DNA of 44,121 nt, from assembly GCA_036275955.1 (NCBI GenBank), contig DASUCO010000094.1, positions 1 to 44,121 of the forward strand. Reading direction: 5' to 3'. This document shows positions 1-44,121 of the stretch, piece by piece. Position 1 is the stretch's first letter; every line of letters begins with the position of its first letter. The notes below the pieces were generated by a model. That model was not told where the DNA came from. It did not search any database and saw only the letters and a program-made list of their open reading frames with translations. The position numbers were made by a program, and so were the translations under genes. This stretch comes from Acidimicrobiales bacterium. GTDB lineage: Bacteria > Actinomycetota > Acidimicrobiia > Acidimicrobiales > CADCSY01.

Positions 1-1468
1 CACGGCCGCGATCCCGTTTCCAGCTCCGCCGCACCGGCGCCCAGCGGTCCGGCCCGGTAAGACGGGGGCATCCAATGGACCGCGACCAGGGCGGCCGCCA
101 GCTGGCTGGCCTCATCCTCGACGCCGCCGGCCGCGGCGAGCGGCGCTTGGCCCAGCCGGCGAGGTAGAGCCCTGGACGCACGCGACCGCCCTCGTGCGGC
201 GTGCGCCCGACGGCGTCCACGGGGAGGCCCGGCACCGCGGTGGGCAGCGTGCCGGCGGAGACGACCACCAACCCGGCCTCCAGGTCGGTGCCGTCGGCGA
301 GCCGCACCCCCTCGACGACCGTGGCGCCGAGGATGCGCTCGGGGGCCGCGCCGAAGCGCAGCACCACCCGGCGCTCCGCGGCCGGTCCGCGGCCGGCTGC
401 GCGCTGCGCCGTCCGCTCAGCCAGGTCGGCGAGCAGGTCGAGGCGGGCGCGGACGACCGGATCGGAGGAGGCCTCGCGGTCGACCGGCCCCTCCACATCG
501 ACGTCGACGCCGTCGACCTGGGTGAGGCCGATGAGCTCGGGCAGGGTGAAGGCGGCGTGCTCGGGGCCGCGTCGTCCCAGCACCACGACCTCGCGGATCA
601 ACGAGCCGTGCAGGGCGGCGAGCGCCTCGGGACCCATGTCGGTGGCGACGAGCCGCTCGGGCGGGGTGAGCAGGAGGCGCGCCGCGTCCAGCGCGACATT
701 GCCGTTGCCGACCACCACGGCGCGCTTCTGACGCAGCGCCCCCGCGGCAGGGCCGGGCACGCCGATGTCGCCGTTGAACCAGCCGGCCAGGGCGACGCCC
801 GACACCACGCCGGCGAGGTGCTCGCCAGCGATGTCGAGGGTGCGGGGCCGAGCCGCGCCGGTGGCGTACACGACGGCGTCGTGACCGGCTTCCAGCTCGC
901 CGTGGCTGACGTGGACGCCGACCTCGACCCCGAGGTGGAGGCGCAGTCGGGCCGCGACGTCGTCGGGCTGGCGCCAGCGGTCGGCGACGCCCTTGGTGGC
1001 GTGGTGGTCGGGGGCGACGCCGGCGCGCAGCAGGCCCCAGGGCACGATCCGGCGGTCGATCATGTCGACCACGGCGCCGGGGACCCGCCGCAGCAGGTCG
1101 TCGGCGGCGTACCAGGCCGCCGGTCCGGCCCCGACGATCGCGACCCGGATACGGCGGTTCTCGACGGTGTCGTGCTCGCGCACGAGCCGTGGCCGGTAGT
1201 CGGGCTGCTGCGGTACCCGCCGATAGAAGGCGGCGTTCACCTCGACGAAGGGCAGGTCCCGCTCGGCGAGCGCGTCGCCGGCCTTGATCGCCCCCACGGG
1301 GCAGGCGTCGGCGCAGGCGCCGCAGTCGATGCAGGCCTGCGGGTCGATGTAGAGCATCTCGGCGGTGGCGAAGTCGGGCTCGTCGGGCCGCGGGTGGATG
1401 CACCCGATCGGGCAGGCGGCCAGGCAGCTCGCGTCGTTGCAGCAGTTCTGCGTGATCACGTAGGCCAC
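1..1468 (-). CDS. Ferredoxin-NADP(+) reductase with fused N-terminal 2x[4Fe-4S]-type ferredoxin domain (FprB-like); 3' end runs off the window
   Basis: Absent from the ORF track because it has no stop inside the window. Hand translation from GTG (1468-1466) gives VAYVITQNCCNDASCLAACPIGCIHP...CIDCGACADACPVGAI (two Cys clusters). This is followed by RIRVAIVGAGPAAWYAA (Rossmann GxGxxA) and GLYLAGWAKR near the end. The start lies 1 nt after the stop of the upstream BVMO gene. Confidence 0.8.
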   Translation of the reverse strand, partial: MAYVITQNCCNDASCLAACPIGCIHPRPDEPDFATAEMLYIDPQACIDCGACADACPVGAIKAGDALAERDLPFVEVNAAFYRRVPQQPDYRPRLVREHDTVENRRIRVAIVGAGPAAWYAADDLLRRVPGAVVDMIDRRIVPWGLLRAGVAPDHHATKGVADRWRQPDDVAARLRLHLGVEVGVHVSHGELEAGHDAVVYATGAARPRTLDIAGEHLAGVVSGVALAGWFNGDIGVPGPAAGALRQKRAVVVGNGNVALDAARLLLTPPERLVATDMGPEALAALHGSLIREVVVLGRRGPEHAAFTLPELIGLTQVDGVDVDVEGPVDREASSDPVVRARLDLLADLAERTAQRAAGRGPAAERRVVLRFGAAPERILGATVVEGVRLADGTDLEAGLVVVSAGTLPTAVPGLPVDAVGRTPHEGGRVRPGLYLAGWAKRRSPRPAASRMRPASWRPPWSRSIGCPRLTGPDRWAPVRRSWKRDRGR

Positions 1469-1469
1469 G

Positions 1470-3305
1470 TCAGGCCTCCTGTCCGGTGCCGAAGAGTTCG
1501 GCGAAGTCCTGCTCGACCTCGGTCGGGTACGGCGACTGGCCCAGCCCGGTGATCGTCGAGCCGCCCCACGGGTCCTCGTCCACGAGCACCGCCTCGACGG
1601 CGTCGTGATCGGCGAGGCGGAGCCGCACGGGCTGCGCGGCGCGGCGGTGGAGGCGGCGCAGGTCGGGGTGGTGCTCGACGCGACCCGACCAGCGCACGGT
1701 GTTCTCCTGGGGCTGGTAGACCGCGAGCACGTGCGCGACGACCGGCACCTCGGTGCCGTCGTCGAAGATCACGACGCCCGGCCCGTGGTACGCGCCGTCG
1801 TCCTCACGGTCGTCGACGCTGGTCATCTCGTAGTCGGCGAGGTCGGCGCGGCGCAGACGCCGGCGGTAGCCCACCGTGGTGCCCGGCCAGACCGCCCGGT
1901 TGACACCCTCGTCGTCGAGGTACCAGCTGGTGCAGCCGCCCGACGTCCACACGGTGCCCTGCGACGCGCGCTGGAGGCGGCGGTTCTCGTCGGCCTGCGC
2001 GTGCGCCTTGACCTCCACGCGGGTCGCGCCGCATCGGCGGGCGGTGGCGATGACGTCGACGATGTGGCGCACCTGCGCCTCGATCATCACCACGATCGAC
2101 TGGTTGCCGACGCCGGTGTTGGGGCCCATCACCGTGAAGAGGTTCGGGAAGCCGTGCACCGCGACGCCGAGGTAGGCCTCGGGACCGTCGGCCCACACGT
2201 CGTGCAGCGACCGGCCGCCGCGCCCGACGGCGGGCAGGGTGGCGGCGGCGTCCGTGACGTGGAACCCCGTGGCCCAGACGATGACGTCGACCTCGCGCTC
2301 GGTGCCGTCCGCGGTGCGGATGCCGGTGGGAGTGATGGCCGCGACGTCGTCGGTGACGAGCTCGACGTCCTCGCGGGCGAGGGCGGGCAGGTAGTCGCTC
2401 GACATCACGATGCGCTTGCAGCCGATCTCGTAGTCGGGCGTGAGCCGTGCGCGCAGCGCCGGGTCGGGCACCGAGCGCCGCAGGTGCCGCTGCGCGACCG
2501 AGCGCAGGAGGCCCATGTAGCGGGGGTCGAGGAAGCCGACCGTGATCGACTCGTGGGCGAGGTAGAGCGCGGTGCGCAGGCTGCGCTGCAGCCCGGGCAC
2601 GAACCGGTAGGCCGCGCGCTCCACCGCGCGGACGCGGTGATCGGGGCGCGGCAGCACCCAGTTGGGTGTGCGCTGGTAGACGTCGAGGTGGGCGGCGACG
2701 TCGGCGACGGCCGGCACGATCTGCACCGCGCTCGCGCCGCTGCCGACGACCGCCACCCGGCGACCCGCGAGATCGATGTCGTGGCGCCAGCGGGCCGAGT
2801 GGAACGCGGTGCCCGTGAACTCCTCGCGCCCCGGGATGTCGGGCAGCCGCGGAACGTGCAGCGGCCCGGTGGCCGAGACCACCGTGCGGGCGAGCACGGC
2901 GTCGCCGTCGGCGAGATCGATGCGCCACTGATCGGCGTCCTGGTCGAAGGCCAGGCCGACGACCTCCGCACCGAAGCGGATCGAGGGCCGCAGGCCCTGG
3001 CGCTCGACGACGTCACGGAGGTAGTCGAGGATCTCCGGCTGCGGGGCGTACCCGCGCGAGAACGCCTGCGAGGGGGCGAAGGAGAAGGAGTACAGCAGCG
3101 ACATGACGTCGCAGGCGGCACCGGGGTAGGTGTTGTCGCGCCAGGTGCCACCGACCTCGTCGGCCTTCTCGAGCACGACGACGTCGTCGATGCCGGCCTC
3201 GCGCAGCCGGATGGCCGCGCACAGCCCGCCGAAGCCGGCGCCGATCACGGCCACCTCCCGCACGTCGGGGGAGGATGCGGCGCCGGCGCCGGACGGGGCG
3301 CTCAC
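1470..3305 (-). CDS. Flavin-dependent Baeyer-Villiger-type monooxygenase with C-terminal DUF4873-like extension
   Basis: Inner part of ORF 1470..3716. Motifs: VIGAGFGGL (FAD binding), the BVMO fingerprint FTGTAFHSARW (FxGxxxHxxxW) and VVGSGASA (NADP binding). GTG at 3305 forms a GTGA overlap with the upstream stop (3302-3304). The Arg-rich N-terminal part of the ORF is rejected as non-coding. The last ~106 aa (YHGPGVVIFDDGTEVPV...RWSGRV...DPWGGSTITGLGQSPYP) resemble DUF4873. Confidence 0.85.
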   Translation of the reverse strand: MSAPSGAGAASSPDVREVAVIGAGFGGLCAAIRLREAGIDDVVVLEKADEVGGTWRDNTYPGAACDVMSLLYSFSFAPSQAFSRGYAPQPEILDYLRDVVERQGLRPSIRFGAEVVGLAFDQDADQWRIDLADGDAVLARTVVSATGPLHVPRLPDIPGREEFTGTAFHSARWRHDIDLAGRRVAVVGSGASAVQIVPAVADVAAHLDVYQRTPNWVLPRPDHRVRAVERAAYRFVPGLQRSLRTALYLAHESITVGFLDPRYMGLLRSVAQRHLRRSVPDPALRARLTPDYEIGCKRIVMSSDYLPALAREDVELVTDDVAAITPTGIRTADGTEREVDVIVWATGFHVTDAAATLPAVGRGGRSLHDVWADGPEAYLGVAVHGFPNLFTVMGPNTGVGNQSIVVMIEAQVRHIVDVIATARRCGATRVEVKAHAQADENRRLQRASQGTVWTSGGCTSWYLDDEGVNRAVWPGTTVGYRRRLRRADLADYEMTSVDDREDDGAYHGPGVVIFDDGTEVPVVAHVLAVYQPQENTVRWSGRVEHHPDLRRLHRRAAQPVRLRLADHDAVEAVLVDEDPWGGSTITGLGQSPYPTEVEQDFAELFGTGQEA

Positions 3306-4222
3306 GCGAGGAACCCGAAGCCGCGCCACATCGCGGTCGACACGGGGTTGCACAGACCGTTCTCGACGAGGAAGCCGTGCAGGCTCTCGAAGGACTGGCG
3401 CCGCACGGCGGCGACCCGCTCGTTGGCCTTGGCCTGGCGGACCGCCTCGCGCACCGGCAGGCCGCAGCGGCGGTAGACCTCGCGGTTGATGAACATCTGC
3501 TGCAGCACGAAACCGGCTCCTCCGTTGGCGGTGGCGGCGAAGGCGCGCTCGAGCGCCGAGGCATGGGCGATACGACGGCGCACCCCCTCGCGGGCGAAGC
3601 GGATGTGCCGCGCCTCCTCGGTGACGTGGATCTGCATGACCTGCTGCATCAGCGGCTGGAGCTCGGGGTGGTGCGCGACCTTGCGCTGCACGTCGTCGAG
3701 CACCTCCTCGCCGCACAGGGCCGCGACGTAGAGCATGATGCCGCGGTAGGCGAGCGGGAAGGCCTGCACGGCCGCGGCCTCGAGGCGGCTCAGCCGGTAG
3801 GGGCGGGCGCCGATCGCCTTGACCGCGCGACCGAACATGATCATGTGCCGGGTCTCGTCACCGATCTCGGTGAGCGAGTAGTGCACGTGGGCGTCGGTGG
3901 GGTCCTGGTGCAGCATCGCGCGCAACAGCCCTTGATTGAGGGTGTTCTCGAACCACACGGCCCGCGACAGCAGGTTCGCGGCCTCCTCGCGCGAATAGTC
4001 GACGCGCTCGCGGTGGGTCATCGCCTCCCACAGCGGCGTGCCGTACAGCGACAGCGTCTCGGGCGGCAGGTAGTACAGGTCCGGGCTCTGCGGAGCGTCC
4101 CAGTCGACGTCGACCAGGGCGTTGTAGGAGCGACGGGCCGACCCGCGCAGCAGGCGGTCGGCGACCTGGTCCTTGCTCGGGCCCGCAGGGCTCGGGGTCG
4201 CGGGGCTCGGGGCGATCGTCAT
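3302..4222 (-). CDS. Diiron oxygenase, AurF / p-aminobenzoate N-oxygenase-like family
   Basis: ORF 3302..4276. Two carboxylate-His motifs are present (EIGDETRH and VTEEARH), typical of ferritin-like diiron oxygenases. ATG at 4222 is preceded by GAGGAGG (from HEEVLD-M), so it is preferred over ATG 4276. Confidence 0.8.
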   Translation of the reverse strand: MTIAPSPATPSPAGPSKDQVADRLLRGSARRSYNALVDVDWDAPQSPDLYYLPPETLSLYGTPLWEAMTHRERVDYSREEAANLLSRAVWFENTLNQGLLRAMLHQDPTDAHVHYSLTEIGDETRHMIMFGRAVKAIGARPYRLSRLEAAAVQAFPLAYRGIMLYVAALCGEEVLDDVQRKVAHHPELQPLMQQVMQIHVTEEARHIRFAREGVRRRIAHASALERAFAATANGGAGFVLQQMFINREVYRRCGLPVREAVRQAKANERVAAVRRQSFESLHGFLVENGLCNPVSTAMWRGFGFLA

Positions 4223-4260
4223 GTCCAGCACCTCCTCGTGATGGCCGCCGGCGGCGGTCC

Positions 4261-4321
4261 GTAGATTATTAGACACTTTTCGTCTACTCGTCTAGTAGTG
4301 GTCCCGGCTAGTGTTCGCCAC
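4261..4321. promoter_or_regulatory. Divergent promoter/operator region between the diiron oxygenase operon and the TetR gene
   Basis: This is the only AT-rich patch in the neighbourhood. It has overlapping inverted repeats: TAGAC(4270-4274)/GTCTA(4282-4286) and CTACT(4284-4288)/AGTAG(4294-4298). There is a second GTCTA at 4290-4294. TAGTGT (4309-4314) lies 7 nt before GTG 4322. Confidence 0.5.
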
Positions 4322-4900
4322 GTGAGCGAGCAATCCACGCCGACGCGGATCATCGAGGCCGCCGTGTCGTGGATCGCCGAGACGGGTCTGCGCAAGATCT
4401 CCGTCGACGAGATCGCGAGCAAGGCCTCGGTGTCGCGCGCCACGGTCTATCTCCACTTCCCGGGCCGCTCGGCGATCATCGAGGCCGCGGTCCGCCACGA
4501 GGTCGGTCGCATCCTGGCGCGGGCCAGCGCCGACGCGGAGAGGTACGACGACCGCGACGCCCGCCTGGTCGAGGTCTTCGCCGCCTCCGTCGTCGATCTC
4601 GCCCACCACCCGGCACTGGCGGCCGTGCTGCGGCACAACCCGAAGATCCTGCTGCCCTTCGTGTTCGGCCCCGACCCGCTCGGCATCCGCATGGCGCGCG
4701 AGCACGTCGCGACCCTCTTCGACGGCGGCCCGGGCGCCCACGAGCTCGCCGAGATGATCGTGCGCACCTTCCACAGCTTCCTGCTCGCGCCGTCGAGCGT
4801 GTTCGACCTGAGCACGCTCGACGGGGCGCGCCACTACGCCCGGGTGGTGCTGCTGCCGCTGCGCGACAGCCTCGCCGCCGCGGCGGCCGACAGCACCTGA
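4322..4900 (+). CDS. TetR/AcrR family transcriptional regulator
   Basis: ORF 4298..4900. HTH region: ISVDEIASKASVSRATVYLHFPGRSAII. Start chosen at GTG 4322 because it has a leaderless-type -10 seven nt upstream; GTG 4298 is the alternative. Confidence 0.85.
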   Translation: MSEQSTPTRIIEAAVSWIAETGLRKISVDEIASKASVSRATVYLHFPGRSAIIEAAVRHEVGRILARASADAERYDDRDARLVEVFAASVVDLAHHPALAAVLRHNPKILLPFVFGPDPLGIRMAREHVATLFDGGPGAHELAEMIVRTFHSFLLAPSSVFDLSTLDGARHYARVVLLPLRDSLAAAAADST

Positions 4901-4907
4901 CACGGCT

Positions 4908-5912
4908 TCAGCGCGCCTCGCCGATCGGGGCGGCCAGCGCCGCCCGCAGCCGGACGCCGAGCGCGTCGAGCGCCCGCCCGGCGGGCGGGACCAGACCGGC
5001 CATCAGGTGGAAGTCGTGGAAACGTCGCGCGTGCTGCACGTGGTCGACGGGCACGCCCAGCGGTCCGAGACGCGCGGCCAGCTGCTCGGCGTCCCAGCGC
5101 AGGGGGTCGTCGCCGCACGAGTCGAGCACGATCGGCGGCAGCTGGGCCAGCACGTCGTCGCTCGCCGCCAGTGGCGACAGCTCGGGGTCCGAGCGGTCGT
5201 GTCCGGCCGCGTAGCTGTCGGCGAACACGTCCATCAGCTCCGCGGTGAGCAGCGGCTCGCGGGGGCCGAACCTCCGCTGCGCCCCCGCCTCCGGCCGCAT
5301 GTCGGCGGCAGGACACACGAGCACGAGCGCCGAGGGGCCGGGCATCGCGCGGGTGATCGCCCGGATGCTGGCGGTCAGCGACAGCGCGCCGCCCGCGGAG
5401 TCGCCGGCGAGCACGACGACGGGCTCCTCCCCCGCCGCGCGCGCTCGGGCCACCTCCGCCTCCCGCACCTCCAGGTAGGCCTCCCAGACGTCGTCCTGGG
5501 CCGCAGGGAAGGGATGCTCGGGCGCCAGGCGGTAGTCGAGCGAGTGCACGACCATGCCGGCGGCGGCGGCGAACCGGCTCACCATCGCCCGGTGCCCCCG
5601 GGGGCTCCCGACCGTGAAGCCGCCGCCGTGCAGGTAGAGCACCGTACCGGGACGCCGCGACCGCGAGGGCTCGTAGCGTTCGGCGGGACGACCGGCCAGC
5701 GCGCCCCGCTCCACGCGGACCCCGGACGCCGGCGGGGCGGCCCAGGTCAGCAGGTCGGCGCGATGGCGCCGGGTCGGCCACGAGGCACTCGGCGAGAGCG
5801 CCCAGGCCGCGCTGCGACGCGAGCCGGCGATCAGCACTCGGTCGGCGGCGGCCGCCGCTCCCGAGGCGAGGACGGCGATCGCCCCCGTGGGGCGCGGGCG
5901 GTGACGGTTCAT
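4908..5912 (-). CDS. Alpha/beta hydrolase, hormone-sensitive-lipase-type esterase/lipase
   Basis: ORF 4908..5912. It has the oxyanion-hole motif LHGGGF and the nucleophile elbow GDSAGG. It lies 38 nt downstream of the DUF445 gene on the same strand. Confidence 0.85.
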   Translation of the reverse strand: MNRHRPRPTGAIAVLASGAAAAADRVLIAGSRRSAAWALSPSASWPTRRHRADLLTWAAPPASGVRVERGALAGRPAERYEPSRSRRPGTVLYLHGGGFTVGSPRGHRAMVSRFAAAAGMVVHSLDYRLAPEHPFPAAQDDVWEAYLEVREAEVARARAAGEEPVVVLAGDSAGGALSLTASIRAITRAMPGPSALVLVCPAADMRPEAGAQRRFGPREPLLTAELMDVFADSYAAGHDRSDPELSPLAASDDVLAQLPPIVLDSCGDDPLRWDAEQLAARLGPLGVPVDHVQHARRFHDFHLMAGLVPPAGRALDALGVRLRAALAAPIGEAR

Positions 5913-5950
5913 CGGGGTTCCCTTCTAGCATCGCGCGACGCGGGCGCGGG

Positions 5951-7234
5951 TCATCGGCTGAGGTGCTCCACGAGCACCACTTGCAGCTCACCGACGGCGA
6001 ACCCCAGCAGGGCGCCAACGGTGACCATGAGCAGCTCGTCGTCCTTGAAGACCGGGCGCAGGATCCCCTCGAACTCGTCGGGGGTCAGCAGGTCCAGCTT
6101 CTCGACGATGAGCTCCTCGAGCCCGAGGGTCCGCTCGGCGTAGTCGCGGGCGGAGTCGAGGGCGCCCGGCAGATGGTCGACGAGCCGCTCGACCACCACG
6201 ACCTTCAGGTCGCGATAGCGCTGCGTCCCGATGGCCAAGGCCAGGGCCGGACGGGCCAGACCGAGCTCGTCGTCGACAGCCTCGGAGATCTCGCGGTCGA
6301 GGGCCGCGAAGAGGCGGTCGGACGTCGGACCGTGCAGGAGGCCGTCGAGCAGCACGTCGGGCGACAGGATGTCGCGGGCGATGATCCGCGCGTAGTCGCG
6401 GGTGATCTGCTCGCGCCGTGCTGGGATCACCCCCTGCACGGGCACCCGCCCGAACAGCAGGCGCTGCTCGCGCGGCATGAAGATGAGGTTGAGGGCGAGC
6501 CAGTCGCTGGCGAACCCGACGAACAGGCCGAACGCCGGCATGATCCACGGCTCGTGGAGCACGCCCCAGGCCACCATCTGCACGGTGCCGATGGCGAGGC
6601 CGAAGTAGATGCCGCTGCGTCGGATGAAGCGCAGGGGCGCGCGCCCGATGCCTCGCACCAGGTCGTTGAGCTGCTGCTTGTTGCGCACGAGGATGTTGAC
6701 CGCGAGGTACTGGATGTCGATGTAGCGGCTGAGATCGGTGCGCATGTCGGCGAGCAGGCGATCGACGACCCGCGGTGCCGAGCGCTGCACCCTGGCGACG
6801 ACGGCGCGACGTCCGAGCTCGGGTACGGCGTCCCACAGCCCCGGCCGCAGTTGGCTGCACAGGTCGCGCGCGAGCTCGTCGACCAGGTCGACCAGGGGAC
6901 CGCGCAGCTCCTCGACCAACTCGGCGGCGTCGACCCGGTCGAGGAGCTCCTCGGGCCGCAGCAAGCGCTCGGTGATCAGATCCAGGGTGACGGCGGCGGT
7001 CTTGCCGGCGCGCCGCGGCACCACCCCCTGCCACCCGATCGGTCCGATGCCGCGGAACTCCAACGGCCGGTAGATCATCTGCAGCGCCACCACCTTGGTG
7101 CCGTAGCCGACCAGGGCCGCGACCAGCGGCATCGAGAGGTAGATGTACCAGTTGAGCGAGACGTCGGCCCGGATCTCGGGCCACGTCTGCACGGCGGCGA
7201 CCTGGGCGGTCGCGGCGATGGCGGCGGGGCTCAT
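5951..7234 (-). CDS. DUF445-family integral membrane protein
   Basis: ORF 5951..7261. It has an N-terminal hydrophobic helix (YIYLSMPLVAALVGYGTKVVAL), internal helices and a C-terminal helix. The overall look is that of the DUF445/YjiN-like family. ATG 7234 forms an ATGA overlap with the upstream stop. Confidence 0.7.
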   Translation of the reverse strand: MSPAAIAATAQVAAVQTWPEIRADVSLNWYIYLSMPLVAALVGYGTKVVALQMIYRPLEFRGIGPIGWQGVVPRRAGKTAAVTLDLITERLLRPEELLDRVDAAELVEELRGPLVDLVDELARDLCSQLRPGLWDAVPELGRRAVVARVQRSAPRVVDRLLADMRTDLSRYIDIQYLAVNILVRNKQQLNDLVRGIGRAPLRFIRRSGIYFGLAIGTVQMVAWGVLHEPWIMPAFGLFVGFASDWLALNLIFMPREQRLLFGRVPVQGVIPARREQITRDYARIIARDILSPDVLLDGLLHGPTSDRLFAALDREISEAVDDELGLARPALALAIGTQRYRDLKVVVVERLVDHLPGALDSARDYAERTLGLEELIVEKLDLLTPDEFEGILRPVFKDDELLMVTVGALLGFAVGELQVVLVEHLSR

Positions 7235-7935
7235 CCCGCACCTCCGAAGGCATGGACCCACAGGTCCTCACCGAGCGGCGAGAGCCGGAGGCCGCCCCGT
7301 TCGACCTTCGCCGGGAGGGCTCCGCGGGAGGCGGCCTTGAGCGCGCGCAGCACGACGATGTCGGCCAGCAGCACCTCGTAGTCGGTGGCCAGGGCGTCGT
7401 CCTCGGGGCCCACCTCGACGAGACCGAGGGCGAGCAGGTGCGCGACGTAGGTCGGTGTCAGCTGCGGCAGCGACAGGCTCGCGCTGCGGCCCACCAGCGA
7501 CATGTTCTCCAGCACCCGCTCCCCGGCGCGCCCCCGTGACGACACGGTGACGACCGGCGACGCGCCACCGTCGGACAGCGAGGCCAGGATGCGCGCCTCG
7601 TCGGGCACCAGCTGGTCGAGCACGCGGTGGTAGAGCACCTCGCGGCTCTCCGTCGTCGACTGCTCGAGCGCCTGGCGCAGCAGCCGGCCCAGTTTGACCC
7701 CGAGGTCCGGCTCCGCCGCGCCGATCTCGGCGACGGCGGCCGAGGGCCCGAGCGGACGGGGCGGGGCGACGGCGTCCATGCGGGCCCGCAGGAGCCCCAG
7801 GGCCTGCCGCTCGTACCAGCCGGCGACGAGCGCGGTGGAGCGCACCGCGGTGCCGATCGCCCATCGGGCAGCGCCGAGAAACTCGGGGGCGATGGCGCCC
7901 CGGCTCTCGCGCTGAACGGGCAGGCGGTCGTTCAC
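7231..7935 (-). CDS. Hypothetical protein, tentatively Abi-alpha/DUF4393-like
   Basis: C-terminal 234 aa of ORF 7231..8292. GTG 7935 forms a GTGA overlap with the SDR stop. The segment LYHRVLDQLVPDEARILASLSDGG...LENMSLVGRSASLSLPQLTPTYV recalls actinobacterial proteins annotated as Abi-alpha family. This is from memory only and was not searched. Confidence 0.55.
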   Translation of the reverse strand: MNDRLPVQRESRGAIAPEFLGAARWAIGTAVRSTALVAGWYERQALGLLRARMDAVAPPRPLGPSAAVAEIGAAEPDLGVKLGRLLRQALEQSTTESREVLYHRVLDQLVPDEARILASLSDGGASPVVTVSSRGRAGERVLENMSLVGRSASLSLPQLTPTYVAHLLALGLVEVGPEDDALATDYEVLLADIVVLRALKAASRGALPAKVERGGLRLSPLGEDLWVHAFGGAG

Positions 7936-8843
7936 ACCGTCTGCTGGGCGCGCGTGGGCGCGTCGTCCGCCGACGACGCGACCTCCTCGGTCACGGCGGG
8001 GCGCGCACCGGTGCGCTCGTCGTAGGCACGCCGAGCGGGCGAGTGAGCGCCGCGCATCATCAGCGTGTCGCCGCCCATCACCCGCATGACGACGTCCATG
8101 GCCCGGCCCGGGAGCAGGGCGTTGGCCGCGACGAAGGCCGGCATGACGCGCGGGGCGAACACGGCGAAGCGGCCGCGCTCGACCGCCCGGACCACGCGGA
8201 CCGCGACGTACTCGGGCGTCACTGTGGGCAGCAGGGGGTGGGAGTCGACGCCGGAGATCAGCTCGGTGGCCACGAGGCCGGGCATCACGCACGACACCGA
8301 CACGCCGGTGCCGTGCAGCTCGCGGCGCAGCGCCTCGCTCAGGCCGTGGACGCCGAACTTGGTGGCGCAGTAGGTGGAGACGCCCACGAAGCCCATGCGG
8401 CCCGCGGCCGAGGCGACGTTGACGATGTGGCCGCCGCCGTGCGCCCTCATGCGGCGCGCGCCCTCGCGCGAACCGTGCACGACGGCGGTGAGGTTGAGCG
8501 CGATCTGCAGGTCGGCGCGGTCGGGGTCCTCGTCGAGGAAGGAGTCGACCACCATGATCCCGGCGTTGTTCACGAGCACCGCGAGCGGGCCGAGCGTGTC
8601 CTCGACGTCGTCGAGGAAAGAGGCGAAGGCGGCGCGGTCGGTCACGTCGACGCGGCGGCCGATGGCCCCGCCCCCCAGGGAGGCGGCGGTGGCGGCGGCG
8701 AGGTCGCCGTCGAGGTCGCCGATGGCGACACGGGCCCCGCGCTCGCTGAAGGCGCGCGCCATCGCGGCGCCGATACCGCGCCCGCCACCGGTGACGACGA
8801 CGGTGCGGCCCGACAGATCCCGGATCCCTCGGTGGTTCGTCAT
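7932..8843 (-). CDS. Short-chain dehydrogenase/reductase (SDR)
   Basis: Inner part of ORF 7932..9986. Motifs: VTGGGRGIG, NNAG and YCATK. ATG 8843 forms an ATGA overlap with the acyl-CoA synthetase stop. Confidence 0.85.
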   Translation of the reverse strand: MTNHRGIRDLSGRTVVVTGGGRGIGAAMARAFSERGARVAIGDLDGDLAAATAASLGGGAIGRRVDVTDRAAFASFLDDVEDTLGPLAVLVNNAGIMVVDSFLDEDPDRADLQIALNLTAVVHGSREGARRMRAHGGGHIVNVASAAGRMGFVGVSTYCATKFGVHGLSEALRRELHGTGVSVSCVMPGLVATELISGVDSHPLLPTVTPEYVAVRVVRAVERGRFAVFAPRVMPAFVAANALLPGRAMDVVMRVMGGDTLMMRGAHSPARRAYDERTGARPAVTEEVASSADDAPTRAQQTV

Positions 8844-10504
8844 CCGGCCATCTCCTCTGCTGCCAGGTCCCGGAGCGCCCGCTTGAGCACCTTCCCGGTG
8901 GGGTTGCGGGGCATCGCGTCGATGACCCGGATCTCGCGCGGCACCTTGTAGCGCGCGAGGTTCTCGCGCACGAAGAGGCGCAGTGCCTCGCCGTCGACCT
9001 TCTCGCCGGGGGCGGGCACGACGAAGGCGACCAGCCGGTGGCCGTAGGTCACGTCGGGGACGCCGATGACCGACACCTCGCCGACCTCGGCGCGGCGGGC
9101 CAGCAACTCCTCGACCTCGCCGGGGAAGACGTTCTCGCCGCCGGAGACGATCATGTCGTCGTCGCGACCGTCGACATGCAGGCGACCCTCGGCGTCGAAG
9201 TGGCCGACGTCGCCGGAGCTCATCAGCCCGCCGACCATCTCCTTGGTGCCACCGCCGGTGTAGCCGTCGAACTGCATGCCGTTGCCGACGAAGATGCGGC
9301 CCGTGGCGCCCTGCGGAACCTCCCGCCCGTCGTCGTCGAGCAGTCGCACCGTCGTGCCGCGCAGCGGACGGCCCACACAGGCAGGCGCGGCGCGCAGGTC
9401 GTCGGGGCCGGCGATGGTGGCGTAGGCGACCTCGGTGGAGCCGTAGAGGTTGTAGAGCACCGGCCCGACGCGATCGAGGATCCGGGTGGCCAGGGCGGCG
9501 CCGAGCTGCGAGCCGGCCACGAAGACCACCTGCAGGGAGGACAGGTCGCGGCGACGACCGCCGGCCTCCTCGGCCTCCAGCAACCGCTGCACCATGATCG
9601 GCACGGCGATCAGGGCGGTGACGCGGTGGGTCTCGATGTCGTCGAGCAGCGCCTCGGCGTCGAAGCGGCGACGAGTGACGATCGTGCAGCCCAGGGCCAG
9701 GGCGAGCATGGCGTGGGCGAAGCCCAGGGTGTGGAACATCGGTGCGGGGATGGCGGTGACCCCGCGACCGCGGAACGGGATGCGCTCGAGCTGCACGCCG
9801 AAGGGGGCCAGCGACAGAGGCTCCTTGCGCGGCGCTCCCTTGGGGGTGCCGGTGGTGCCGCTGGTGAGCAGCACGAGCTTGGCGTGGGTGCCGGGACGCG
9901 GCGGCGACGACGTCGGGAAGCTCGCGACCAGCCGGTCGAGGGAGGTGACCTCGGCGGCAGCCGCCGGGTCGGGGCCGTCGACCCACGACAGCACGCGGCC
10001 GAGCCGGGGCTCGACGCCGGTGAGCAGGGCCGTGTACTCATCGTCGTGGACGAGCAGGTCGACGCCCTCGCGGCCGCAGACCTCCACCAGCTGCGGACCG
10101 GCGAAGTCGGTGTTGAGCAGCACGATGCGCGCGCCGCAGCGGGCGGCGGCGAAGACGGCCTCGAGGAACCCGCGGTGGTTGCGGGCGAGCACCGCGACGC
10201 CGTCACCGGGCCGCAGCCCGGCGGCACGCCACCCGTTGGCCACCGCGTTGGCCCGGCGGTCGAGCTCGACGTAGGTCAGCCGGCCGCGCTCGTCGACGAT
10301 CGCCGCACCGTCGCCGTAGCGCGCCGCGGCGAGCGAGAGCAGGCCGCCCACGGGGCCGTGGCGCAGGAGGCCCGCGACGATACGCGCCAGGGCGGGCGGC
10401 GGGTCGACGCCCAGCATGCCGGCGCGCCACGCCGCACGCGCGTACGCAGCCTCGTCGACGACACGGTGGGCCGCGCGGGCCGGCAGCCCCAGCAGGCCGC
10501 TCAT
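8840..10504 (-). CDS. AMP-dependent acyl-CoA synthetase/ligase (FadD-type)
   Basis: Inner part of ORF 8840..11323. Motifs: LTSGTTGTPKGA, YGSTE and a GKVLKRAL C-terminus. ATG 10504 forms an ATGA overlap with the aldehyde dehydrogenase stop. Confidence 0.9.
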   Translation of the reverse strand: MSGLLGLPARAAHRVVDEAAYARAAWRAGMLGVDPPPALARIVAGLLRHGPVGGLLSLAAARYGDGAAIVDERGRLTYVELDRRANAVANGWRAAGLRPGDGVAVLARNHRGFLEAVFAAARCGARIVLLNTDFAGPQLVEVCGREGVDLLVHDDEYTALLTGVEPRLGRVLSWVDGPDPAAAAEVTSLDRLVASFPTSSPPRPGTHAKLVLLTSGTTGTPKGAPRKEPLSLAPFGVQLERIPFRGRGVTAIPAPMFHTLGFAHAMLALALGCTIVTRRRFDAEALLDDIETHRVTALIAVPIMVQRLLEAEEAGGRRRDLSSLQVVFVAGSQLGAALATRILDRVGPVLYNLYGSTEVAYATIAGPDDLRAAPACVGRPLRGTTVRLLDDDGREVPQGATGRIFVGNGMQFDGYTGGGTKEMVGGLMSSGDVGHFDAEGRLHVDGRDDDMIVSGGENVFPGEVEELLARRAEVGEVSVIGVPDVTYGHRLVAFVVPAPGEKVDGEALRLFVRENLARYKVPREIRVIDAMPRNPTGKVLKRALRDLAAEEMAG

Positions 10505-12030
10505 CGCGCGCCCGCCTTCACACGCCGGGCCCCGCGGGCGCCCAGCGCCCGCAGGGAGCGCTCGATGAGGATCGCCTTCGCCGGCACGTAGGGGTGCCAG
10601 GCCAGACGGCTGACCAGCGGCTGGTGCACGCGCGAGGTCGTGATCACCTGCGGCCGGCAGAACTTGCGCACACCCGACGCGCCCCCCAGGCGACCACCGA
10701 CACCGGAGGACTTCCAGCCCGCCTGGGGCACCGGGAAGCACGCGAGGTGCATGTTGACGTCGTTGATGTCGACGGCGCCGACCTCGAGGCGGGCCGCCAC
10801 CCGTTCGCCGGCGGCGACGTCGCGGGTCCACACCGAGGCCGACAGCCCGTAGAGCGAGTCGTTGGCCAGACGCACCGCCGCGTCGACGTCCGGGACGCGC
10901 ATGATCGGGATGACCGGGCCGAAGGTCTCCTCGGTCATCACCTCCATGGTGTGGTCGACGTCGACCAGCACGGTCGGGCGCACGTAGCGGCCCTCGCGGC
11001 CGCCTCCGGCGACGACCCGCGCGCCCTTCGCGACGGCGTCCTCGAGGTGGGCCATGACGAGGTCGGCCTGGCCGGCGGTGGTCATGGCCCCGAGGTCGGT
11101 GCCGTGCCCGGTGTCGGCCGTCTGACGGAGCCCGCCCACGAGCTCGACCACACGCGCGACGAAGGCGTCGTGCACAGCGTCCTCGACGTAGACGCGCTCG
11201 ATGGAGGTGCACATCTGGCCGAGGTTGCCGAGGGCGCCGAACACGACACCGCGAGCGGCCAGGTCGACGTCGGCGTCGGCGAGCACGAGGGCCGGATCCT
11301 TGCCGCCGAGCTCGAGACCGCACGGGACGGGCCGGGCCGCGGCGCGCGCGGCGACGAGGCGACCCGTGCGCGTGGAGCCGGTGAACTGCACGTAGTCGAC
11401 GGTGTCGACGACGGCCTCGCCCACCTCGGCGAGGCCGGTCACCGTGGTGAGCACGGCGGGCGCGCCGATCTCACGCCAGCCCGCGGCGACGCGCTGCACG
11501 GCCAGCGGCGTGAACTCCGACGGCTTGAGGACGACGGCCGCTCCGGCGAGCAGCGCGGGCACGGCATCGAAGAGGCCGAGGCCGACGGGGAAGTTCCAGG
11601 GCACGATGACGCCCACGACGGGATAGGGCCGCTGCACGGTGCGCAGCCGGCGGCTGGAGGTGAGCACGCTGTGCGGCAGCGGCCGGTCGGGCGCGAGGAA
11701 GCGGGGCGCGCGCTTGGCGTAGTAGTTCAGCAGGTCCATCGCCATGCCGAACTCGAGGCTGGCCTCGATGCGCGGCTTGCCGGTCTCGGCCTGCAGCAGC
11801 GCGAGGATCTCCTCCTGGTGGTCCCATAGCCAGTCGGCCCATCGGCGCAGCCAGGTGGCGCGACCTACGGGCCCGAGCGCCTCCCAGGTCGGCTGGGCAC
11901 CGCGCAACCCGTCCACCGCGGCGCCGACGTCGGCCGCGGCCAGGCTCGGGACCGTCCCGATGGTCTCCCCCGTGCCGGGGGCGGTGACCGGGATCGCGGC
12001 CGCCCGGTCGAGGGCATCACTTCGCACCAT
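10501..12030 (-). CDS. NAD(P)-dependent aldehyde dehydrogenase
   Basis: Inner part of ORF 10501..12426. Motifs: VPWNFP, ELGGKDP, catalytic-Cys region GQMCTSIER and EETFGPV. ATG 12030 has no SD but has TACCGT 7 nt upstream, a leaderless-type arrangement. Confidence 0.9.
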   Translation of the reverse strand: MVRSDALDRAAAIPVTAPGTGETIGTVPSLAAADVGAAVDGLRGAQPTWEALGPVGRATWLRRWADWLWDHQEEILALLQAETGKPRIEASLEFGMAMDLLNYYAKRAPRFLAPDRPLPHSVLTSSRRLRTVQRPYPVVGVIVPWNFPVGLGLFDAVPALLAGAAVVLKPSEFTPLAVQRVAAGWREIGAPAVLTTVTGLAEVGEAVVDTVDYVQFTGSTRTGRLVAARAAARPVPCGLELGGKDPALVLADADVDLAARGVVFGALGNLGQMCTSIERVYVEDAVHDAFVARVVELVGGLRQTADTGHGTDLGAMTTAGQADLVMAHLEDAVAKGARVVAGGGREGRYVRPTVLVDVDHTMEVMTEETFGPVIPIMRVPDVDAAVRLANDSLYGLSASVWTRDVAAGERVAARLEVGAVDINDVNMHLACFPVPQAGWKSSGVGGRLGGASGVRKFCRPQVITTSRVHQPLVSRLAWHPYVPAKAILIERSLRALGARGARRVKAGAR

Positions 12031-12181
12031 GGGCCGAACGGTAGGAAGCAGCAGGGTGTGACGACCATCGCTTCGCGGGCCACGTGCCTCTCGTTTTCGG
12101 CCACCTGTCGCGGCCGGGACCCCGTCCACCGGGGGCGTCCTACCTGCGCGACGGGACCTCACGCGCGAGAATGGGCCCGAC
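12031..12181. promoter_or_regulatory. Divergent promoter region between the ALDH operon and the AraC regulator
   Basis: 152-bp gap between divergent starts. On the minus strand it reads TGCTTCCTACCGT-7nt-ATG. The 10-mer GTAGGAAGCA (12041-12050) recurs at 18916-18925 in the other AraC-divergent region. Confidence 0.4.
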
Positions 12182-13234
12182 ATGGACGACGACGACCAGG
12201 CCTCGATCAGCACGAACCGCTGGCACCAGCGCCGACCCACCGCGAGCGCCGCGCTGCTGGTCGCGCTCGGTGTCGAGCAAGGCGTGCGGAGCGAGGACCT
12301 CCTGCGCGACACCGGGCTCGACCTGGTGCAGCTGCACGACCCGGCCGCGGAGATCGACGCTGACCAGGAGCTGCGGCTGATCGACAACCTCGTGGCCCAG
12401 GTCGACGTCCCCGACCTCGGCTTCATCGCCGGCGAGCGCTACCACTTCGGTCTGCACGGGATCTGGACGTACGCGGTGATCAACAGCCGCGACCTGCGGG
12501 TGGCGCTGGAGATCGGCACCCGGTACGCCGAGCTCACCTACAGCTTCCTGCGCCCGGCCTTCGTGATCGCGGGCGATGAGGGCCGCATGCACCTCAACCC
12601 GGACGACCTGCCCGCCCGCCTCGTACGATTCCTCATCGAACGCGACCTGCAGGCCGCCAGCGCGGTCTTCCTGGCCCTGACGGGTCTGCCCGGGCTTCCG
12701 GCGAGTTCGGCCCGGCTGCCGTACGCGCGCCCCACCGACGAGCAGCACCTGCAGCGCTACGTCGACCTGCTCGGCGTCGAGCCCGAGTGGGGCACCGGCG
12801 AGTGCTGGCTCGGCTTCCATCCCGCGCTGCTGGACCTGCCGATCCCGTCGGCATCGGCCCGCGCAGCCGCCGACGCCGAGCGGGCCTGCGCGGAGCTGCT
12901 CACCCGACGGCGCCGCCGCAGCGGCTTCGCCGCCGAGGTGCGCGAGGTGTTGGCTCGCGGGCGGGTGACGACCGACCAGGCCGAGGTCGCGGCGACGCTG
13001 CACGTCAGCCTCCGAACCCTGCGTCGGCGGCTGGCCGAGGAGGGCACCACCTACCGCGAACTCGCCCAGGAGACCTGGGGGCTGCTCGCCGAGGAACTGC
13101 TCCGCTCCGGCCTGACGGTCGAGCAGGTGGCCGACCGTCTGGGCTACGGCGGGGCGTCCAGCTTCACGCGGTCGTTCAAGGCGTGGAAGGGCGTCAGTCC
13201 CGGCACCTTCGCCCGCCAGGGCACGGGGACCTGA
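12182..13234 (+). CDS. AraC family transcriptional regulator with N-terminal effector-binding domain (VirS-like architecture)
   Basis: ORF 12182..13234. The C-terminal double HTH reads ATLHVSLRTLRRRLAEEGTTYREL...ADRLGYGGASSFTRSFKAWKGVSPGTF. The gene is divergent from a lipid-type operon. Confidence 0.85.
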   Translation: MDDDDQASISTNRWHQRRPTASAALLVALGVEQGVRSEDLLRDTGLDLVQLHDPAAEIDADQELRLIDNLVAQVDVPDLGFIAGERYHFGLHGIWTYAVINSRDLRVALEIGTRYAELTYSFLRPAFVIAGDEGRMHLNPDDLPARLVRFLIERDLQAASAVFLALTGLPGLPASSARLPYARPTDEQHLQRYVDLLGVEPEWGTGECWLGFHPALLDLPIPSASARAAADAERACAELLTRRRRRSGFAAEVREVLARGRVTTDQAEVAATLHVSLRTLRRRLAEEGTTYRELAQETWGLLAEELLRSGLTVEQVADRLGYGGASSFTRSFKAWKGVSPGTFARQGTGT

Positions 13235-13273
13235 CGGCCCGAACCGCCCCACGGATCGGGTCGGGCCGCCCTG

Positions 13274-14146
13274 TCAGGCCGTGCGCCGCACCTGCTGGTC
13301 GGTGAAGGCCAGCACGGCAGCGGCCACCTCCTCGGGGAACGCGATCTGCGGGCAGTGCCCCCAGTGCCGACGCACGTCGAGCACGCTGTGCGGGATCCGG
13401 GCGTGGACGTACTCGGCCGAGTTGACCGGGATGATCAGGTCGCGCGCGCCGTGAGCCACCAGCACCGGGCAGCGCACGGCGTCGAAGTCGTGGCAGTCGA
13501 TACTCTCCAGCGCCAGTTGGCGGGCCGTGCGCAGCGCCCACGACGGACCGCCGCGGCTCACGACGAAGTCGGCGATGCGCCGAGGGGCGTCACGATCGGT
13601 GGGCCCCCGACCCACCGCCACCGCGGCGGCCGCGACCATGGCACGGCGCACCAGCGGCCGCGGGAGCGGCAGCGGGAGGCCGAGCAGGGCCAGGGGGCCG
13701 ATCCGACGACGCCGGAAGAGTCGGATCAGCGCACGGTCTCCGCAGGAGGGCTCCGAGATCAGGACGACGCCGGCGAGGGGCAGGTCGGTGGACGCCGCCC
13801 GCAGCGCGGCGAGGGCGCCGAGGGAGTTGCCGACGAGCACGACCGGTCCGTCAGCGGCCTCGCGGGTGACGAGGTCGGCGACGAACCGGTCGAGCTGCGG
13901 GAGGATCGGCCCCGGCGCGAGGGCGTCGGCGGACCCGAAGCCGGGGAGGTCGACCGCGACGGCCGACCTCCCCGACCGCGCCAGGGCCTCCAGCACGCCG
14001 GACCAACTCTGGCCGCTGTCGGTGAAGCCGTGCAGCAGCACCACGCGGGGAGTGCCCCCCAGCGCCTCCCAGCGACGCGTCGTCCAGCCGGCGTACCGGG
14101 CTCGGTGAGGTGTCACGTCAGCCTGCGAGCAGGCCCTTGGCGACAT
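13274..14146 (-). CDS. Alpha/beta-fold hydrolase
   Basis: ORF 13274..14146. It has HGFTDSG, the nucleophile elbow GNSLGA, and HWGHCPQ near the C-terminus. An alternative start is GTG 14116, 2 nt after the upstream stop. Confidence 0.8.
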   Translation of the reverse strand: MSPRACSQADVTPHRARYAGWTTRRWEALGGTPRVVLLHGFTDSGQSWSGVLEALARSGRSAVAVDLPGFGSADALAPGPILPQLDRFVADLVTREAADGPVVLVGNSLGALAALRAASTDLPLAGVVLISEPSCGDRALIRLFRRRRIGPLALLGLPLPLPRPLVRRAMVAAAAVAVGRGPTDRDAPRRIADFVVSRGGPSWALRTARQLALESIDCHDFDAVRCPVLVAHGARDLIIPVNSAEYVHARIPHSVLDVRRHWGHCPQIAFPEEVAAAVLAFTDQQVRRTA

Positions 14147-15386
14147 GGGTCACCTGGATCTCGTTGGAGCCGGCGTAGATCATCAGCGACTTGGCGTCAC
14201 GCGCCAACTGCTCCACCCGGTACTCCGCCATGTAGCCGTTGCCGCCGAAGAGCTGCACGGCCTCCATGGCCACCTCGGTGGCGGCCTCGGAGGAGTACAG
14301 CTTGATCGCCGAGGCCTCCGCGAGGTTCGGCATCTTGCCGGCACGCACGTGCTCCAGGGTCGAGAAGACCATGTTCTGCACGTTGATCCGCGCGACCTCC
14401 ATCTTGGCCAGCTTGAGCTGGACCAGTTGGAAGTCGCCGATCGGGTTGCCCCACAGCGTGCGGTTGCGCGCATAGTCGAGGCTGAGCCGGTGGCATTCGT
14501 TGATGATGCCCAAGGCCAGGATCGCGACACCGACCCGCTCGCCCGCGAACGCGTCGCGCACCTCGGCCTTGGCCCCGCCGTCGCCGGCGGTGCCCTCGGT
14601 CTCACCGAGCAGCCGGTCGCGTCCGAGGCGCACGTTGTCGAAGAACAGCTCACCCGTCGGGGAGCTCATCATGCCCATCTTCTTGAACGGCGTGGCCTGG
14701 GTGAAGCCCTCCATGCCCTTGTCGAGCACGAAGGCGAGCACCTTGCGGCGGCGCTTGTCGGCGCCGTCGCCCTCGTCGAGCTTGGCGTAGACCACCACCG
14801 TGTCGGCGTAGGGGCCGTTGGTGATGAAGGTCTTGCGACCGTTGAGCACGTACTCGTCGCCGTCGCGCTTGACGTAGGTCTGCATGCCGCCGAAGGCGTC
14901 CGAACCGGCGTCCGGCTCGGTGATCGCCCACGCACCGATGTGCTCGAACGTGGCGAGCTTCGGCAGCCACCGCTCCTGCTGGGCCAGCGTGCCCTTCTTG
15001 GCGATGGTCGCGGCGCACAGGCCGAGCGAGACGCCGATCGAGGCCACCGTGCCGAGGCTGACGCCGGCCAGCTCCGTGATCACCGCCGCCGCCATGCCCT
15101 CGGCGCCCTGCAGGCCGCCGACACCGGCGGACGCGTCCTTCGAACGCTCCGGCTTGGGCTCGCCCGAGGCCTTGCGCTCCTCGCGGCGGCGCAGCCCCGC
15201 GAAGTACTGCTCGAGGGCCTCGCCGGCCATGACGTCGATGCCGAACGCCGACCAGAAGGCGCGGATGATGTCGTACGGCGGCAGCTCACCGGTCTCGAGC
15301 CGGTCGAGGTTCGGGCGGATCTCCTTGTCGATGAAGTCCCGCGCGGCCTCGCGCATCGCCTCGTCGGTCTCGGACCACGCGATCAT
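14118..15386 (-). CDS. Acyl-CoA dehydrogenase
   Basis: Inner part of ORF 14118..16601. Motifs: WAITEPDAGSD, FITNG and a YAGSNEIQ C-terminal motif. ATG 15386 overlaps the upstream TGA by 1 nt. Confidence 0.9.
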   Translation of the reverse strand: MIAWSETDEAMREAARDFIDKEIRPNLDRLETGELPPYDIIRAFWSAFGIDVMAGEALEQYFAGLRRREERKASGEPKPERSKDASAGVGGLQGAEGMAAAVITELAGVSLGTVASIGVSLGLCAATIAKKGTLAQQERWLPKLATFEHIGAWAITEPDAGSDAFGGMQTYVKRDGDEYVLNGRKTFITNGPYADTVVVYAKLDEGDGADKRRRKVLAFVLDKGMEGFTQATPFKKMGMMSSPTGELFFDNVRLGRDRLLGETEGTAGDGGAKAEVRDAFAGERVGVAILALGIINECHRLSLDYARNRTLWGNPIGDFQLVQLKLAKMEVARINVQNMVFSTLEHVRAGKMPNLAEASAIKLYSSEAATEVAMEAVQLFGGNGYMAEYRVEQLARDAKSLMIYAGSNEIQVTHVAKGLLAG

Positions 15387-16267
15387 CAGTGGCCCCACTT
15401 CTCGATGCCGTCGCGCACCGCGTCGATGGTCCACGGGTCGTCGGTCTCGACGAGGTCGATCGCCGTCCAGCCCTGCAGCCGCTGGATCGAGCCGCCCTGC
15501 ACCGCGTACACCTGGCCGGTGATCGGGCAGTCGGCGGTGGAGAGGTAGGCCACCAGCGGCGAGATGTTGGCCGGGTGGAAGGGATCGATCACGCCCTCCT
15601 CGATGGTCGAGCGCATGATGTCGCCGAAGCCCGGGGTGGCCTCGGTGAGGCGGGTCCGGGCGACCGGCGCGATCGCGTTGGCGCGCACGCCGTAACGCTC
15701 CAGCTCGTCGGCCGCCACCAGGGTGAGGGCCGCGATGGCCGCCTTCGCGGCACCGTAGTTGGCCTGACCCGCGTTGGGCAGGGTCACACCCGAGCCGGAC
15801 GCCGTGTTGAGCACCGACGCGTTCGGCGTCCGACCGGCCTTGGTCTCCGCCTTCCAGTAGGCGGAGGCGTGGCGCAGCACCGAGAAGTGACCCTTGAGGT
15901 GCACCTGGACGACGGAGTCCCACTGCGACTCCTCCATCGTCGGGATGAAGCCGTCGCGCAGGATGCCGGCGTTGTTGACGACCACGTCGAGGCGACCGAA
16001 GTGGTCGACCGCCTGCTCGACGAGGGCCCGGGCGCCGTCCCAGGTGGCGATGTTGTCGGTGTTGGCGACGGCCTCGCCGCCGAGGGCGACGATCTCGTCG
16101 ACGACCTGCTGCGCCGGACCGACGTCGGAGCCGGCGCCGTCGTTGGTGCCGCCGAGGTCGTTGATGACGACCTTGGCGCCCTCGCGGGCGAAGAGCAGAG
16201 CGTGCTCGCGGCCGATGCCGCGACCGGCACCGGTGATCAGGGCGACGCGCCCGTCGAGCTGTCCCAT
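15386..16267 (-). CDS. SDR, MFE-2/HSD17B4-like 3-hydroxyacyl-CoA dehydrogenase type
   Basis: Inner part of ORF 15386..16549. Motifs: ITGAGRGIGR, NNAGILRD and NYGAAKAA. GGAGG lies upstream of ATG 16267. Confidence 0.85.
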   Translation of the reverse strand: MGQLDGRVALITGAGRGIGREHALLFAREGAKVVINDLGGTNDGAGSDVGPAQQVVDEIVALGGEAVANTDNIATWDGARALVEQAVDHFGRLDVVVNNAGILRDGFIPTMEESQWDSVVQVHLKGHFSVLRHASAYWKAETKAGRTPNASVLNTASGSGVTLPNAGQANYGAAKAAIAALTLVAADELERYGVRANAIAPVARTRLTEATPGFGDIMRSTIEEGVIDPFHPANISPLVAYLSTADCPITGQVYAVQGGSIQRLQGWTAIDLVETDDPWTIDAVRDGIEKWGH

Positions 16268-16317
16268 CAGGGAACCTCCGTGGAGTGGGTGGGTTGGAGA
16301 GAGGCGGCAGGTGCGCG

Positions 16318-17175
16318 TCAGCGCACGATCTCGGCCAGGCCGTCGGTGAGCACGACCTTGTCGCCGACGTAGGTCTCGAAGGCGTAGGTGGTGCTGTCGG
16401 CGTCCTGGGCGGTCTGCCAGATGCGGGTGGTGAGGTCCTCCCCGGGGAAGACCATCTTCGAGAAGCGGATCGCCAGCCGGCGCAGCTTCGTGGTGTCGGA
16501 GTCGCCGACCTGCTCGAGCACGCCCCAGGCCGCCATCGCCATCGAGCACAGGCCGTGCGCGATGATGCCCGGCAGGCCGGAGTCCTTCGCGACCTGCTCA
16601 TCGAGGTGGATCGGCATCGGGTCGCCCGAGGCCTCCGAGTAGCGGTAGGTCTGGTCGTCGTCCACGTGGGCGTGGGCGACGGCGGTCGGCTCGGTGTCGC
16701 GCAGGGCGGGGTCGAGCTTGTGGTCGGGCGCCTTCTCCCCGACCGAGCGACCTTCGTCGTGGCCCCGGATGAAGCAGGTCACGATCTGCTCGTTGACGAG
16801 GGAGTCGTGCTCGTCGCGGCACTCGAGGTGCACGATCACGCGGGTGCCGTTGGGCAGGTTCTCGTAGCCGACCACCCGGCCGCGGGCGCTCAGGAGGTCG
16901 CCCGGGCGGATCGCCCGGTGGAAGACGAACTCCTGCTCGCCGTGCACCACGAGGCCGAACAGCCCCGTGGGCACGACCTCGATGACGGGCTCGAGCAGCG
17001 ACTCGAACACCGGCACGATCGCGAAGACGGGGTTGGCGACCTCGCCGGCGCGGTGCGCGGCGATGGGGTCGTTCGTGGCCTCGGCGTACGCGGCGATCCG
17101 CTCGGCCGTGACCTCGAACTTGGTCGGCTCGGTCCAGACGCCGATGCCGGCGTCGTCGAAACGCAGGTCGCTCAT
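16318..17175 (-). CDS. MaoC-like (R)-specific enoyl-CoA hydratase, double hot-dog
   Basis: Inner part of ORF 16318..17835. The C-terminal half carries the hydratase-2-like motif YSEASGDPMPIHLD. ATG 17175 forms an ATGA overlap with the SRPBCC stop. Confidence 0.85.
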   Translation of the reverse strand: MSDLRFDDAGIGVWTEPTKFEVTAERIAAYAEATNDPIAAHRAGEVANPVFAIVPVFESLLEPVIEVVPTGLFGLVVHGEQEFVFHRAIRPGDLLSARGRVVGYENLPNGTRVIVHLECRDEHDSLVNEQIVTCFIRGHDEGRSVGEKAPDHKLDPALRDTEPTAVAHAHVDDDQTYRYSEASGDPMPIHLDEQVAKDSGLPGIIAHGLCSMAMAAWGVLEQVGDSDTTKLRRLAIRFSKMVFPGEDLTTRIWQTAQDADSTTYAFETYVGDKVVLTDGLAEIVR

Positions 17176-17603
17176 GCCAGGGAGGCCAGCTTGTCGAGGC
17201 TGTCGTTGAGGTTCTTCAGGGCGTCCTTCTCGACGGCCTTGGCCAGGGCGCCCACGACGAGCGAGCCCGAGAACGAGGCGTCGATGTCGACCTCGGTGCC
17301 ACCGTCGGCCGCGGGGGCGATGCTGAACTTGAACAGCGCCTTCACGCCGGCCATGCCGGTGCCGGCGATGGTCATGCGCTGCTCCGGGATGATCTCCTCG
17401 ACGGTCCACTCGAGCTTGTTGGCCATGCCGAGCATGACGACCTTCTCGACCAGGCGGGTGCCGACGGTGATCTCGGCCGGCGGCGCCTCGAGCCACCCGG
17501 CGTGGATGGTGAGCCACTGGTCCCAGCCGGCGACGTCGGCGATCTTCTCCCAGATCTTCTCGGGGGAGGCGGGGAGGGTGCGCTTGGTGGTGATCTGGCC
17601 CAT
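17172..17603 (-). CDS. SRPBCC (START/polyketide-cyclase-like) ligand-binding protein
   Basis: Last 143 aa of ORF 17172..18425 (MGQITTKRTLPASPEKIWEKIADVAGWDQW...). AAAGGAA lies upstream of ATG 17603. Confidence 0.75.
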   Translation of the reverse strand: MGQITTKRTLPASPEKIWEKIADVAGWDQWLTIHAGWLEAPPAEITVGTRLVEKVVMLGMANKLEWTVEEIIPEQRMTIAGTGMAGVKALFKFSIAPAADGGTEVDIDASFSGSLVVGALAKAVEKDALKNLNDSLDKLASLA

Positions 17604-17680
17604 GACGGGTTCCTTTCGAGGGGTCCCCGAACGGTGCCGGGGACGAGGGTGATGGGTGGGTGCCGCGGGGCGGCGGGTGG

Positions 17681-18883
17681 TCAGCGGTCGGCGCGCTGGT
17701 AGATCGAGACGACGGCCGTGCCGCCGATGCCGATGTTGTGCTGCATGGCGGCGGTGACGCCGTCGACCTGGCGCTTGTCGGCGGTGCCGCGCAGCTGCCA
17801 GGTGAGCTCGGCGCACTGCGCGAGACCGGTGGCACCCAGCGGGTGGCCCTTGGAGATGAGGCCGCCGGAGGGGTTGACGACCCAGCGGCCGCCGTAGGTG
17901 GTGTCGTCGTTGTCGAGCAGCTTGCCCGCCTCGCCCGGGGCGCACAGGCCGAGGGCTTCGTAGAGCAGCAGCTCGTTGGCGGAGAAGCAGTCGTGCAGCT
18001 CGATGACCTGGATGTCCTCGGGCCCCAGGCCGGCGCGCTCGTAGGCCTGCCGCGACGCGGCGACGTTCATGTCGTAGCCGATGATGTTCGCGGCCGTGCC
18101 GTCGAAGGTCGACTCGAAGTCGGTGGCGATGCCCTGGCCGACGATCTCGACCGCCTGCTCGGCGAGGCCGTGCTTCTCGACGAAGTCCTCGCTCGCGAGG
18201 ATCGCGGCGCCGGAGCCGTCGGAGGTCGGCGAGCACTGCAGCTTGGTGAGCGGCTCGTAGATCATCGGCGAGTTCATGATGTCGTCGAGCGTGTACGCGT
18301 CCTGGAACTGCGCGTACGGGTTGTTCACCGAGTGCTTGTGGTTCTTGTAGCCGATCTTGGCGAAGTGCTCGAGCGTCGTGCCGTACTTCTGCATGTGCTC
18401 GCGACCGGCGGCACCGAACATCCACGGCGCGGGCGGGAAGCGGACCTCACTGATCTCGGCGAGCATCAGGAAGTGCTTGCCGTTCGGCTGCTCGCGGTCG
18501 TCGAAGGTGACGCCGAGCGAGCCCGGGTTCATCTTCTCGAAGCCGAGCGCGAGGGTCACGTCGCTCTCGCCCGAGCGGATCGCGTTCGCGGCCAGGTACA
18601 GCGCGCTCGAGCCGGTCGAGCAGTTGCTGTTGACGTTGAAGACCGGGATGCCGGTCATGCCCAGCTCGTAGACCGCCCGGTGGCCAGCGCAGCTCTCGCC
18701 GTACACGTAGCCGACGAAGGCCTGCTCGACCTGGTCGTAGGTGATGCCCGCGTCCTCGAGCGCCTTGGTGCCCGATTCCTTGGCCATCTGGGGGTAGTCC
18801 CAGTCCTCGCGTCGGCCGGGCTTCTCGAACTTCGTCATCCCGACGCCGATCACGAAGACCCGGTTCTTCTGCTTGCTGCTCAC
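17681..18883 (-). CDS. SCPx-type thiolase / lipid-transfer protein (Ltp-like 3-ketoacyl-CoA thiolase)
   Basis: ORF 17681..18883. Active-site Cys region [11 protein letters not shown], plus [11 protein letters not shown] start with GAGGAGG 4 nt upstream. Confidence 0.9.
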
Positions 18884-19017
18884 GTGGCCTCCTCGTTGGC
18901 GCTGATAGGAGGACCGTAGGAAGCATCGCGGCCCCGCGGCGACGACAGCGGAGCCCGTTGTGCTTGACCGAAACGCTCACGCCGGGGCACCTCGAGAGCC
19001 CTGGTACGGTGCGCCGC

Positions 19018-20025
19018 ATGGCCGAGCGGACCCTGCCGATCGACATGGTGCAGGCGGTCGTGTCGGTCGCGCTGCGCATGGGCTGGGACGTCAACGCCCT
19101 GCTCGAGGAGGCCGGCGTATCGCCCCTGCTGATGGCCGAGGGACGCGCCCGCGTGACCGAGGAGCAGCTGGTGCGGACCCTGCGCTCGCTCTGGGACCGC
19201 ACCGACGACGAGCTGCTCGGCCTGGGCCCGCACCCGCTGCCGCGCGGCACCTTCCGCCTGCTGCTCTTCGGCATCGCCGGTGCCCGCGATCTCGGCGATG
19301 CGCTGGCGCGGCTGCAGGGTTTCGTCCGGGCCTTCCCCGCCCTCGGCTTCGACCTCGACGTCGCCGACGGGGAGGCCCGCCTGCGGGCCCCGACGGTGCT
19401 CGACGACGACATGGCGACCATCGCGCTGCTCACCGGTCTCGCGGCGGGGCACCGGCTCATCTGCTGGGCCGTCGGAGCCGCGGTCGTGGCGAGACGGGTG
19501 GAGCTGCCGTTCCCCCGCGCCCACGACGAGACGCTCGCGATGATGTTCGACGCCCCCCTGGTGTTCGACGCCGACCGCGCCGCGCTCGTCTTCGACGCCG
19601 ACCTGCTGAAGCGGCCCTTCGTGCGCACCGACGCCGAGATCGAGGAGATGGTGGCCCATGCGCCGCGCTGGTTCCTGGAGCGGCCGCGCCGCGAGGTCAC
19701 TCTCAGCGCCTAGGTGCGCCGCTATGTCGAGACCGCCATCGCGAGCGGCACCTGGCCGGACGCGCGCGACGCCGCCACGCGGCTCACGATGAGCCCGCAG
19801 ACGCTGCGGCGCCGCCTGGCCGAGGAGGGCACGTCGTTCCGGGCGATCAGCGACGACGTGCGTCGCGACGTCGCCGTCACCAGCCTGGTCGACGGCACCG
19901 AGTCGATCGCCGACCTCTCCGCCCGGCTGGGCTTCTCCGAGCCGAGCGCGTTCACCCGGGCCTTCCGACGCTGGACCGGCGACGCACCGAGCGCCTACCG
20001 GCGTGACGGCGCCGAGGACGGCTGA
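19018..20025 (+). pseudogene. AraC family regulator (paralog of 12182..13234) interrupted by an in-frame TAG at 19711-19713
   Basis: ORFs 18958..19713 and 19714..20025 are in the same frame, separated only by TAG. The first ORF encodes the effector-binding-type domain. The second encodes a complete double HTH (TRLTMSPQTLRRRLAEEGTSFRAI...SARLGFSEPSAFTRAFRRWTGDAPSAY). ATG 19018 has TACGGT 7 nt upstream. Confidence 0.7.
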
Positions 20026-20117
20026 GCCTCGGCGGGCCGTGGCCGTGGCCCAAAGTGCGAGGGTCGCGACCGATCGCACCCTGGTGCGATCCCCCGGCCC
20101 TGCCTAGGGTCGCGCGC

Positions 20118-21131
20118 ATGCCCACTCCTTCGCCCAACTCGGCCGACGACGCCGCCGCCCTGCCGCAGGGCTGGGCACCCGACCTCGTCGCCCGCCACGA
20201 GTCCCGCTGGATGCACCTCGCCGGCCGCTTCACCTCGACGCGCACGCTGCGTCGTCCCGACCTGCTGGCGCGGGCGGTGCGCGGCAAGGTCGTGGTGATC
20301 ACCGGGGCCTCGAGCGGCGTCGGAGCCGCGCTCGCCGCGCAGTGCGCCGACGCGGGCGCCCAGGTCGTCATCTGCGCCCGCAGCGCCGACCTGCTCGAGG
20401 AGGTGGCCGTCGGCATCCGCGCCCGCGGCGGGCTCGTCGACACCCACCGCGTCGACCTCGGCGACGACGAGCAGGTGCGGGCGTTCGCTGCGGCGGTGCT
20501 GCGCGACCACGGCAGGGTCGACGTCCTGGTGCACAACGCGGGCAAGTCGCTGAACCGCAGCGTGGAGCGCTCCGCCCGGCGACCCAAGGACCTCAACGCC
20601 ACCCTGGCGGCCAACTACGTCGGTCCGGTGCGGCTCACGATGGCGCTGCTGCCCTACATGCGTGCCCGCGGCGAGGGGCACATCGTCAACGTCTCGACCC
20701 TGGGCATGCTGATGCCCGCCACCCCGCGCTGGAGCCTCTACCTCGCGAGCAAGGCGGCCTTCGACTGGTGGCTGCGCTGCGTCGCCTCCGAGATCGAGGT
20801 CGACGGCGTCCGCGTGACCACCCACTACCTGGGTAGCGCCCGCACCAAGATGAGCGCCTCCGACAACCTGCTCACCCGACTGCCGAGCCAGTCGGCCGAC
20901 GACGCCGCCCGCGGCGTCGCGCACTCCATCGTGCACCGGCCCCGCATCGGTGCCTGGCGGCCGCTGTTCGTCGTCGGCGCGCTCTCCACCCTGCTACGGG
21001 GGCCGATGGACCGGCTCACCGCCCGGGCCTACCGCCGCATCCCGGAGCCGCGGCTCAACGCGAGCCGCGCCCTCCCGCAGGAGGAGCTCGTCTACGGCGA
21101 CCCGGACGCGCTCGCCACGCAGCACGGCTGA
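20118..21131 (+). CDS. Short-chain dehydrogenase/reductase (SDR)
   Basis: ORF 20055..21131. Motifs: ITGASSGVG, HNAG and YLASK. ATG 20118 has TAGGGT 7 nt upstream. Confidence 0.8.
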   Translation: MPTPSPNSADDAAALPQGWAPDLVARHESRWMHLAGRFTSTRTLRRPDLLARAVRGKVVVITGASSGVGAALAAQCADAGAQVVICARSADLLEEVAVGIRARGGLVDTHRVDLGDDEQVRAFAAAVLRDHGRVDVLVHNAGKSLNRSVERSARRPKDLNATLAANYVGPVRLTMALLPYMRARGEGHIVNVSTLGMLMPATPRWSLYLASKAAFDWWLRCVASEIEVDGVRVTTHYLGSARTKMSASDNLLTRLPSQSADDAARGVAHSIVHRPRIGAWRPLFVVGALSTLLRGPMDRLTARAYRRIPEPRLNASRALPQEELVYGDPDALATQHG

Positions 21132-21150
21132 GCACGGCCCGGAGGCGACG

Positions 21151-21182
21151 AGGCGCCCACCTCCTCCACGGGGTGGGCGCCT
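21151..21182. terminator. Bidirectional hairpin between convergent genes
   Basis: Perfect 11-bp stem: AGGCGCCCACC (21151-21161) pairs with GGTGGGCGCCT (21172-21182), with a 10-nt loop. It sits in the 73-bp gap between the SDR stop and the BVMO stop. Confidence 0.6.
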
Positions 21183-21204
21183 CTGCGCGTGCGCACCGGC
21201 CTGG

Positions 21205-22731
21205 TCAGGCCGGGGCGACGTCCTTGCGCCGGCGGGAGCCGACCTGCTTCGGGGCGGGCGCGACGACCGGCGCGTCGAGCACCCAGTGCTCCTCCACGGG
21301 GGCGCGCATCGCCTTGCGGTAGCGGTCCGGCGTCCACGGCCACAGCTCGGGCAGGCCGTCCTTGCCGAGGTACCAGCTGGTGCAGCCGCTGGCCCACACC
21401 GTGCCCGGCATCGCGGCGTTCATGGCGCGCTGGTGCTCCTCGTAGGCCTCCTGGCTCACCTCGACGGTGTCGAACTCCCCGGCCGCCCACCGCTCGATCC
21501 AGCCCGCGACGAAGGCCGCCTGGGACTCCGCGATGGCGGTGAGCGAGTAGTTGCCCACCGGGCTGTGCGGGCCCATCAGCATGAACAGGTTCGCCAGGCC
21601 GGGCACCGCGACGCCGTAGTAGGCCTTGGGGCCGTCGGCCCAGACGTCGTCGAGCGTGCGACCGCCGTCGCCGACCACCGACGCCGGTCGGATGAAGGCG
21701 TGGGCGTCGAAGCCGGTGGCGAGCACCAGGACGTCGAGGTCGTGCTCCTCGCCGTCGGCGGTGCGCACACCGGTGGGCGTGATCCGCTCGATGGCGTCGG
21801 TGACGACGTCGACGGTGTCGCGCTGCACGGCCTTGAAGTAGCCCGGCGACATCACCAGGCGGCGACAGCCCGGCTGGTAGTCCGGCGTCAGCTTGGCCCG
21901 CAGGTCCCGGTCGCGCACCATCGCGAGGCTGCTGCGGCACAGCAGCTCGATCGCGCGACGACGGACGCCGTCCTGCACCAACGCCTGGGCGAAGAGCTCC
22001 ATCGCGGTGCGGTAGGCCAGGTAGCCGCCGTGGTCGAGGGCGCTCAGGCGGCGGTGCGCCGCCTTCAGCAGCCGCGGGTAGGCGGGGTTGGGCAGGGTCA
22101 CCACCCAGTGCGGCGAGCGCTGGAAGACGCTCACCTTCGACGCCACCGTCGACAGCGCGGTCGTGATCTGCACGCCCGTGGAGCCGCTGCCGATGATGCC
22201 GACGCGCGCGCCCTCGAGGGGCACGTCGTGGTCCCACCGCGCCGAGTGGAACAGCGCGCCCTCGAACTCCTCGGCGCCCGCGATGTCGGGCACGTGCGGG
22301 TGGTGCAGCACCCCGGCGGCGCTGAGCACGAAGTCGGCACGCCACTCCCCACCCGCCGCGGTGCGCACGACCCACTCGCCGTCGACCCGCTCGATCGAGG
22401 TGACCTCCTGCCCGAAGCGCACGTGACGGCGCAGGTCGAGGTCGTCGGCGACCTTCTCGAAGTAGGCCGCGATCTCCGCCCCCGGCGAGAACAGGTGCGA
22501 CCAGTCGGGGTTGGTGGCGAACGTGAACTGGTAGAAGCGCGACGGCACGTCGCACGCCAGCCCGGGGTAGGTGTTGTCGCGCCAGGTGCCGCCGATGCTC
22601 CCGCGCTTCTCGAGCACGGTGATGTCGTCGACCCCGGCCTCGCGCAGGTAGTGCACGGCGCACAGGCCCGACATACCGGACCCGACGACGACGACGCGGG
22701 GCGAGCGCGGGCGGGCGGGGGTGGGGTGCAT
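21205..22731 (-). CDS. Flavin-dependent Baeyer-Villiger-type monooxygenase (second copy, no DUF4873 tail)
   Basis: ORF 21205..22761. Motifs: VVGSGMSGL, the fingerprint FEGALFHSARW and IIGSGSTG. ATG 22731 is preferred because GAAGGAGAAGACC precedes it. Confidence 0.85.
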   Translation of the reverse strand: MHPTPARPRSPRVVVVGSGMSGLCAVHYLREAGVDDITVLEKRGSIGGTWRDNTYPGLACDVPSRFYQFTFATNPDWSHLFSPGAEIAAYFEKVADDLDLRRHVRFGQEVTSIERVDGEWVVRTAAGGEWRADFVLSAAGVLHHPHVPDIAGAEEFEGALFHSARWDHDVPLEGARVGIIGSGSTGVQITTALSTVASKVSVFQRSPHWVVTLPNPAYPRLLKAAHRRLSALDHGGYLAYRTAMELFAQALVQDGVRRRAIELLCRSSLAMVRDRDLRAKLTPDYQPGCRRLVMSPGYFKAVQRDTVDVVTDAIERITPTGVRTADGEEHDLDVLVLATGFDAHAFIRPASVVGDGGRTLDDVWADGPKAYYGVAVPGLANLFMLMGPHSPVGNYSLTAIAESQAAFVAGWIERWAAGEFDTVEVSQEAYEEHQRAMNAAMPGTVWASGCTSWYLGKDGLPELWPWTPDRYRKAMRAPVEEHWVLDAPVVAPAPKQVGSRRRKDVAPA

Positions 22732-22774
22732 GGTCTTCTCCTTCGAAGCGGCTGAGGTCATCGTGCGACCGCCG

Positions 22775-24166
22775 TCACCGCGGACGGCGCACGGGCACCG
22801 TGTTCGGGCCGCGCAGCGACGGGTTGGTCGACCACGTCAGAGGGCCGGCGGGTTCGAGCGCCGGCACCTGGTCGAGCAGCGTGTCGAGGGCGATGCGCGC
22901 CTCCAGCCGGGCCAGGTGGGCACCCAGGCAGAAGTGCGGGCCGACGCCGAAGCCGAGCTGGCCGTTCGTCGTCCGGGTGGGGTCGAAGACGTCGGGGTCG
23001 GGGAAGCGGTCGGCGTCGCGATTGGCGGCGCCGAAGAAGAGCACCACCCGCGAACCGGCGGGGATCACGTGGCCGCCCACCTCGTAGGGCTCGAGGGCGA
23101 CGCGGCTCACCCACTGCAGCGGCGTCCCCCAGCGCAGGCCCTCCTCCACGAGGCCGGGCACCAGCGAACGGTCCTCGCGGACCCGGGCGTAGAGCTCCGG
23201 GTCGCGCGCGAGCTGGTCGCCCACGAGACCCAGCAGGTTCGTGGTGGTGTCGTTGCCCGCCACGATCAGCAGCATGACGAACAGGTAGGCGTGCATGCGG
23301 GTGATCTCGCCGTCGTCCACGCCCTGCTGCAGCACGGTCAGGACGTCGTCGCGGGGATCGCTGCGCCGGCGCAGCATCTCGGTGTGCACCAGGTCCTCGA
23401 GCTTGACCATCACCGGCACGGACCTGCCCAGCACGCTGAAGACCTCGAGGTAGGTGCGCGGCGAGAAGATCTTCGCGAGGTCGAGCGACCATGCGCGGAA
23501 GTCCTGCCAGCGCTCGTCGGGGATGCCGACGAGCTGGGCGATCATCATGATCGGCAGCGGCACCGCGAAGTCCCGCATCAGGTCGACGTCGGCGCCGTCG
23601 CGCACCTGCGCGGCCAGCGGGTCGACGATGCGTCGCACCTGGTCCTCGAGCTTGCGGACGATGCCGGGGCTGAACGACTTCGCCACTACCGTGCGCAGGC
23701 GGTGGTGCTCGGGCTCGTCGGTGGTGATCAGCGAGGGCACGCCCATCGAGCGCAGGAAGATGCCGTCGGCCGACGACAGCACGTCGTGGGCGCGGGCCGC
23801 CTCGTTGACGTGGTCGAAGCGGGTCAGCATCCACACGTCGAGGCGCTCGTTGACCGCCACGCCGGCCGACCGCAGGGCCGCGTAGGCGGGATAGGGATCG
23901 GCCACCGCAGCGGGCAGGGTCGGGTCGAAGGTGGTGCGCAGCACCGTGTCGGGGGCCTCGGCCACCGAGGCGCGGTAGGCGAGCTCCCGCCACATGTTGC
24001 GGACGACGAGCGGGCCGGACTGGCCGGCCAGGTATCCCAGTGACGACGCCATGCCGCGCGCGGTGCCCGACGGTCGCGTGCGGATCGGACGCGACGGGAC
24101 CTCTCGTGGGGAGGGCGGCGGATCCGACGGGGCCGGGGTCGGCGGCGTGGACGTGGCGGTGCTCAT
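22775..24166 (-). CDS. Cytochrome P450
   Basis: Inner part of ORF 22775..24448. Motifs: I-helix AGNDTT, ExxR (EEGLR) and the heme loop FGVGPHFCLGAHLAR. ATG 24166 forms an ATGA overlap with the SDR stop. The N-terminus is Pro/Ser/Thr-rich. Confidence 0.9.
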   Translation of the reverse strand: MSTATSTPPTPAPSDPPPSPREVPSRPIRTRPSGTARGMASSLGYLAGQSGPLVVRNMWRELAYRASVAEAPDTVLRTTFDPTLPAAVADPYPAYAALRSAGVAVNERLDVWMLTRFDHVNEAARAHDVLSSADGIFLRSMGVPSLITTDEPEHHRLRTVVAKSFSPGIVRKLEDQVRRIVDPLAAQVRDGADVDLMRDFAVPLPIMMIAQLVGIPDERWQDFRAWSLDLAKIFSPRTYLEVFSVLGRSVPVMVKLEDLVHTEMLRRRSDPRDDVLTVLQQGVDDGEITRMHAYLFVMLLIVAGNDTTTNLLGLVGDQLARDPELYARVREDRSLVPGLVEEGLRWGTPLQWVSRVALEPYEVGGHVIPAGSRVVLFFGAANRDADRFPDPDVFDPTRTTNGQLGFGVGPHFCLGAHLARLEARIALDTLLDQVPALEPAGPLTWSTNPSLRGPNTVPVRRPR

Positions 24167-25077
24167 GCGTTGCTCCGGGGTGCGGCGGTGGCGGGCGTCG
24201 ACGTCGCGTCCGAGGAGGCGGCGGGCGTGGGGGCGGCGGCGGCCGTGGGGAGGGCGGCGGGCGCCGCGGCGGCACCGGAGGTGAGGCCGGGGACCCGTGC
24301 GAGCACCGTGTCGAAGCGGGCGACGAGCGAGCGGAACTCGAGGGCGGGGCCGACCCAGCGCGGCGCCCACACCCGCGCCGAGCGACGCTCGAGACCCCGC
24401 ACGATGGCGGCGGCGGCGACCTCGACGGGAGCCGGGCTGAGGATCCACGGGACCTTCTCGGCCAGGGCGCCCAGCGGGGTGCCGCCGAGCAGGCCGTCGC
24501 GAGCGAGGCCGGTGTCGATGAGGCCGAAGAAGGCGACCCCGGCGCTCGCACCGGTGGGGGCGAGCTCGATGCGCAGGGAGCGGCCCAACGACTCGACACC
24601 GGCCTTGGCGGCGCCGTAGCCGGCGATGGTCGGGCAGGCGATGGCCGCGGCGAGGGACGCCACGAGCAGCACGTGCCCGCGCGAGCCGACGACGTGCGGC
24701 AGTGCGGCGTGCACGGTGCGCCAGACGCCGAGCAGGTCGACCTCGATGACCTTCTCCACGGCCTCCGGGTCGGCCTCCAGCAGCGGGGCGACCGGACCGG
24801 CGATGCCGGCGTTGGCGACGACCGAGTCGATGGGGCCCAGGTCGTGGGCGATGCGGGCGAAGACCTCGACCAGGCCCTCCCGGTCGGTGACGTCGGCCTC
24901 GTAGGCCCGCGCGCCGGCGACCAGGGCCGCCGCCGCCTCGGCGGCCGCCGCCCCGTCGCGGTCGACGACGGCGACCTTCGCCCCGCGCGCGTACAGCAGC
25001 CGGGTCGTCTCCCGCCCGATGCCCTTGCCTGCTCCGGTGACCACGACGACGCGGCCCTCCAACGATCGTGCCCTCAC
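24163..25077 (-). CDS. Short-chain dehydrogenase/reductase (SDR) with Ala/Pro-rich C-terminal tail
   Basis: ORF 24163..25209. Motifs: VTGAGKGIG, ANAG and YGAAK. GTG 25077 has GAGGAGG 5 nt upstream. The alternative start is ATG 25104. Confidence 0.8.
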   Translation of the reverse strand: MRARSLEGRVVVVTGAGKGIGRETTRLLYARGAKVAVVDRDGAAAAEAAAALVAGARAYEADVTDREGLVEVFARIAHDLGPIDSVVANAGIAGPVAPLLEADPEAVEKVIEVDLLGVWRTVHAALPHVVGSRGHVLLVASLAAAIACPTIAGYGAAKAGVESLGRSLRIELAPTGASAGVAFFGLIDTGLARDGLLGGTPLGALAEKVPWILSPAPVEVAAAAIVRGLERRSARVWAPRWVGPALEFRSLVARFDTVLARVPGLTSGAAAAPAALPTAAAAPTPAASSDATSTPATAAPRSNA

Positions 25078-25184
25078 GGCATCCTCCTCATTGAGTGCGT
25101 TCATCAGAGGATCGACCAGAGTCCGAGGCTTCGATAGGGCAGGAGCGACGATCTGTCGCCGAGATTTTGTGGGAAACTCCAAGA

Positions 25185-26420
25185 GTGGTCGTCTCTGCGT
25201 CATCGTCACCCCGCCTGCCCGAGCCGCGGCCGCACCTGCTGCCGTGGCTGGAGATCCTCGAGGAGCCCGCCACCCTCGACGCGCTCAGCCACCAGGTCCT
25301 CCAGGCCCTCGCCGGCTCGACCGCCTGGCTCGATCTCTCGCTGCAGCGGGAGGTCGCCGAGCTCTTCCGCGCGTCGGCCCACAGCCTCGGGCCGATCCTC
25401 GCGGGCACGGCCACCGGCTTCCAGCCTCCCCGCGAGGCGCTGCGCCTCGGCCGCCGCATGGCCCGTCTGGGGCTCGGCGTCGGCGAGATCCTGACCGCCT
25501 TCGGCGACATGCGCCAGCAGATCTCCGACCTCGTCGCCACCGTGCTCGCCCTCCTCGACGTGCCCGCCGACCAGCAGCTGAGGCTCGCCCTCGAGGCCCA
25601 TCAGCTGGTGATGTGGTGGCTCGACGCCATCCAGCTCGCCGTGCTCGCCGAGCACGGGCTGGAGCGCGACTCCCTCACCCAGGCCACGCAGCGTCGACGC
25701 CAGGAGCTCGTGCACGGGGTGCTCGACGGCACCCACGGCGACACCGACGAAGCAAGTCGGCACCTCGGCTACAACCTGCGCGGCTCCCACACCGCCGTCG
25801 TCGCGTGGGCGAGCGACCAGCCGGACGACGACGGGAGCATCGCCGACTACCTGCGCCGGCTGCACCCGCGGGGCGGGACGGCGGCCCTCGTGCTCGAGGG
25901 GCCCGGCAGCGAGACTCGTGCCTGGCTCCCGGCCGTCGGATCGACCGACCTGTTCACCGCCCACCCTCCGCCGCCCGGCGTGGTGGTCGCGGTCGGCAAC
26001 GGCCTGCGCGGGCCGGGGGGGTTCCGGCTCTCCCACCGCCAGGCGCAGGCGGCTCGAGACCTGGCCCCGCGGCTGCGCGGCCGGCCGTCCGTCGTCCGCT
26101 ACGCCGAGTACGACGTGCTCGCCCACCTGGCCGCCGGCGATCCCGAGACGCTGGTCGCGCTCGCCACCACCGAGCTCGGCGAACTCGGCGCCGACACCCC
26201 CGCCGCCGAGCGCCTTCGCGAGAGCCTGGCCGCCTACTTCGCCCACTCCCAGCGCATCGGGCCGGCCGCGGAGACACTCGCCGTGCACCCGAACACGCTG
26301 CGCTACCGGCTGCAGCTGGCGGAGGCCGCCATCGGCCGACCGCTCGGGGAGGCACGGCTGCGCCTCGAACTGGCCCTGCTGGTGCACCGCGACCTCGCAC
26401 CACCGCCGGACCATCAGTGA
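25185..26420 (+). CDS. PucR/CdaR-type transcriptional regulator
   Basis: ORF 25095..26420. The C-terminal HTH is AAETLAVHPNTLRYRLQLAEAAIGRPL. The start is uncertain. GTG 25185 was chosen because it avoids overlap with the divergent SDR gene. TTG 25167 and the track start 25095 are alternatives. Confidence 0.7.
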   Translation: MVVSASSSPRLPEPRPHLLPWLEILEEPATLDALSHQVLQALAGSTAWLDLSLQREVAELFRASAHSLGPILAGTATGFQPPREALRLGRRMARLGLGVGEILTAFGDMRQQISDLVATVLALLDVPADQQLRLALEAHQLVMWWLDAIQLAVLAEHGLERDSLTQATQRRRQELVHGVLDGTHGDTDEASRHLGYNLRGSHTAVVAWASDQPDDDGSIADYLRRLHPRGGTAALVLEGPGSETRAWLPAVGSTDLFTAHPPPPGVVVAVGNGLRGPGGFRLSHRQAQAARDLAPRLRGRPSVVRYAEYDVLAHLAAGDPETLVALATTELGELGADTPAAERLRESLAAYFAHSQRIGPAAETLAVHPNTLRYRLQLAEAAIGRPLGEARLRLELALLVHRDLAPPPDHQ

Positions 26421-26462
26421 CCGGTGCCGGCCGACGGCCGGGACAGCGGTTCGGTGCGCGAT

Positions 26463-26480
26463 ACTATGGTTTCACCCCTA
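26463..26480. promoter_or_regulatory. Candidate TetR operator / -10 region upstream of the TetR gene
   Basis: ACTATGG-tttcac-CCCTA sits in an AT-richer patch 66 nt upstream of GTG 26546. It matches 13 of 18 positions of ACTATGG-cttact-CCATA at 29675-29692. TACTAT (26462-26467) could serve as a -10. Confidence 0.4.
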
Positions 26481-26545
26481 GAAGGGCCGGGCCGCACGAT
26501 CACGCTCCGACGTCGCGAGACGACCGCCGAGCAGGGAGGGCACGC

Positions 26546-27121
26546 GTGCCACGAACGAGCGACACGAAGTCGAGGATGACGCGTCACGCGATCGCCCTGC
26601 TCCAGGAGCGCGGCGTCAACGGCGTCACCATCGACGCTGTGCTGGCGGCGAGCGCCGCCCCCCGAGGGTCGGTCTACCACCACTTTCCCGGGGGCCGCGC
26701 CGAGCTGGTGCACGAGGCCGCGCGGGCCTCGGCAACCACGATGACCGACTTCATCCGGCATGGCGCGCAGGCGCCGCTGCAGCGACTGATCGACGACTTC
26801 GTGGACCTGTGGCGCCAGGCCCTCCTGCGCAGCGACTTCCGGGCCGGCTGCCCGATCGCGTCCCTCATCGCCGAGACGGCCGACGAACTGCGCGCCAGCG
26901 TCGACCTCGCCGCACGCACCTTCGACGAGTGGATCGACCTCCTGCGCGACGCCCAGATCGCCCAGGGCTGCGATCCCGACGAGGCCACCGGCCGGAGCGT
27001 GCTGACCGTGGCCGCCGTCGAGGGCGCGATCACCCTGTGCCGGGCGCGTCGTTCGATCGATCCGCTCGAACTCGTCGCCGCTCAGCTGCACCGCCTCGCG
27101 GACATCCCCGAAGGCCGCTGA
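26546..27121 (+). CDS. TetR/AcrR family transcriptional regulator
   Basis: Last 191 aa of ORF 25019..27121. HTH region: TIDAVLAASAAPRGSVYHHFPGGRAEL. GGGAGGG lies 5 nt upstream of GTG 26546. Confidence 0.85.
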   Translation: MPRTSDTKSRMTRHAIALLQERGVNGVTIDAVLAASAAPRGSVYHHFPGGRAELVHEAARASATTMTDFIRHGAQAPLQRLIDDFVDLWRQALLRSDFRAGCPIASLIAETADELRASVDLAARTFDEWIDLLRDAQIAQGCDPDEATGRSVLTVAAVEGAITLCRARRSIDPLELVAAQLHRLADIPEGR

Positions 27122-27150
27122 CCCGCCCCTGACCCCGCGTCGGCTCGGGC

Positions 27151-29667
27151 TCATGCCCGGTCGGGGGCCGGCTCCACTCGGGCCGGCACGTGCTTGTGCC
27201 ACGGCGAGCCGAAGTGGTGATCGACGTCCTCGGCGGAGGTCAGCTCGTTGAGCGCCACGCCGACGACGCCGGTGTCGGGGTGGTGCACCCCCATGCCGTT
27301 GGGAAGGGAGACGTGCCCGGGCTGCATCATCTCAGTGATCTCGACCGGCGCCACCGCGGAGCCGGCACGCGTGGTGACCCGCGCCGGGGCGCCCGCCTCG
27401 AGGCCGAGACGCCGGGCGTCGTCGGGGTTCATCCTCAGCGCGCCCTCCGGGTCGCGGCGGCGCCAACGGGGATCGCGGATGATCACGTTGGCCGTGAACG
27501 AGCGCCGCTCGCCGGCAGAGAGGACGAACGGGAACTCCGGTGACGTGTGCTCGTGCGCGATCGCGTCGAACCCCTTCAACTCCTCCAGCAGCTCGGGGAT
27601 GACGAGGTCGAAGCGGCCTCCGGGAGTGCGCACGTAGTCCCAGGCGGCCTCGTACGGGTCGTCGGTGAACACGACTCCCTCGCCCGTGGCGAGCAGCGCG
27701 TCGAAGAGCGCGTCGCCACGGCGGAAGCCTCGAGCGGTGAAGCCGGCGCGGGTGACGGCGTCCCGGTGGGCGATGGCCGCGAGGTGGCACAGGCCCCAGG
27801 CGGTCGCCGTCGCCTCGCGACCGAGGCCGAGCTCGGCACCCAGGGTGCGGTGCAGCAGGTAGGGCGTGAGCCCACGCAGGTCGGAGCGCGCCCGCACCGT
27901 GGCGAAGAACGCGAGGGCGAAGCTCGCCCGGCCCACCCGCGCGGCGGCGCGCAGGTCGGCGAGGACGCCCGAGGGTACGGCCTCGAGTCGGTCGAGGATC
28001 TCGGCGTAGATCCAGGGTTCGTCGCGGGTCCCCGCCAACGCCGGCATCAAGGGACGACGCAGCTGCGCCGTGTTGTGCGGGAAGTGAAGGGTGAACAGCG
28101 AGAGCTCCCACTTCTCGAACTGGCTGCTGGCCGGGAGCACATAGTCGGCGCAGCGTGCCGTCTCGGTCATGGCGACATCGATCACGACGCTGAGCTCGAG
28201 GGCCTCGAAGGCCTGACGGAAGCGCGCCGAGCCCGGCAGGGAGTGCACGGGGTTCGACGCCTCGACCCACAGGGCCCGCACGCGGTCGGGGTGGTCGGTG
28301 AGGATCTCGTCGGGCAGGGCGGCGGCGGGCATCATGCCGGCGAGCACGCGGGCCCCTGACACGGCGGTGCGCTCGGGCAGGTGCTCGAGCGAGAGGACGT
28401 CGGCGAGCTCCTGCGCGAGGGGGACGCCGACGGAGTCGAAGAAGGCGTCGAGCGCCGCCGCGGCCGCGACCTCGGTGGCGGCGCGCAGCGGACCGCGCGC
28501 GAGCGCAGCGACGGCGCGGCGCAGCGGCGCGGCGCCCAGGCGCATCAGGGGCATCGCGACGGCACCGATCGCGGCTCGGTGCGCACCACGGTCATCCCCG
28601 CCCGTGGCGTGCCAGCGGCCCGCGAGCGGGAAGAGCCACGAGTGCATGCTCATCCCGCCGGGCTTGGCGTAGTGGCCGCCCAGGATCCACAGCATCTTCA
28701 GCACGTAGGAGTTGAGCGTGCTGTTCGGTGCCTGCTGGATGCCGAGGTCCTCGTAGGTGGCGACGCTGCCCGACGTGCCGATGCGCCGGGCGGCCGTACG
28801 CAGCAGGGTCTCGTCGACGCCGCAGACGGCGGCGCAGCGCTCGACATCGACGCCGGCGTAGAAGCCGAGGAGCTGCTCGGCGCCCCTCGTGTGGCGCTCG
28901 AGCCAGGCGTGGTCGACCAGGTCCTCCTGCACCAGCACGGCGACCAGACCGACGAGGCACCACAGATCGGTGCCGGGGCGCACCCGCAGGTGGATGTCGG
29001 CCATCGCGGCGGTCTCGGACAGGCGAGGGTCGATCACGATCATCGACCGCTCCGGGTCGCGCGCGATCTCGCGCAGCGTCACCCGCGCCCGCGCCACACC
29101 GTGCGACTGCCAGGGGTTCTTGCCGATGAAGACCGAGACCTCGGCCCGTTCGAAGTCGCCGACGGTGTGGCTGCCGTAGAGCCGGGCGTCGACGTAGGCC
29201 TCGCCCGTCTTCTCCTGGGCGAGGGCGTTGGAGTAGCGCGTGACGCCGAGGTGGTTCATCAGGCTCCGCGCGTGGGAGCCGCCGAGGTGGTTGCCCTGCC
29301 CCCCGCCGCCGTAGAAGGCGACCGAGGCGCCACCGTGCTCGGCCCGCAGCGCCGCGAGTCGCGCGGCGATCTCGTCGAGTGCCGTGTCCCAGCCGATCGG
29401 CTCGTAGGTGCCGTCGGGGCGACGCCGCATCGGCGTGTCGAGCCGGTGGGCGCCGTTCTGGTAGCGATCGAGCCGCAGCGGCTTCTCGCAGGTGTAGCCC
29501 TGCGACGCCGGATGGCGCTGGTCGCCGCGGATCTTCGCGAGGCGCCCGTCCTCGACGGCCACCTCGAGACCGCAGTTGCACTCGCAGAGGATGCACGCGG
29601 TCTGCTGCCACACCGGCTCGTCACGCTCGCCCGCCGGTCGGTGGTCGCTGGTCGTCCGCACATCCAT
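27151..29667 (-). CDS. Molybdopterin-dependent oxidoreductase (MopB superfamily, BisC/formate-dehydrogenase-like)
   Basis: ORF 27151..29676. It has an N-terminal FeS Cys cluster (ACILCECNCG...GYTCEKP) and is about 840 aa long. ATG 29667 was chosen (CATAGT + 7 nt). GTG 29676 is the alternative. Confidence 0.85.
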   Translation of the reverse strand: MDVRTTSDHRPAGERDEPVWQQTACILCECNCGLEVAVEDGRLAKIRGDQRHPASQGYTCEKPLRLDRYQNGAHRLDTPMRRRPDGTYEPIGWDTALDEIAARLAALRAEHGGASVAFYGGGGQGNHLGGSHARSLMNHLGVTRYSNALAQEKTGEAYVDARLYGSHTVGDFERAEVSVFIGKNPWQSHGVARARVTLREIARDPERSMIVIDPRLSETAAMADIHLRVRPGTDLWCLVGLVAVLVQEDLVDHAWLERHTRGAEQLLGFYAGVDVERCAAVCGVDETLLRTAARRIGTSGSVATYEDLGIQQAPNSTLNSYVLKMLWILGGHYAKPGGMSMHSWLFPLAGRWHATGGDDRGAHRAAIGAVAMPLMRLGAAPLRRAVAALARGPLRAATEVAAAAALDAFFDSVGVPLAQELADVLSLEHLPERTAVSGARVLAGMMPAAALPDEILTDHPDRVRALWVEASNPVHSLPGSARFRQAFEALELSVVIDVAMTETARCADYVLPASSQFEKWELSLFTLHFPHNTAQLRRPLMPALAGTRDEPWIYAEILDRLEAVPSGVLADLRAAARVGRASFALAFFATVRARSDLRGLTPYLLHRTLGAELGLGREATATAWGLCHLAAIAHRDAVTRAGFTARGFRRGDALFDALLATGEGVVFTDDPYEAAWDYVRTPGGRFDLVIPELLEELKGFDAIAHEHTSPEFPFVLSAGERRSFTANVIIRDPRWRRRDPEGALRMNPDDARRLGLEAGAPARVTTRAGSAVAPVEITEMMQPGHVSLPNGMGVHHPDTGVVGVALNELTSAEDVDHHFGSPWHKHVPARVEPAPDRA

Positions 29668-29674
29668 GGCAAGC

Positions 29675-29692
29675 ACTATGGCTTACTCCATA
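29675..29692. promoter_or_regulatory. Candidate TetR operator overlapping the promoter/start of the Mo-oxidoreductase
   Basis: Inverted repeat TATGG(29677-29681)-N6-CCATA(29688-29692) within ACTATGGCTTACTCCATA. A related site lies at 26463-26480. Confidence 0.4.
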
Positions 29693-29769
29693 CCATTCCT
29701 CAACCGATCGCGCGGTCGGCGCCGTTCGCCGACGCCTCCGAGGCACGGCGCGCCTCGCGGCGGCCTGGC

Positions 29770-29880
29770 TCAGATCCGGCCGGCGGGCGGCGCCTCGAGC
29801 AGGACGTCGGGCACGTGGCGGGCGGTCGTGGTCGCGCGCCCGGCGCATCCCGTCGCGACGCCGTCGGCTGGAGCAGCACC
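29770..29880 (-). pseudogene. Decayed relic of the 3' end of prfC (direct repeat of 34918..~35040)
   Basis: 29770-29840 aligns without gaps to 34918-34988 (the prfC stop plus its last codons), with 60 of 71 positions identical by hand count. Minus-strand translation gives RATTTARHVPDVLLEAPPAGRI* against prfC RATKTARDLPDVLLEALPAGGG*. Homology continues with indels to about 29880. Confidence 0.7.
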
Positions 29881-29972
29881 ACCCACACAAGTGCGCGGCC
29901 GCGTGAGGTCGCGACGTCGATCGATAGCGGAGCCGAGAGGACGGGCGCCGCAGCGCCCTACGATGGGCGCCG

Positions 29973-30635
29973 ATGCCCTCCCGCCGTCCCCGCGCCTGCG
30001 ACCCGTCCGGCCCCGAACCCCGTGTCTACGCGGGGCTCTCGGCGCGCGAGCGCGACGCCGAGCGGCGCCAGCGGTTGCTGGACGCGGCCCTCCGGCTCTT
30101 CGGGACGGCGGGCTACGCAGCCACGTCGGCCGACCGCGTGTGCACGGCGGCGAAGGTCTCGACGCGGCACTACTACCAGCTCTACGCCAACAAGGAGGAC
30201 CTGCTCCTCGACCTCTACGCCTCGATCACGCAGGCGTCGATGGAGCTGGTCGCCGCCTCGTTGGAGGCGACGCTCGACGAGCATTTCAGCGTGCGGCTGA
30301 CCGCGGCGATCCGCGCCTACCTCGGGCCGATCCTCGAGGACCCGCGGGTCGCGCGGATCGCCTTCGTCGAGGTGGTCGGGGTCAGCCCCCGGGTCGAGGC
30401 CCGCCGCCTGGAGTTCCGCAACGCCATCGTCGCCCTCGTCGAGGCCGAGGGCGCGCGGGCCGTCGAGCGCGGCGAGCTGGGCCCGCGCGACTTCCGCTTC
30501 CTGGCCCTGTGCTTCAACGGCGCGACGAACGTCGTCGTGCAGGACTGGGGCATCGACGGCGGCGGCGGCGCGGCCGAGACCCTGCAGGACGACCTGTGCC
30601 GGGTGGCGCTGCGACTCTTCGGCGCCGACGCCTGA
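29973..30635 (+). CDS. TetR/AcrR family transcriptional regulator
   Basis: ORF 29973..30635. HTH region: TSADRVCTAAKVSTRHYYQLYANKEDLL. TACGAT lies 8 nt upstream of the ATG. Confidence 0.8.
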   Translation: MPSRRPRACDPSGPEPRVYAGLSARERDAERRQRLLDAALRLFGTAGYAATSADRVCTAAKVSTRHYYQLYANKEDLLLDLYASITQASMELVAASLEATLDEHFSVRLTAAIRAYLGPILEDPRVARIAFVEVVGVSPRVEARRLEFRNAIVALVEAEGARAVERGELGPRDFRFLALCFNGATNVVVQDWGIDGGGGAAETLQDDLCRVALRLFGADA

Positions 30636-30654
30636 CCCCGGCCGCCGACGACCC

Positions 30655-30683
30655 TTGCCAGGACGCAGCGGGCGGCTTACGTT
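30655..30683 (+). promoter_or_regulatory. Sigma-70-like promoter giving a leaderless FG-GAP mRNA
   Basis: TTGCCA (30655-30660), a 17-nt spacer, TACGTT (30678-30683), then 6 nt to ATG 30690. No SD is present. Confidence 0.45.
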
Positions 30684-30689
30684 CTCCCC

Positions 30690-31829
30690 ATGCGAAACGT
30701 GCGTCTTTCACTTGTGGTCGCTGTCGCCCTCGCGCTGGCGTCCGCACCCGCCGGGGCGGCGACGCCGTGGTTCGGCCCGCGCATCGACTCCGCGATCGCC
30801 AACTCGGCGGGCCCCGGACCGGCCCCGCGGGGCGCGGCGAGCGGCGACGTGGACGGCGACGGCCGCCCCGACCTGGTCTCGATCGGCGACGTCACGTTCG
30901 GCGACCTGCGCGTCTCGCGCGGCCTGGGCGACGGCCGGTTCGCTGCCGCCACGACGATCGCCGGGTCGCGTCAGACCCAGGGCCTCGACGTCGGCGACGT
31001 CACGGGCGACGGTCGGTCCGACGTCGTCGCGATGAGCACCTCGGAGGTGAAGGTCTTCGCCAACGACGGCACCGGCGCCTTCGCCCTGCGCGACACCCGG
31101 CCCCTCACGCTGGGCGGCCAGGTGCAGCCGCTGCTCGTCGACCTCGACGGCGACGGCGACCTCGACGTCGTGGCGCCCACGTTCACCGCCATCCAGACGC
31201 TCCTCAACGACGGCACCGGCCGGTTCGCGAACGGCCCCACCACGCAGATCGCCGGCGCCGCCGTGCTGTCGGCGATCACCGTCGCCCACCTCGATACGGG
31301 CCGCACCCCCGACCTGTTCGCCGTCGACGGCTTCTCCGGCGCGACCTTCGCGCTCACCGGCGACGGCGACGGCACCTTCACCAAGCGGGGGACGCTCCAC
31401 GCCACCTCGTTCGTGCCCGAGGACGTCGCCGCGATCGACCTCGACGGCGACGGCTTCGACGACGCCGCGGTGGTCGGCTCCTTCAGCTTCTCCCTCACCA
31501 CGGGGCTGACCGACGGCACCGGCCGCTTCACCCGCACCACCGGCAACGCCTACCAGTACGGCGGACCCGGACCGACGAGCGCCGCGGTGGTCGACCTCGA
31601 CGGCGACGGCCGCGACGACCTCGCCGTCTCCTCGCTCGCCGATCCCACCGCCGGCACGATCACGGTGTTCGCGGGCAACGGCACCGCGAAGCCCACGAGG
31701 GTCGGCACCGTCGCCACCGCCCGCTTCCCGCAGAACCCCGTGCCGGCCGACTACGACGGCGACGGCGACACCGACCTCGCGGTCGTGGCACCGGGCACGA
31801 TCTCGTTCCTCCCGAACACCGCCTCGTGA
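30690..31829 (+). CDS. Secreted FG-GAP/VCBS-repeat (integrin-alpha-like beta-propeller) protein
   Basis: ORF 30690..31829. It has a signal peptide (LVVAVALALASAPAGA-AT). Ca-binding-type DxDGDGxxD motifs recur (DVDGDGRPD, DLDGDGDLD, DLDGDGFDD, DLDGDGRDD, DYDGDGDTD), together with related variants (DVTGDGRSD, TGDGDGTF). Confidence 0.85.
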   Translation: MRNVRLSLVVAVALALASAPAGAATPWFGPRIDSAIANSAGPGPAPRGAASGDVDGDGRPDLVSIGDVTFGDLRVSRGLGDGRFAAATTIAGSRQTQGLDVGDVTGDGRSDVVAMSTSEVKVFANDGTGAFALRDTRPLTLGGQVQPLLVDLDGDGDLDVVAPTFTAIQTLLNDGTGRFANGPTTQIAGAAVLSAITVAHLDTGRTPDLFAVDGFSGATFALTGDGDGTFTKRGTLHATSFVPEDVAAIDLDGDGFDDAAVVGSFSFSLTTGLTDGTGRFTRTTGNAYQYGGPGPTSAAVVDLDGDGRDDLAVSSLADPTAGTITVFAGNGTAKPTRVGTVATARFPQNPVPADYDGDGDTDLAVVAPGTISFLPNTAS

Positions 31830-31840
31830 ACGGAACACCG

Positions 31841-33082
31841 ATGCTGCGCAACCGTGTGGCCCGCACCGTCGGCGCCGTCGCGGTGGCGCTGGGCCTGGTG
31901 GTCACCGCCGCCGCGGCCCCGGCGCTCTCCGCCGCACCGCCGATCCCCGAGGACGACCCGTTCTTCGCGGCCCCCGCCGACCTCGCGGCGCTCGCGCCCG
32001 GGCAGGTGGTCAGGTCGCGACCGGTGACGATCAAGGCGTTCGAGCTGCCCGTGCCCGCCGACGCCTGGCAGCTGGTCTACCGCACCTCCGACCGCCTCGG
32101 CCGGCCGACCGTCACGGGGACGACGGTCATCGTGCCGCGCACCCCGTGGCGGGGTCGCGGCCCCCGTCCGCTCGTGTCCTACCAGACCGCCGAGGACGGC
32201 GTCTCGACCCGCTGCGCGCCGTCGTACGCACTGACGGCTGGCGTCGCTGGAGGCTTCACGGGCTCGTACTCCGAGGCGCCGGTGCTGCTCGGGCCGCTGT
32301 CGCTCGGCTGGGCGCTGAGCGTGCCCGACTACGAGGGCATGGCCTCGCAGTTCCTGGTCGCGGACGTGGCCGCGAAGGCGGTGCTCGACGGCGTCCGGGC
32401 GGCGCGGAGCTTCGCCCCGGCGGCGCTCGCGTCGTCGCCGGTCGCGCTGTGGGGCTACTCGGGCGGCGCCTTCGCCAGCGCCAACGCCGCGCAGCTGCAG
32501 GCCTCCTACGCCCCGGAGCTGCCGATGCGCGGGGTGGCGCTGGGCGGGCTGCTGGGCAGCGTGCGAGCCACCATCGACGCCTTCGACGGCAGCATCGCCG
32601 GCAGCGCGGTGCCGATGGGCGTGCACGGTCTCGCGCGCTCCTACCCGGAGCTCGACCTGCCGCAGTACCTCAACGACCTGGGCCGCGACCTGTACGCGGC
32701 CACCGCCGCCGACTGCCTCTTCGACGCCGCGGCACGGCGCCCGTTCCTGCGGGTCTCGCAGATCACCCGGGTGCCGCAGCCGTTCGACGTCCCGGCGGTG
32801 GCGGCGATGCTGCGGGCGAACTCCCCGCAGTTCCGGCCGGGGGCGCCGACCGCGCCGGTGTACGAGTACCACACGCTGCTCGACGAGTTCGCGCCCATCG
32901 GGCCGGCGCGCGCGACGCTGCGCAACTACTGCGCGGCCGGCACCCCGGTGCAGCACGCCACCAAGCTGCTCGGTGAGCACCTCACCGAGATCGTCGCGGG
33001 CATCCCGGGGGCGTTGGCGTTCCTGTCGGCCCGTTTCGCCGGTCGCGCGCCGGTCGACGGCTGCGCGGGGCTGCGGCGATGA
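31841..33082 (+). CDS. Secretory lipase (LIP family) with signal peptide
   Basis: Last 413 aa of ORF 29576..33082. It has a signal peptide (AVAVALGLVVTAAAAPALSA), the nucleophile elbow GYSGGA, and the overall look of the LIP family. Confidence 0.8.
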   Translation: MLRNRVARTVGAVAVALGLVVTAAAAPALSAAPPIPEDDPFFAAPADLAALAPGQVVRSRPVTIKAFELPVPADAWQLVYRTSDRLGRPTVTGTTVIVPRTPWRGRGPRPLVSYQTAEDGVSTRCAPSYALTAGVAGGFTGSYSEAPVLLGPLSLGWALSVPDYEGMASQFLVADVAAKAVLDGVRAARSFAPAALASSPVALWGYSGGAFASANAAQLQASYAPELPMRGVALGGLLGSVRATIDAFDGSIAGSAVPMGVHGLARSYPELDLPQYLNDLGRDLYAATAADCLFDAAARRPFLRVSQITRVPQPFDVPAVAAMLRANSPQFRPGAPTAPVYEYHTLLDEFAPIGPARATLRNYCAAGTPVQHATKLLGEHLTEIVAGIPGALAFLSARFAGRAPVDGCAGLRR

Positions 33083-34770
33083 GGCGGGGGTGGGTGCCCG
33101 CGGTGGCGCTCGGCGTCCTCGGGCCGCTCCTTGCCGGCGCGCTGGTCGCTCCGTCGTCCGCGGCGGCGCGCACGTGGTACGTCCGTTCCGGCGCGGACAG
33201 CGGCACCGGCACGTCGTCCGCGCCCTTCTCGAGCCTCGCCCTCGTCGAGAGCGCCAGCCGGCCGGGCGACACCATCGTCGTGCTCGCGGGCGCGGTGCCG
33301 CTCGACGGCGGCATCGCCTTGAAGCCGGGCCAGACGCTGCGCGGCGTCGGCGATCCGGCACCGACGCTGACCAACACCACGCCGCGACTGGACGGCGACG
33401 CGGTGCGCCTCGCCGACGCGACCACCGTGGCCGACCTGCGCTTCTCCGGCACGCGCCGCGGCGCGGTCTACGGCCTCGACGTCACAGGGGTGCGGGTGAG
33501 CCGCACCGAGGTGACGGGGCACAACACCTCGTGCACGCCGGGCTTCCTGATCCCCGCCTTCAACGCTCCGACGAACCTGCCGGGCGTGGGTGTACCGATC
33601 GCGACCGGCCTGCAGAACGGGTGGGCGGGCATCCAGATCGATGCCGCGTCGCGCCGGGGGTTCACGGCCCGCATCGATCACAACCGGGTGCACGACGCCG
33701 ACTGCGGCGACGGCATCGACGTCCGCGTGTGGGGGGACGCCGATGGCACGGTGGCGATCACGGACAACGCGATCGCCTCGCTGCGCCAGGGGCCCGGGTT
33801 CATGTCGCTGCTCGCGATCGGCCTCCAGGTGCGCGACCGGGCGCGGCTCGTGGCCGGCGTCCACCGCAACACCCAGGAGCTGCTCGGCCAGCCGCGCGAC
33901 GTCGACTTCGCCGCGCACGGCGCCGACTCCGAGGGCGTCTTCCTCAACGCCGTCGGGCCCGCGTCGCTCGACGCCGTCGTCACCGGCAACCGGTACACCA
34001 ACACCTTCGGCTGGGGCGGTTTCTCGGCCAACGGCCTGGAGATGGTGTCGATGGGTTCGGGCGCGCGGATGCGGGCCGTCGTGCGCGACAGCAGCTTCTC
34101 GGGCGCACCGGGCGACCTCATCGAGCACGGCGCCCTGGGCACCGACGCGGTCATGGACATGACGCTGGAGCGGGTCACCGCCGAACGCTCGACCGGCGTC
34201 GGCAACACCTACCTGCTGCCCTTCAACAACGGCGACTGCGTGCTGGCCGGCAGCCTCGGCGCTCGCAACACGGTGACGCTCACCGTGCGCCGCAGCGTGC
34301 TGCGCGACTGCTCCAACAACGGGCTGTCGCTGGGCAGCAACGTGGTCAACGGCAGCGGCGCGACGACCGCGCTGGCGGCGTCCGTCAGCGACTCGGTGAT
34401 CACCGGCAACCGGGGCGCGAACGTCGGCGTCCGCAACTTCACCGGCCTCGGCTCGCTGTCCTTGCGCATCGAGCGCACCGACCTCAGCCGCAGCGGCGGT
34501 CTCGGCTCGGGCGTCGCGGCCTTCTCGGCCGAGGACTTCGGCAGCACCGGCACCAGCACGGTCGACATCGGCGGCGGTCGGCTCGGCAGCCGCGGCGGCA
34601 ACTGCCTGTCCGGCGGCCTGCTGCTGGCCGACGCCGTGCGGTACCCGGTCAGCGCCCGCGGCAACTGGTGGGGCGCCCCGGGCGGACCCGGCCCCCTGCG
34701 CACCCTTGCCCTCGGCGCCGCCCTCGACACCACCGCACCCCTCGCCGCACCCCCTCCCGCCTGCCGCTGA
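33079..34770 (+). CDS. Secreted right-handed parallel beta-helix repeat protein
   Basis: ORF 33079..34770. It forms an ATGA overlap with the lipase stop and has a signal peptide (LLAGALVAPSSAAA-RT). Gly/Asn/Ser/Val-rich segments recur, e.g. ITDNAI, VTGNRY, ITGNRG and NNGLSLGSN. Confidence 0.7.
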   Translation: MRRGWVPAVALGVLGPLLAGALVAPSSAAARTWYVRSGADSGTGTSSAPFSSLALVESASRPGDTIVVLAGAVPLDGGIALKPGQTLRGVGDPAPTLTNTTPRLDGDAVRLADATTVADLRFSGTRRGAVYGLDVTGVRVSRTEVTGHNTSCTPGFLIPAFNAPTNLPGVGVPIATGLQNGWAGIQIDAASRRGFTARIDHNRVHDADCGDGIDVRVWGDADGTVAITDNAIASLRQGPGFMSLLAIGLQVRDRARLVAGVHRNTQELLGQPRDVDFAAHGADSEGVFLNAVGPASLDAVVTGNRYTNTFGWGGFSANGLEMVSMGSGARMRAVVRDSSFSGAPGDLIEHGALGTDAVMDMTLERVTAERSTGVGNTYLLPFNNGDCVLAGSLGARNTVTLTVRRSVLRDCSNNGLSLGSNVVNGSGATTALAASVSDSVITGNRGANVGVRNFTGLGSLSLRIERTDLSRSGGLGSGVAAFSAEDFGSTGTSTVDIGGGRLGSRGGNCLSGGLLLADAVRYPVSARGNWWGAPGGPGPLRTLALGAALDTTAPLAAPPPACR

Positions 34771-34795
34771 CGCCGGCGGGCCCTCGACGTACGAA

Positions 34796-34850
34796 GCCCC
34801 CAGCACAACGGTCGTCCTCGCGGCTGGAAGGCGACGGTTCGGCTGGGGGC
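34796..34850. terminator. Long imperfect hairpin between convergent beta-helix gene and prfC
   Basis: GCCCCCAGC (34796-34804) pairs with GCTGGGGGC (34842-34850). There is partial inner pairing (AAC.GTCG.CCT with AGG.CGAC.GTT). Confidence 0.45.
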
Positions 34851-34917
34851 GTCGAGCGACGGCGTCGAACGAGGAGCGGCGACGACGGACGACGGCGGGG
34901 CGCGCGCCGGGTGCGCC

Positions 34918-36483
34918 TCATCCGCCGCCGGCGGGCAGGGCCTCGAGCAGGACGTCGGGCAGGTCGCGGGCGGTCTTGGTGGCGCGCCATTGGTCGACGA
35001 ACAGCGCGAGGTGGGTGCCGTCGCTGCGCTGGAGCACCTCGACGCCGCGCACCCCCGCGAGCGCCGCCGCGCCCTCGGCGTCCGTGCGTCGAGCGACCTG
35101 GTAGTCGAGCCGGGAGAAGCGGATGGGGGCGTTGAACTCGTTGACCATGCGGTCCTCGACGACCTCGAACTGCATGGGCCCGACGGCGGCGAGCACGGGG
35201 TTCTGGTCGCCGCGCAGGTCCGAACGCAGCACCTGGACGACGCCCTCCTGGTCGAGCTGCTCGATGCCGCGGCGGAACTGCTTGTAGCGGCTGATGTCGC
35301 CCGCGCTGGCGGTCATGAAGTGCTCGGGGGCGAAGGTGGGCACCGGCGGGTACTCGATGGGATCGCCGACGTACACGGTGTCGCCGACGCGCAGCGCGGT
35401 GGCGTTGACGAGGCCGATGATGTCGCCGGCCTCGGCGGTCTCGACCGACGTGGTCTCGCGGCCGAACACGGCCTGGGCGAACTTCGTGGCGAACGGGCGA
35501 CCGGTGCCGGCGTGGGTGACGACCATGCCGCGTTCGAAGGTGCCCGACACGACGCGGGCGTAGGCGAGGCGGTCGCGGTGGGCGGTGTTCATGCCCGACT
35601 GCACCTTGAACACGAAGGCGCTGAACTCGTCGCCGACCTCGCGGATGCCGCCGTCGACGCCCTCGGTAGCGCTCGGCGCGGGGGCGAGCTCGAGCAGCAG
35701 GTCGAGCAGTTGGGCGACGCCGAAGTTCTGCAGCGCCGAGGCGAACATGACCGGCGTCGTCTCGCCGGCGAGGAAGCGCTCCTGGTCGTGGTCGGCCTCG
35801 TCGAGACCGAGCAGCTCGTGCTCCTCGACCGCGGCCGCCCAGGGCAGGGCGTCGACGTCCTCGACCTCGCCGGGGCCCATGCGGCGCTCGGGCGCCCGCG
35901 TGGCGCCGCCGGCGGTGCGGGTGTACTTGACGAACTCGCCCGTGCGGCGGTCGAGGACGCCGCGGAAGTCGCCGGCCTCGCCCACCGGCCAGGTCAGCGG
36001 CGTGGGCCGCAGCCCGATCTTCTCCTGGATGCGGTCCATCAGCTCGAGCGCCGACAGGCCGGGGCGGTCCCACTTGTTGATGACGGTGATGACCGGGATG
36101 CCGCGCAGCGCGCAGACCCGGAAGAGCTTCAACGTCTGCGGCTCGAGCCCCTTGCCGGCGTCGACGAGCATGACGGCGGAGTCGACGGCCGAGAGCACGC
36201 GGTAGGTGTCCTCGGAGAAGTCGCTGTGGCCGGGGGTGTCGACCAGGTTGACCACGTGGTCGCGGTAGGCGAACTGCAGCGCCGCGGAGGTGATCGAGAT
36301 GCCGCGGGCCTTCTCCATCGCCATCCAGTCCGACACCGTCGCGCGCCGGTCGCCCTTGCCGTGCACGGCGCCCGCCTCGTTGATGGCGCGCGCGTGCAGG
36401 GCCAGCGCCTCCGTCAGGGTCGACTTGCCGGCGTCCGGGTGGCTGATGACGGCGAAGGTACGGCGAGGACGGGTGTCGGGCAC
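34918..36483 (-). CDS. prfC: Peptide chain release factor 3
   Basis: ORF 34918..36483. GTPase motifs: SHPDAGKST, DTPGH and NKWD. Full-length RF3-like sequence. GTG start with TAGGTT 6 nt upstream. Confidence 0.95.
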   Translation of the reverse strand: MPDTRPRRTFAVISHPDAGKSTLTEALALHARAINEAGAVHGKGDRRATVSDWMAMEKARGISITSAALQFAYRDHVVNLVDTPGHSDFSEDTYRVLSAVDSAVMLVDAGKGLEPQTLKLFRVCALRGIPVITVINKWDRPGLSALELMDRIQEKIGLRPTPLTWPVGEAGDFRGVLDRRTGEFVKYTRTAGGATRAPERRMGPGEVEDVDALPWAAAVEEHELLGLDEADHDQERFLAGETTPVMFASALQNFGVAQLLDLLLELAPAPSATEGVDGGIREVGDEFSAFVFKVQSGMNTAHRDRLAYARVVSGTFERGMVVTHAGTGRPFATKFAQAVFGRETTSVETAEAGDIIGLVNATALRVGDTVYVGDPIEYPPVPTFAPEHFMTASAGDISRYKQFRRGIEQLDQEGVVQVLRSDLRGDQNPVLAAVGPMQFEVVEDRMVNEFNAPIRFSRLDYQVARRTDAEGAAALAGVRGVEVLQRSDGTHLALFVDQWRATKTARDLPDVLLEALPAGGG

Positions 36484-36502
36484 CGCACGAACCTAATCGG
36501 CT

Positions 36503-36537
36503 CGGTCGGCGCCGACACAGTCGACGGCCGCCGACCG
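36503..36537 (-). terminator. Possible hairpin downstream of the MBL gene
   Basis: CGGTCGGCG (36503-36511) pairs with CGCCGACCG (36529-36537), with a 17-nt loop. It lies between the MBL stop (36545) and the prfC start. There is no clear U-tract. Confidence 0.3.
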
Positions 36538-36544
36538 TCGCTGC

Positions 36545-37408
36545 TCAGGCGGGGCGGGCCTGGGTGATCTTGTCCCAGAGCGAGCCCGCGTTGAGCGTCT
36601 GGATGTGATCCATCATGTAGCCCTGACCGACGTCGACCGGGTACCGGTCGGCGAAGTTCACCCGGGCGACCGTCTCCTCCCGCGACCAGCCCCGGGCGAC
36701 CGCATCGGCCACCGCGCCCACCCACTCGAGCAGGATGGCGCGTTGGCGGGCGAGGTACTGCGGCGTCACCACCTCCCCGTGTCCGGGCACGATCCAGTCG
36801 ACGTCGAGCCGGGCGATGCGATCCAGCGCAGCCAGCCACTGGGTGACGTTGGAGCCCATCAGCCAGGTCTGGCACTCGGAGAAGATCGTGTCGCCGGTGA
36901 ACACCACCCGCTCCTCCGGCACGTGCACGGCGATCTGACCCGGGGTGTGACCCGGCGTGTGCAGCAGTTCGAAGGTGTGGGCACCCACGGTGAGGGTCAG
37001 GTCGCCGGTGAACGTGATGGTCGCCCGTCCGGGGTCGGCGAAGTACTCCTCGCGATCGGGGAAGATGGCCTCCCCCTCGGGATCGTCGGTCGGGATCGCC
37101 TCGTGGGCGTAGTCGAAGGAGTCGAGCGTGGGCGTGACCTCCATGAAGTTCTCGGCCACTCCCGCGTGGTGCACGATGTCGCCCGCGCCGCGGAAGTAGT
37201 AGTTGCCGAAGATGTGGTCGACGTGGTGCTCGGTGTTGATCACGTAGCGGATGTCGCCGTGCGACTCGGCCTCGCGACGCAGCGCCACCGCCCGCGTCGG
37301 CAGCTGCGGTGTGTCGATGACGACCACCCCGCCCCGGGTCAGCACCATGCTCGGATTGCATCCGCGCAGGGTCGTGTCGGTCCACACGTTGCCGGTCACC
37401 TTCTGCAT
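36545..37408 (-). CDS. MBL-fold metallo-hydrolase
   Basis: Last 287 aa of ORF 36545..38575. It has the HxHxDH motif (TEHHVDH) plus HTPGHTPG and PGHG. GAGGAGGACCAGGAG lies upstream of ATG 37408. Confidence 0.85.
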   Translation of the reverse strand: MQKVTGNVWTDTTLRGCNPSMVLTRGGVVVIDTPQLPTRAVALRREAESHGDIRYVINTEHHVDHIFGNYYFRGAGDIVHHAGVAENFMEVTPTLDSFDYAHEAIPTDDPEGEAIFPDREEYFADPGRATITFTGDLTLTVGAHTFELLHTPGHTPGQIAVHVPEERVVFTGDTIFSECQTWLMGSNVTQWLAALDRIARLDVDWIVPGHGEVVTPQYLARQRAILLEWVGAVADAVARGWSREETVARVNFADRYPVDVGQGYMMDHIQTLNAGSLWDKITQARPA

Positions 37409-37455
37409 CTCCTGGTCCTCCTCGTCGTCGTGCGGATTCGTGCGGGTCGCGGGTC

Positions 37456-38847
37456 TCAGCCGACGAGCACGGTGCGGATGTTGGTGAACTCGATGGCGCC
37501 GACGTCGCCGAGTTCGCGCCCGTAGCCGGAACGCTTCACTCCGCCGAAGGGCAGGCGCGGGTCCGAGGCGGTGACGGCGTTGACGAACAAAGCCCCGGAC
37601 TCGATGCGACGTCCGACGTCGAGGGCGTGCTGCTCGTCGCGCGACCAGACGCTCGCGCCGAGGCCGTAGGGGGTGGCGTTGGCCAGCGCGACGGCCTCGT
37701 CGTCGTCGTCGAAGGCGATGACCGCCGCCACCGGGCCGAAGGTCTCCTCGGCCATGACCGCCATGTCGGTCGTGACGTCGACCAGCACCGTCGGGGCGTA
37801 CCACGCCGGTCCCCGATCGAGCAGGTGACCTCCGGTGAGCACGCGGGCGCCCCGGGCACGCGAGCGCTCCACCTGGTCGGCGACGGCGCGCGCCAGGTCG
37901 GCGCGGGCCAGGGGACCGATCCGTGTCGTCGGGTCGCCGGGGTCGCCTACCGGAAGCTGCTGGACGGCCGCGGCGAGGCGACTCCCGAAGTCGTCGACGA
38001 GGCTGCGGTGCACGATGAAGCGCTTCGCACACAGACACGACTGGCCGGTGTTCAAGAAGCGGGCCGCCACGGCCCGGGGCACCACGACATCGAGGTCGGC
38101 GTCGGCGAGGACGACGAAGGGATCGGAACCTCCGAGTTCGAGGACGCTCTTCTTCGCCGCCCGGCCGGCCGCGGCCGCGACGTGGGCACCCGCCCGGTTG
38201 CTGCCGGTGAGGGTCACCGCGGCCACGCGATCGTCGGCGACCAACGACTCGACCACAGCGGCGACCTCGTCCTCGGCGACGACCACGGTGCGGAAGACGC
38301 CGGACGGCAGGCCGGCATCGCTGAAGACCTCCTCGATCGCCAGGGCCGTGCCGGTCACGTTGGGCGCGTGTTTGAGAAGCCCGCCGTTGCCAGCCATCAG
38401 GGCGGGCGCCGCGAACCGGAAGACCTGCCAGAGCGGGAAGTTCCACGGCATCACCGCGAGCACCACGCCCAGAGGCTCGAACCCCACCCAGCTGCGCGAT
38501 CCCGACGCCTCGACCGCCCGTTCGCGCAGCAGCTCGGGCGAGCGCTCCGCGTAGTGCTCGCAGACCCAGGCGCACTTCTCCACCTCGGCGGCGGCCTCGG
38601 TGATCGGCTTGCCCATCTCCGCGGTGACCAACGCCGCGAGCGCGCCCGTGCGCTCGCGCAGGATCGTCGCGGCGCGACGCAGGATCGCCGAGCGATCGGC
38701 GAGGGCGCCGCGCGCGTACGTCCGCTGGGCTGCGTCGGCCTCGGCGAGGATGCGCTCGAGGTCGGCGGCGCTCATCGTCGGGTAGGTCGCGAGCGTACGG
38801 CCGGTCGCCGGGTCGATGCTCACGACGACCTGCGAGACCTCAGACAT
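37456..38847 (-). CDS. NAD(P)-dependent aldehyde dehydrogenase, succinate-semialdehyde-dehydrogenase-like
   Basis: Inner part of ORF 37456..39090. Motifs: MPWNFP, ELGGSDP, GQSCLCAKR and EETFGPV. ATG 38847 overlaps the CoxG gene end by 8 nt. Confidence 0.9.
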   Translation of the reverse strand: MSEVSQVVVSIDPATGRTLATYPTMSAADLERILAEADAAQRTYARGALADRSAILRRAATILRERTGALAALVTAEMGKPITEAAAEVEKCAWVCEHYAERSPELLRERAVEASGSRSWVGFEPLGVVLAVMPWNFPLWQVFRFAAPALMAGNGGLLKHAPNVTGTALAIEEVFSDAGLPSGVFRTVVVAEDEVAAVVESLVADDRVAAVTLTGSNRAGAHVAAAAGRAAKKSVLELGGSDPFVVLADADLDVVVPRAVAARFLNTGQSCLCAKRFIVHRSLVDDFGSRLAAAVQQLPVGDPGDPTTRIGPLARADLARAVADQVERSRARGARVLTGGHLLDRGPAWYAPTVLVDVTTDMAVMAEETFGPVAAVIAFDDDDEAVALANATPYGLGASVWSRDEQHALDVGRRIESGALFVNAVTASDPRLPFGGVKRSGYGRELGDVGAIEFTNIRTVLVG

Positions 38848-39556
38848 CACGCAGGACCCTCTCCAGAACGCGGTTCTTGCCGTACAGATAGCCGATCGTG
38901 AGCCCCACGAGGACGCCGGCGACGGGCCGGAGCACAGCACGCGCGGTTCCGGAGCCCAGGAGCAGACCCACGGCGTCGAGACCGTCGCCGCCCGCTGCGC
39001 CTGCCGGGACCGCCGCGCCCGCCCGAGCCGACGAGCCGGCCTCCGGGGCCGGGGCCGGGGCCGGGGCCGACGGCGAGGATCCGGTGGCACCGGGAGCGGC
39101 CGGTGTCACCGCGCCGCCGCGGATCAGGGCCGCGAGGTTGTCGGCGAACTGCGCGAGCATCCGGTTGCTCACGTCGCGCACCACGCCGGCTCCGAACTGG
39201 GCGGCCTTGCCCGTGATGTCGAGATCGGTCACGACCCGCACGGCCGTCTCGGCTCCGCGGTCGTCGAGGGTGGCCGCGACGCGCGCTTGTGCGCCGCCGT
39301 TGCCCTTCGCATCGCGCCCGCGCGCGACGATGACGGCCCGCCCCTGGGCGCGATCCTTCTCGACCAGCGCGCCGTCGCCGGTGAAGGTCATGGCGATCGG
39401 GCCCAGCTTGATCCTCATGCCGCCCTGGAAGGTGTCGCCGTCGACGGCCGTGATGACAGCGCCCGGCAGGCACGGGCCGACCTTGGCGACGTCGGTGAGC
39501 AGGTCGAAGGCCTGCTCGGCGGGCACCGGCACGGTGAAGTCGTGGACGAGTTCCAT
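38840..39556 (-). CDS. CoxG-family SRPBCC protein with Pro/Ala linker and C-terminal hydrophobic helix
   Basis: ORF 38840..39556. The N-terminus MELVHDFTVPVPAEQAFDLLTDVAKVGPCLPGA is typical of CoxG. It is followed by the linker SAPAPAPAPE and then AVLRPVAGVLVGLTIGYLYG. Confidence 0.8.
   Translation of the reverse strand: MELVHDFTVPVPAEQAFDLLTDVAKVGPCLPGAVITAVDGDTFQGGMRIKLGPIAMTFTGDGALVEKDRAQGRAVIVARGRDAKGNGGAQARVAATLDDRGAETAVRVVTDLDITGKAAQFGAGVVRDVSNRMLAQFADNLAALIRGGAVTPAAPGATGSSPSAPAPAPAPEAGSSARAGAAVPAGAAGGDGLDAVGLLLGSGTARAVLRPVAGVLVGLTIGYLYGKNRVLERVLRDV
39045..39068. repeat. (GGGGCC)x4 hexanucleotide tandem repeat inside the CoxG-like gene
   Basis: Four perfect units at 39045-39068 on the plus strand. 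On the coding (minus) strand they encode the PAPAPAPA linker. Confidence 0.9.
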
Positions 39557-39565
39557 CTTCTCTCC

Positions 39566-40297
39566 TCAGCGGTGGTCGGCTCGGGGGTGGTCGGCTCGGG
39601 GGTGGTCGGTCGGAGCGAGCGCGTCGAAGGGGGTCACGGAGACCTCCCCGGCGGCGTCGATGCGCACCTCGACGCCGGTGACGTACGCGGGTTCCCCGGG
39701 GTCCGCGCCGGCGGCGTCGCTCAGCACCGAGCGCAGCACCGGCGAATGCGTCACCCCGATGACGGTGGCGCCGCGCGTGGGACCGTGACCGGCCAGACTG
39801 CGGGCGAAGCGGTGCACACGGCGCGCGACGTCGCCCGCGTCCTCGCCGCAGGGGGCGGGGTGGGTGAGCCAGGAGCCGATGCGGTCGGGGGCCTCGAAGA
39901 AGGCCATCCACCAGCCGTGCCGCCGCACGTCGTCGACCTCCATCTCCGGCACCTGGACCGCGAGCGTCTCGGGGGAGCTCACCATGTCCACGCGCACGCC
40001 CGCCAGGTACAGGTCGGGGTTGCGCAGGGCGAAGGAGTCGAAGGGCCCGTCGATGGTCGCCTCCTCGCCGAGCCCGCGGACGATCGCCTCGGCGGTCTCC
40101 CGGGTGCGCCGGGTCCCGCCGAAGAGCACCCGTGCCCGTTCCCCGACCTGGGGGCGCAGGGCCCGGCCGACGTCCTCGGCGTGACGGAGCCCCTCGGCCG
40201 TGACCGGCACGTCTCCGCGGTGCGAGGCGACCTCGCCGTGACGCAACAGCAGCAGGCGCGTGGTGCGAGCGTCCATCGTGGCGACCAGGACCCTCAC
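39566..40297 (-). CDS. Histidine phosphatase (phosphoglycerate-mutase-like) family protein
   Basis: ORF 39566..40297. RHG motif in LLLLRHGE. GTG 40297 forms a GTGA overlap with the ABM stop. ATG 40276 is the alternative start. Confidence 0.75.
   Translation of the reverse strand: MRVLVATMDARTTRLLLLRHGEVASHRGDVPVTAEGLRHAEDVGRALRPQVGERARVLFGGTRRTRETAEAIVRGLGEEATIDGPFDSFALRNPDLYLAGVRVDMVSSPETLAVQVPEMEVDDVRRHGWWMAFFEAPDRIGSWLTHPAPCGEDAGDVARRVHRFARSLAGHGPTRGATVIGVTHSPVLRSVLSDAAGADPGEPAYVTGVEVRIDAAGEVSVTPFDALAPTDHPRADHPRADHR
39571..39613. repeat. 15-bp tandem repeat (2 perfect units plus a partial third) at the 3' end of the histidine phosphatase gene
   Basis: GGTGGTCGGCTCGGG occurs at 39571-39585 and 39586-39600, followed by GGTGGTCGGTCGG. 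It encodes ...DHPRADHPRADHR*. Confidence 0.9.
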
Positions 40298-40587
40298 ACG
40301 TCGATGGTCGTGTAGGTGCTCACGGCGCGTTCCTCCAGGTAGTCGAGGATGTAGCCGAACACCTTCTCCTGGAAGTGGGGCGTGGCCTTGTGGGCCTCGT
40401 AGCCCGCCTCGTCGACGTACTGCTCGTAGAGGAAGAACGTGCGCGGATCGGCCGGGTTCACCTGGGCCTGGTAGTAGAGGTTGCCCTCCTCGGCTCGCGA
40501 GAGCGGCGTCATCTCCCGGATGGTCTGCTCCACCCGCGCCTCCTCACCCTCCTTGGCCTTCCAGATGGCGGCGACGACGAATGCCAT
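40294..40587 (-). CDS. Antibiotic-biosynthesis-monooxygenase (ABM)/quinol monooxygenase-like small protein
   Basis: Last 97 aa of ORF 40294..40689 (MAFVVAAIWKAKEGEE...YEQYVDEAGYEAHKATPHFQ). AAGGAG lies upstream of ATG 40587. Confidence 0.8.
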   Translation of the reverse strand: MAFVVAAIWKAKEGEEARVEQTIREMTPLSRAEEGNLYYQAQVNPADPRTFFLYEQYVDEAGYEAHKATPHFQEKVFGYILDYLEERAVSTYTTIDV

Positions 40588-40660
40588 GGGGTTCTCCTTG
40601 CGTGGTTGCAGCTGGTGCTCAGCTGACGGTGACCACCGACGCGGGTGCGCCGGCGGTGGT

Positions 40661-41536
40661 TCAGTGGCCGGCCGGTCCTGGCGAGGCACGCGGTCCGACG
40701 GTGTTGCGCAGCACGCCGATGCCGGCGGCCTCCATCTCGATGACGTCGCCCGGCCGGAGCCAGCGGTCGAGCTCGAGTCCGGATCCTCCAGTGGCGGTGC
40801 CGGAGCCGAGCAGCTCTCCGGGCCGCAGGGTGAGCGCCTGCGAGGCGTAGGCGATCATCGCCTCGAACGTGTGGTGCATGGCCGCCGTGCTGTCCCCGCC
40901 CCAACGCTCGCCGTTGACGCGGACCTCCAAGGCGACGTCGTGGGGGTCGATCTCGTCGGCGGTGACCAGGCAGGGACCGAGCACGTTGGAGCCGTCCCAG
41001 TCCTTCGCCTTCGACGGCCCCATGCCGACCGGGAGCTCACGGGTCTGCACATCGCGAGCCGACACGTCGTTCCACAGCGTGTAGCCGAAGACGTGGTCGA
41101 GGGCGTGGGCCGCGTCGATGTCGCGCCCCGGCCTGCCGATGACGGCCGCGAGCTCGAGCTCGTGGTCGAGTCGCTCGGTGAAGGCCGGCCACGGGATCTC
41201 GGCCTCGGGTCCGATGACGGTGTCGGGCAGACCCTTGTAGTAGGCCGGCACCGTGAACCACTCCTCCGGGATCTGCTTGCCCAGGCCGGCGAAGGCGTTC
41301 GTGAGGTGGCCCTCGAAGGCGAGGAAGTCGCGAAGGGAGCGCGGACGCAGCGGCGCCAGCAGCTGGACGGTCCCCGACGGTGCGACGGTGCCCACCCGGC
41401 GGGTGCGCCCGTGCGGAGCGCCGGCTTCGATGAAGGCCACCATGTCGCCCTCGAAGCCGACGTCGACCACGACCTCGCCGTCGAGGTAGCCGACCGATCC
41501 CGCACCGCGCTCGTCGCGATAGGTCACATACTTCAT
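40661..41536 (-). CDS. Fumarylacetoacetate hydrolase (FAH) family protein
   Basis: Last 291 aa of ORF 40661..41848 (...ELELAAVIG...WNDVSARD...SKAKDWD...GTATG). ATG 41536 forms an ATGA overlap with the upstream stop. Confidence 0.85.
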   Translation of the reverse strand: MKYVTYRDERGAGSVGYLDGEVVVDVGFEGDMVAFIEAGAPHGRTRRVGTVAPSGTVQLLAPLRPRSLRDFLAFEGHLTNAFAGLGKQIPEEWFTVPAYYKGLPDTVIGPEAEIPWPAFTERLDHELELAAVIGRPGRDIDAAHALDHVFGYTLWNDVSARDVQTRELPVGMGPSKAKDWDGSNVLGPCLVTADEIDPHDVALEVRVNGERWGGDSTAAMHHTFEAMIAYASQALTLRPGELLGSGTATGGSGLELDRWLRPGDVIEMEAAGIGVLRNTVGPRASPGPAGH

Positions 41537-41976
41537 GGGGCGGCCTCCTCGATGGCCTCGACGATCTTCACGTAGCACCCGCAGCGGCACAGATTGCCCC
41601 CCAGCCCCTCCCGGATCTCCCGGGCGCTGCCGGCCTGACCCCTGTCGATGAGGTTGCGGGCGGTGAGCACCATGCCCGGGATGCAGAAGCCGCACTGGAA
41701 CGCGTGGTGGCGGTCGAACGCGGCGACGACCGGGTCGTCGTCCGCGACGCCCTCGATGGAGGTGATCTCGCGACCCTCGGCCAGGGCGGTCATCATGATG
41801 CAGGCCGACACGGGCTCGCCGTCGATCAGCACGGTGCACGTGCCGCACAGGCCCACGCCGCAGGTGACCCGGGGGCCGGTGAGACCGAGATGCTCGCGCA
41901 GGACGTCGACCAGCATCGCCTCCGGCTCGACGTCGAGGTCGTGCACGCGGCCGTTGACGCGCAGGGAGATCGTCAC
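41533..41976 (-). CDS. (2Fe-2S)-binding small subunit of a xanthine-dehydrogenase/CO-dehydrogenase-family molybdenum hydroxylase
   Basis: Last 147 aa of ORF 41533..42642. Cys motifs: CGVGLCGTCTV, QCGFCIPG and CRCGCY. GTG 41976 forms a GTGA overlap with the large-subunit stop. Confidence 0.9.
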   Translation of the reverse strand: MTISLRVNGRVHDLDVEPEAMLVDVLREHLGLTGPRVTCGVGLCGTCTVLIDGEPVSACIMMTALAEGREITSIEGVADDDPVVAAFDRHHAFQCGFCIPGMVLTARNLIDRGQAGSAREIREGLGGNLCRCGCYVKIVEAIEEAAP

Positions 41977-44075
41977 CGATCCGCCTCCGATCTGGTCGGT
42001 CTCGCCTTCACGGGCTCCGCTGCGTCGAGCACGCGCTCGGGTGTCAGCGGGAGACGGCGCACCCGGTATCCGAGGGAGCCGACGGCGTTGCCGATGGCAG
42101 GCGGCACGGGCGGAACGGCCGTCTCCCCCAGTCCGTGCACCTGGGCGCCCTCGTGTTCGAGCACGCTGTGACGGATCGCGGCGACGTCCACGGACGAGGG
42201 GATGTTGTAGTCCGACAGGTTCGGGTTGACGATCTGGCCGCCCTCGAACTGAAGCTCCTCGAAGAGGGCCGTGCCGAGGCCCAGGATCATCGAGCCCTCC
42301 TGCTGCAGTTCGGCGCCGTGCGGGTTCACCACCCGGCCGGCGTACGAGATCGCGTAGAGGTCCTCCAGGTCGATGATCCCGGTCTCGTCGTCGACCCGGA
42401 GCCGCGCGCTCGCCGCGCCCTGGTGCCAGTGCGACGACGCGACACCCTCGCCGGTGTCGGGGTCGAGCCCGCCCTCGTCGGTGACGTGACCGTGACCGAC
42501 GGAGCCGTGCCGGGCGAGGTCGCGGGCGGCCTCTTGCAGGGCGCGGTCCATCATGTGCGTCGAACGGCTCGACGTGGTCCGCGTGTCGTACGGGACGCGG
42601 TCGGTGTCGGGGGTGCACACGACGACGCGTTCCACGCCGCAACCGAGGTGGCGGGCCGCCAGACGGGTGAGCATCTCGGTGGCTCCCTGCCCGATGTCGG
42701 CGGTGGCCGACTGCACCTCGAAGCGCCCGTCGGGCATCGACACGATCCGCACCTCGGCGCGACTCGGCGTCTGCATGCCCTTGAGCATCACCGCGACGCC
42801 GAGGCCCGAGCGCTCGCCGCCACGTGACCAGCCCACCGCGGCGGCGGCGGCGTCGAGCAGCTCCTCGAACCGGACGTCGTGCATCGTCTCGCCGGTGCAG
42901 AACCGGTCACCCTCGCGGAGCAGATTGCGGCGGCGCAGCTCGACGGCGTCGACACCGAGGCGCTCGGCCATCAGGTCGACGACACGTTCCGAGGCCCACA
43001 CCGACTGCATGGCTCCGTAGCCCCGGAACGCCCCGCCGGGCGGCAGGTTGGTGTAGACGCAGTAGGAGTCGACCGCCACGTGCTCGATGCGGTAGGGCCC
43101 CACCCCGGCGTAGCCGAGCTTCTGCGCGACCCCCGGTCCGCAGTCCGCGTAGGCGCCGGTGTTGACGTAGGCCCAGAGACGCTTGGCGACGAACGTCCCG
43201 TCGGCACGGGCGCCCAGCTTGACGCGCACGGTCGCGGCGTGGCGGGTCAGCTCGCCGAAGACCTCGTCCCGATCCAGCACACAACGCACCGGCCGACCGA
43301 CGATGCGCGCGGCCGCGGCGACGACGGCCTCCGTGCGCACGAAGGTCTTCGCGCCGAACGCGCCGCCCATCGGCGGGACGACGACCCGCACCGACTCCAC
43401 CGGCAGGCCGAAGATCCCAGCCAGGTCCTGGCGCAGGTTGAACGGGGTCTGGGTGCCGGTGGTGACCTCGAGTCGCCCGTCCACCCACAGCGCCGTGGTC
43501 GCGTGCGGCTCCATCGGCACATGCGCGGCGGCCGGGGTGTGGAAGACCTCGTCGACGACGACGTCCGCCTCATCGAAAGCGTCGGCCAGCGCATCGTCCG
43601 GGTCGTCGAGATCGACGATCACCGCCGGCTCCTCGCGCCCGCGCAACTGCGGGGTGCGGATGCGGAAGCGGTGGCACACATTGGTGCCATCCTGCGGCCG
43701 CATCGCGAAGTAGGCGGAGTCCGAGTCGGACCCGGCGTGGCGCCGGTGCACGAGAGGGGCGTCGGGGCGTACCGCCTCCAGGTGGTCGAACACGGCCGGC
43801 GTCTCCTCGTAGGACACCTGCACGAGGCGGGCGGCGACCCTCGCCGCTTCGGCGCTGGGCGCGACCACCGCCGCGATCGCGTCGCCGACGAAGCGCGGCT
43901 CCCGGGTGAGCACGACCTGGTCGGCGATCTGGCATCCGAACCGGGTGAGGCCCTCGACGTCGTCGGGCGTGATGAGCACGACCCGCCTGAGCAACCGAGA
44001 CGCGCGCAACCGGATCGGCTGCGGTGATCGCCCGGACCCCGGCTCCGCACATAGGAGACCAAGAAGGACCGGCAC
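41973..44075 (-). CDS. Molybdopterin-binding large subunit of a xanthine-dehydrogenase-family molybdenum hydroxylase; 5' end uncertain
   Basis: ORF 41973..44075. Motifs: PMGGAFGAK and GGAFRGYG, plus a second-half hammerhead-like segment FVGDAIAAVVA. The frame stays open upstream to the window edge. The canonical N-terminal part is not recognisable. Confidence 0.75.
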   Translation of the reverse strand: MPVLLGLLCAEPGSGRSPQPIRLRASRLLRRVVLITPDDVEGLTRFGCQIADQVVLTREPRFVGDAIAAVVAPSAEAARVAARLVQVSYEETPAVFDHLEAVRPDAPLVHRRHAGSDSDSAYFAMRPQDGTNVCHRFRIRTPQLRGREEPAVIVDLDDPDDALADAFDEADVVVDEVFHTPAAAHVPMEPHATTALWVDGRLEVTTGTQTPFNLRQDLAGIFGLPVESVRVVVPPMGGAFGAKTFVRTEAVVAAAARIVGRPVRCVLDRDEVFGELTRHAATVRVKLGARADGTFVAKRLWAYVNTGAYADCGPGVAQKLGYAGVGPYRIEHVAVDSYCVYTNLPPGGAFRGYGAMQSVWASERVVDLMAERLGVDAVELRRRNLLREGDRFCTGETMHDVRFEELLDAAAAAVGWSRGGERSGLGVAVMLKGMQTPSRAEVRIVSMPDGRFEVQSATADIGQGATEMLTRLAARHLGCGVERVVVCTPDTDRVPYDTRTTSSRSTHMMDRALQEAARDLARHGSVGHGHVTDEGGLDPDTGEGVASSHWHQGAASARLRVDDETGIIDLEDLYAISYAGRVVNPHGAELQQEGSMILGLGTALFEELQFEGGQIVNPNLSDYNIPSSVDVAAIRHSVLEHEGAQVHGLGETAVPPVPPAIGNAVGSLGYRVRRLPLTPERVLDAAEPVKARPTRSEADR

Positions 44076-44090
44076 TGCCGGTGCCGGTCC
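44066..44090. other. Perfect 10-bp stem / 5-nt loop hairpin at the putative 5' end of the large-subunit gene
   Basis: GGACCGGCAC-tgccg-GTGCCGGTCC. On the minus strand it is followed by TTCTTGGTCTCC, which is terminator-like for a gene lying beyond the right window edge. Confidence 0.6.
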
Positions 44091-44121
44091 GCGAGATCCA
44101 TGGGAGTTCGCAATGAGTGAA

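What the first reader, a model, noticed from the sequence alone, without database searches (positions are those of the whole stretch)
1473..1790. DUF4873-like domain fused to the C-terminus of a BVMO
The last ~106 aa of the monooxygenase lie beyond the usual BVMO C-terminus: YHGPGVVIFDDGTEVPVVAHVLAVYQPQENTVRWSGRV...LVDEDPWGGSTITGLGQSPYP. As I recall it, this matches the pattern of the small stand-alone DUF4873 proteins (Y.G.A....dG....V.v.L.G...P.dG...W.GR...dPWG...v.G). Those are frequently encoded next to flavin monooxygenases in mycobacteria. A covalent fusion would be Rosetta-stone evidence that DUF4873 works with the monooxygenase. The second BVMO in the window (21205..22731) lacks this tail.
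Basis: partly seen in the sequence, partly recalled or inferred. Interest (0 to 1): 0.4.

Follow-up and report, generated by a model that had tools for sequence, protein, structure and literature searches.

The report
BVMO with a DUF4873 tail
The monooxygenase really does carry a small domain of unknown function (DUF4873) on its end, but this fusion is common and already annotated in related bacteria, and comparison shows the domain's constant partner is the neighbouring iron oxygenase rather than the flavin enzyme.

Summary
The gene at 1470..3305 (-) encodes a 611-aa type I Baeyer-Villiger monooxygenase (BVMO). Its residues 505-594 match Pfam DUF4873 (PF16170) at 50-54 bits against a cut-off of 25, over the whole profile. 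The frame is continuous (GC3 0.93-1.0), so there is no missed stop or frameshift.

The fusion is not new. More than 50 protein clusters from Amycolatopsis, Nocardia, Mycobacterium and Rhodococcus share it, and many are named 'DUF4873 domain-containing protein'.

- In 60 surveyed DUF4873 loci, an AurF-type diiron oxygenase lies within 1.7 kb in 52. Any BVMO-like sequence occurs in 16.
- 113 of 114 DUF4873-positive genomes also have an AurF gene.
- Direct AurF-DUF4873 fusions are abundant in fast-growing mycobacteria.
- Mycobacteria keep DUF4873 while the attached BVMO decays.
- All 8 distinct fused BVMOs follow an AurF gene. Of 77 unfused homologues, 1 has a strong AurF neighbour.

Here the gene sits in a coupled operon: AurF, BVMO-DUF4873, then a ferredoxin-reductase fusion, with a divergent TetR. 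My best reading is that DUF4873 is a cofactor-less accessory or docking domain of the diiron oxygenase. This scan reached the same module on other DNA (e1-5235455).

The parts
1470..3305 (-). Gene for the 611-aa BVMO-DUF4873 fusion protein (stop codon 1470-1472; GTG start 3305-3303)
   Evidence: ORF list. The start overlaps the upstream stop as GTGA. GC3 is 0.93-1.0 throughout. Pfam finds FMO-like, Pyr_redox_3 and DUF4873. The AF2 model has mean pLDDT 85.6.
1845..3266 (-). BVMO core (aa 14-487). It holds the FAD Rossmann motif GAGFGG, the GGTW...PGAACD segment, the fingerprint FTGTAFHSARW, the NADPH Rossmann motif GSGASA and GCKR.
   Evidence: These residues are invariant in the 54-sequence alignment A1. 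Foldseek against PDB gives CHMO, STMO, PAMO and OTEMO at E 1e-45 to 1e-41, target-normalised TM 0.77-0.82 and 25-35% identity. The closest NCBIfam model is PtlE, below its cut-off.
1794..1844 (-). Acidic linker (aa 488-504, ...SVDDREDDGA)
   Evidence: It lies between the end of the BVMO profile match and the start of the DUF4873 match. Stand-alone DUF4873 proteins have a similar acidic stretch before Y.GPA.
1524..1793 (-). DUF4873 domain (aa 505-594). It is predicted as six beta strands plus one short helix, with no conserved Cys or His.
   Evidence: PF16170 scores 50-54 bits over profile positions 3-90 of 91. Strands are at 505-513, 519-531, 536-543, 558-564, 570-577 and 583-588, with block pLDDT 75-96. 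No Cys is above 30% and no His above 57% in A1. The invariant residues in A2 are P, W, G and R.
1473..1523 (-). C-terminal 17 aa after the domain, with a predicted helix at 596-606. It is not conserved among the fusions.
   Evidence: AF2 secondary structure. The A1 consensus has no majority residue here.
3302..4276 (-). AurF-type diiron oxygenase gene, immediately upstream and translationally coupled. The longest ORF starts at 4276. The likely start is ATG 4222, with GAGGAGG 9 nt upstream.
   Evidence: PF11583 at E 3.1e-88, 296 bits. Sequence read directly. The same AurF-then-fusion order, with a 4-nt overlap, is seen in Amycolatopsis, Mycobacterium and Rhodococcus.
2..1468 (-). Ferredoxin (2 x 4Fe-4S type) fused to an FAD/NAD(P)H reductase, FprB-like. 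It starts 1 nt after the fusion gene's stop and runs off the window.
   Evidence: Fer4 plus Pyr_redox_2. Sequence at 1468-1472. The same gene lies downstream in L016, L018, L046 and L081.
4322..4900 (+). Divergent TetR-family regulator (GTG 4322; stop 4898-4900)
   Evidence: TetR_N at E 8e-12. It is 42% identical to the TetR at the same position in L018 and L046.

Best explanation
The gene encodes an intact FAD/NADPH type I Baeyer-Villiger monooxygenase with a C-terminal DUF4873 domain of about 90 aa, all beta and without a cofactor site. It is the middle gene of a translationally coupled operon under a divergent TetR. The order is AurF-type diiron oxygenase, BVMO-DUF4873, then a ferredoxin-FNR fusion.

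Across the order sampled around the mycobacterial genome G614, DUF4873 belongs to the AurF-type oxygenase module, not to BVMOs as such. It occurs in four forms: free-standing beside AurF, in a TetR-DUF4873 bicistron divergent from AurF, fused to the C-terminus of AurF, or (as here) fused to a BVMO encoded just after AurF.

The most likely role is an accessory or docking domain that binds the diiron oxygenase and supports its turnover. In this fusion it would tether the BVMO to the diiron oxygenase. The two oxygenases would then act as one complex on successive steps, with the ferredoxin-FNR fusion supplying electrons to the diiron site.

Shown: domain identity, the in-frame fusion, operon structure, synteny and co-occurrence. 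Inferred: the physical contact with AurF, the stimulatory effect and the pathway logic.
For: Domain and fusion.

Conserved cassette: AurF overlaps the start of the fused gene in Amycolatopsis, Mycobacterium, Rhodococcus and Nocardia loci, 8 of 8 distinct fused loci.

Survey of 60 DUF4873 loci from 6 families: AurF lies within 1.7 kb in 52, at a median distance of 796 bp. Pfam confirmed AurF in the samples checked.

Genome co-occurrence: 113 of 114 DUF4873-positive genomes are AurF-positive, 40 are AurF-only and 147 have neither. The five genomes checked whose DUF4873 lacks an adjacent AurF still have AurF elsewhere.

Direct AurF-DUF4873 fusion: L012 is one open frame with both Pfam domains. 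All 120 best clusters related to it carry both domains.

BVMO is dispensable: the mycobacterial forms are deletion remnants of the BVMO that still carry an intact DUF4873. In the domain tree they are nested with stand-alone and AurF-fused forms.

Control: of 77 unfused BVMO homologues, 1 has a strong AurF neighbour, and that locus also has a free DUF4873.

No conserved Cys or His, so the domain is not itself a redox carrier.

Genetics in the literature: deleting the stand-alone DUF4873 gene litO lowers the N-hydroxylation that needs the AurF-like LitN, and deleting litN abolishes it (PMC10616846).
Against: No physical interaction was tested, and no multimer model could be run.

In 37 of 60 loci DUF4873 is co-transcribed with a TetR rather than with AurF. 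In 8 loci (one family) AurF is not adjacent.

The fused BVMO keeps all catalytic motifs, so a BVMO-directed role in this clade is not excluded.

AurF genes are commoner than DUF4873 (40 genomes are AurF-only, and there are 1-8 paralogues per genome). Many AurF enzymes therefore work without it.

Related genomes are not independent, so the counts overstate the statistical support.
Confidence: 0.55

Rival explanations
1. One reading: DUF4873 is a partner of flavin (Baeyer-Villiger) monooxygenases. The tail docks on the BVMO itself, for example as a lid on the substrate or NADPH face, and modulates BVMO catalysis.
For: More than 50 clusters keep the fusion, with all BVMO catalytic motifs invariant. 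The AF2 model predicts the tail as a folded domain with pLDDT 75-96. Truncated BVMO-DUF4873 forms show that the two have been linked for a long time.
Against: Only 16 of 60 DUF4873 loci have any BVMO-profile hit within 8 kb at E<=0.01. Five of those hits are single generic matches to the N-terminal Rossmann motif on separate ORFs, and two more are faint remnants in the DUF4873 ORF itself. Of 77 unfused close homologues, 75 have no DUF4873 nearby. In mycobacteria the BVMO part loses its NADPH-domain segments while DUF4873 stays intact. DUF4873 is fused to AurF in at least 120 clusters.
Confidence: 0.12
2. DUF4873 is a regulatory accessory of the module's TetR repressor, for example a ligand-presenting or anti-repressor protein. 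Its fusions to enzymes serve only to co-localise it.
For: A TetR (TetR_C_32 type) lies immediately upstream on the same strand in 37 of 60 loci. This includes 7 of the 8 loci with no adjacent AurF. A TetR is also present in the window's cassette.
Against: No TetR-DUF4873 fusion was seen, and all fusions found are to oxygenases. The window's TetR is of a different subfamily from the one in the bicistrons and matches only the TetRs of other fused cassettes. The litO deletion lowers product formation rather than changing cluster expression in an obvious way, although expression was not measured in what I read.
Confidence: 0.15
3. DUF4873 is an adaptor that docks the ferredoxin-FNR (FprB-like) reductase onto its oxygenase clients. 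On this reading it serves electron delivery rather than the oxygenase active site.
For: The reductase gene follows the fusion gene directly in the window, L018, L046 and L081, and after an interposed SDR gene in L016. AurF-type enzymes need an external two-electron donor (established knowledge).
Against: In the 60-locus survey (L021-L080) the reductase profile hits only one locus, L046. Counting every locus examined, it is found only in the five fused cassettes named above, and never beside a stand-alone or AurF-fused DUF4873. The Rhodococcus and Nocardia fused cassettes lack it.
Confidence: 0.08
4. Artefact: a missed stop or frameshift has joined two separate genes, a BVMO and a stand-alone DUF4873.
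For: The assembly is a fragmented MAG (317 contigs, 79% complete). The downstream gene's frame also happens to be open up to 1768.
Against: There is one continuous frame, with GC3 0.93-1.0 across the junction. The same fused architecture is found in more than 50 independent clusters from isolate genomes, with similar lengths of 572-627 aa. The Pfam match is in the BVMO's own frame.
Confidence: 0.01

Closest known systems
BVMO-DUF4873 fusion proteins of Amycolatopsis, Nocardia, Mycolicibacterium/Mycobacterium, Rhodococcus, Smaragdicoccus and Actinocrispum (NCBI names: 'DUF4873 domain-containing protein', 'NAD(P)-binding domain-containing protein', 'FAD-dependent oxidoreductase')
   Same: They have the same two-part architecture and similar length (572-627 aa). 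The BVMO motifs are invariant. The AurF gene upstream overlaps the start, a TetR is divergent, and the ferredoxin-FNR gene is often downstream.
   Different: The best relative is only 59-61% identical. The window comes from a class in which PF16170 passed its cut-off in only 2 of 401 sampled genomes. None of these proteins has been characterised in the literature I could search.
LitO / LitN of the lipothrenin gene cluster, Streptomyces aureus LU18118 (PMC10616846)
   Same: A DUF4873 protein is encoded directly after an AurF-like diiron oxygenase. This is the only case found with genetic data. Deleting litO lowers the LitN-dependent N-hydroxylation, and deleting litN abolishes it.
   Different: LitO is a free 110-aa protein and no BVMO is involved. 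The substrate (an N-acyl threonine amide) is known there and unknown here. The sequence relationship of LitO to the window's domain was not measured.
AurF-DUF4873 single-chain 'diiron oxygenase' of the Mycolicibacterium fortuitum, houstonense, goodii, wolinskyi and cosmeticum group
   Same: They have the same two partners (AurF and DUF4873) and the same acidic linker before the Y.G motif.
   Different: There the domain is fused to AurF itself. Here it is fused to the next gene's product, a BVMO. In the domain tree those domains fall in a separate clade (99/96) from the window's fused clade (100/99).
Solved type I BVMOs: cyclohexanone monooxygenase (7v8o, 3gwd), steroid monooxygenase (4ap1), phenylacetone monooxygenase (1w4x, 2ylt) and OTEMO (3up4)
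   Same: Fold and motifs of residues 14-487 agree. Foldseek gives E 1e-45 to 1e-41, target-normalised TM 0.77-0.82 and 25-35% identity.
   Different: The 50 best-matching solved chains are 509-540 aa long, so none has room for an extra C-terminal domain like the one at residues 505-611 here.
Effector (coupling) proteins of bacterial multicomponent diiron monooxygenases (MMOB / DmpM type). This is an analogy only.
   Same: They are small, cofactor-less proteins encoded with a diiron oxygenase and its reductase (established knowledge for MMOB; for DUF4873).
   Different: No sequence or fold relationship was shown. AurF-type enzymes are a different diiron family and are not known to need an effector. 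A profile search of DUF4873 against all PDB sequences found nothing.

Membership tests
Pfam DUF4873 (PF16170) | Profile score above the curated gathering cut-off over most of the profile | tested here: met
   50.2 bits in the whole protein and 54.5 bits on the tail alone, against a cut-off of 25, over profile positions 3-90 of 91. The genome scan gives 54.6 bits.
Pfam DUF4873 (PF16170) | Signature residues of the family alignment: Y.GPA, P..(D/E)G..W.GR, DPWG, G.G.PP | tested here: met
   The window has YHGPG, QPQENTVRWSGRV, DEDPWGG and GLGQSPYP. The invariant P, W, G and R of A2 are all present. The window's clade replaces EP.DG with QP.EN, as does the stand-alone protein P0128.
Pfam DUF4873 (PF16170) | Fold of the family | not testable with these tools
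   No solved structure was found by profile search. The AF2 model gives six strands at pLDDT 75-96, but the domain could not be searched on its own.
Type I (class B flavoprotein) Baeyer-Villiger monooxygenase | Two Rossmann motifs flanking the fingerprint FxGxxxHxxxW | tested here: met
   GAGFGG (22-27), FTGTAFHSARW (163-173) and GSGASA (188-193) are invariant in A1. The motif definitions come from established knowledge.
Type I (class B flavoprotein) Baeyer-Villiger monooxygenase | Fold like solved BVMOs | tested here: met
   Foldseek against PDB gives E 7e-46 and TM 0.81 to CHMO 7v8o, with similar values to STMO and PAMO.
Type I (class B flavoprotein) Baeyer-Villiger monooxygenase | NADPH- and O2-dependent ketone-to-ester activity | not testable with these tools
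   This needs an enzyme assay. The closest NCBIfam equivalog (PtlE) scores 235 bits against a cut-off of 1100, so no substrate can be assigned.
AurF / DUF4873 / TetR oxidation module of actinobacteria (as defined in this survey and in scan note e1-5235455) | An AurF-family (PF11583) gene adjacent to the DUF4873-bearing gene | tested here: met
   PF11583 at E 3.1e-88. Its stop overlaps the fusion gene's start.
AurF / DUF4873 / TetR oxidation module of actinobacteria (as defined in this survey and in scan note e1-5235455) | A TetR-family regulator in the module | tested here: met
   A divergent TetR lies at 4322-4900. It is orthologous (42%) to the TetRs of other fused cassettes. It is not the TetR_C_32 type found in the TetR-DUF4873 bicistrons.
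Effector proteins of multicomponent diiron monooxygenases (MMOB-like) | Sequence or fold homology to MMOB / DmpM | tested here: inconclusive
   The profile search of all PDB sequences returned only chance-level hits with E >= 0.16. A fold comparison of the isolated domain was not possible. The resemblance is functional analogy only.

The most novel reading that the evidence does not exclude
DUF4873 is a dedicated protein partner (effector or docking subunit) of a large, uncharacterised branch of AurF-type diiron oxygenases. It would be comparable in role to the coupling proteins of multicomponent diiron monooxygenases. The BVMO-DUF4873 fusion would then mark a physical two-oxygenase complex (diiron plus flavin) with its own ferredoxin-FNR reductase. 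That would give AurF-family enzymology a missing native component.
Probability: 0.3. Interest if true: 0.65.

Novelty: new member of a known kind. Interest (0 to 1): 0.33.

Why it matters
The fusion itself is ordinary, because it is widespread and already labelled in public annotation. What it points to is more useful.

DUF4873 has no assigned function. The comparative data here tie it firmly to AurF-type diiron oxygenases, enzymes whose native electron supply and partner proteins are poorly known. This cassette contains all the candidates in one coupled operon: oxygenase, a DUF4873-bearing partner, a ferredoxin-reductase and a regulator. That makes it a compact system in which to test by expression what DUF4873 does.

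The reading also corrects a database-style assumption ('DUF4873 goes with flavin monooxygenases') that could mislead annotation.

Tried and rejected
(1) A single-sequence AF2 run of the whole protein gave pLDDT 36.6. A Foldseek search with it gave no hit at E<=0.001, only scattered small beta-barrel proteins, so it is not usable.

(2) Foldseek with the good model returns only BVMOs in the rows shown. 

(4) A word-indexed protein search with the tail alone found nothing. The exhaustive representative search found 64 relatives. The longer ones are fragments or truncated BVMO fusions, and none of the ten scanned with Pfam is an AurF or TetR fusion.

(5) The search for related loci with the DUF4873 alignment failed because it has no conserved 7-10 column stretch. 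It was replaced by the genome search plus fetch from genomes.

(6) The weak PF16170 hits in the window's own class (18-26 bits) lie in the middle of unrelated long frames. They are not BVMO fusions.

(7) The frameshift or missed-stop idea was rejected.

(8) Literature searches for a BVMO with such an extension, or for this AurF branch in mycobacteria, gave nothing mechanistic.

(9) An inverted-repeat search of the TetR/AurF spacer at seed 6 found none.
Full report
THE OBSERVATION

Its longest form (1470..3716) includes an upstream stretch with low GC3 (0.25-0.53) that overlaps the preceding gene in another frame. The real gene starts at the GTG at 3305-3303. That GTG shares its last two bases with the TGA stop of the upstream gene (GTGA).

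Pfam places DUF4873 (PF16170) on residues 505-594 (window 1524-1793), covering profile positions 3-90 of 91. The score is 50.2 bits in the whole protein and 54.5 bits (E 1.5e-14) on the tail alone, against a cut-off of 25. A six-frame scan of the whole assembly finds that one match and no other.

GC3 in the gene's frame is 0.93-1.0 from the start to the stop, without a dip at the BVMO/DUF4873 junction. There is no hidden stop or frameshift. The second BVMO in the window lacks the domain.

IS THE FUSION NEW?

No. In a search of 5.8 billion protein clusters, 56 of the 119 best non-self hits carry PF16170 together with the flavin-monooxygenase domains. That includes 46 of the first 47. Their lengths are 572-627 aa and their identities 47-61%. 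They come from Amycolatopsis, Nocardia, Mycolicibacterium/Mycobacterium, Rhodococcus, Smaragdicoccus, Actinocrispum and metagenomes. NCBI already names several of them 'DUF4873 domain-containing protein'.

In the 54-sequence alignment, the FAD and NADPH Rossmann motifs, the BVMO fingerprint FxGxxxHxxxW, the PGAACD segment and GCKR are invariant. An AlphaFold2 model built on that alignment has mean pLDDT 85.6. It matches cyclohexanone, steroid and phenylacetone monooxygenases at E about 1e-45 and TM about 0.8. The enzyme part is therefore an ordinary, apparently functional type I BVMO.

The tail is predicted as a compact six-stranded beta domain (block pLDDT 75-96) followed by a short unconserved helix. 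It is less conserved than the core: mean pairwise identity is 41% against 59%. It has no conserved Cys or His. The family-wide invariant residues are P, W, G and R. It is therefore unlikely to hold a metal or an Fe-S cluster.

CONTEXT

The gene is the middle of three tightly packed minus-strand genes.
- Upstream is an AurF-type diiron oxygenase (PF11583, E 3e-88; stop and start overlap).
- Downstream, 1 nt after the stop, is a fusion of a 2 x [4Fe-4S]-type ferredoxin with an FAD/NAD(P)H reductase (FprB-like). It runs off the window.
- A TetR gene is divergent.

The same order (TetR, then AurF, then BVMO-DUF4873, often then the reductase) is found in Amycolatopsis, Mycobacterium branderi and Rhodococcus. 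It is also found in G1032, Mycobacterium sp., Rhodococcus sp. WS4 and Nocardia brasiliensis. That is 8 of 8 distinct fused loci. The closest unfused homologue examined (57% identical) has neither AurF nor DUF4873 beside it.

WHICH PARTNER DOES DUF4873 FOLLOW?

PF16170 is found in 114 of 301 sampled genomes of the order that holds the mycobacterial genome G614, usually as a single copy. I fetched 60 of these places with 8 kb on each side. I scanned them with profiles built here for DUF4873, the BVMO core, AurF, the reductase and the TetR. Samples were checked with Pfam.

An AurF gene lies within 1.7 kb in 52 of the 60 loci, at a median distance of 796 bp. A BVMO-profile hit occurs within 8 kb in only 16 of 60, even at E<=0.01 with the filters off. 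Five of those hits are single generic Rossmann-motif matches on separate ORFs, and two more are faint remnants in the DUF4873 ORF itself.

The arrangements are as follows.
- AurF followed by the full BVMO-DUF4873 fusion.
- AurF followed by a shortened gene that keeps only pieces of the BVMO (profile positions about 7-37, 100-228 and 305-438, or less) plus an intact DUF4873.
- AurF followed directly by a free DUF4873.
- AurF and DUF4873 in one open frame (L012).
- A TetR-DUF4873 bicistron divergent from AurF, in 30 loci.
- In one family, the TetR-DUF4873 bicistron with AurF elsewhere in the genome.

The single-chain AurF-DUF4873 form is very common. All 120 best clusters related to L012 (69-100% identity; M. 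fortuitum, houstonense, goodii, wolinskyi, cosmeticum and others) carry both domains.

At genome level, 113 of 114 DUF4873-positive genomes are AurF-positive. The exception is a partial match in a fragmented assembly. A further 40 genomes have AurF only and 147 have neither. These genomes are related, so the nominal P value overstates the case. However, the pattern spans six families and several gene arrangements.

As a control from the BVMO side, I examined 80 loci of this BVMO subfamily. Three are fused, and all three have AurF directly upstream. Of the 77 unfused, one has a strong AurF neighbour (L130), and that locus also has a free DUF4873.

In a tree of the domain, the fully fused forms (window, L016, L018, L046) form one clade (100/99). 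The mycobacterial free, truncated and AurF-fused forms form another (99/96). The domain has therefore been attached to different carriers while staying with AurF.

WHAT IT MOST LIKELY DOES

Only one paper in the searchable library mentions DUF4873. In the lipothrenin cluster, the free DUF4873 protein LitO is encoded right after the AurF-like N-oxygenase LitN. Deleting litN abolishes N-hydroxylation and deleting litO lowers it. The authors leave LitO's role open (PMC10616846).

Together with the comparative data, this makes an accessory or docking role toward the diiron oxygenase the best-supported reading. It would be a small cofactor-less domain that binds the AurF-type enzyme and improves its turnover. 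In the window's protein it would tether an active BVMO to that oxygenase. The in-operon ferredoxin-FNR fusion is the obvious candidate electron donor for the diiron site. A nearby esterase gene (4911-5924) and, in Amycolatopsis, an in-operon SDR would fit a hydroxylate, oxidise, Baeyer-Villiger, hydrolyse sequence. That pathway is inference only.

I put this at 0.55. The genomic association is solid. The physical mechanism is untested.

RIVALS
- A regulatory role with TetR (0.15) has real support from the bicistrons but none from fusions.
- A reductase-docking role (0.08) fails on the rarity of the reductase near DUF4873.
- An assembly artefact (0.01) is excluded.

LIMITS

I could not inspect how the tail packs against the BVMO in the model. 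I could not search the isolated domain's fold or run a multimer prediction. The profile search of DUF4873 against all PDB sequences found nothing. The neighbourhood survey used my own profiles and a sample of 60 loci from one order.

TAXONOMIC ODDITY

In the window's own class, PF16170 passes its cut-off in 2 of 401 sampled genomes, and the weak hits there are not BVMO fusions. In the phylum sample, almost all hits are in one mycobacterial genus. The contig is also a mild compositional outlier in its MAG. The cassette was probably acquired horizontally or the contig was mis-binned. I did not resolve which.

RELATION TO EARLIER NOTES OF THIS SCAN

A follow-up report on another genome (e1-5235455) had already described an AurF module whose fixed partners are DUF4873 and a TetR. 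My independent survey agrees. First-reader notes e1-4191071 and e1-2652443 reported AurF-DUF4873 fusions, and I confirmed that architecture on other DNA. Note e1-3989516 describes the whole cassette on this same window.

VERDICT

The domain and the fusion are real. The protein is a new, 60%-identical member of an already annotated architecture. The interpretation needs redirecting from the BVMO to the AurF-type oxygenase. Interest is modest (0.33).

Noticed in passing
window 1-44121 (contig C94 of the MAG): The contig is a mild compositional outlier in its bin. Its GC is 0.730, against 0.713 +/- 0.007 for the 50 contigs of at least 15 kb, and its tetranucleotide correlation is the third lowest. 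The cassette's nearest relatives (59-61% identity) are Amycolatopsis, Nocardia and Mycolicibacterium, while PF16170 is almost unseen in the window's own class. This suggests horizontal transfer or mis-binning.
   Followed up: partly
window 4215-4330: The AurF gene probably starts at ATG 4222 (GAGGAGG 9 nt upstream) rather than at the longest-ORF GTG 4276, and the TetR at GTG 4322. The 99-bp spacer is AT-rich for this genome. It holds only short 5-bp palindromes (TAGAC..GTCTA, CTACT..AGTAG), and the repeat tool at seed 6 reports none.
   Followed up: partly
L042-L045, L050, L054, L057 (Mycobacterium genomes G614, G990, G563, G1032, G540, G1038, G895): The genes between AurF and the DUF4873 domain are deletion remnants of a BVMO. 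They keep profile pieces of about 7-37, 100-228 and 305-438, or less, in one frame with an intact DUF4873. This looks like a reductive series from a 600-aa fusion towards a free DUF4873.
   Followed up: partly
L130 (uncultured Actinomycetota MAG, MFD01275.bin.3.362): This is a 'split' version of the window's cassette. It has two adjacent AurF-type genes, an unfused BVMO of the same subfamily and a free DUF4873 gene on the opposite strand.
   Followed up: no
L059, L060, L062-L067 (family f132 genomes): Here a TetR-DUF4873 bicistron has no adjacent AurF. In L062 it is followed by a FAS1-type dehydratase-like gene (PF13452) and, further on, an M1-peptidase-like gene. In the five of these genomes that were checked, AurF genes lie elsewhere, hundreds of kb away or on another contig.
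   Followed up: partly
window 4911-5924 (-) and 5954-7267 (-): An Abhydrolase_3 esterase/lipase gene and a DUF445 gene lie just beyond the TetR. An esterase is the usual follow-up enzyme to a BVMO. Whether it belongs to the same pathway is unknown.
   Followed up: no
window 20007-22836: The second BVMO (no DUF4873) sits next to a divergent short-chain dehydrogenase gene (20007-21128, +). The window also holds an aldehyde dehydrogenase (10504-12438), an AraC regulator (12062-13231) and another alpha/beta hydrolase (13277-14149). Together they make a region rich in oxidative catabolic genes.
   Followed up: no
window 1473-1768: The frame of the downstream reductase gene stays open upstream of its start as far as 1768, overlapping the DUF4873 coding region. 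Its GC3 is high only because of the GC-rich overlap. The Pfam match and the homologues show that the BVMO frame is the coding one.
   Followed up: yes

Follow-up and report, generated by a model that had tools for sequence, protein, structure and literature searches.

A decayed copy of the prfC 3' end, 5.1 kb from the intact gene: possible scar of an old insertion in an actinobacterial contig

Why does the end of a translation gene occur twice on one contig, once as part of the working gene and once on its own, beside a molybdopterin oxidoreductase gene? The window considered here, that is the whole 44,121-nt stretch of DNA that was analysed (contig DASUCO010000094.1), contains an intact prfC gene and an orphan sequence resembling the terminus of that gene, with an operon enclosed between the two. 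The features that define the repeat are the following, in window coordinates:

34918..36483, minus strand: prfC, peptide chain release factor 3, intact, 521 codons (Pfam GTP_EFTU, EF-G_D2 and RF3_C)
34918..34988, minus strand: functional prfC 3' end, the partner of the relic, within the prfC open reading frame and encoding the consensus C-terminus
29770..29840, minus strand: orphan prfC relic, last 23 codons and stop, with a robust core at 29779-29840 (alignment, profile match, second assembly)
29792..29813, identical to 34940-34961, no strand assigned: 22-nt exact run, the longest in the repeat (ungapped match string)
29841..29940, minus strand: possible further decayed prfC sequence with several indels, uncertain (gapped score 26)

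Aligned without gaps, 29770-29840 and 34918-34988 share 60 identities in 71 positions, and 56 in 62 over the inner stretch (29779-29840 versus 34927-34988); the counts, coordinates and common orientation given in the initial annotation were all reproduced. A repeat search returned a 62-nt pair with 90% identity, in direct orientation and spaced by 5148 bp; no other two-copy family in the region is both long and of high identity. The direct repeat corresponds exactly to the terminal 23 codons of prfC, with the 22-nt identical run as its core. The two copies align in register and in frame with the stop codon at the same position, the minus-strand translations being RATTTARHVPDVLLEAPPAGRI for the relic and RATKTARDLPDVLLEALPAGGG for prfC.

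The similarity is well above chance when measured against shuffled sequence, as the initial annotation had proposed to do. Compared with the rest of the window, the 3'-terminal 150 nt of prfC reach a best local score of 44, against 14.6 +/- 1.3 (maximum 19) in 200 dinucleotide shuffles, which places the match about 22 standard deviations above the null. In the same test no 3' end among the window's other 38 genes scores above 18, and none of them has a second copy. A DNA profile of 390 positions, made solely from the prfC 3' ends of 80 other species, finds its best non-self match in the window at 29779-29840 (model positions 323-384; 12.1 bits, E 0.001), the best chance matches in 1.6 Mb of relatives' DNA reaching 11.1 bits. 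The proposed continuation of the similarity, with indels, to about 29880 gave a mixed result: none of 500 shuffles equals the gapped score of 29841-29940 and p lies between 0.004 and 0.025 against real window segments, but the profile reaches no further than about 29860 and does not recover this stretch. The conserved HLALFVDQW codons are unrecognisable there, and a prfC-like continuation towards 29880-29940 is only suggestive. On the other side of the repeat, beyond the stop codon, the similarity between the copies is not significant when tested alone, and the DNA past either stop finds no match downstream of the prfC genes of relatives.

The two copies differ sharply in their state of preservation. 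The complete gene is full length with all its domains, its tail reads ...LEALPAGGG*, and the C-terminus ...ARDLPDVLLEALPAGGG* is the family consensus and the same as that of the closest relative (L010). It shares 93-94% amino acid and 90.5% nucleotide identity with the prfC of Nocardioides. A mosaic test along the gene left the nearest relative unchanged at the 3' end and detected no recombination breakpoint. The relic does not look like coding sequence: its GC content by codon position is 0.80/0.75/0.80, and its differences from prfC are spread evenly over the three positions (4/3/4). It carries D->H, L->P and G->R changes at near-invariant sites, with states found there in between zero and three of 81 functional prfC copies. 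Both the even spread and the rare states are to be expected of a displaced, unselected end, and the changes at invariant sites show that the relic is not a fragment of another organism's working prfC. Conversely, two rare states are common to the relic and the prfC of the local lineage, the T in RAT and the xTG before PDV, from which it follows that the relic derives from the clade's own prfC and not from an unrelated sequence. The residual similarity amounts to about 85-90% over about 70 nt and has a sharp inner edge. The repeat and its junctions gave no Rfam match above noise and no consensus promoter or terminator, and their predicted folds are at the level of shuffles.

The enclosed block and its neighbours comprise:

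27151..29676, minus strand: molybdopterin oxidoreductase (Pfam), which would directly follow prfC without the 5148-bp unit
29973..30635, plus strand: TetR-family regulator, the first gene of the operon (Pfam TetR_N and TetR_C_24)
30690..31829, plus strand: secreted FG-GAP repeat protein (Pfam FG-GAP_3 and FG-GAP)
31841..33082, plus strand: secretory lipase (Pfam PF03583 LIP, E 2.9e-52)
33079..34770, plus strand: secreted right-handed beta-helix-like protein (homologue names, faint PF13229)
34785..34861, no strand assigned: long, imperfect hairpin where the beta-helix gene and prfC converge, lying between their stops (inverted repeat I4, arms of 35 nt, 74% complementary)

The gene content agrees with what had been read from the sequence, a TetR gene followed by three signal-peptide genes: Pfam identifies the regulator, and the FG-GAP, lipase and beta-helix proteins all have signal-peptide-like N-termini. 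The lipase and beta-helix genes have 4 nt in common, and in P0059 and P0080 homologues of the beta-helix gene are fused to the LIP domain. The relic's stop lies 93 nt upstream of the oxidoreductase start, matching the figure of about 90 nt that had been given for the distance from prfC without the block. The hairpin is seen in predicted folds with an energy no better than that of shuffles; it is probably a bidirectional terminator.

Nothing in the block points to foreign origin or past mobility. As had been noted, no integrase, transposase or tRNA lies between the repeats, and this holds window-wide: Pfam assigned no integrase, resolvase or transposase to the four block genes or to 25 further genes of the window, and the 44-kb contig has no tyrosine or serine recombinase, transposase, relaxase or tRNA. 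The initial annotation had looked to composition and to a donor lineage for signs of acquisition, and neither bears it out. Codon usage of the block (z -0.6 to +0.35) and tetranucleotide usage (r 0.984) are indistinguishable from those of the flanks, and composition is uniform across the contig. A pattern scan of IMG/VR returned no match to the prfC 3' end or the block; plasmids searched with the block yielded just weak similarity to the lipase gene on Rhodococcus megaplasmids. With the prfC end as query, phages and plasmids gave true prfC genes or chance matches only, so that no carrier emerged.

The operon itself is ordinary. The TetR, FG-GAP, lipase and beta-helix genes form a conserved chromosomal operon of Nocardioides, with about 72% nucleotide identity confined to the coding parts; a TetR homologue is likewise first in the matching operon of other Nocardioides, and the FG-GAP gene is present in that of N. 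antri, L090 and L094 and missing from that of WS12/Root682. In five lineages the operon occupies five different chromosomal contexts, every other lineage examined having it at another site, so that in one or more of them its position is not the ancestral one. The five other loci lie in ordinary chromosomal surroundings, with no flanking repeats and no recombinase neighbours.

The prfC locus of relatives was surveyed in 80 Nocardioidaceae genomes with 10-kb flanks. None of the window's other 38 genes lies within 10 kb on either side of prfC in these loci, the oxidoreductase and the operon both being missing from this distance, and the neighbourhood of prfC is rearranged in nearly every species. 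The best non-self protein matches are 71% for the beta-helix protein, 67% for the oxidoreductase and 92% for prfC, and protein searches found no same-species sequences except short Logan contigs from that same sample; no relative close enough to reveal an empty site, with prfC directly before the oxidoreductase, came to light. When every called gene was screened for motifs, 0 of the 80 genomes had a recombinase motif less than 10 kb from prfC, and the Pfam families with at least two members among 101 proteins encoded by the first two genes downstream of prfC included no integrase. No comparable orphan or second prfC end was found in the 80 relatives by self-BLAST or by a profile search of 1.59 Mb. 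A recurrent linkage of prfC with the beta-helix gene was considered and rejected, the sole other case (L098) being a different arrangement with unrelated intervening genes.

How, then, did the layout come about? We tentatively favour, at a little under an even chance, an old insertion into the prfC 3' end in which the gene was kept intact by duplication of its last 23 codons. DNA carrying the TetR / FG-GAP / lipase / beta-helix operon would have recombined inside the last ~23 codons of prfC; had the incoming molecule borne a sequence like the prfC end, a complete end would have stayed fused to the gene, which thereby remained functional, while the other end would have been stranded 5148 bp away beside the oxidoreductase gene and would then have decayed as non-coding DNA. 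We infer that the layout was produced by insertion and not by loss, and the choice of one of the two prfC ends as the incoming one is equally tentative. The geometry would be that of attL and attR after integration into the 3' end of a gene, as with e14 in icd, and a site-specific recombinase may have catalysed the event. Reading the repeats as att sites is plausible, and for a site-specific event the 22-nt run would be the candidate core of the crossover, although it could equally be the best-kept part of a decayed duplicate. The recombinase and the backbone that arrived with the block would since have been lost, so that the block would now be a fixed, immobile part of the chromosome, comparable to a remnant of the CIME kind. 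The earlier suggestion of an attL/attR-like footprint around an acquired island thus fares unevenly: the direct repeat, intact prfC, decayed orphan copy and location of the operon elsewhere in other lineages speak for it, but the native composition, the ordinary Nocardioides operon, the lack of repeats or recombinases at the other loci and the want of a phage or plasmid carrier do not.

Several known systems offer comparisons. The e14 cryptic prophage of E. coli K-12 is inserted in the 3' end of icd, leaving a complete icd and a displaced icdC pseudogene, and recombination between the copies would yield a chimeric C-terminus, according to PMC13626634 (citing Hill et al. 1989). The resemblance comprises an insert in the 3' end of a housekeeping gene, a complete gene end and a C-terminal fragment in direct orientation at the far side. 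In contrast to the prfC block, which has no recombinase or phage genes and consists of a 5.1-kb ordinary operon instead of a prophage, e14 keeps its integrase and excises on SOS induction; moreover the orphan prfC copy, at 85-90% identity and with non-conservative changes, is far more decayed than icdC. Cis-mobilizable elements (CIMEs), such as the ICESt1/ICESt3-type remnants, share the geometry and are integrase-less (PMC5704250). The prfC block likewise keeps both att-like repeats and has no integration or transfer genes, an agreement that is structural only, whereas CIMEs are recognised via att sites that they have in common with live ICEs or IMEs of matching specificity, and no element with specificity for the prfC 3' end was found in the 80 relatives, IMG/VR, phages or plasmids. 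Given their divergence, the prfC repeats may no longer be recombination substrates. If this reading holds, the scar would be real but ordinary, of a kind already known from e14/icd and the CIMEs. SXT/R391 ICEs integrate in prfC of Gammaproteobacteria with preservation of prfC function (PMC4344509, PMC4489591), but they use the 5' end, Int_SXT and a conjugative backbone of ~100 kb, whereas here the 3' end is concerned, in an actinobacterium and with no int or tra genes; beyond the gene name there is no relation. Actinobacterial AICEs and tRNA-gene islands integrate into the 3' end of a gene and thereby produce a short direct repeat of it (PMC3218068, PMC3429521). AICEs are equipped with int, rep and a transfer gene of the FtsK/SpoIIIE type and are nearly always in tRNA genes, in contrast to this window, which has neither int, rep or FtsK/SpoIIIE domains nor a tRNA.

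The same layout is predicted by a route that needs no recombinase, in which the operon, lying beside a prfC 3' segment and coming from a related bacterium or from circularised DNA of the cell's own, entered by homologous recombination. A Campbell-type single crossover or homology-facilitated illegitimate recombination would duplicate the homologous stretch without att site or integrase, and would directly explain the missing integrase, the native composition and the ordinary Nocardioides operon as cargo. Both copies resemble prfC of the same clade, and the 85-91% identity of prfC DNA across the genus offers ample homology for recombination. The robust duplicate is nevertheless short, with its sharp inner edge, and 62-71 nt is little for a RecA-dependent crossover when the sequences have diverged, and more in keeping with att-site homology; none of the 80 relatives has the operon beside prfC, so none offers a donor arrangement, and prfC shows no breakpoint. 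We therefore regard this route as possible but rather doubtful. We hold it unlikely that the relic is what remains of a second prfC gene, a segmental duplicate or acquired allele by the oxidoreductase that was deleted to its last ~70-170 nt, the operon never having inserted into prfC at all. The 10-15% divergence suits a long independent decay, the patchy, indel-rich continuation to about 29940 could belong to such a gene, and the readiness with which prfC neighbourhoods rearrange would accommodate it; yet the profile search backs the terminal 62 nt only, and no Nocardioidaceae locus examined holds two or partial prfC copies. Direct duplicates a few kb apart are usually lost through recombination and not eroded from one end, which also weighs against a remnant of this sort.

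That the pair reflects chance similarity or a metagenome assembly artefact, for example a chimera joined at a k-mer conserved in prfC, is very improbable. Admittedly the contig comes from a metagenome-assembled genome and is probably mis-binned, and the profile score is barely above the best chance score; against chance stand the pairwise score, far over that of every other gene end, and the conservation of register, frame and stop position. An independent Logan assembly of run SRR25158179 has 24191-31168 at 100% identity, which takes in the relic with the junctions on its two sides, and it reproduces 31139-34951 as well. Its contig ends at 34951, inside the conserved core, leaving the join from operon to prfC body outside independent coverage, a point in favour of an artefact; the relic's changes at invariant sites, which set it apart from a piece of another organism's working prfC, and the uniform composition of the contig count against one.

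It is conceivable, though we consider it quite improbable, that the prfC 3' end serves as attachment site for actinobacterial integrative elements of a family not yet described and that the operon is a cassette moved between chromosomal sites. If true, this would explain why the operon has a different place in each Nocardioides lineage, and the window would keep the only visible att-flanked copy of it. A recombinase specific for the prfC 3' end in Nocardioidaceae, of which the present data give no sign, would if found provide a new attB for actinobacterial genetics. On present evidence alone the term genomic island is not warranted for the block, and 29770-29840 should be annotated as a prfC pseudogene fragment. 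Understood as the old insertion that we tentatively favour, the locus would show cleanly that an important translation gene can tolerate an insertion when its last codons are duplicated. It would also illustrate the state of such a scar once decay has gone on for long: the inner edge is sharp and mobility genes are lacking.

The 3' end of prfC occurs twice in the window, once in the working gene and once as an orphan copy of its last 23 codons, termed here the relic, and the two copies enclose a block of four genes.

Features of the prfC region
27151-29676, minus strand: molybdopterin oxidoreductase
Spacer of 93 nt between oxidoreductase and relic
29770-29840, minus strand: relic, with a possible decayed tail to ~29940
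29973-30635, plus strand: TetR
30690-31829, plus strand: FG-GAP protein
31841-33082, plus strand: secretory lipase (LIP)
33079-34770, plus strand: beta-helix protein, overlapping the lipase gene by 4 nt (ATGA, 33079-33082)
Gap of 147 nt between beta-helix gene and prfC, with a long hairpin at 34785-34861
34918-36483, minus strand: prfC

Ungapped pairing of 29770-29840 with 34918-34988 gives 60 identities in 71 positions, the number counted by hand in the initial annotation, and on the minus strand the relic reads RATTTARHVPDVLLEAPPAGRI* and prfC RATKTARDLPDVLLEALPAGGG*. A repeat search recovered 62 nt of this pair (29779-29840 and 34927-34988; 90% identity, spacing 5148) as the only long two-copy family of the region above ~71% identity; the longest exact run between the copies is 22 nt (29792-29813 = 34940-34961). 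The statistical alignment proposed as a check of this similarity upholds it: the relic provides the best local score (44) for the 3' 150 nt of prfC against the remaining window, compared to 14.6 +/- 1.3 (maximum 19) in 200 dinucleotide shuffles and at most 18 for the window's remaining 38 genes when their 3' ends are scored identically. The similarity, in DNA of 74% G+C, is far beyond chance. A DNA profile derived from the prfC ends of 80 other species, without the window's own, finds its best non-self match in the window at 29779-29840, which falls on model positions 323-384 of 390 and is thus in register with the end of the real gene. For the further claim that similarity continues with indels, the gapped score is 26 (p 0.004-0.025 against real window segments) but the profile does not recover it, and a decayed prfC-like tail reaching ~29940 is only suggestive. 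Beyond the stop codon the similarity has no significance of its own. Two Rhodococcus ruber plasmids carry a 'transposase family protein' gene that matches the repeat core (34926-34971) over 46 nt at 83% (E 5e-3 in 7.3 Gb), which we judge to be a chance likeness of GC-rich coding DNA.

The relic frame is not coding-like. Its GC content by codon position is 0.80/0.75/0.80 compared to ~0.73/0.5/0.95 in real genes, and its 11 differences from prfC in 69 coding nt are spread 4/3/4 over codon positions 1/2/3; between the window prfC and its closest orthologue, 77% of differences are at third positions. Four relic states (D->H, L->P, G->R and one in the last codon) are found in 0-3 of 81 functional prfC copies. 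The relic and the window prfC have in common two rare states, Thr in R-A-T (3/80 relatives) and xTG before P-D-V (2/80), and since these are shared with the prfC of this lineage the relic is a decayed prfC end from the same clade. It has diverged by ~10-15%, comparable with what each lineage has accumulated in synonymous divergence since parting from the nearest sequenced species (the window prfC and that of L010, its closest relative, differ at 22% of third positions), which makes the event about as old as a species split.

An independent Logan assembly (run SRR25158179) contains two contigs that match the window at 100%; the window is itself one complete contig (44,121 nt) from an NCBI MAG that bears the label Acidimicrobiales. 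The first (24191-31168) spans the oxidoreductase, relic and TetR gene, and thus reproduces the relic and both its junctions; the second (31139-34951) stops part-way through the core that is conserved in the prfC copy, and the join between operon and prfC body is supported by the MAG assembly alone. The break of this contig, L081, at 34951 inside the conserved prfC 3' core likely stems from a k-mer common to several prfC alleles of Nocardioides type present in the sample, but could instead reflect population heterogeneity at the operon-prfC junction. Although deposited in a MAG named 'Acidimicrobiales bacterium', the contig carries a prfC with 93-94% aa (90.5% nt) identity to Nocardioides, and all the nearest homologues of the operon come from Nocardioides or Aeromicrobium; judged by these affinities, the contig is probably mis-binned Nocardioidaceae sequence.

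By sequence comparison the four genes of the block are a conserved Nocardioides operon. Strain WS12, Root682 and relatives carry TetR-LIP-beta-helix with an MFS transporter on one side and a two-component system on the other. The four-gene form including FG-GAP has as its two neighbours, in N. antri, peptidase/kinase genes and a RelA/SpoT gene; in another MAG, an SDR/TetR pair and a PAS-GGDEF gene; and in a JGI contig, a nitrilase-family gene and small genes of unknown function. Across Nocardioidaceae the chromosomal surroundings of this secreted-protein operon change from lineage to lineage (L082-L086, L089, L090, L094, L103), and the FG-GAP gene occurs in some lineages but not in others. The 72% nucleotide homology of these loci to the window is confined to its coding part (30039-34764), and neither flanking direct repeats nor recombinase neighbours were found at the other operon loci examined. 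In some relatives lipase and beta-helix are fused into one 951-977-aa protein with a LIP domain (P0059, P0080), which suggests that the two proteins act together. The foreign composition that might be expected of an acquired island did not materialise, as codon usage of the block (z -0.58 to +0.35) is like that of the contig and its tetranucleotide profile (r 0.984) lies within the 0.981-0.993 found elsewhere on it. No copy of the block occurs in the plasmid and phage collections searched. The initial annotation saw no integrase, transposase or tRNA between the repeats. No tRNA gene occurs in the window, and Pfam detects no integrase, resolvase or transposase in 29 of the 39 called genes (every one from 14118 rightwards); the proteins it finds all have metabolic or regulatory roles. 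These include a lipid/steroid-type catabolic cluster at 14118-24052 (acyl-CoA dehydrogenase, SDRs, MaoC-type hydratase, thiolase, flavin monooxygenase, P450 and an AraC-type regulator).

Our comparative set comprised 80 Nocardioidaceae prfC loci with 10-kb flanks. The DNA following the prfC stop is different in nearly every species, none of the window's other 38 genes is found near prfC, and no tyrosine or serine recombinase motif occurs within 10 kb of it. The families listed for 101 proteins of the first two downstream genes, which take in all families matched by at least three proteins and some matched by two, include no integrase; SelO is the commonest (8/101, a pooled count over all loci). 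Directly past the prfC stop (~11560-11700 in the coordinates of the fetched loci) at least seven loci (L009, L014, L018, L031, L042, L049, L052) carry CGCGTATCGTCGA, followed by a conserved downstream gene. A degenerate prfC-end pattern had no match in IMG/VR. L010 (90.5% nt) is the nearest relative along the whole of prfC, 3' end included, and nothing marks that end as imported; the window prfC and L010 share the working tail KTARDLP...GGG*. By protein search the closest genomes reach 67-71% for flanking and block genes and 92% for prfC. One distant relative (L098:852-5746; 52% aa in prfC, 55% aa in beta-helix) likewise carries a beta-helix homologue within 1.7 kb of prfC, in a different orientation and with a MerR regulator and a methyltransferase in between, probably a coincidence.

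The intact prfC, the in-register, directly oriented orphan of its last 23 codons and the location of the operon elsewhere in other lineages are best accounted for by DNA that inserted long ago into the 3' end of prfC, whereby a prfC-end-like sequence on this incoming DNA would have recombined with the chromosomal prfC end. We favour this explanation tentatively. The insertion itself we infer from the layout; catalysis by a site-specific recombinase would be its weakest step, and the possible support for it (integrase, foreign composition, sister elements, empty site) was in every case negative or uninformative. Entry without a recombinase, by homologous or homology-facilitated illegitimate recombination, accounts for the same layout and for the native character of the block, and is the less likely alternative. 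Less probable again is that the relic is the remnant of a second prfC copy; at none of the 80 Nocardioidaceae loci does the prfC end occur twice. A chance likeness or an artefact is highly improbable. The relic's substitutions at sites invariant in working prfC show that it is no fragment of another organism's gene brought in by mis-assembly.

The layout has the geometry known from e14 in icd, where icdC is the fragment (PMC13626634), and from CIME remnants that lack an integrase (PMC5704250). With the defining recombinase missing and no sister element found, the block is not assignable to an element family. SXT/R391 elements use the 5' end of prfC, as the initial annotation had pointed out in contrast to the 3'-end repeat here, and with Int_SXT and gammaproteobacterial hosts have only the gene name in common with the block; all AICE hallmarks are absent from it. 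An undescribed prfC-3'-specific element family shuttling the TetR/FG-GAP/LIP/beta-helix operon would be moderately interesting, and is improbable. Scars of this kind are known already; the present one would not surprise a specialist and opens no long-standing question. Recombination of the two copies in the 22-nt core would give a prfC tail ...LEAPPAGRI* without the conserved LPAGG; selection would probably act against such a loss of the block, which may help to keep it fixed.
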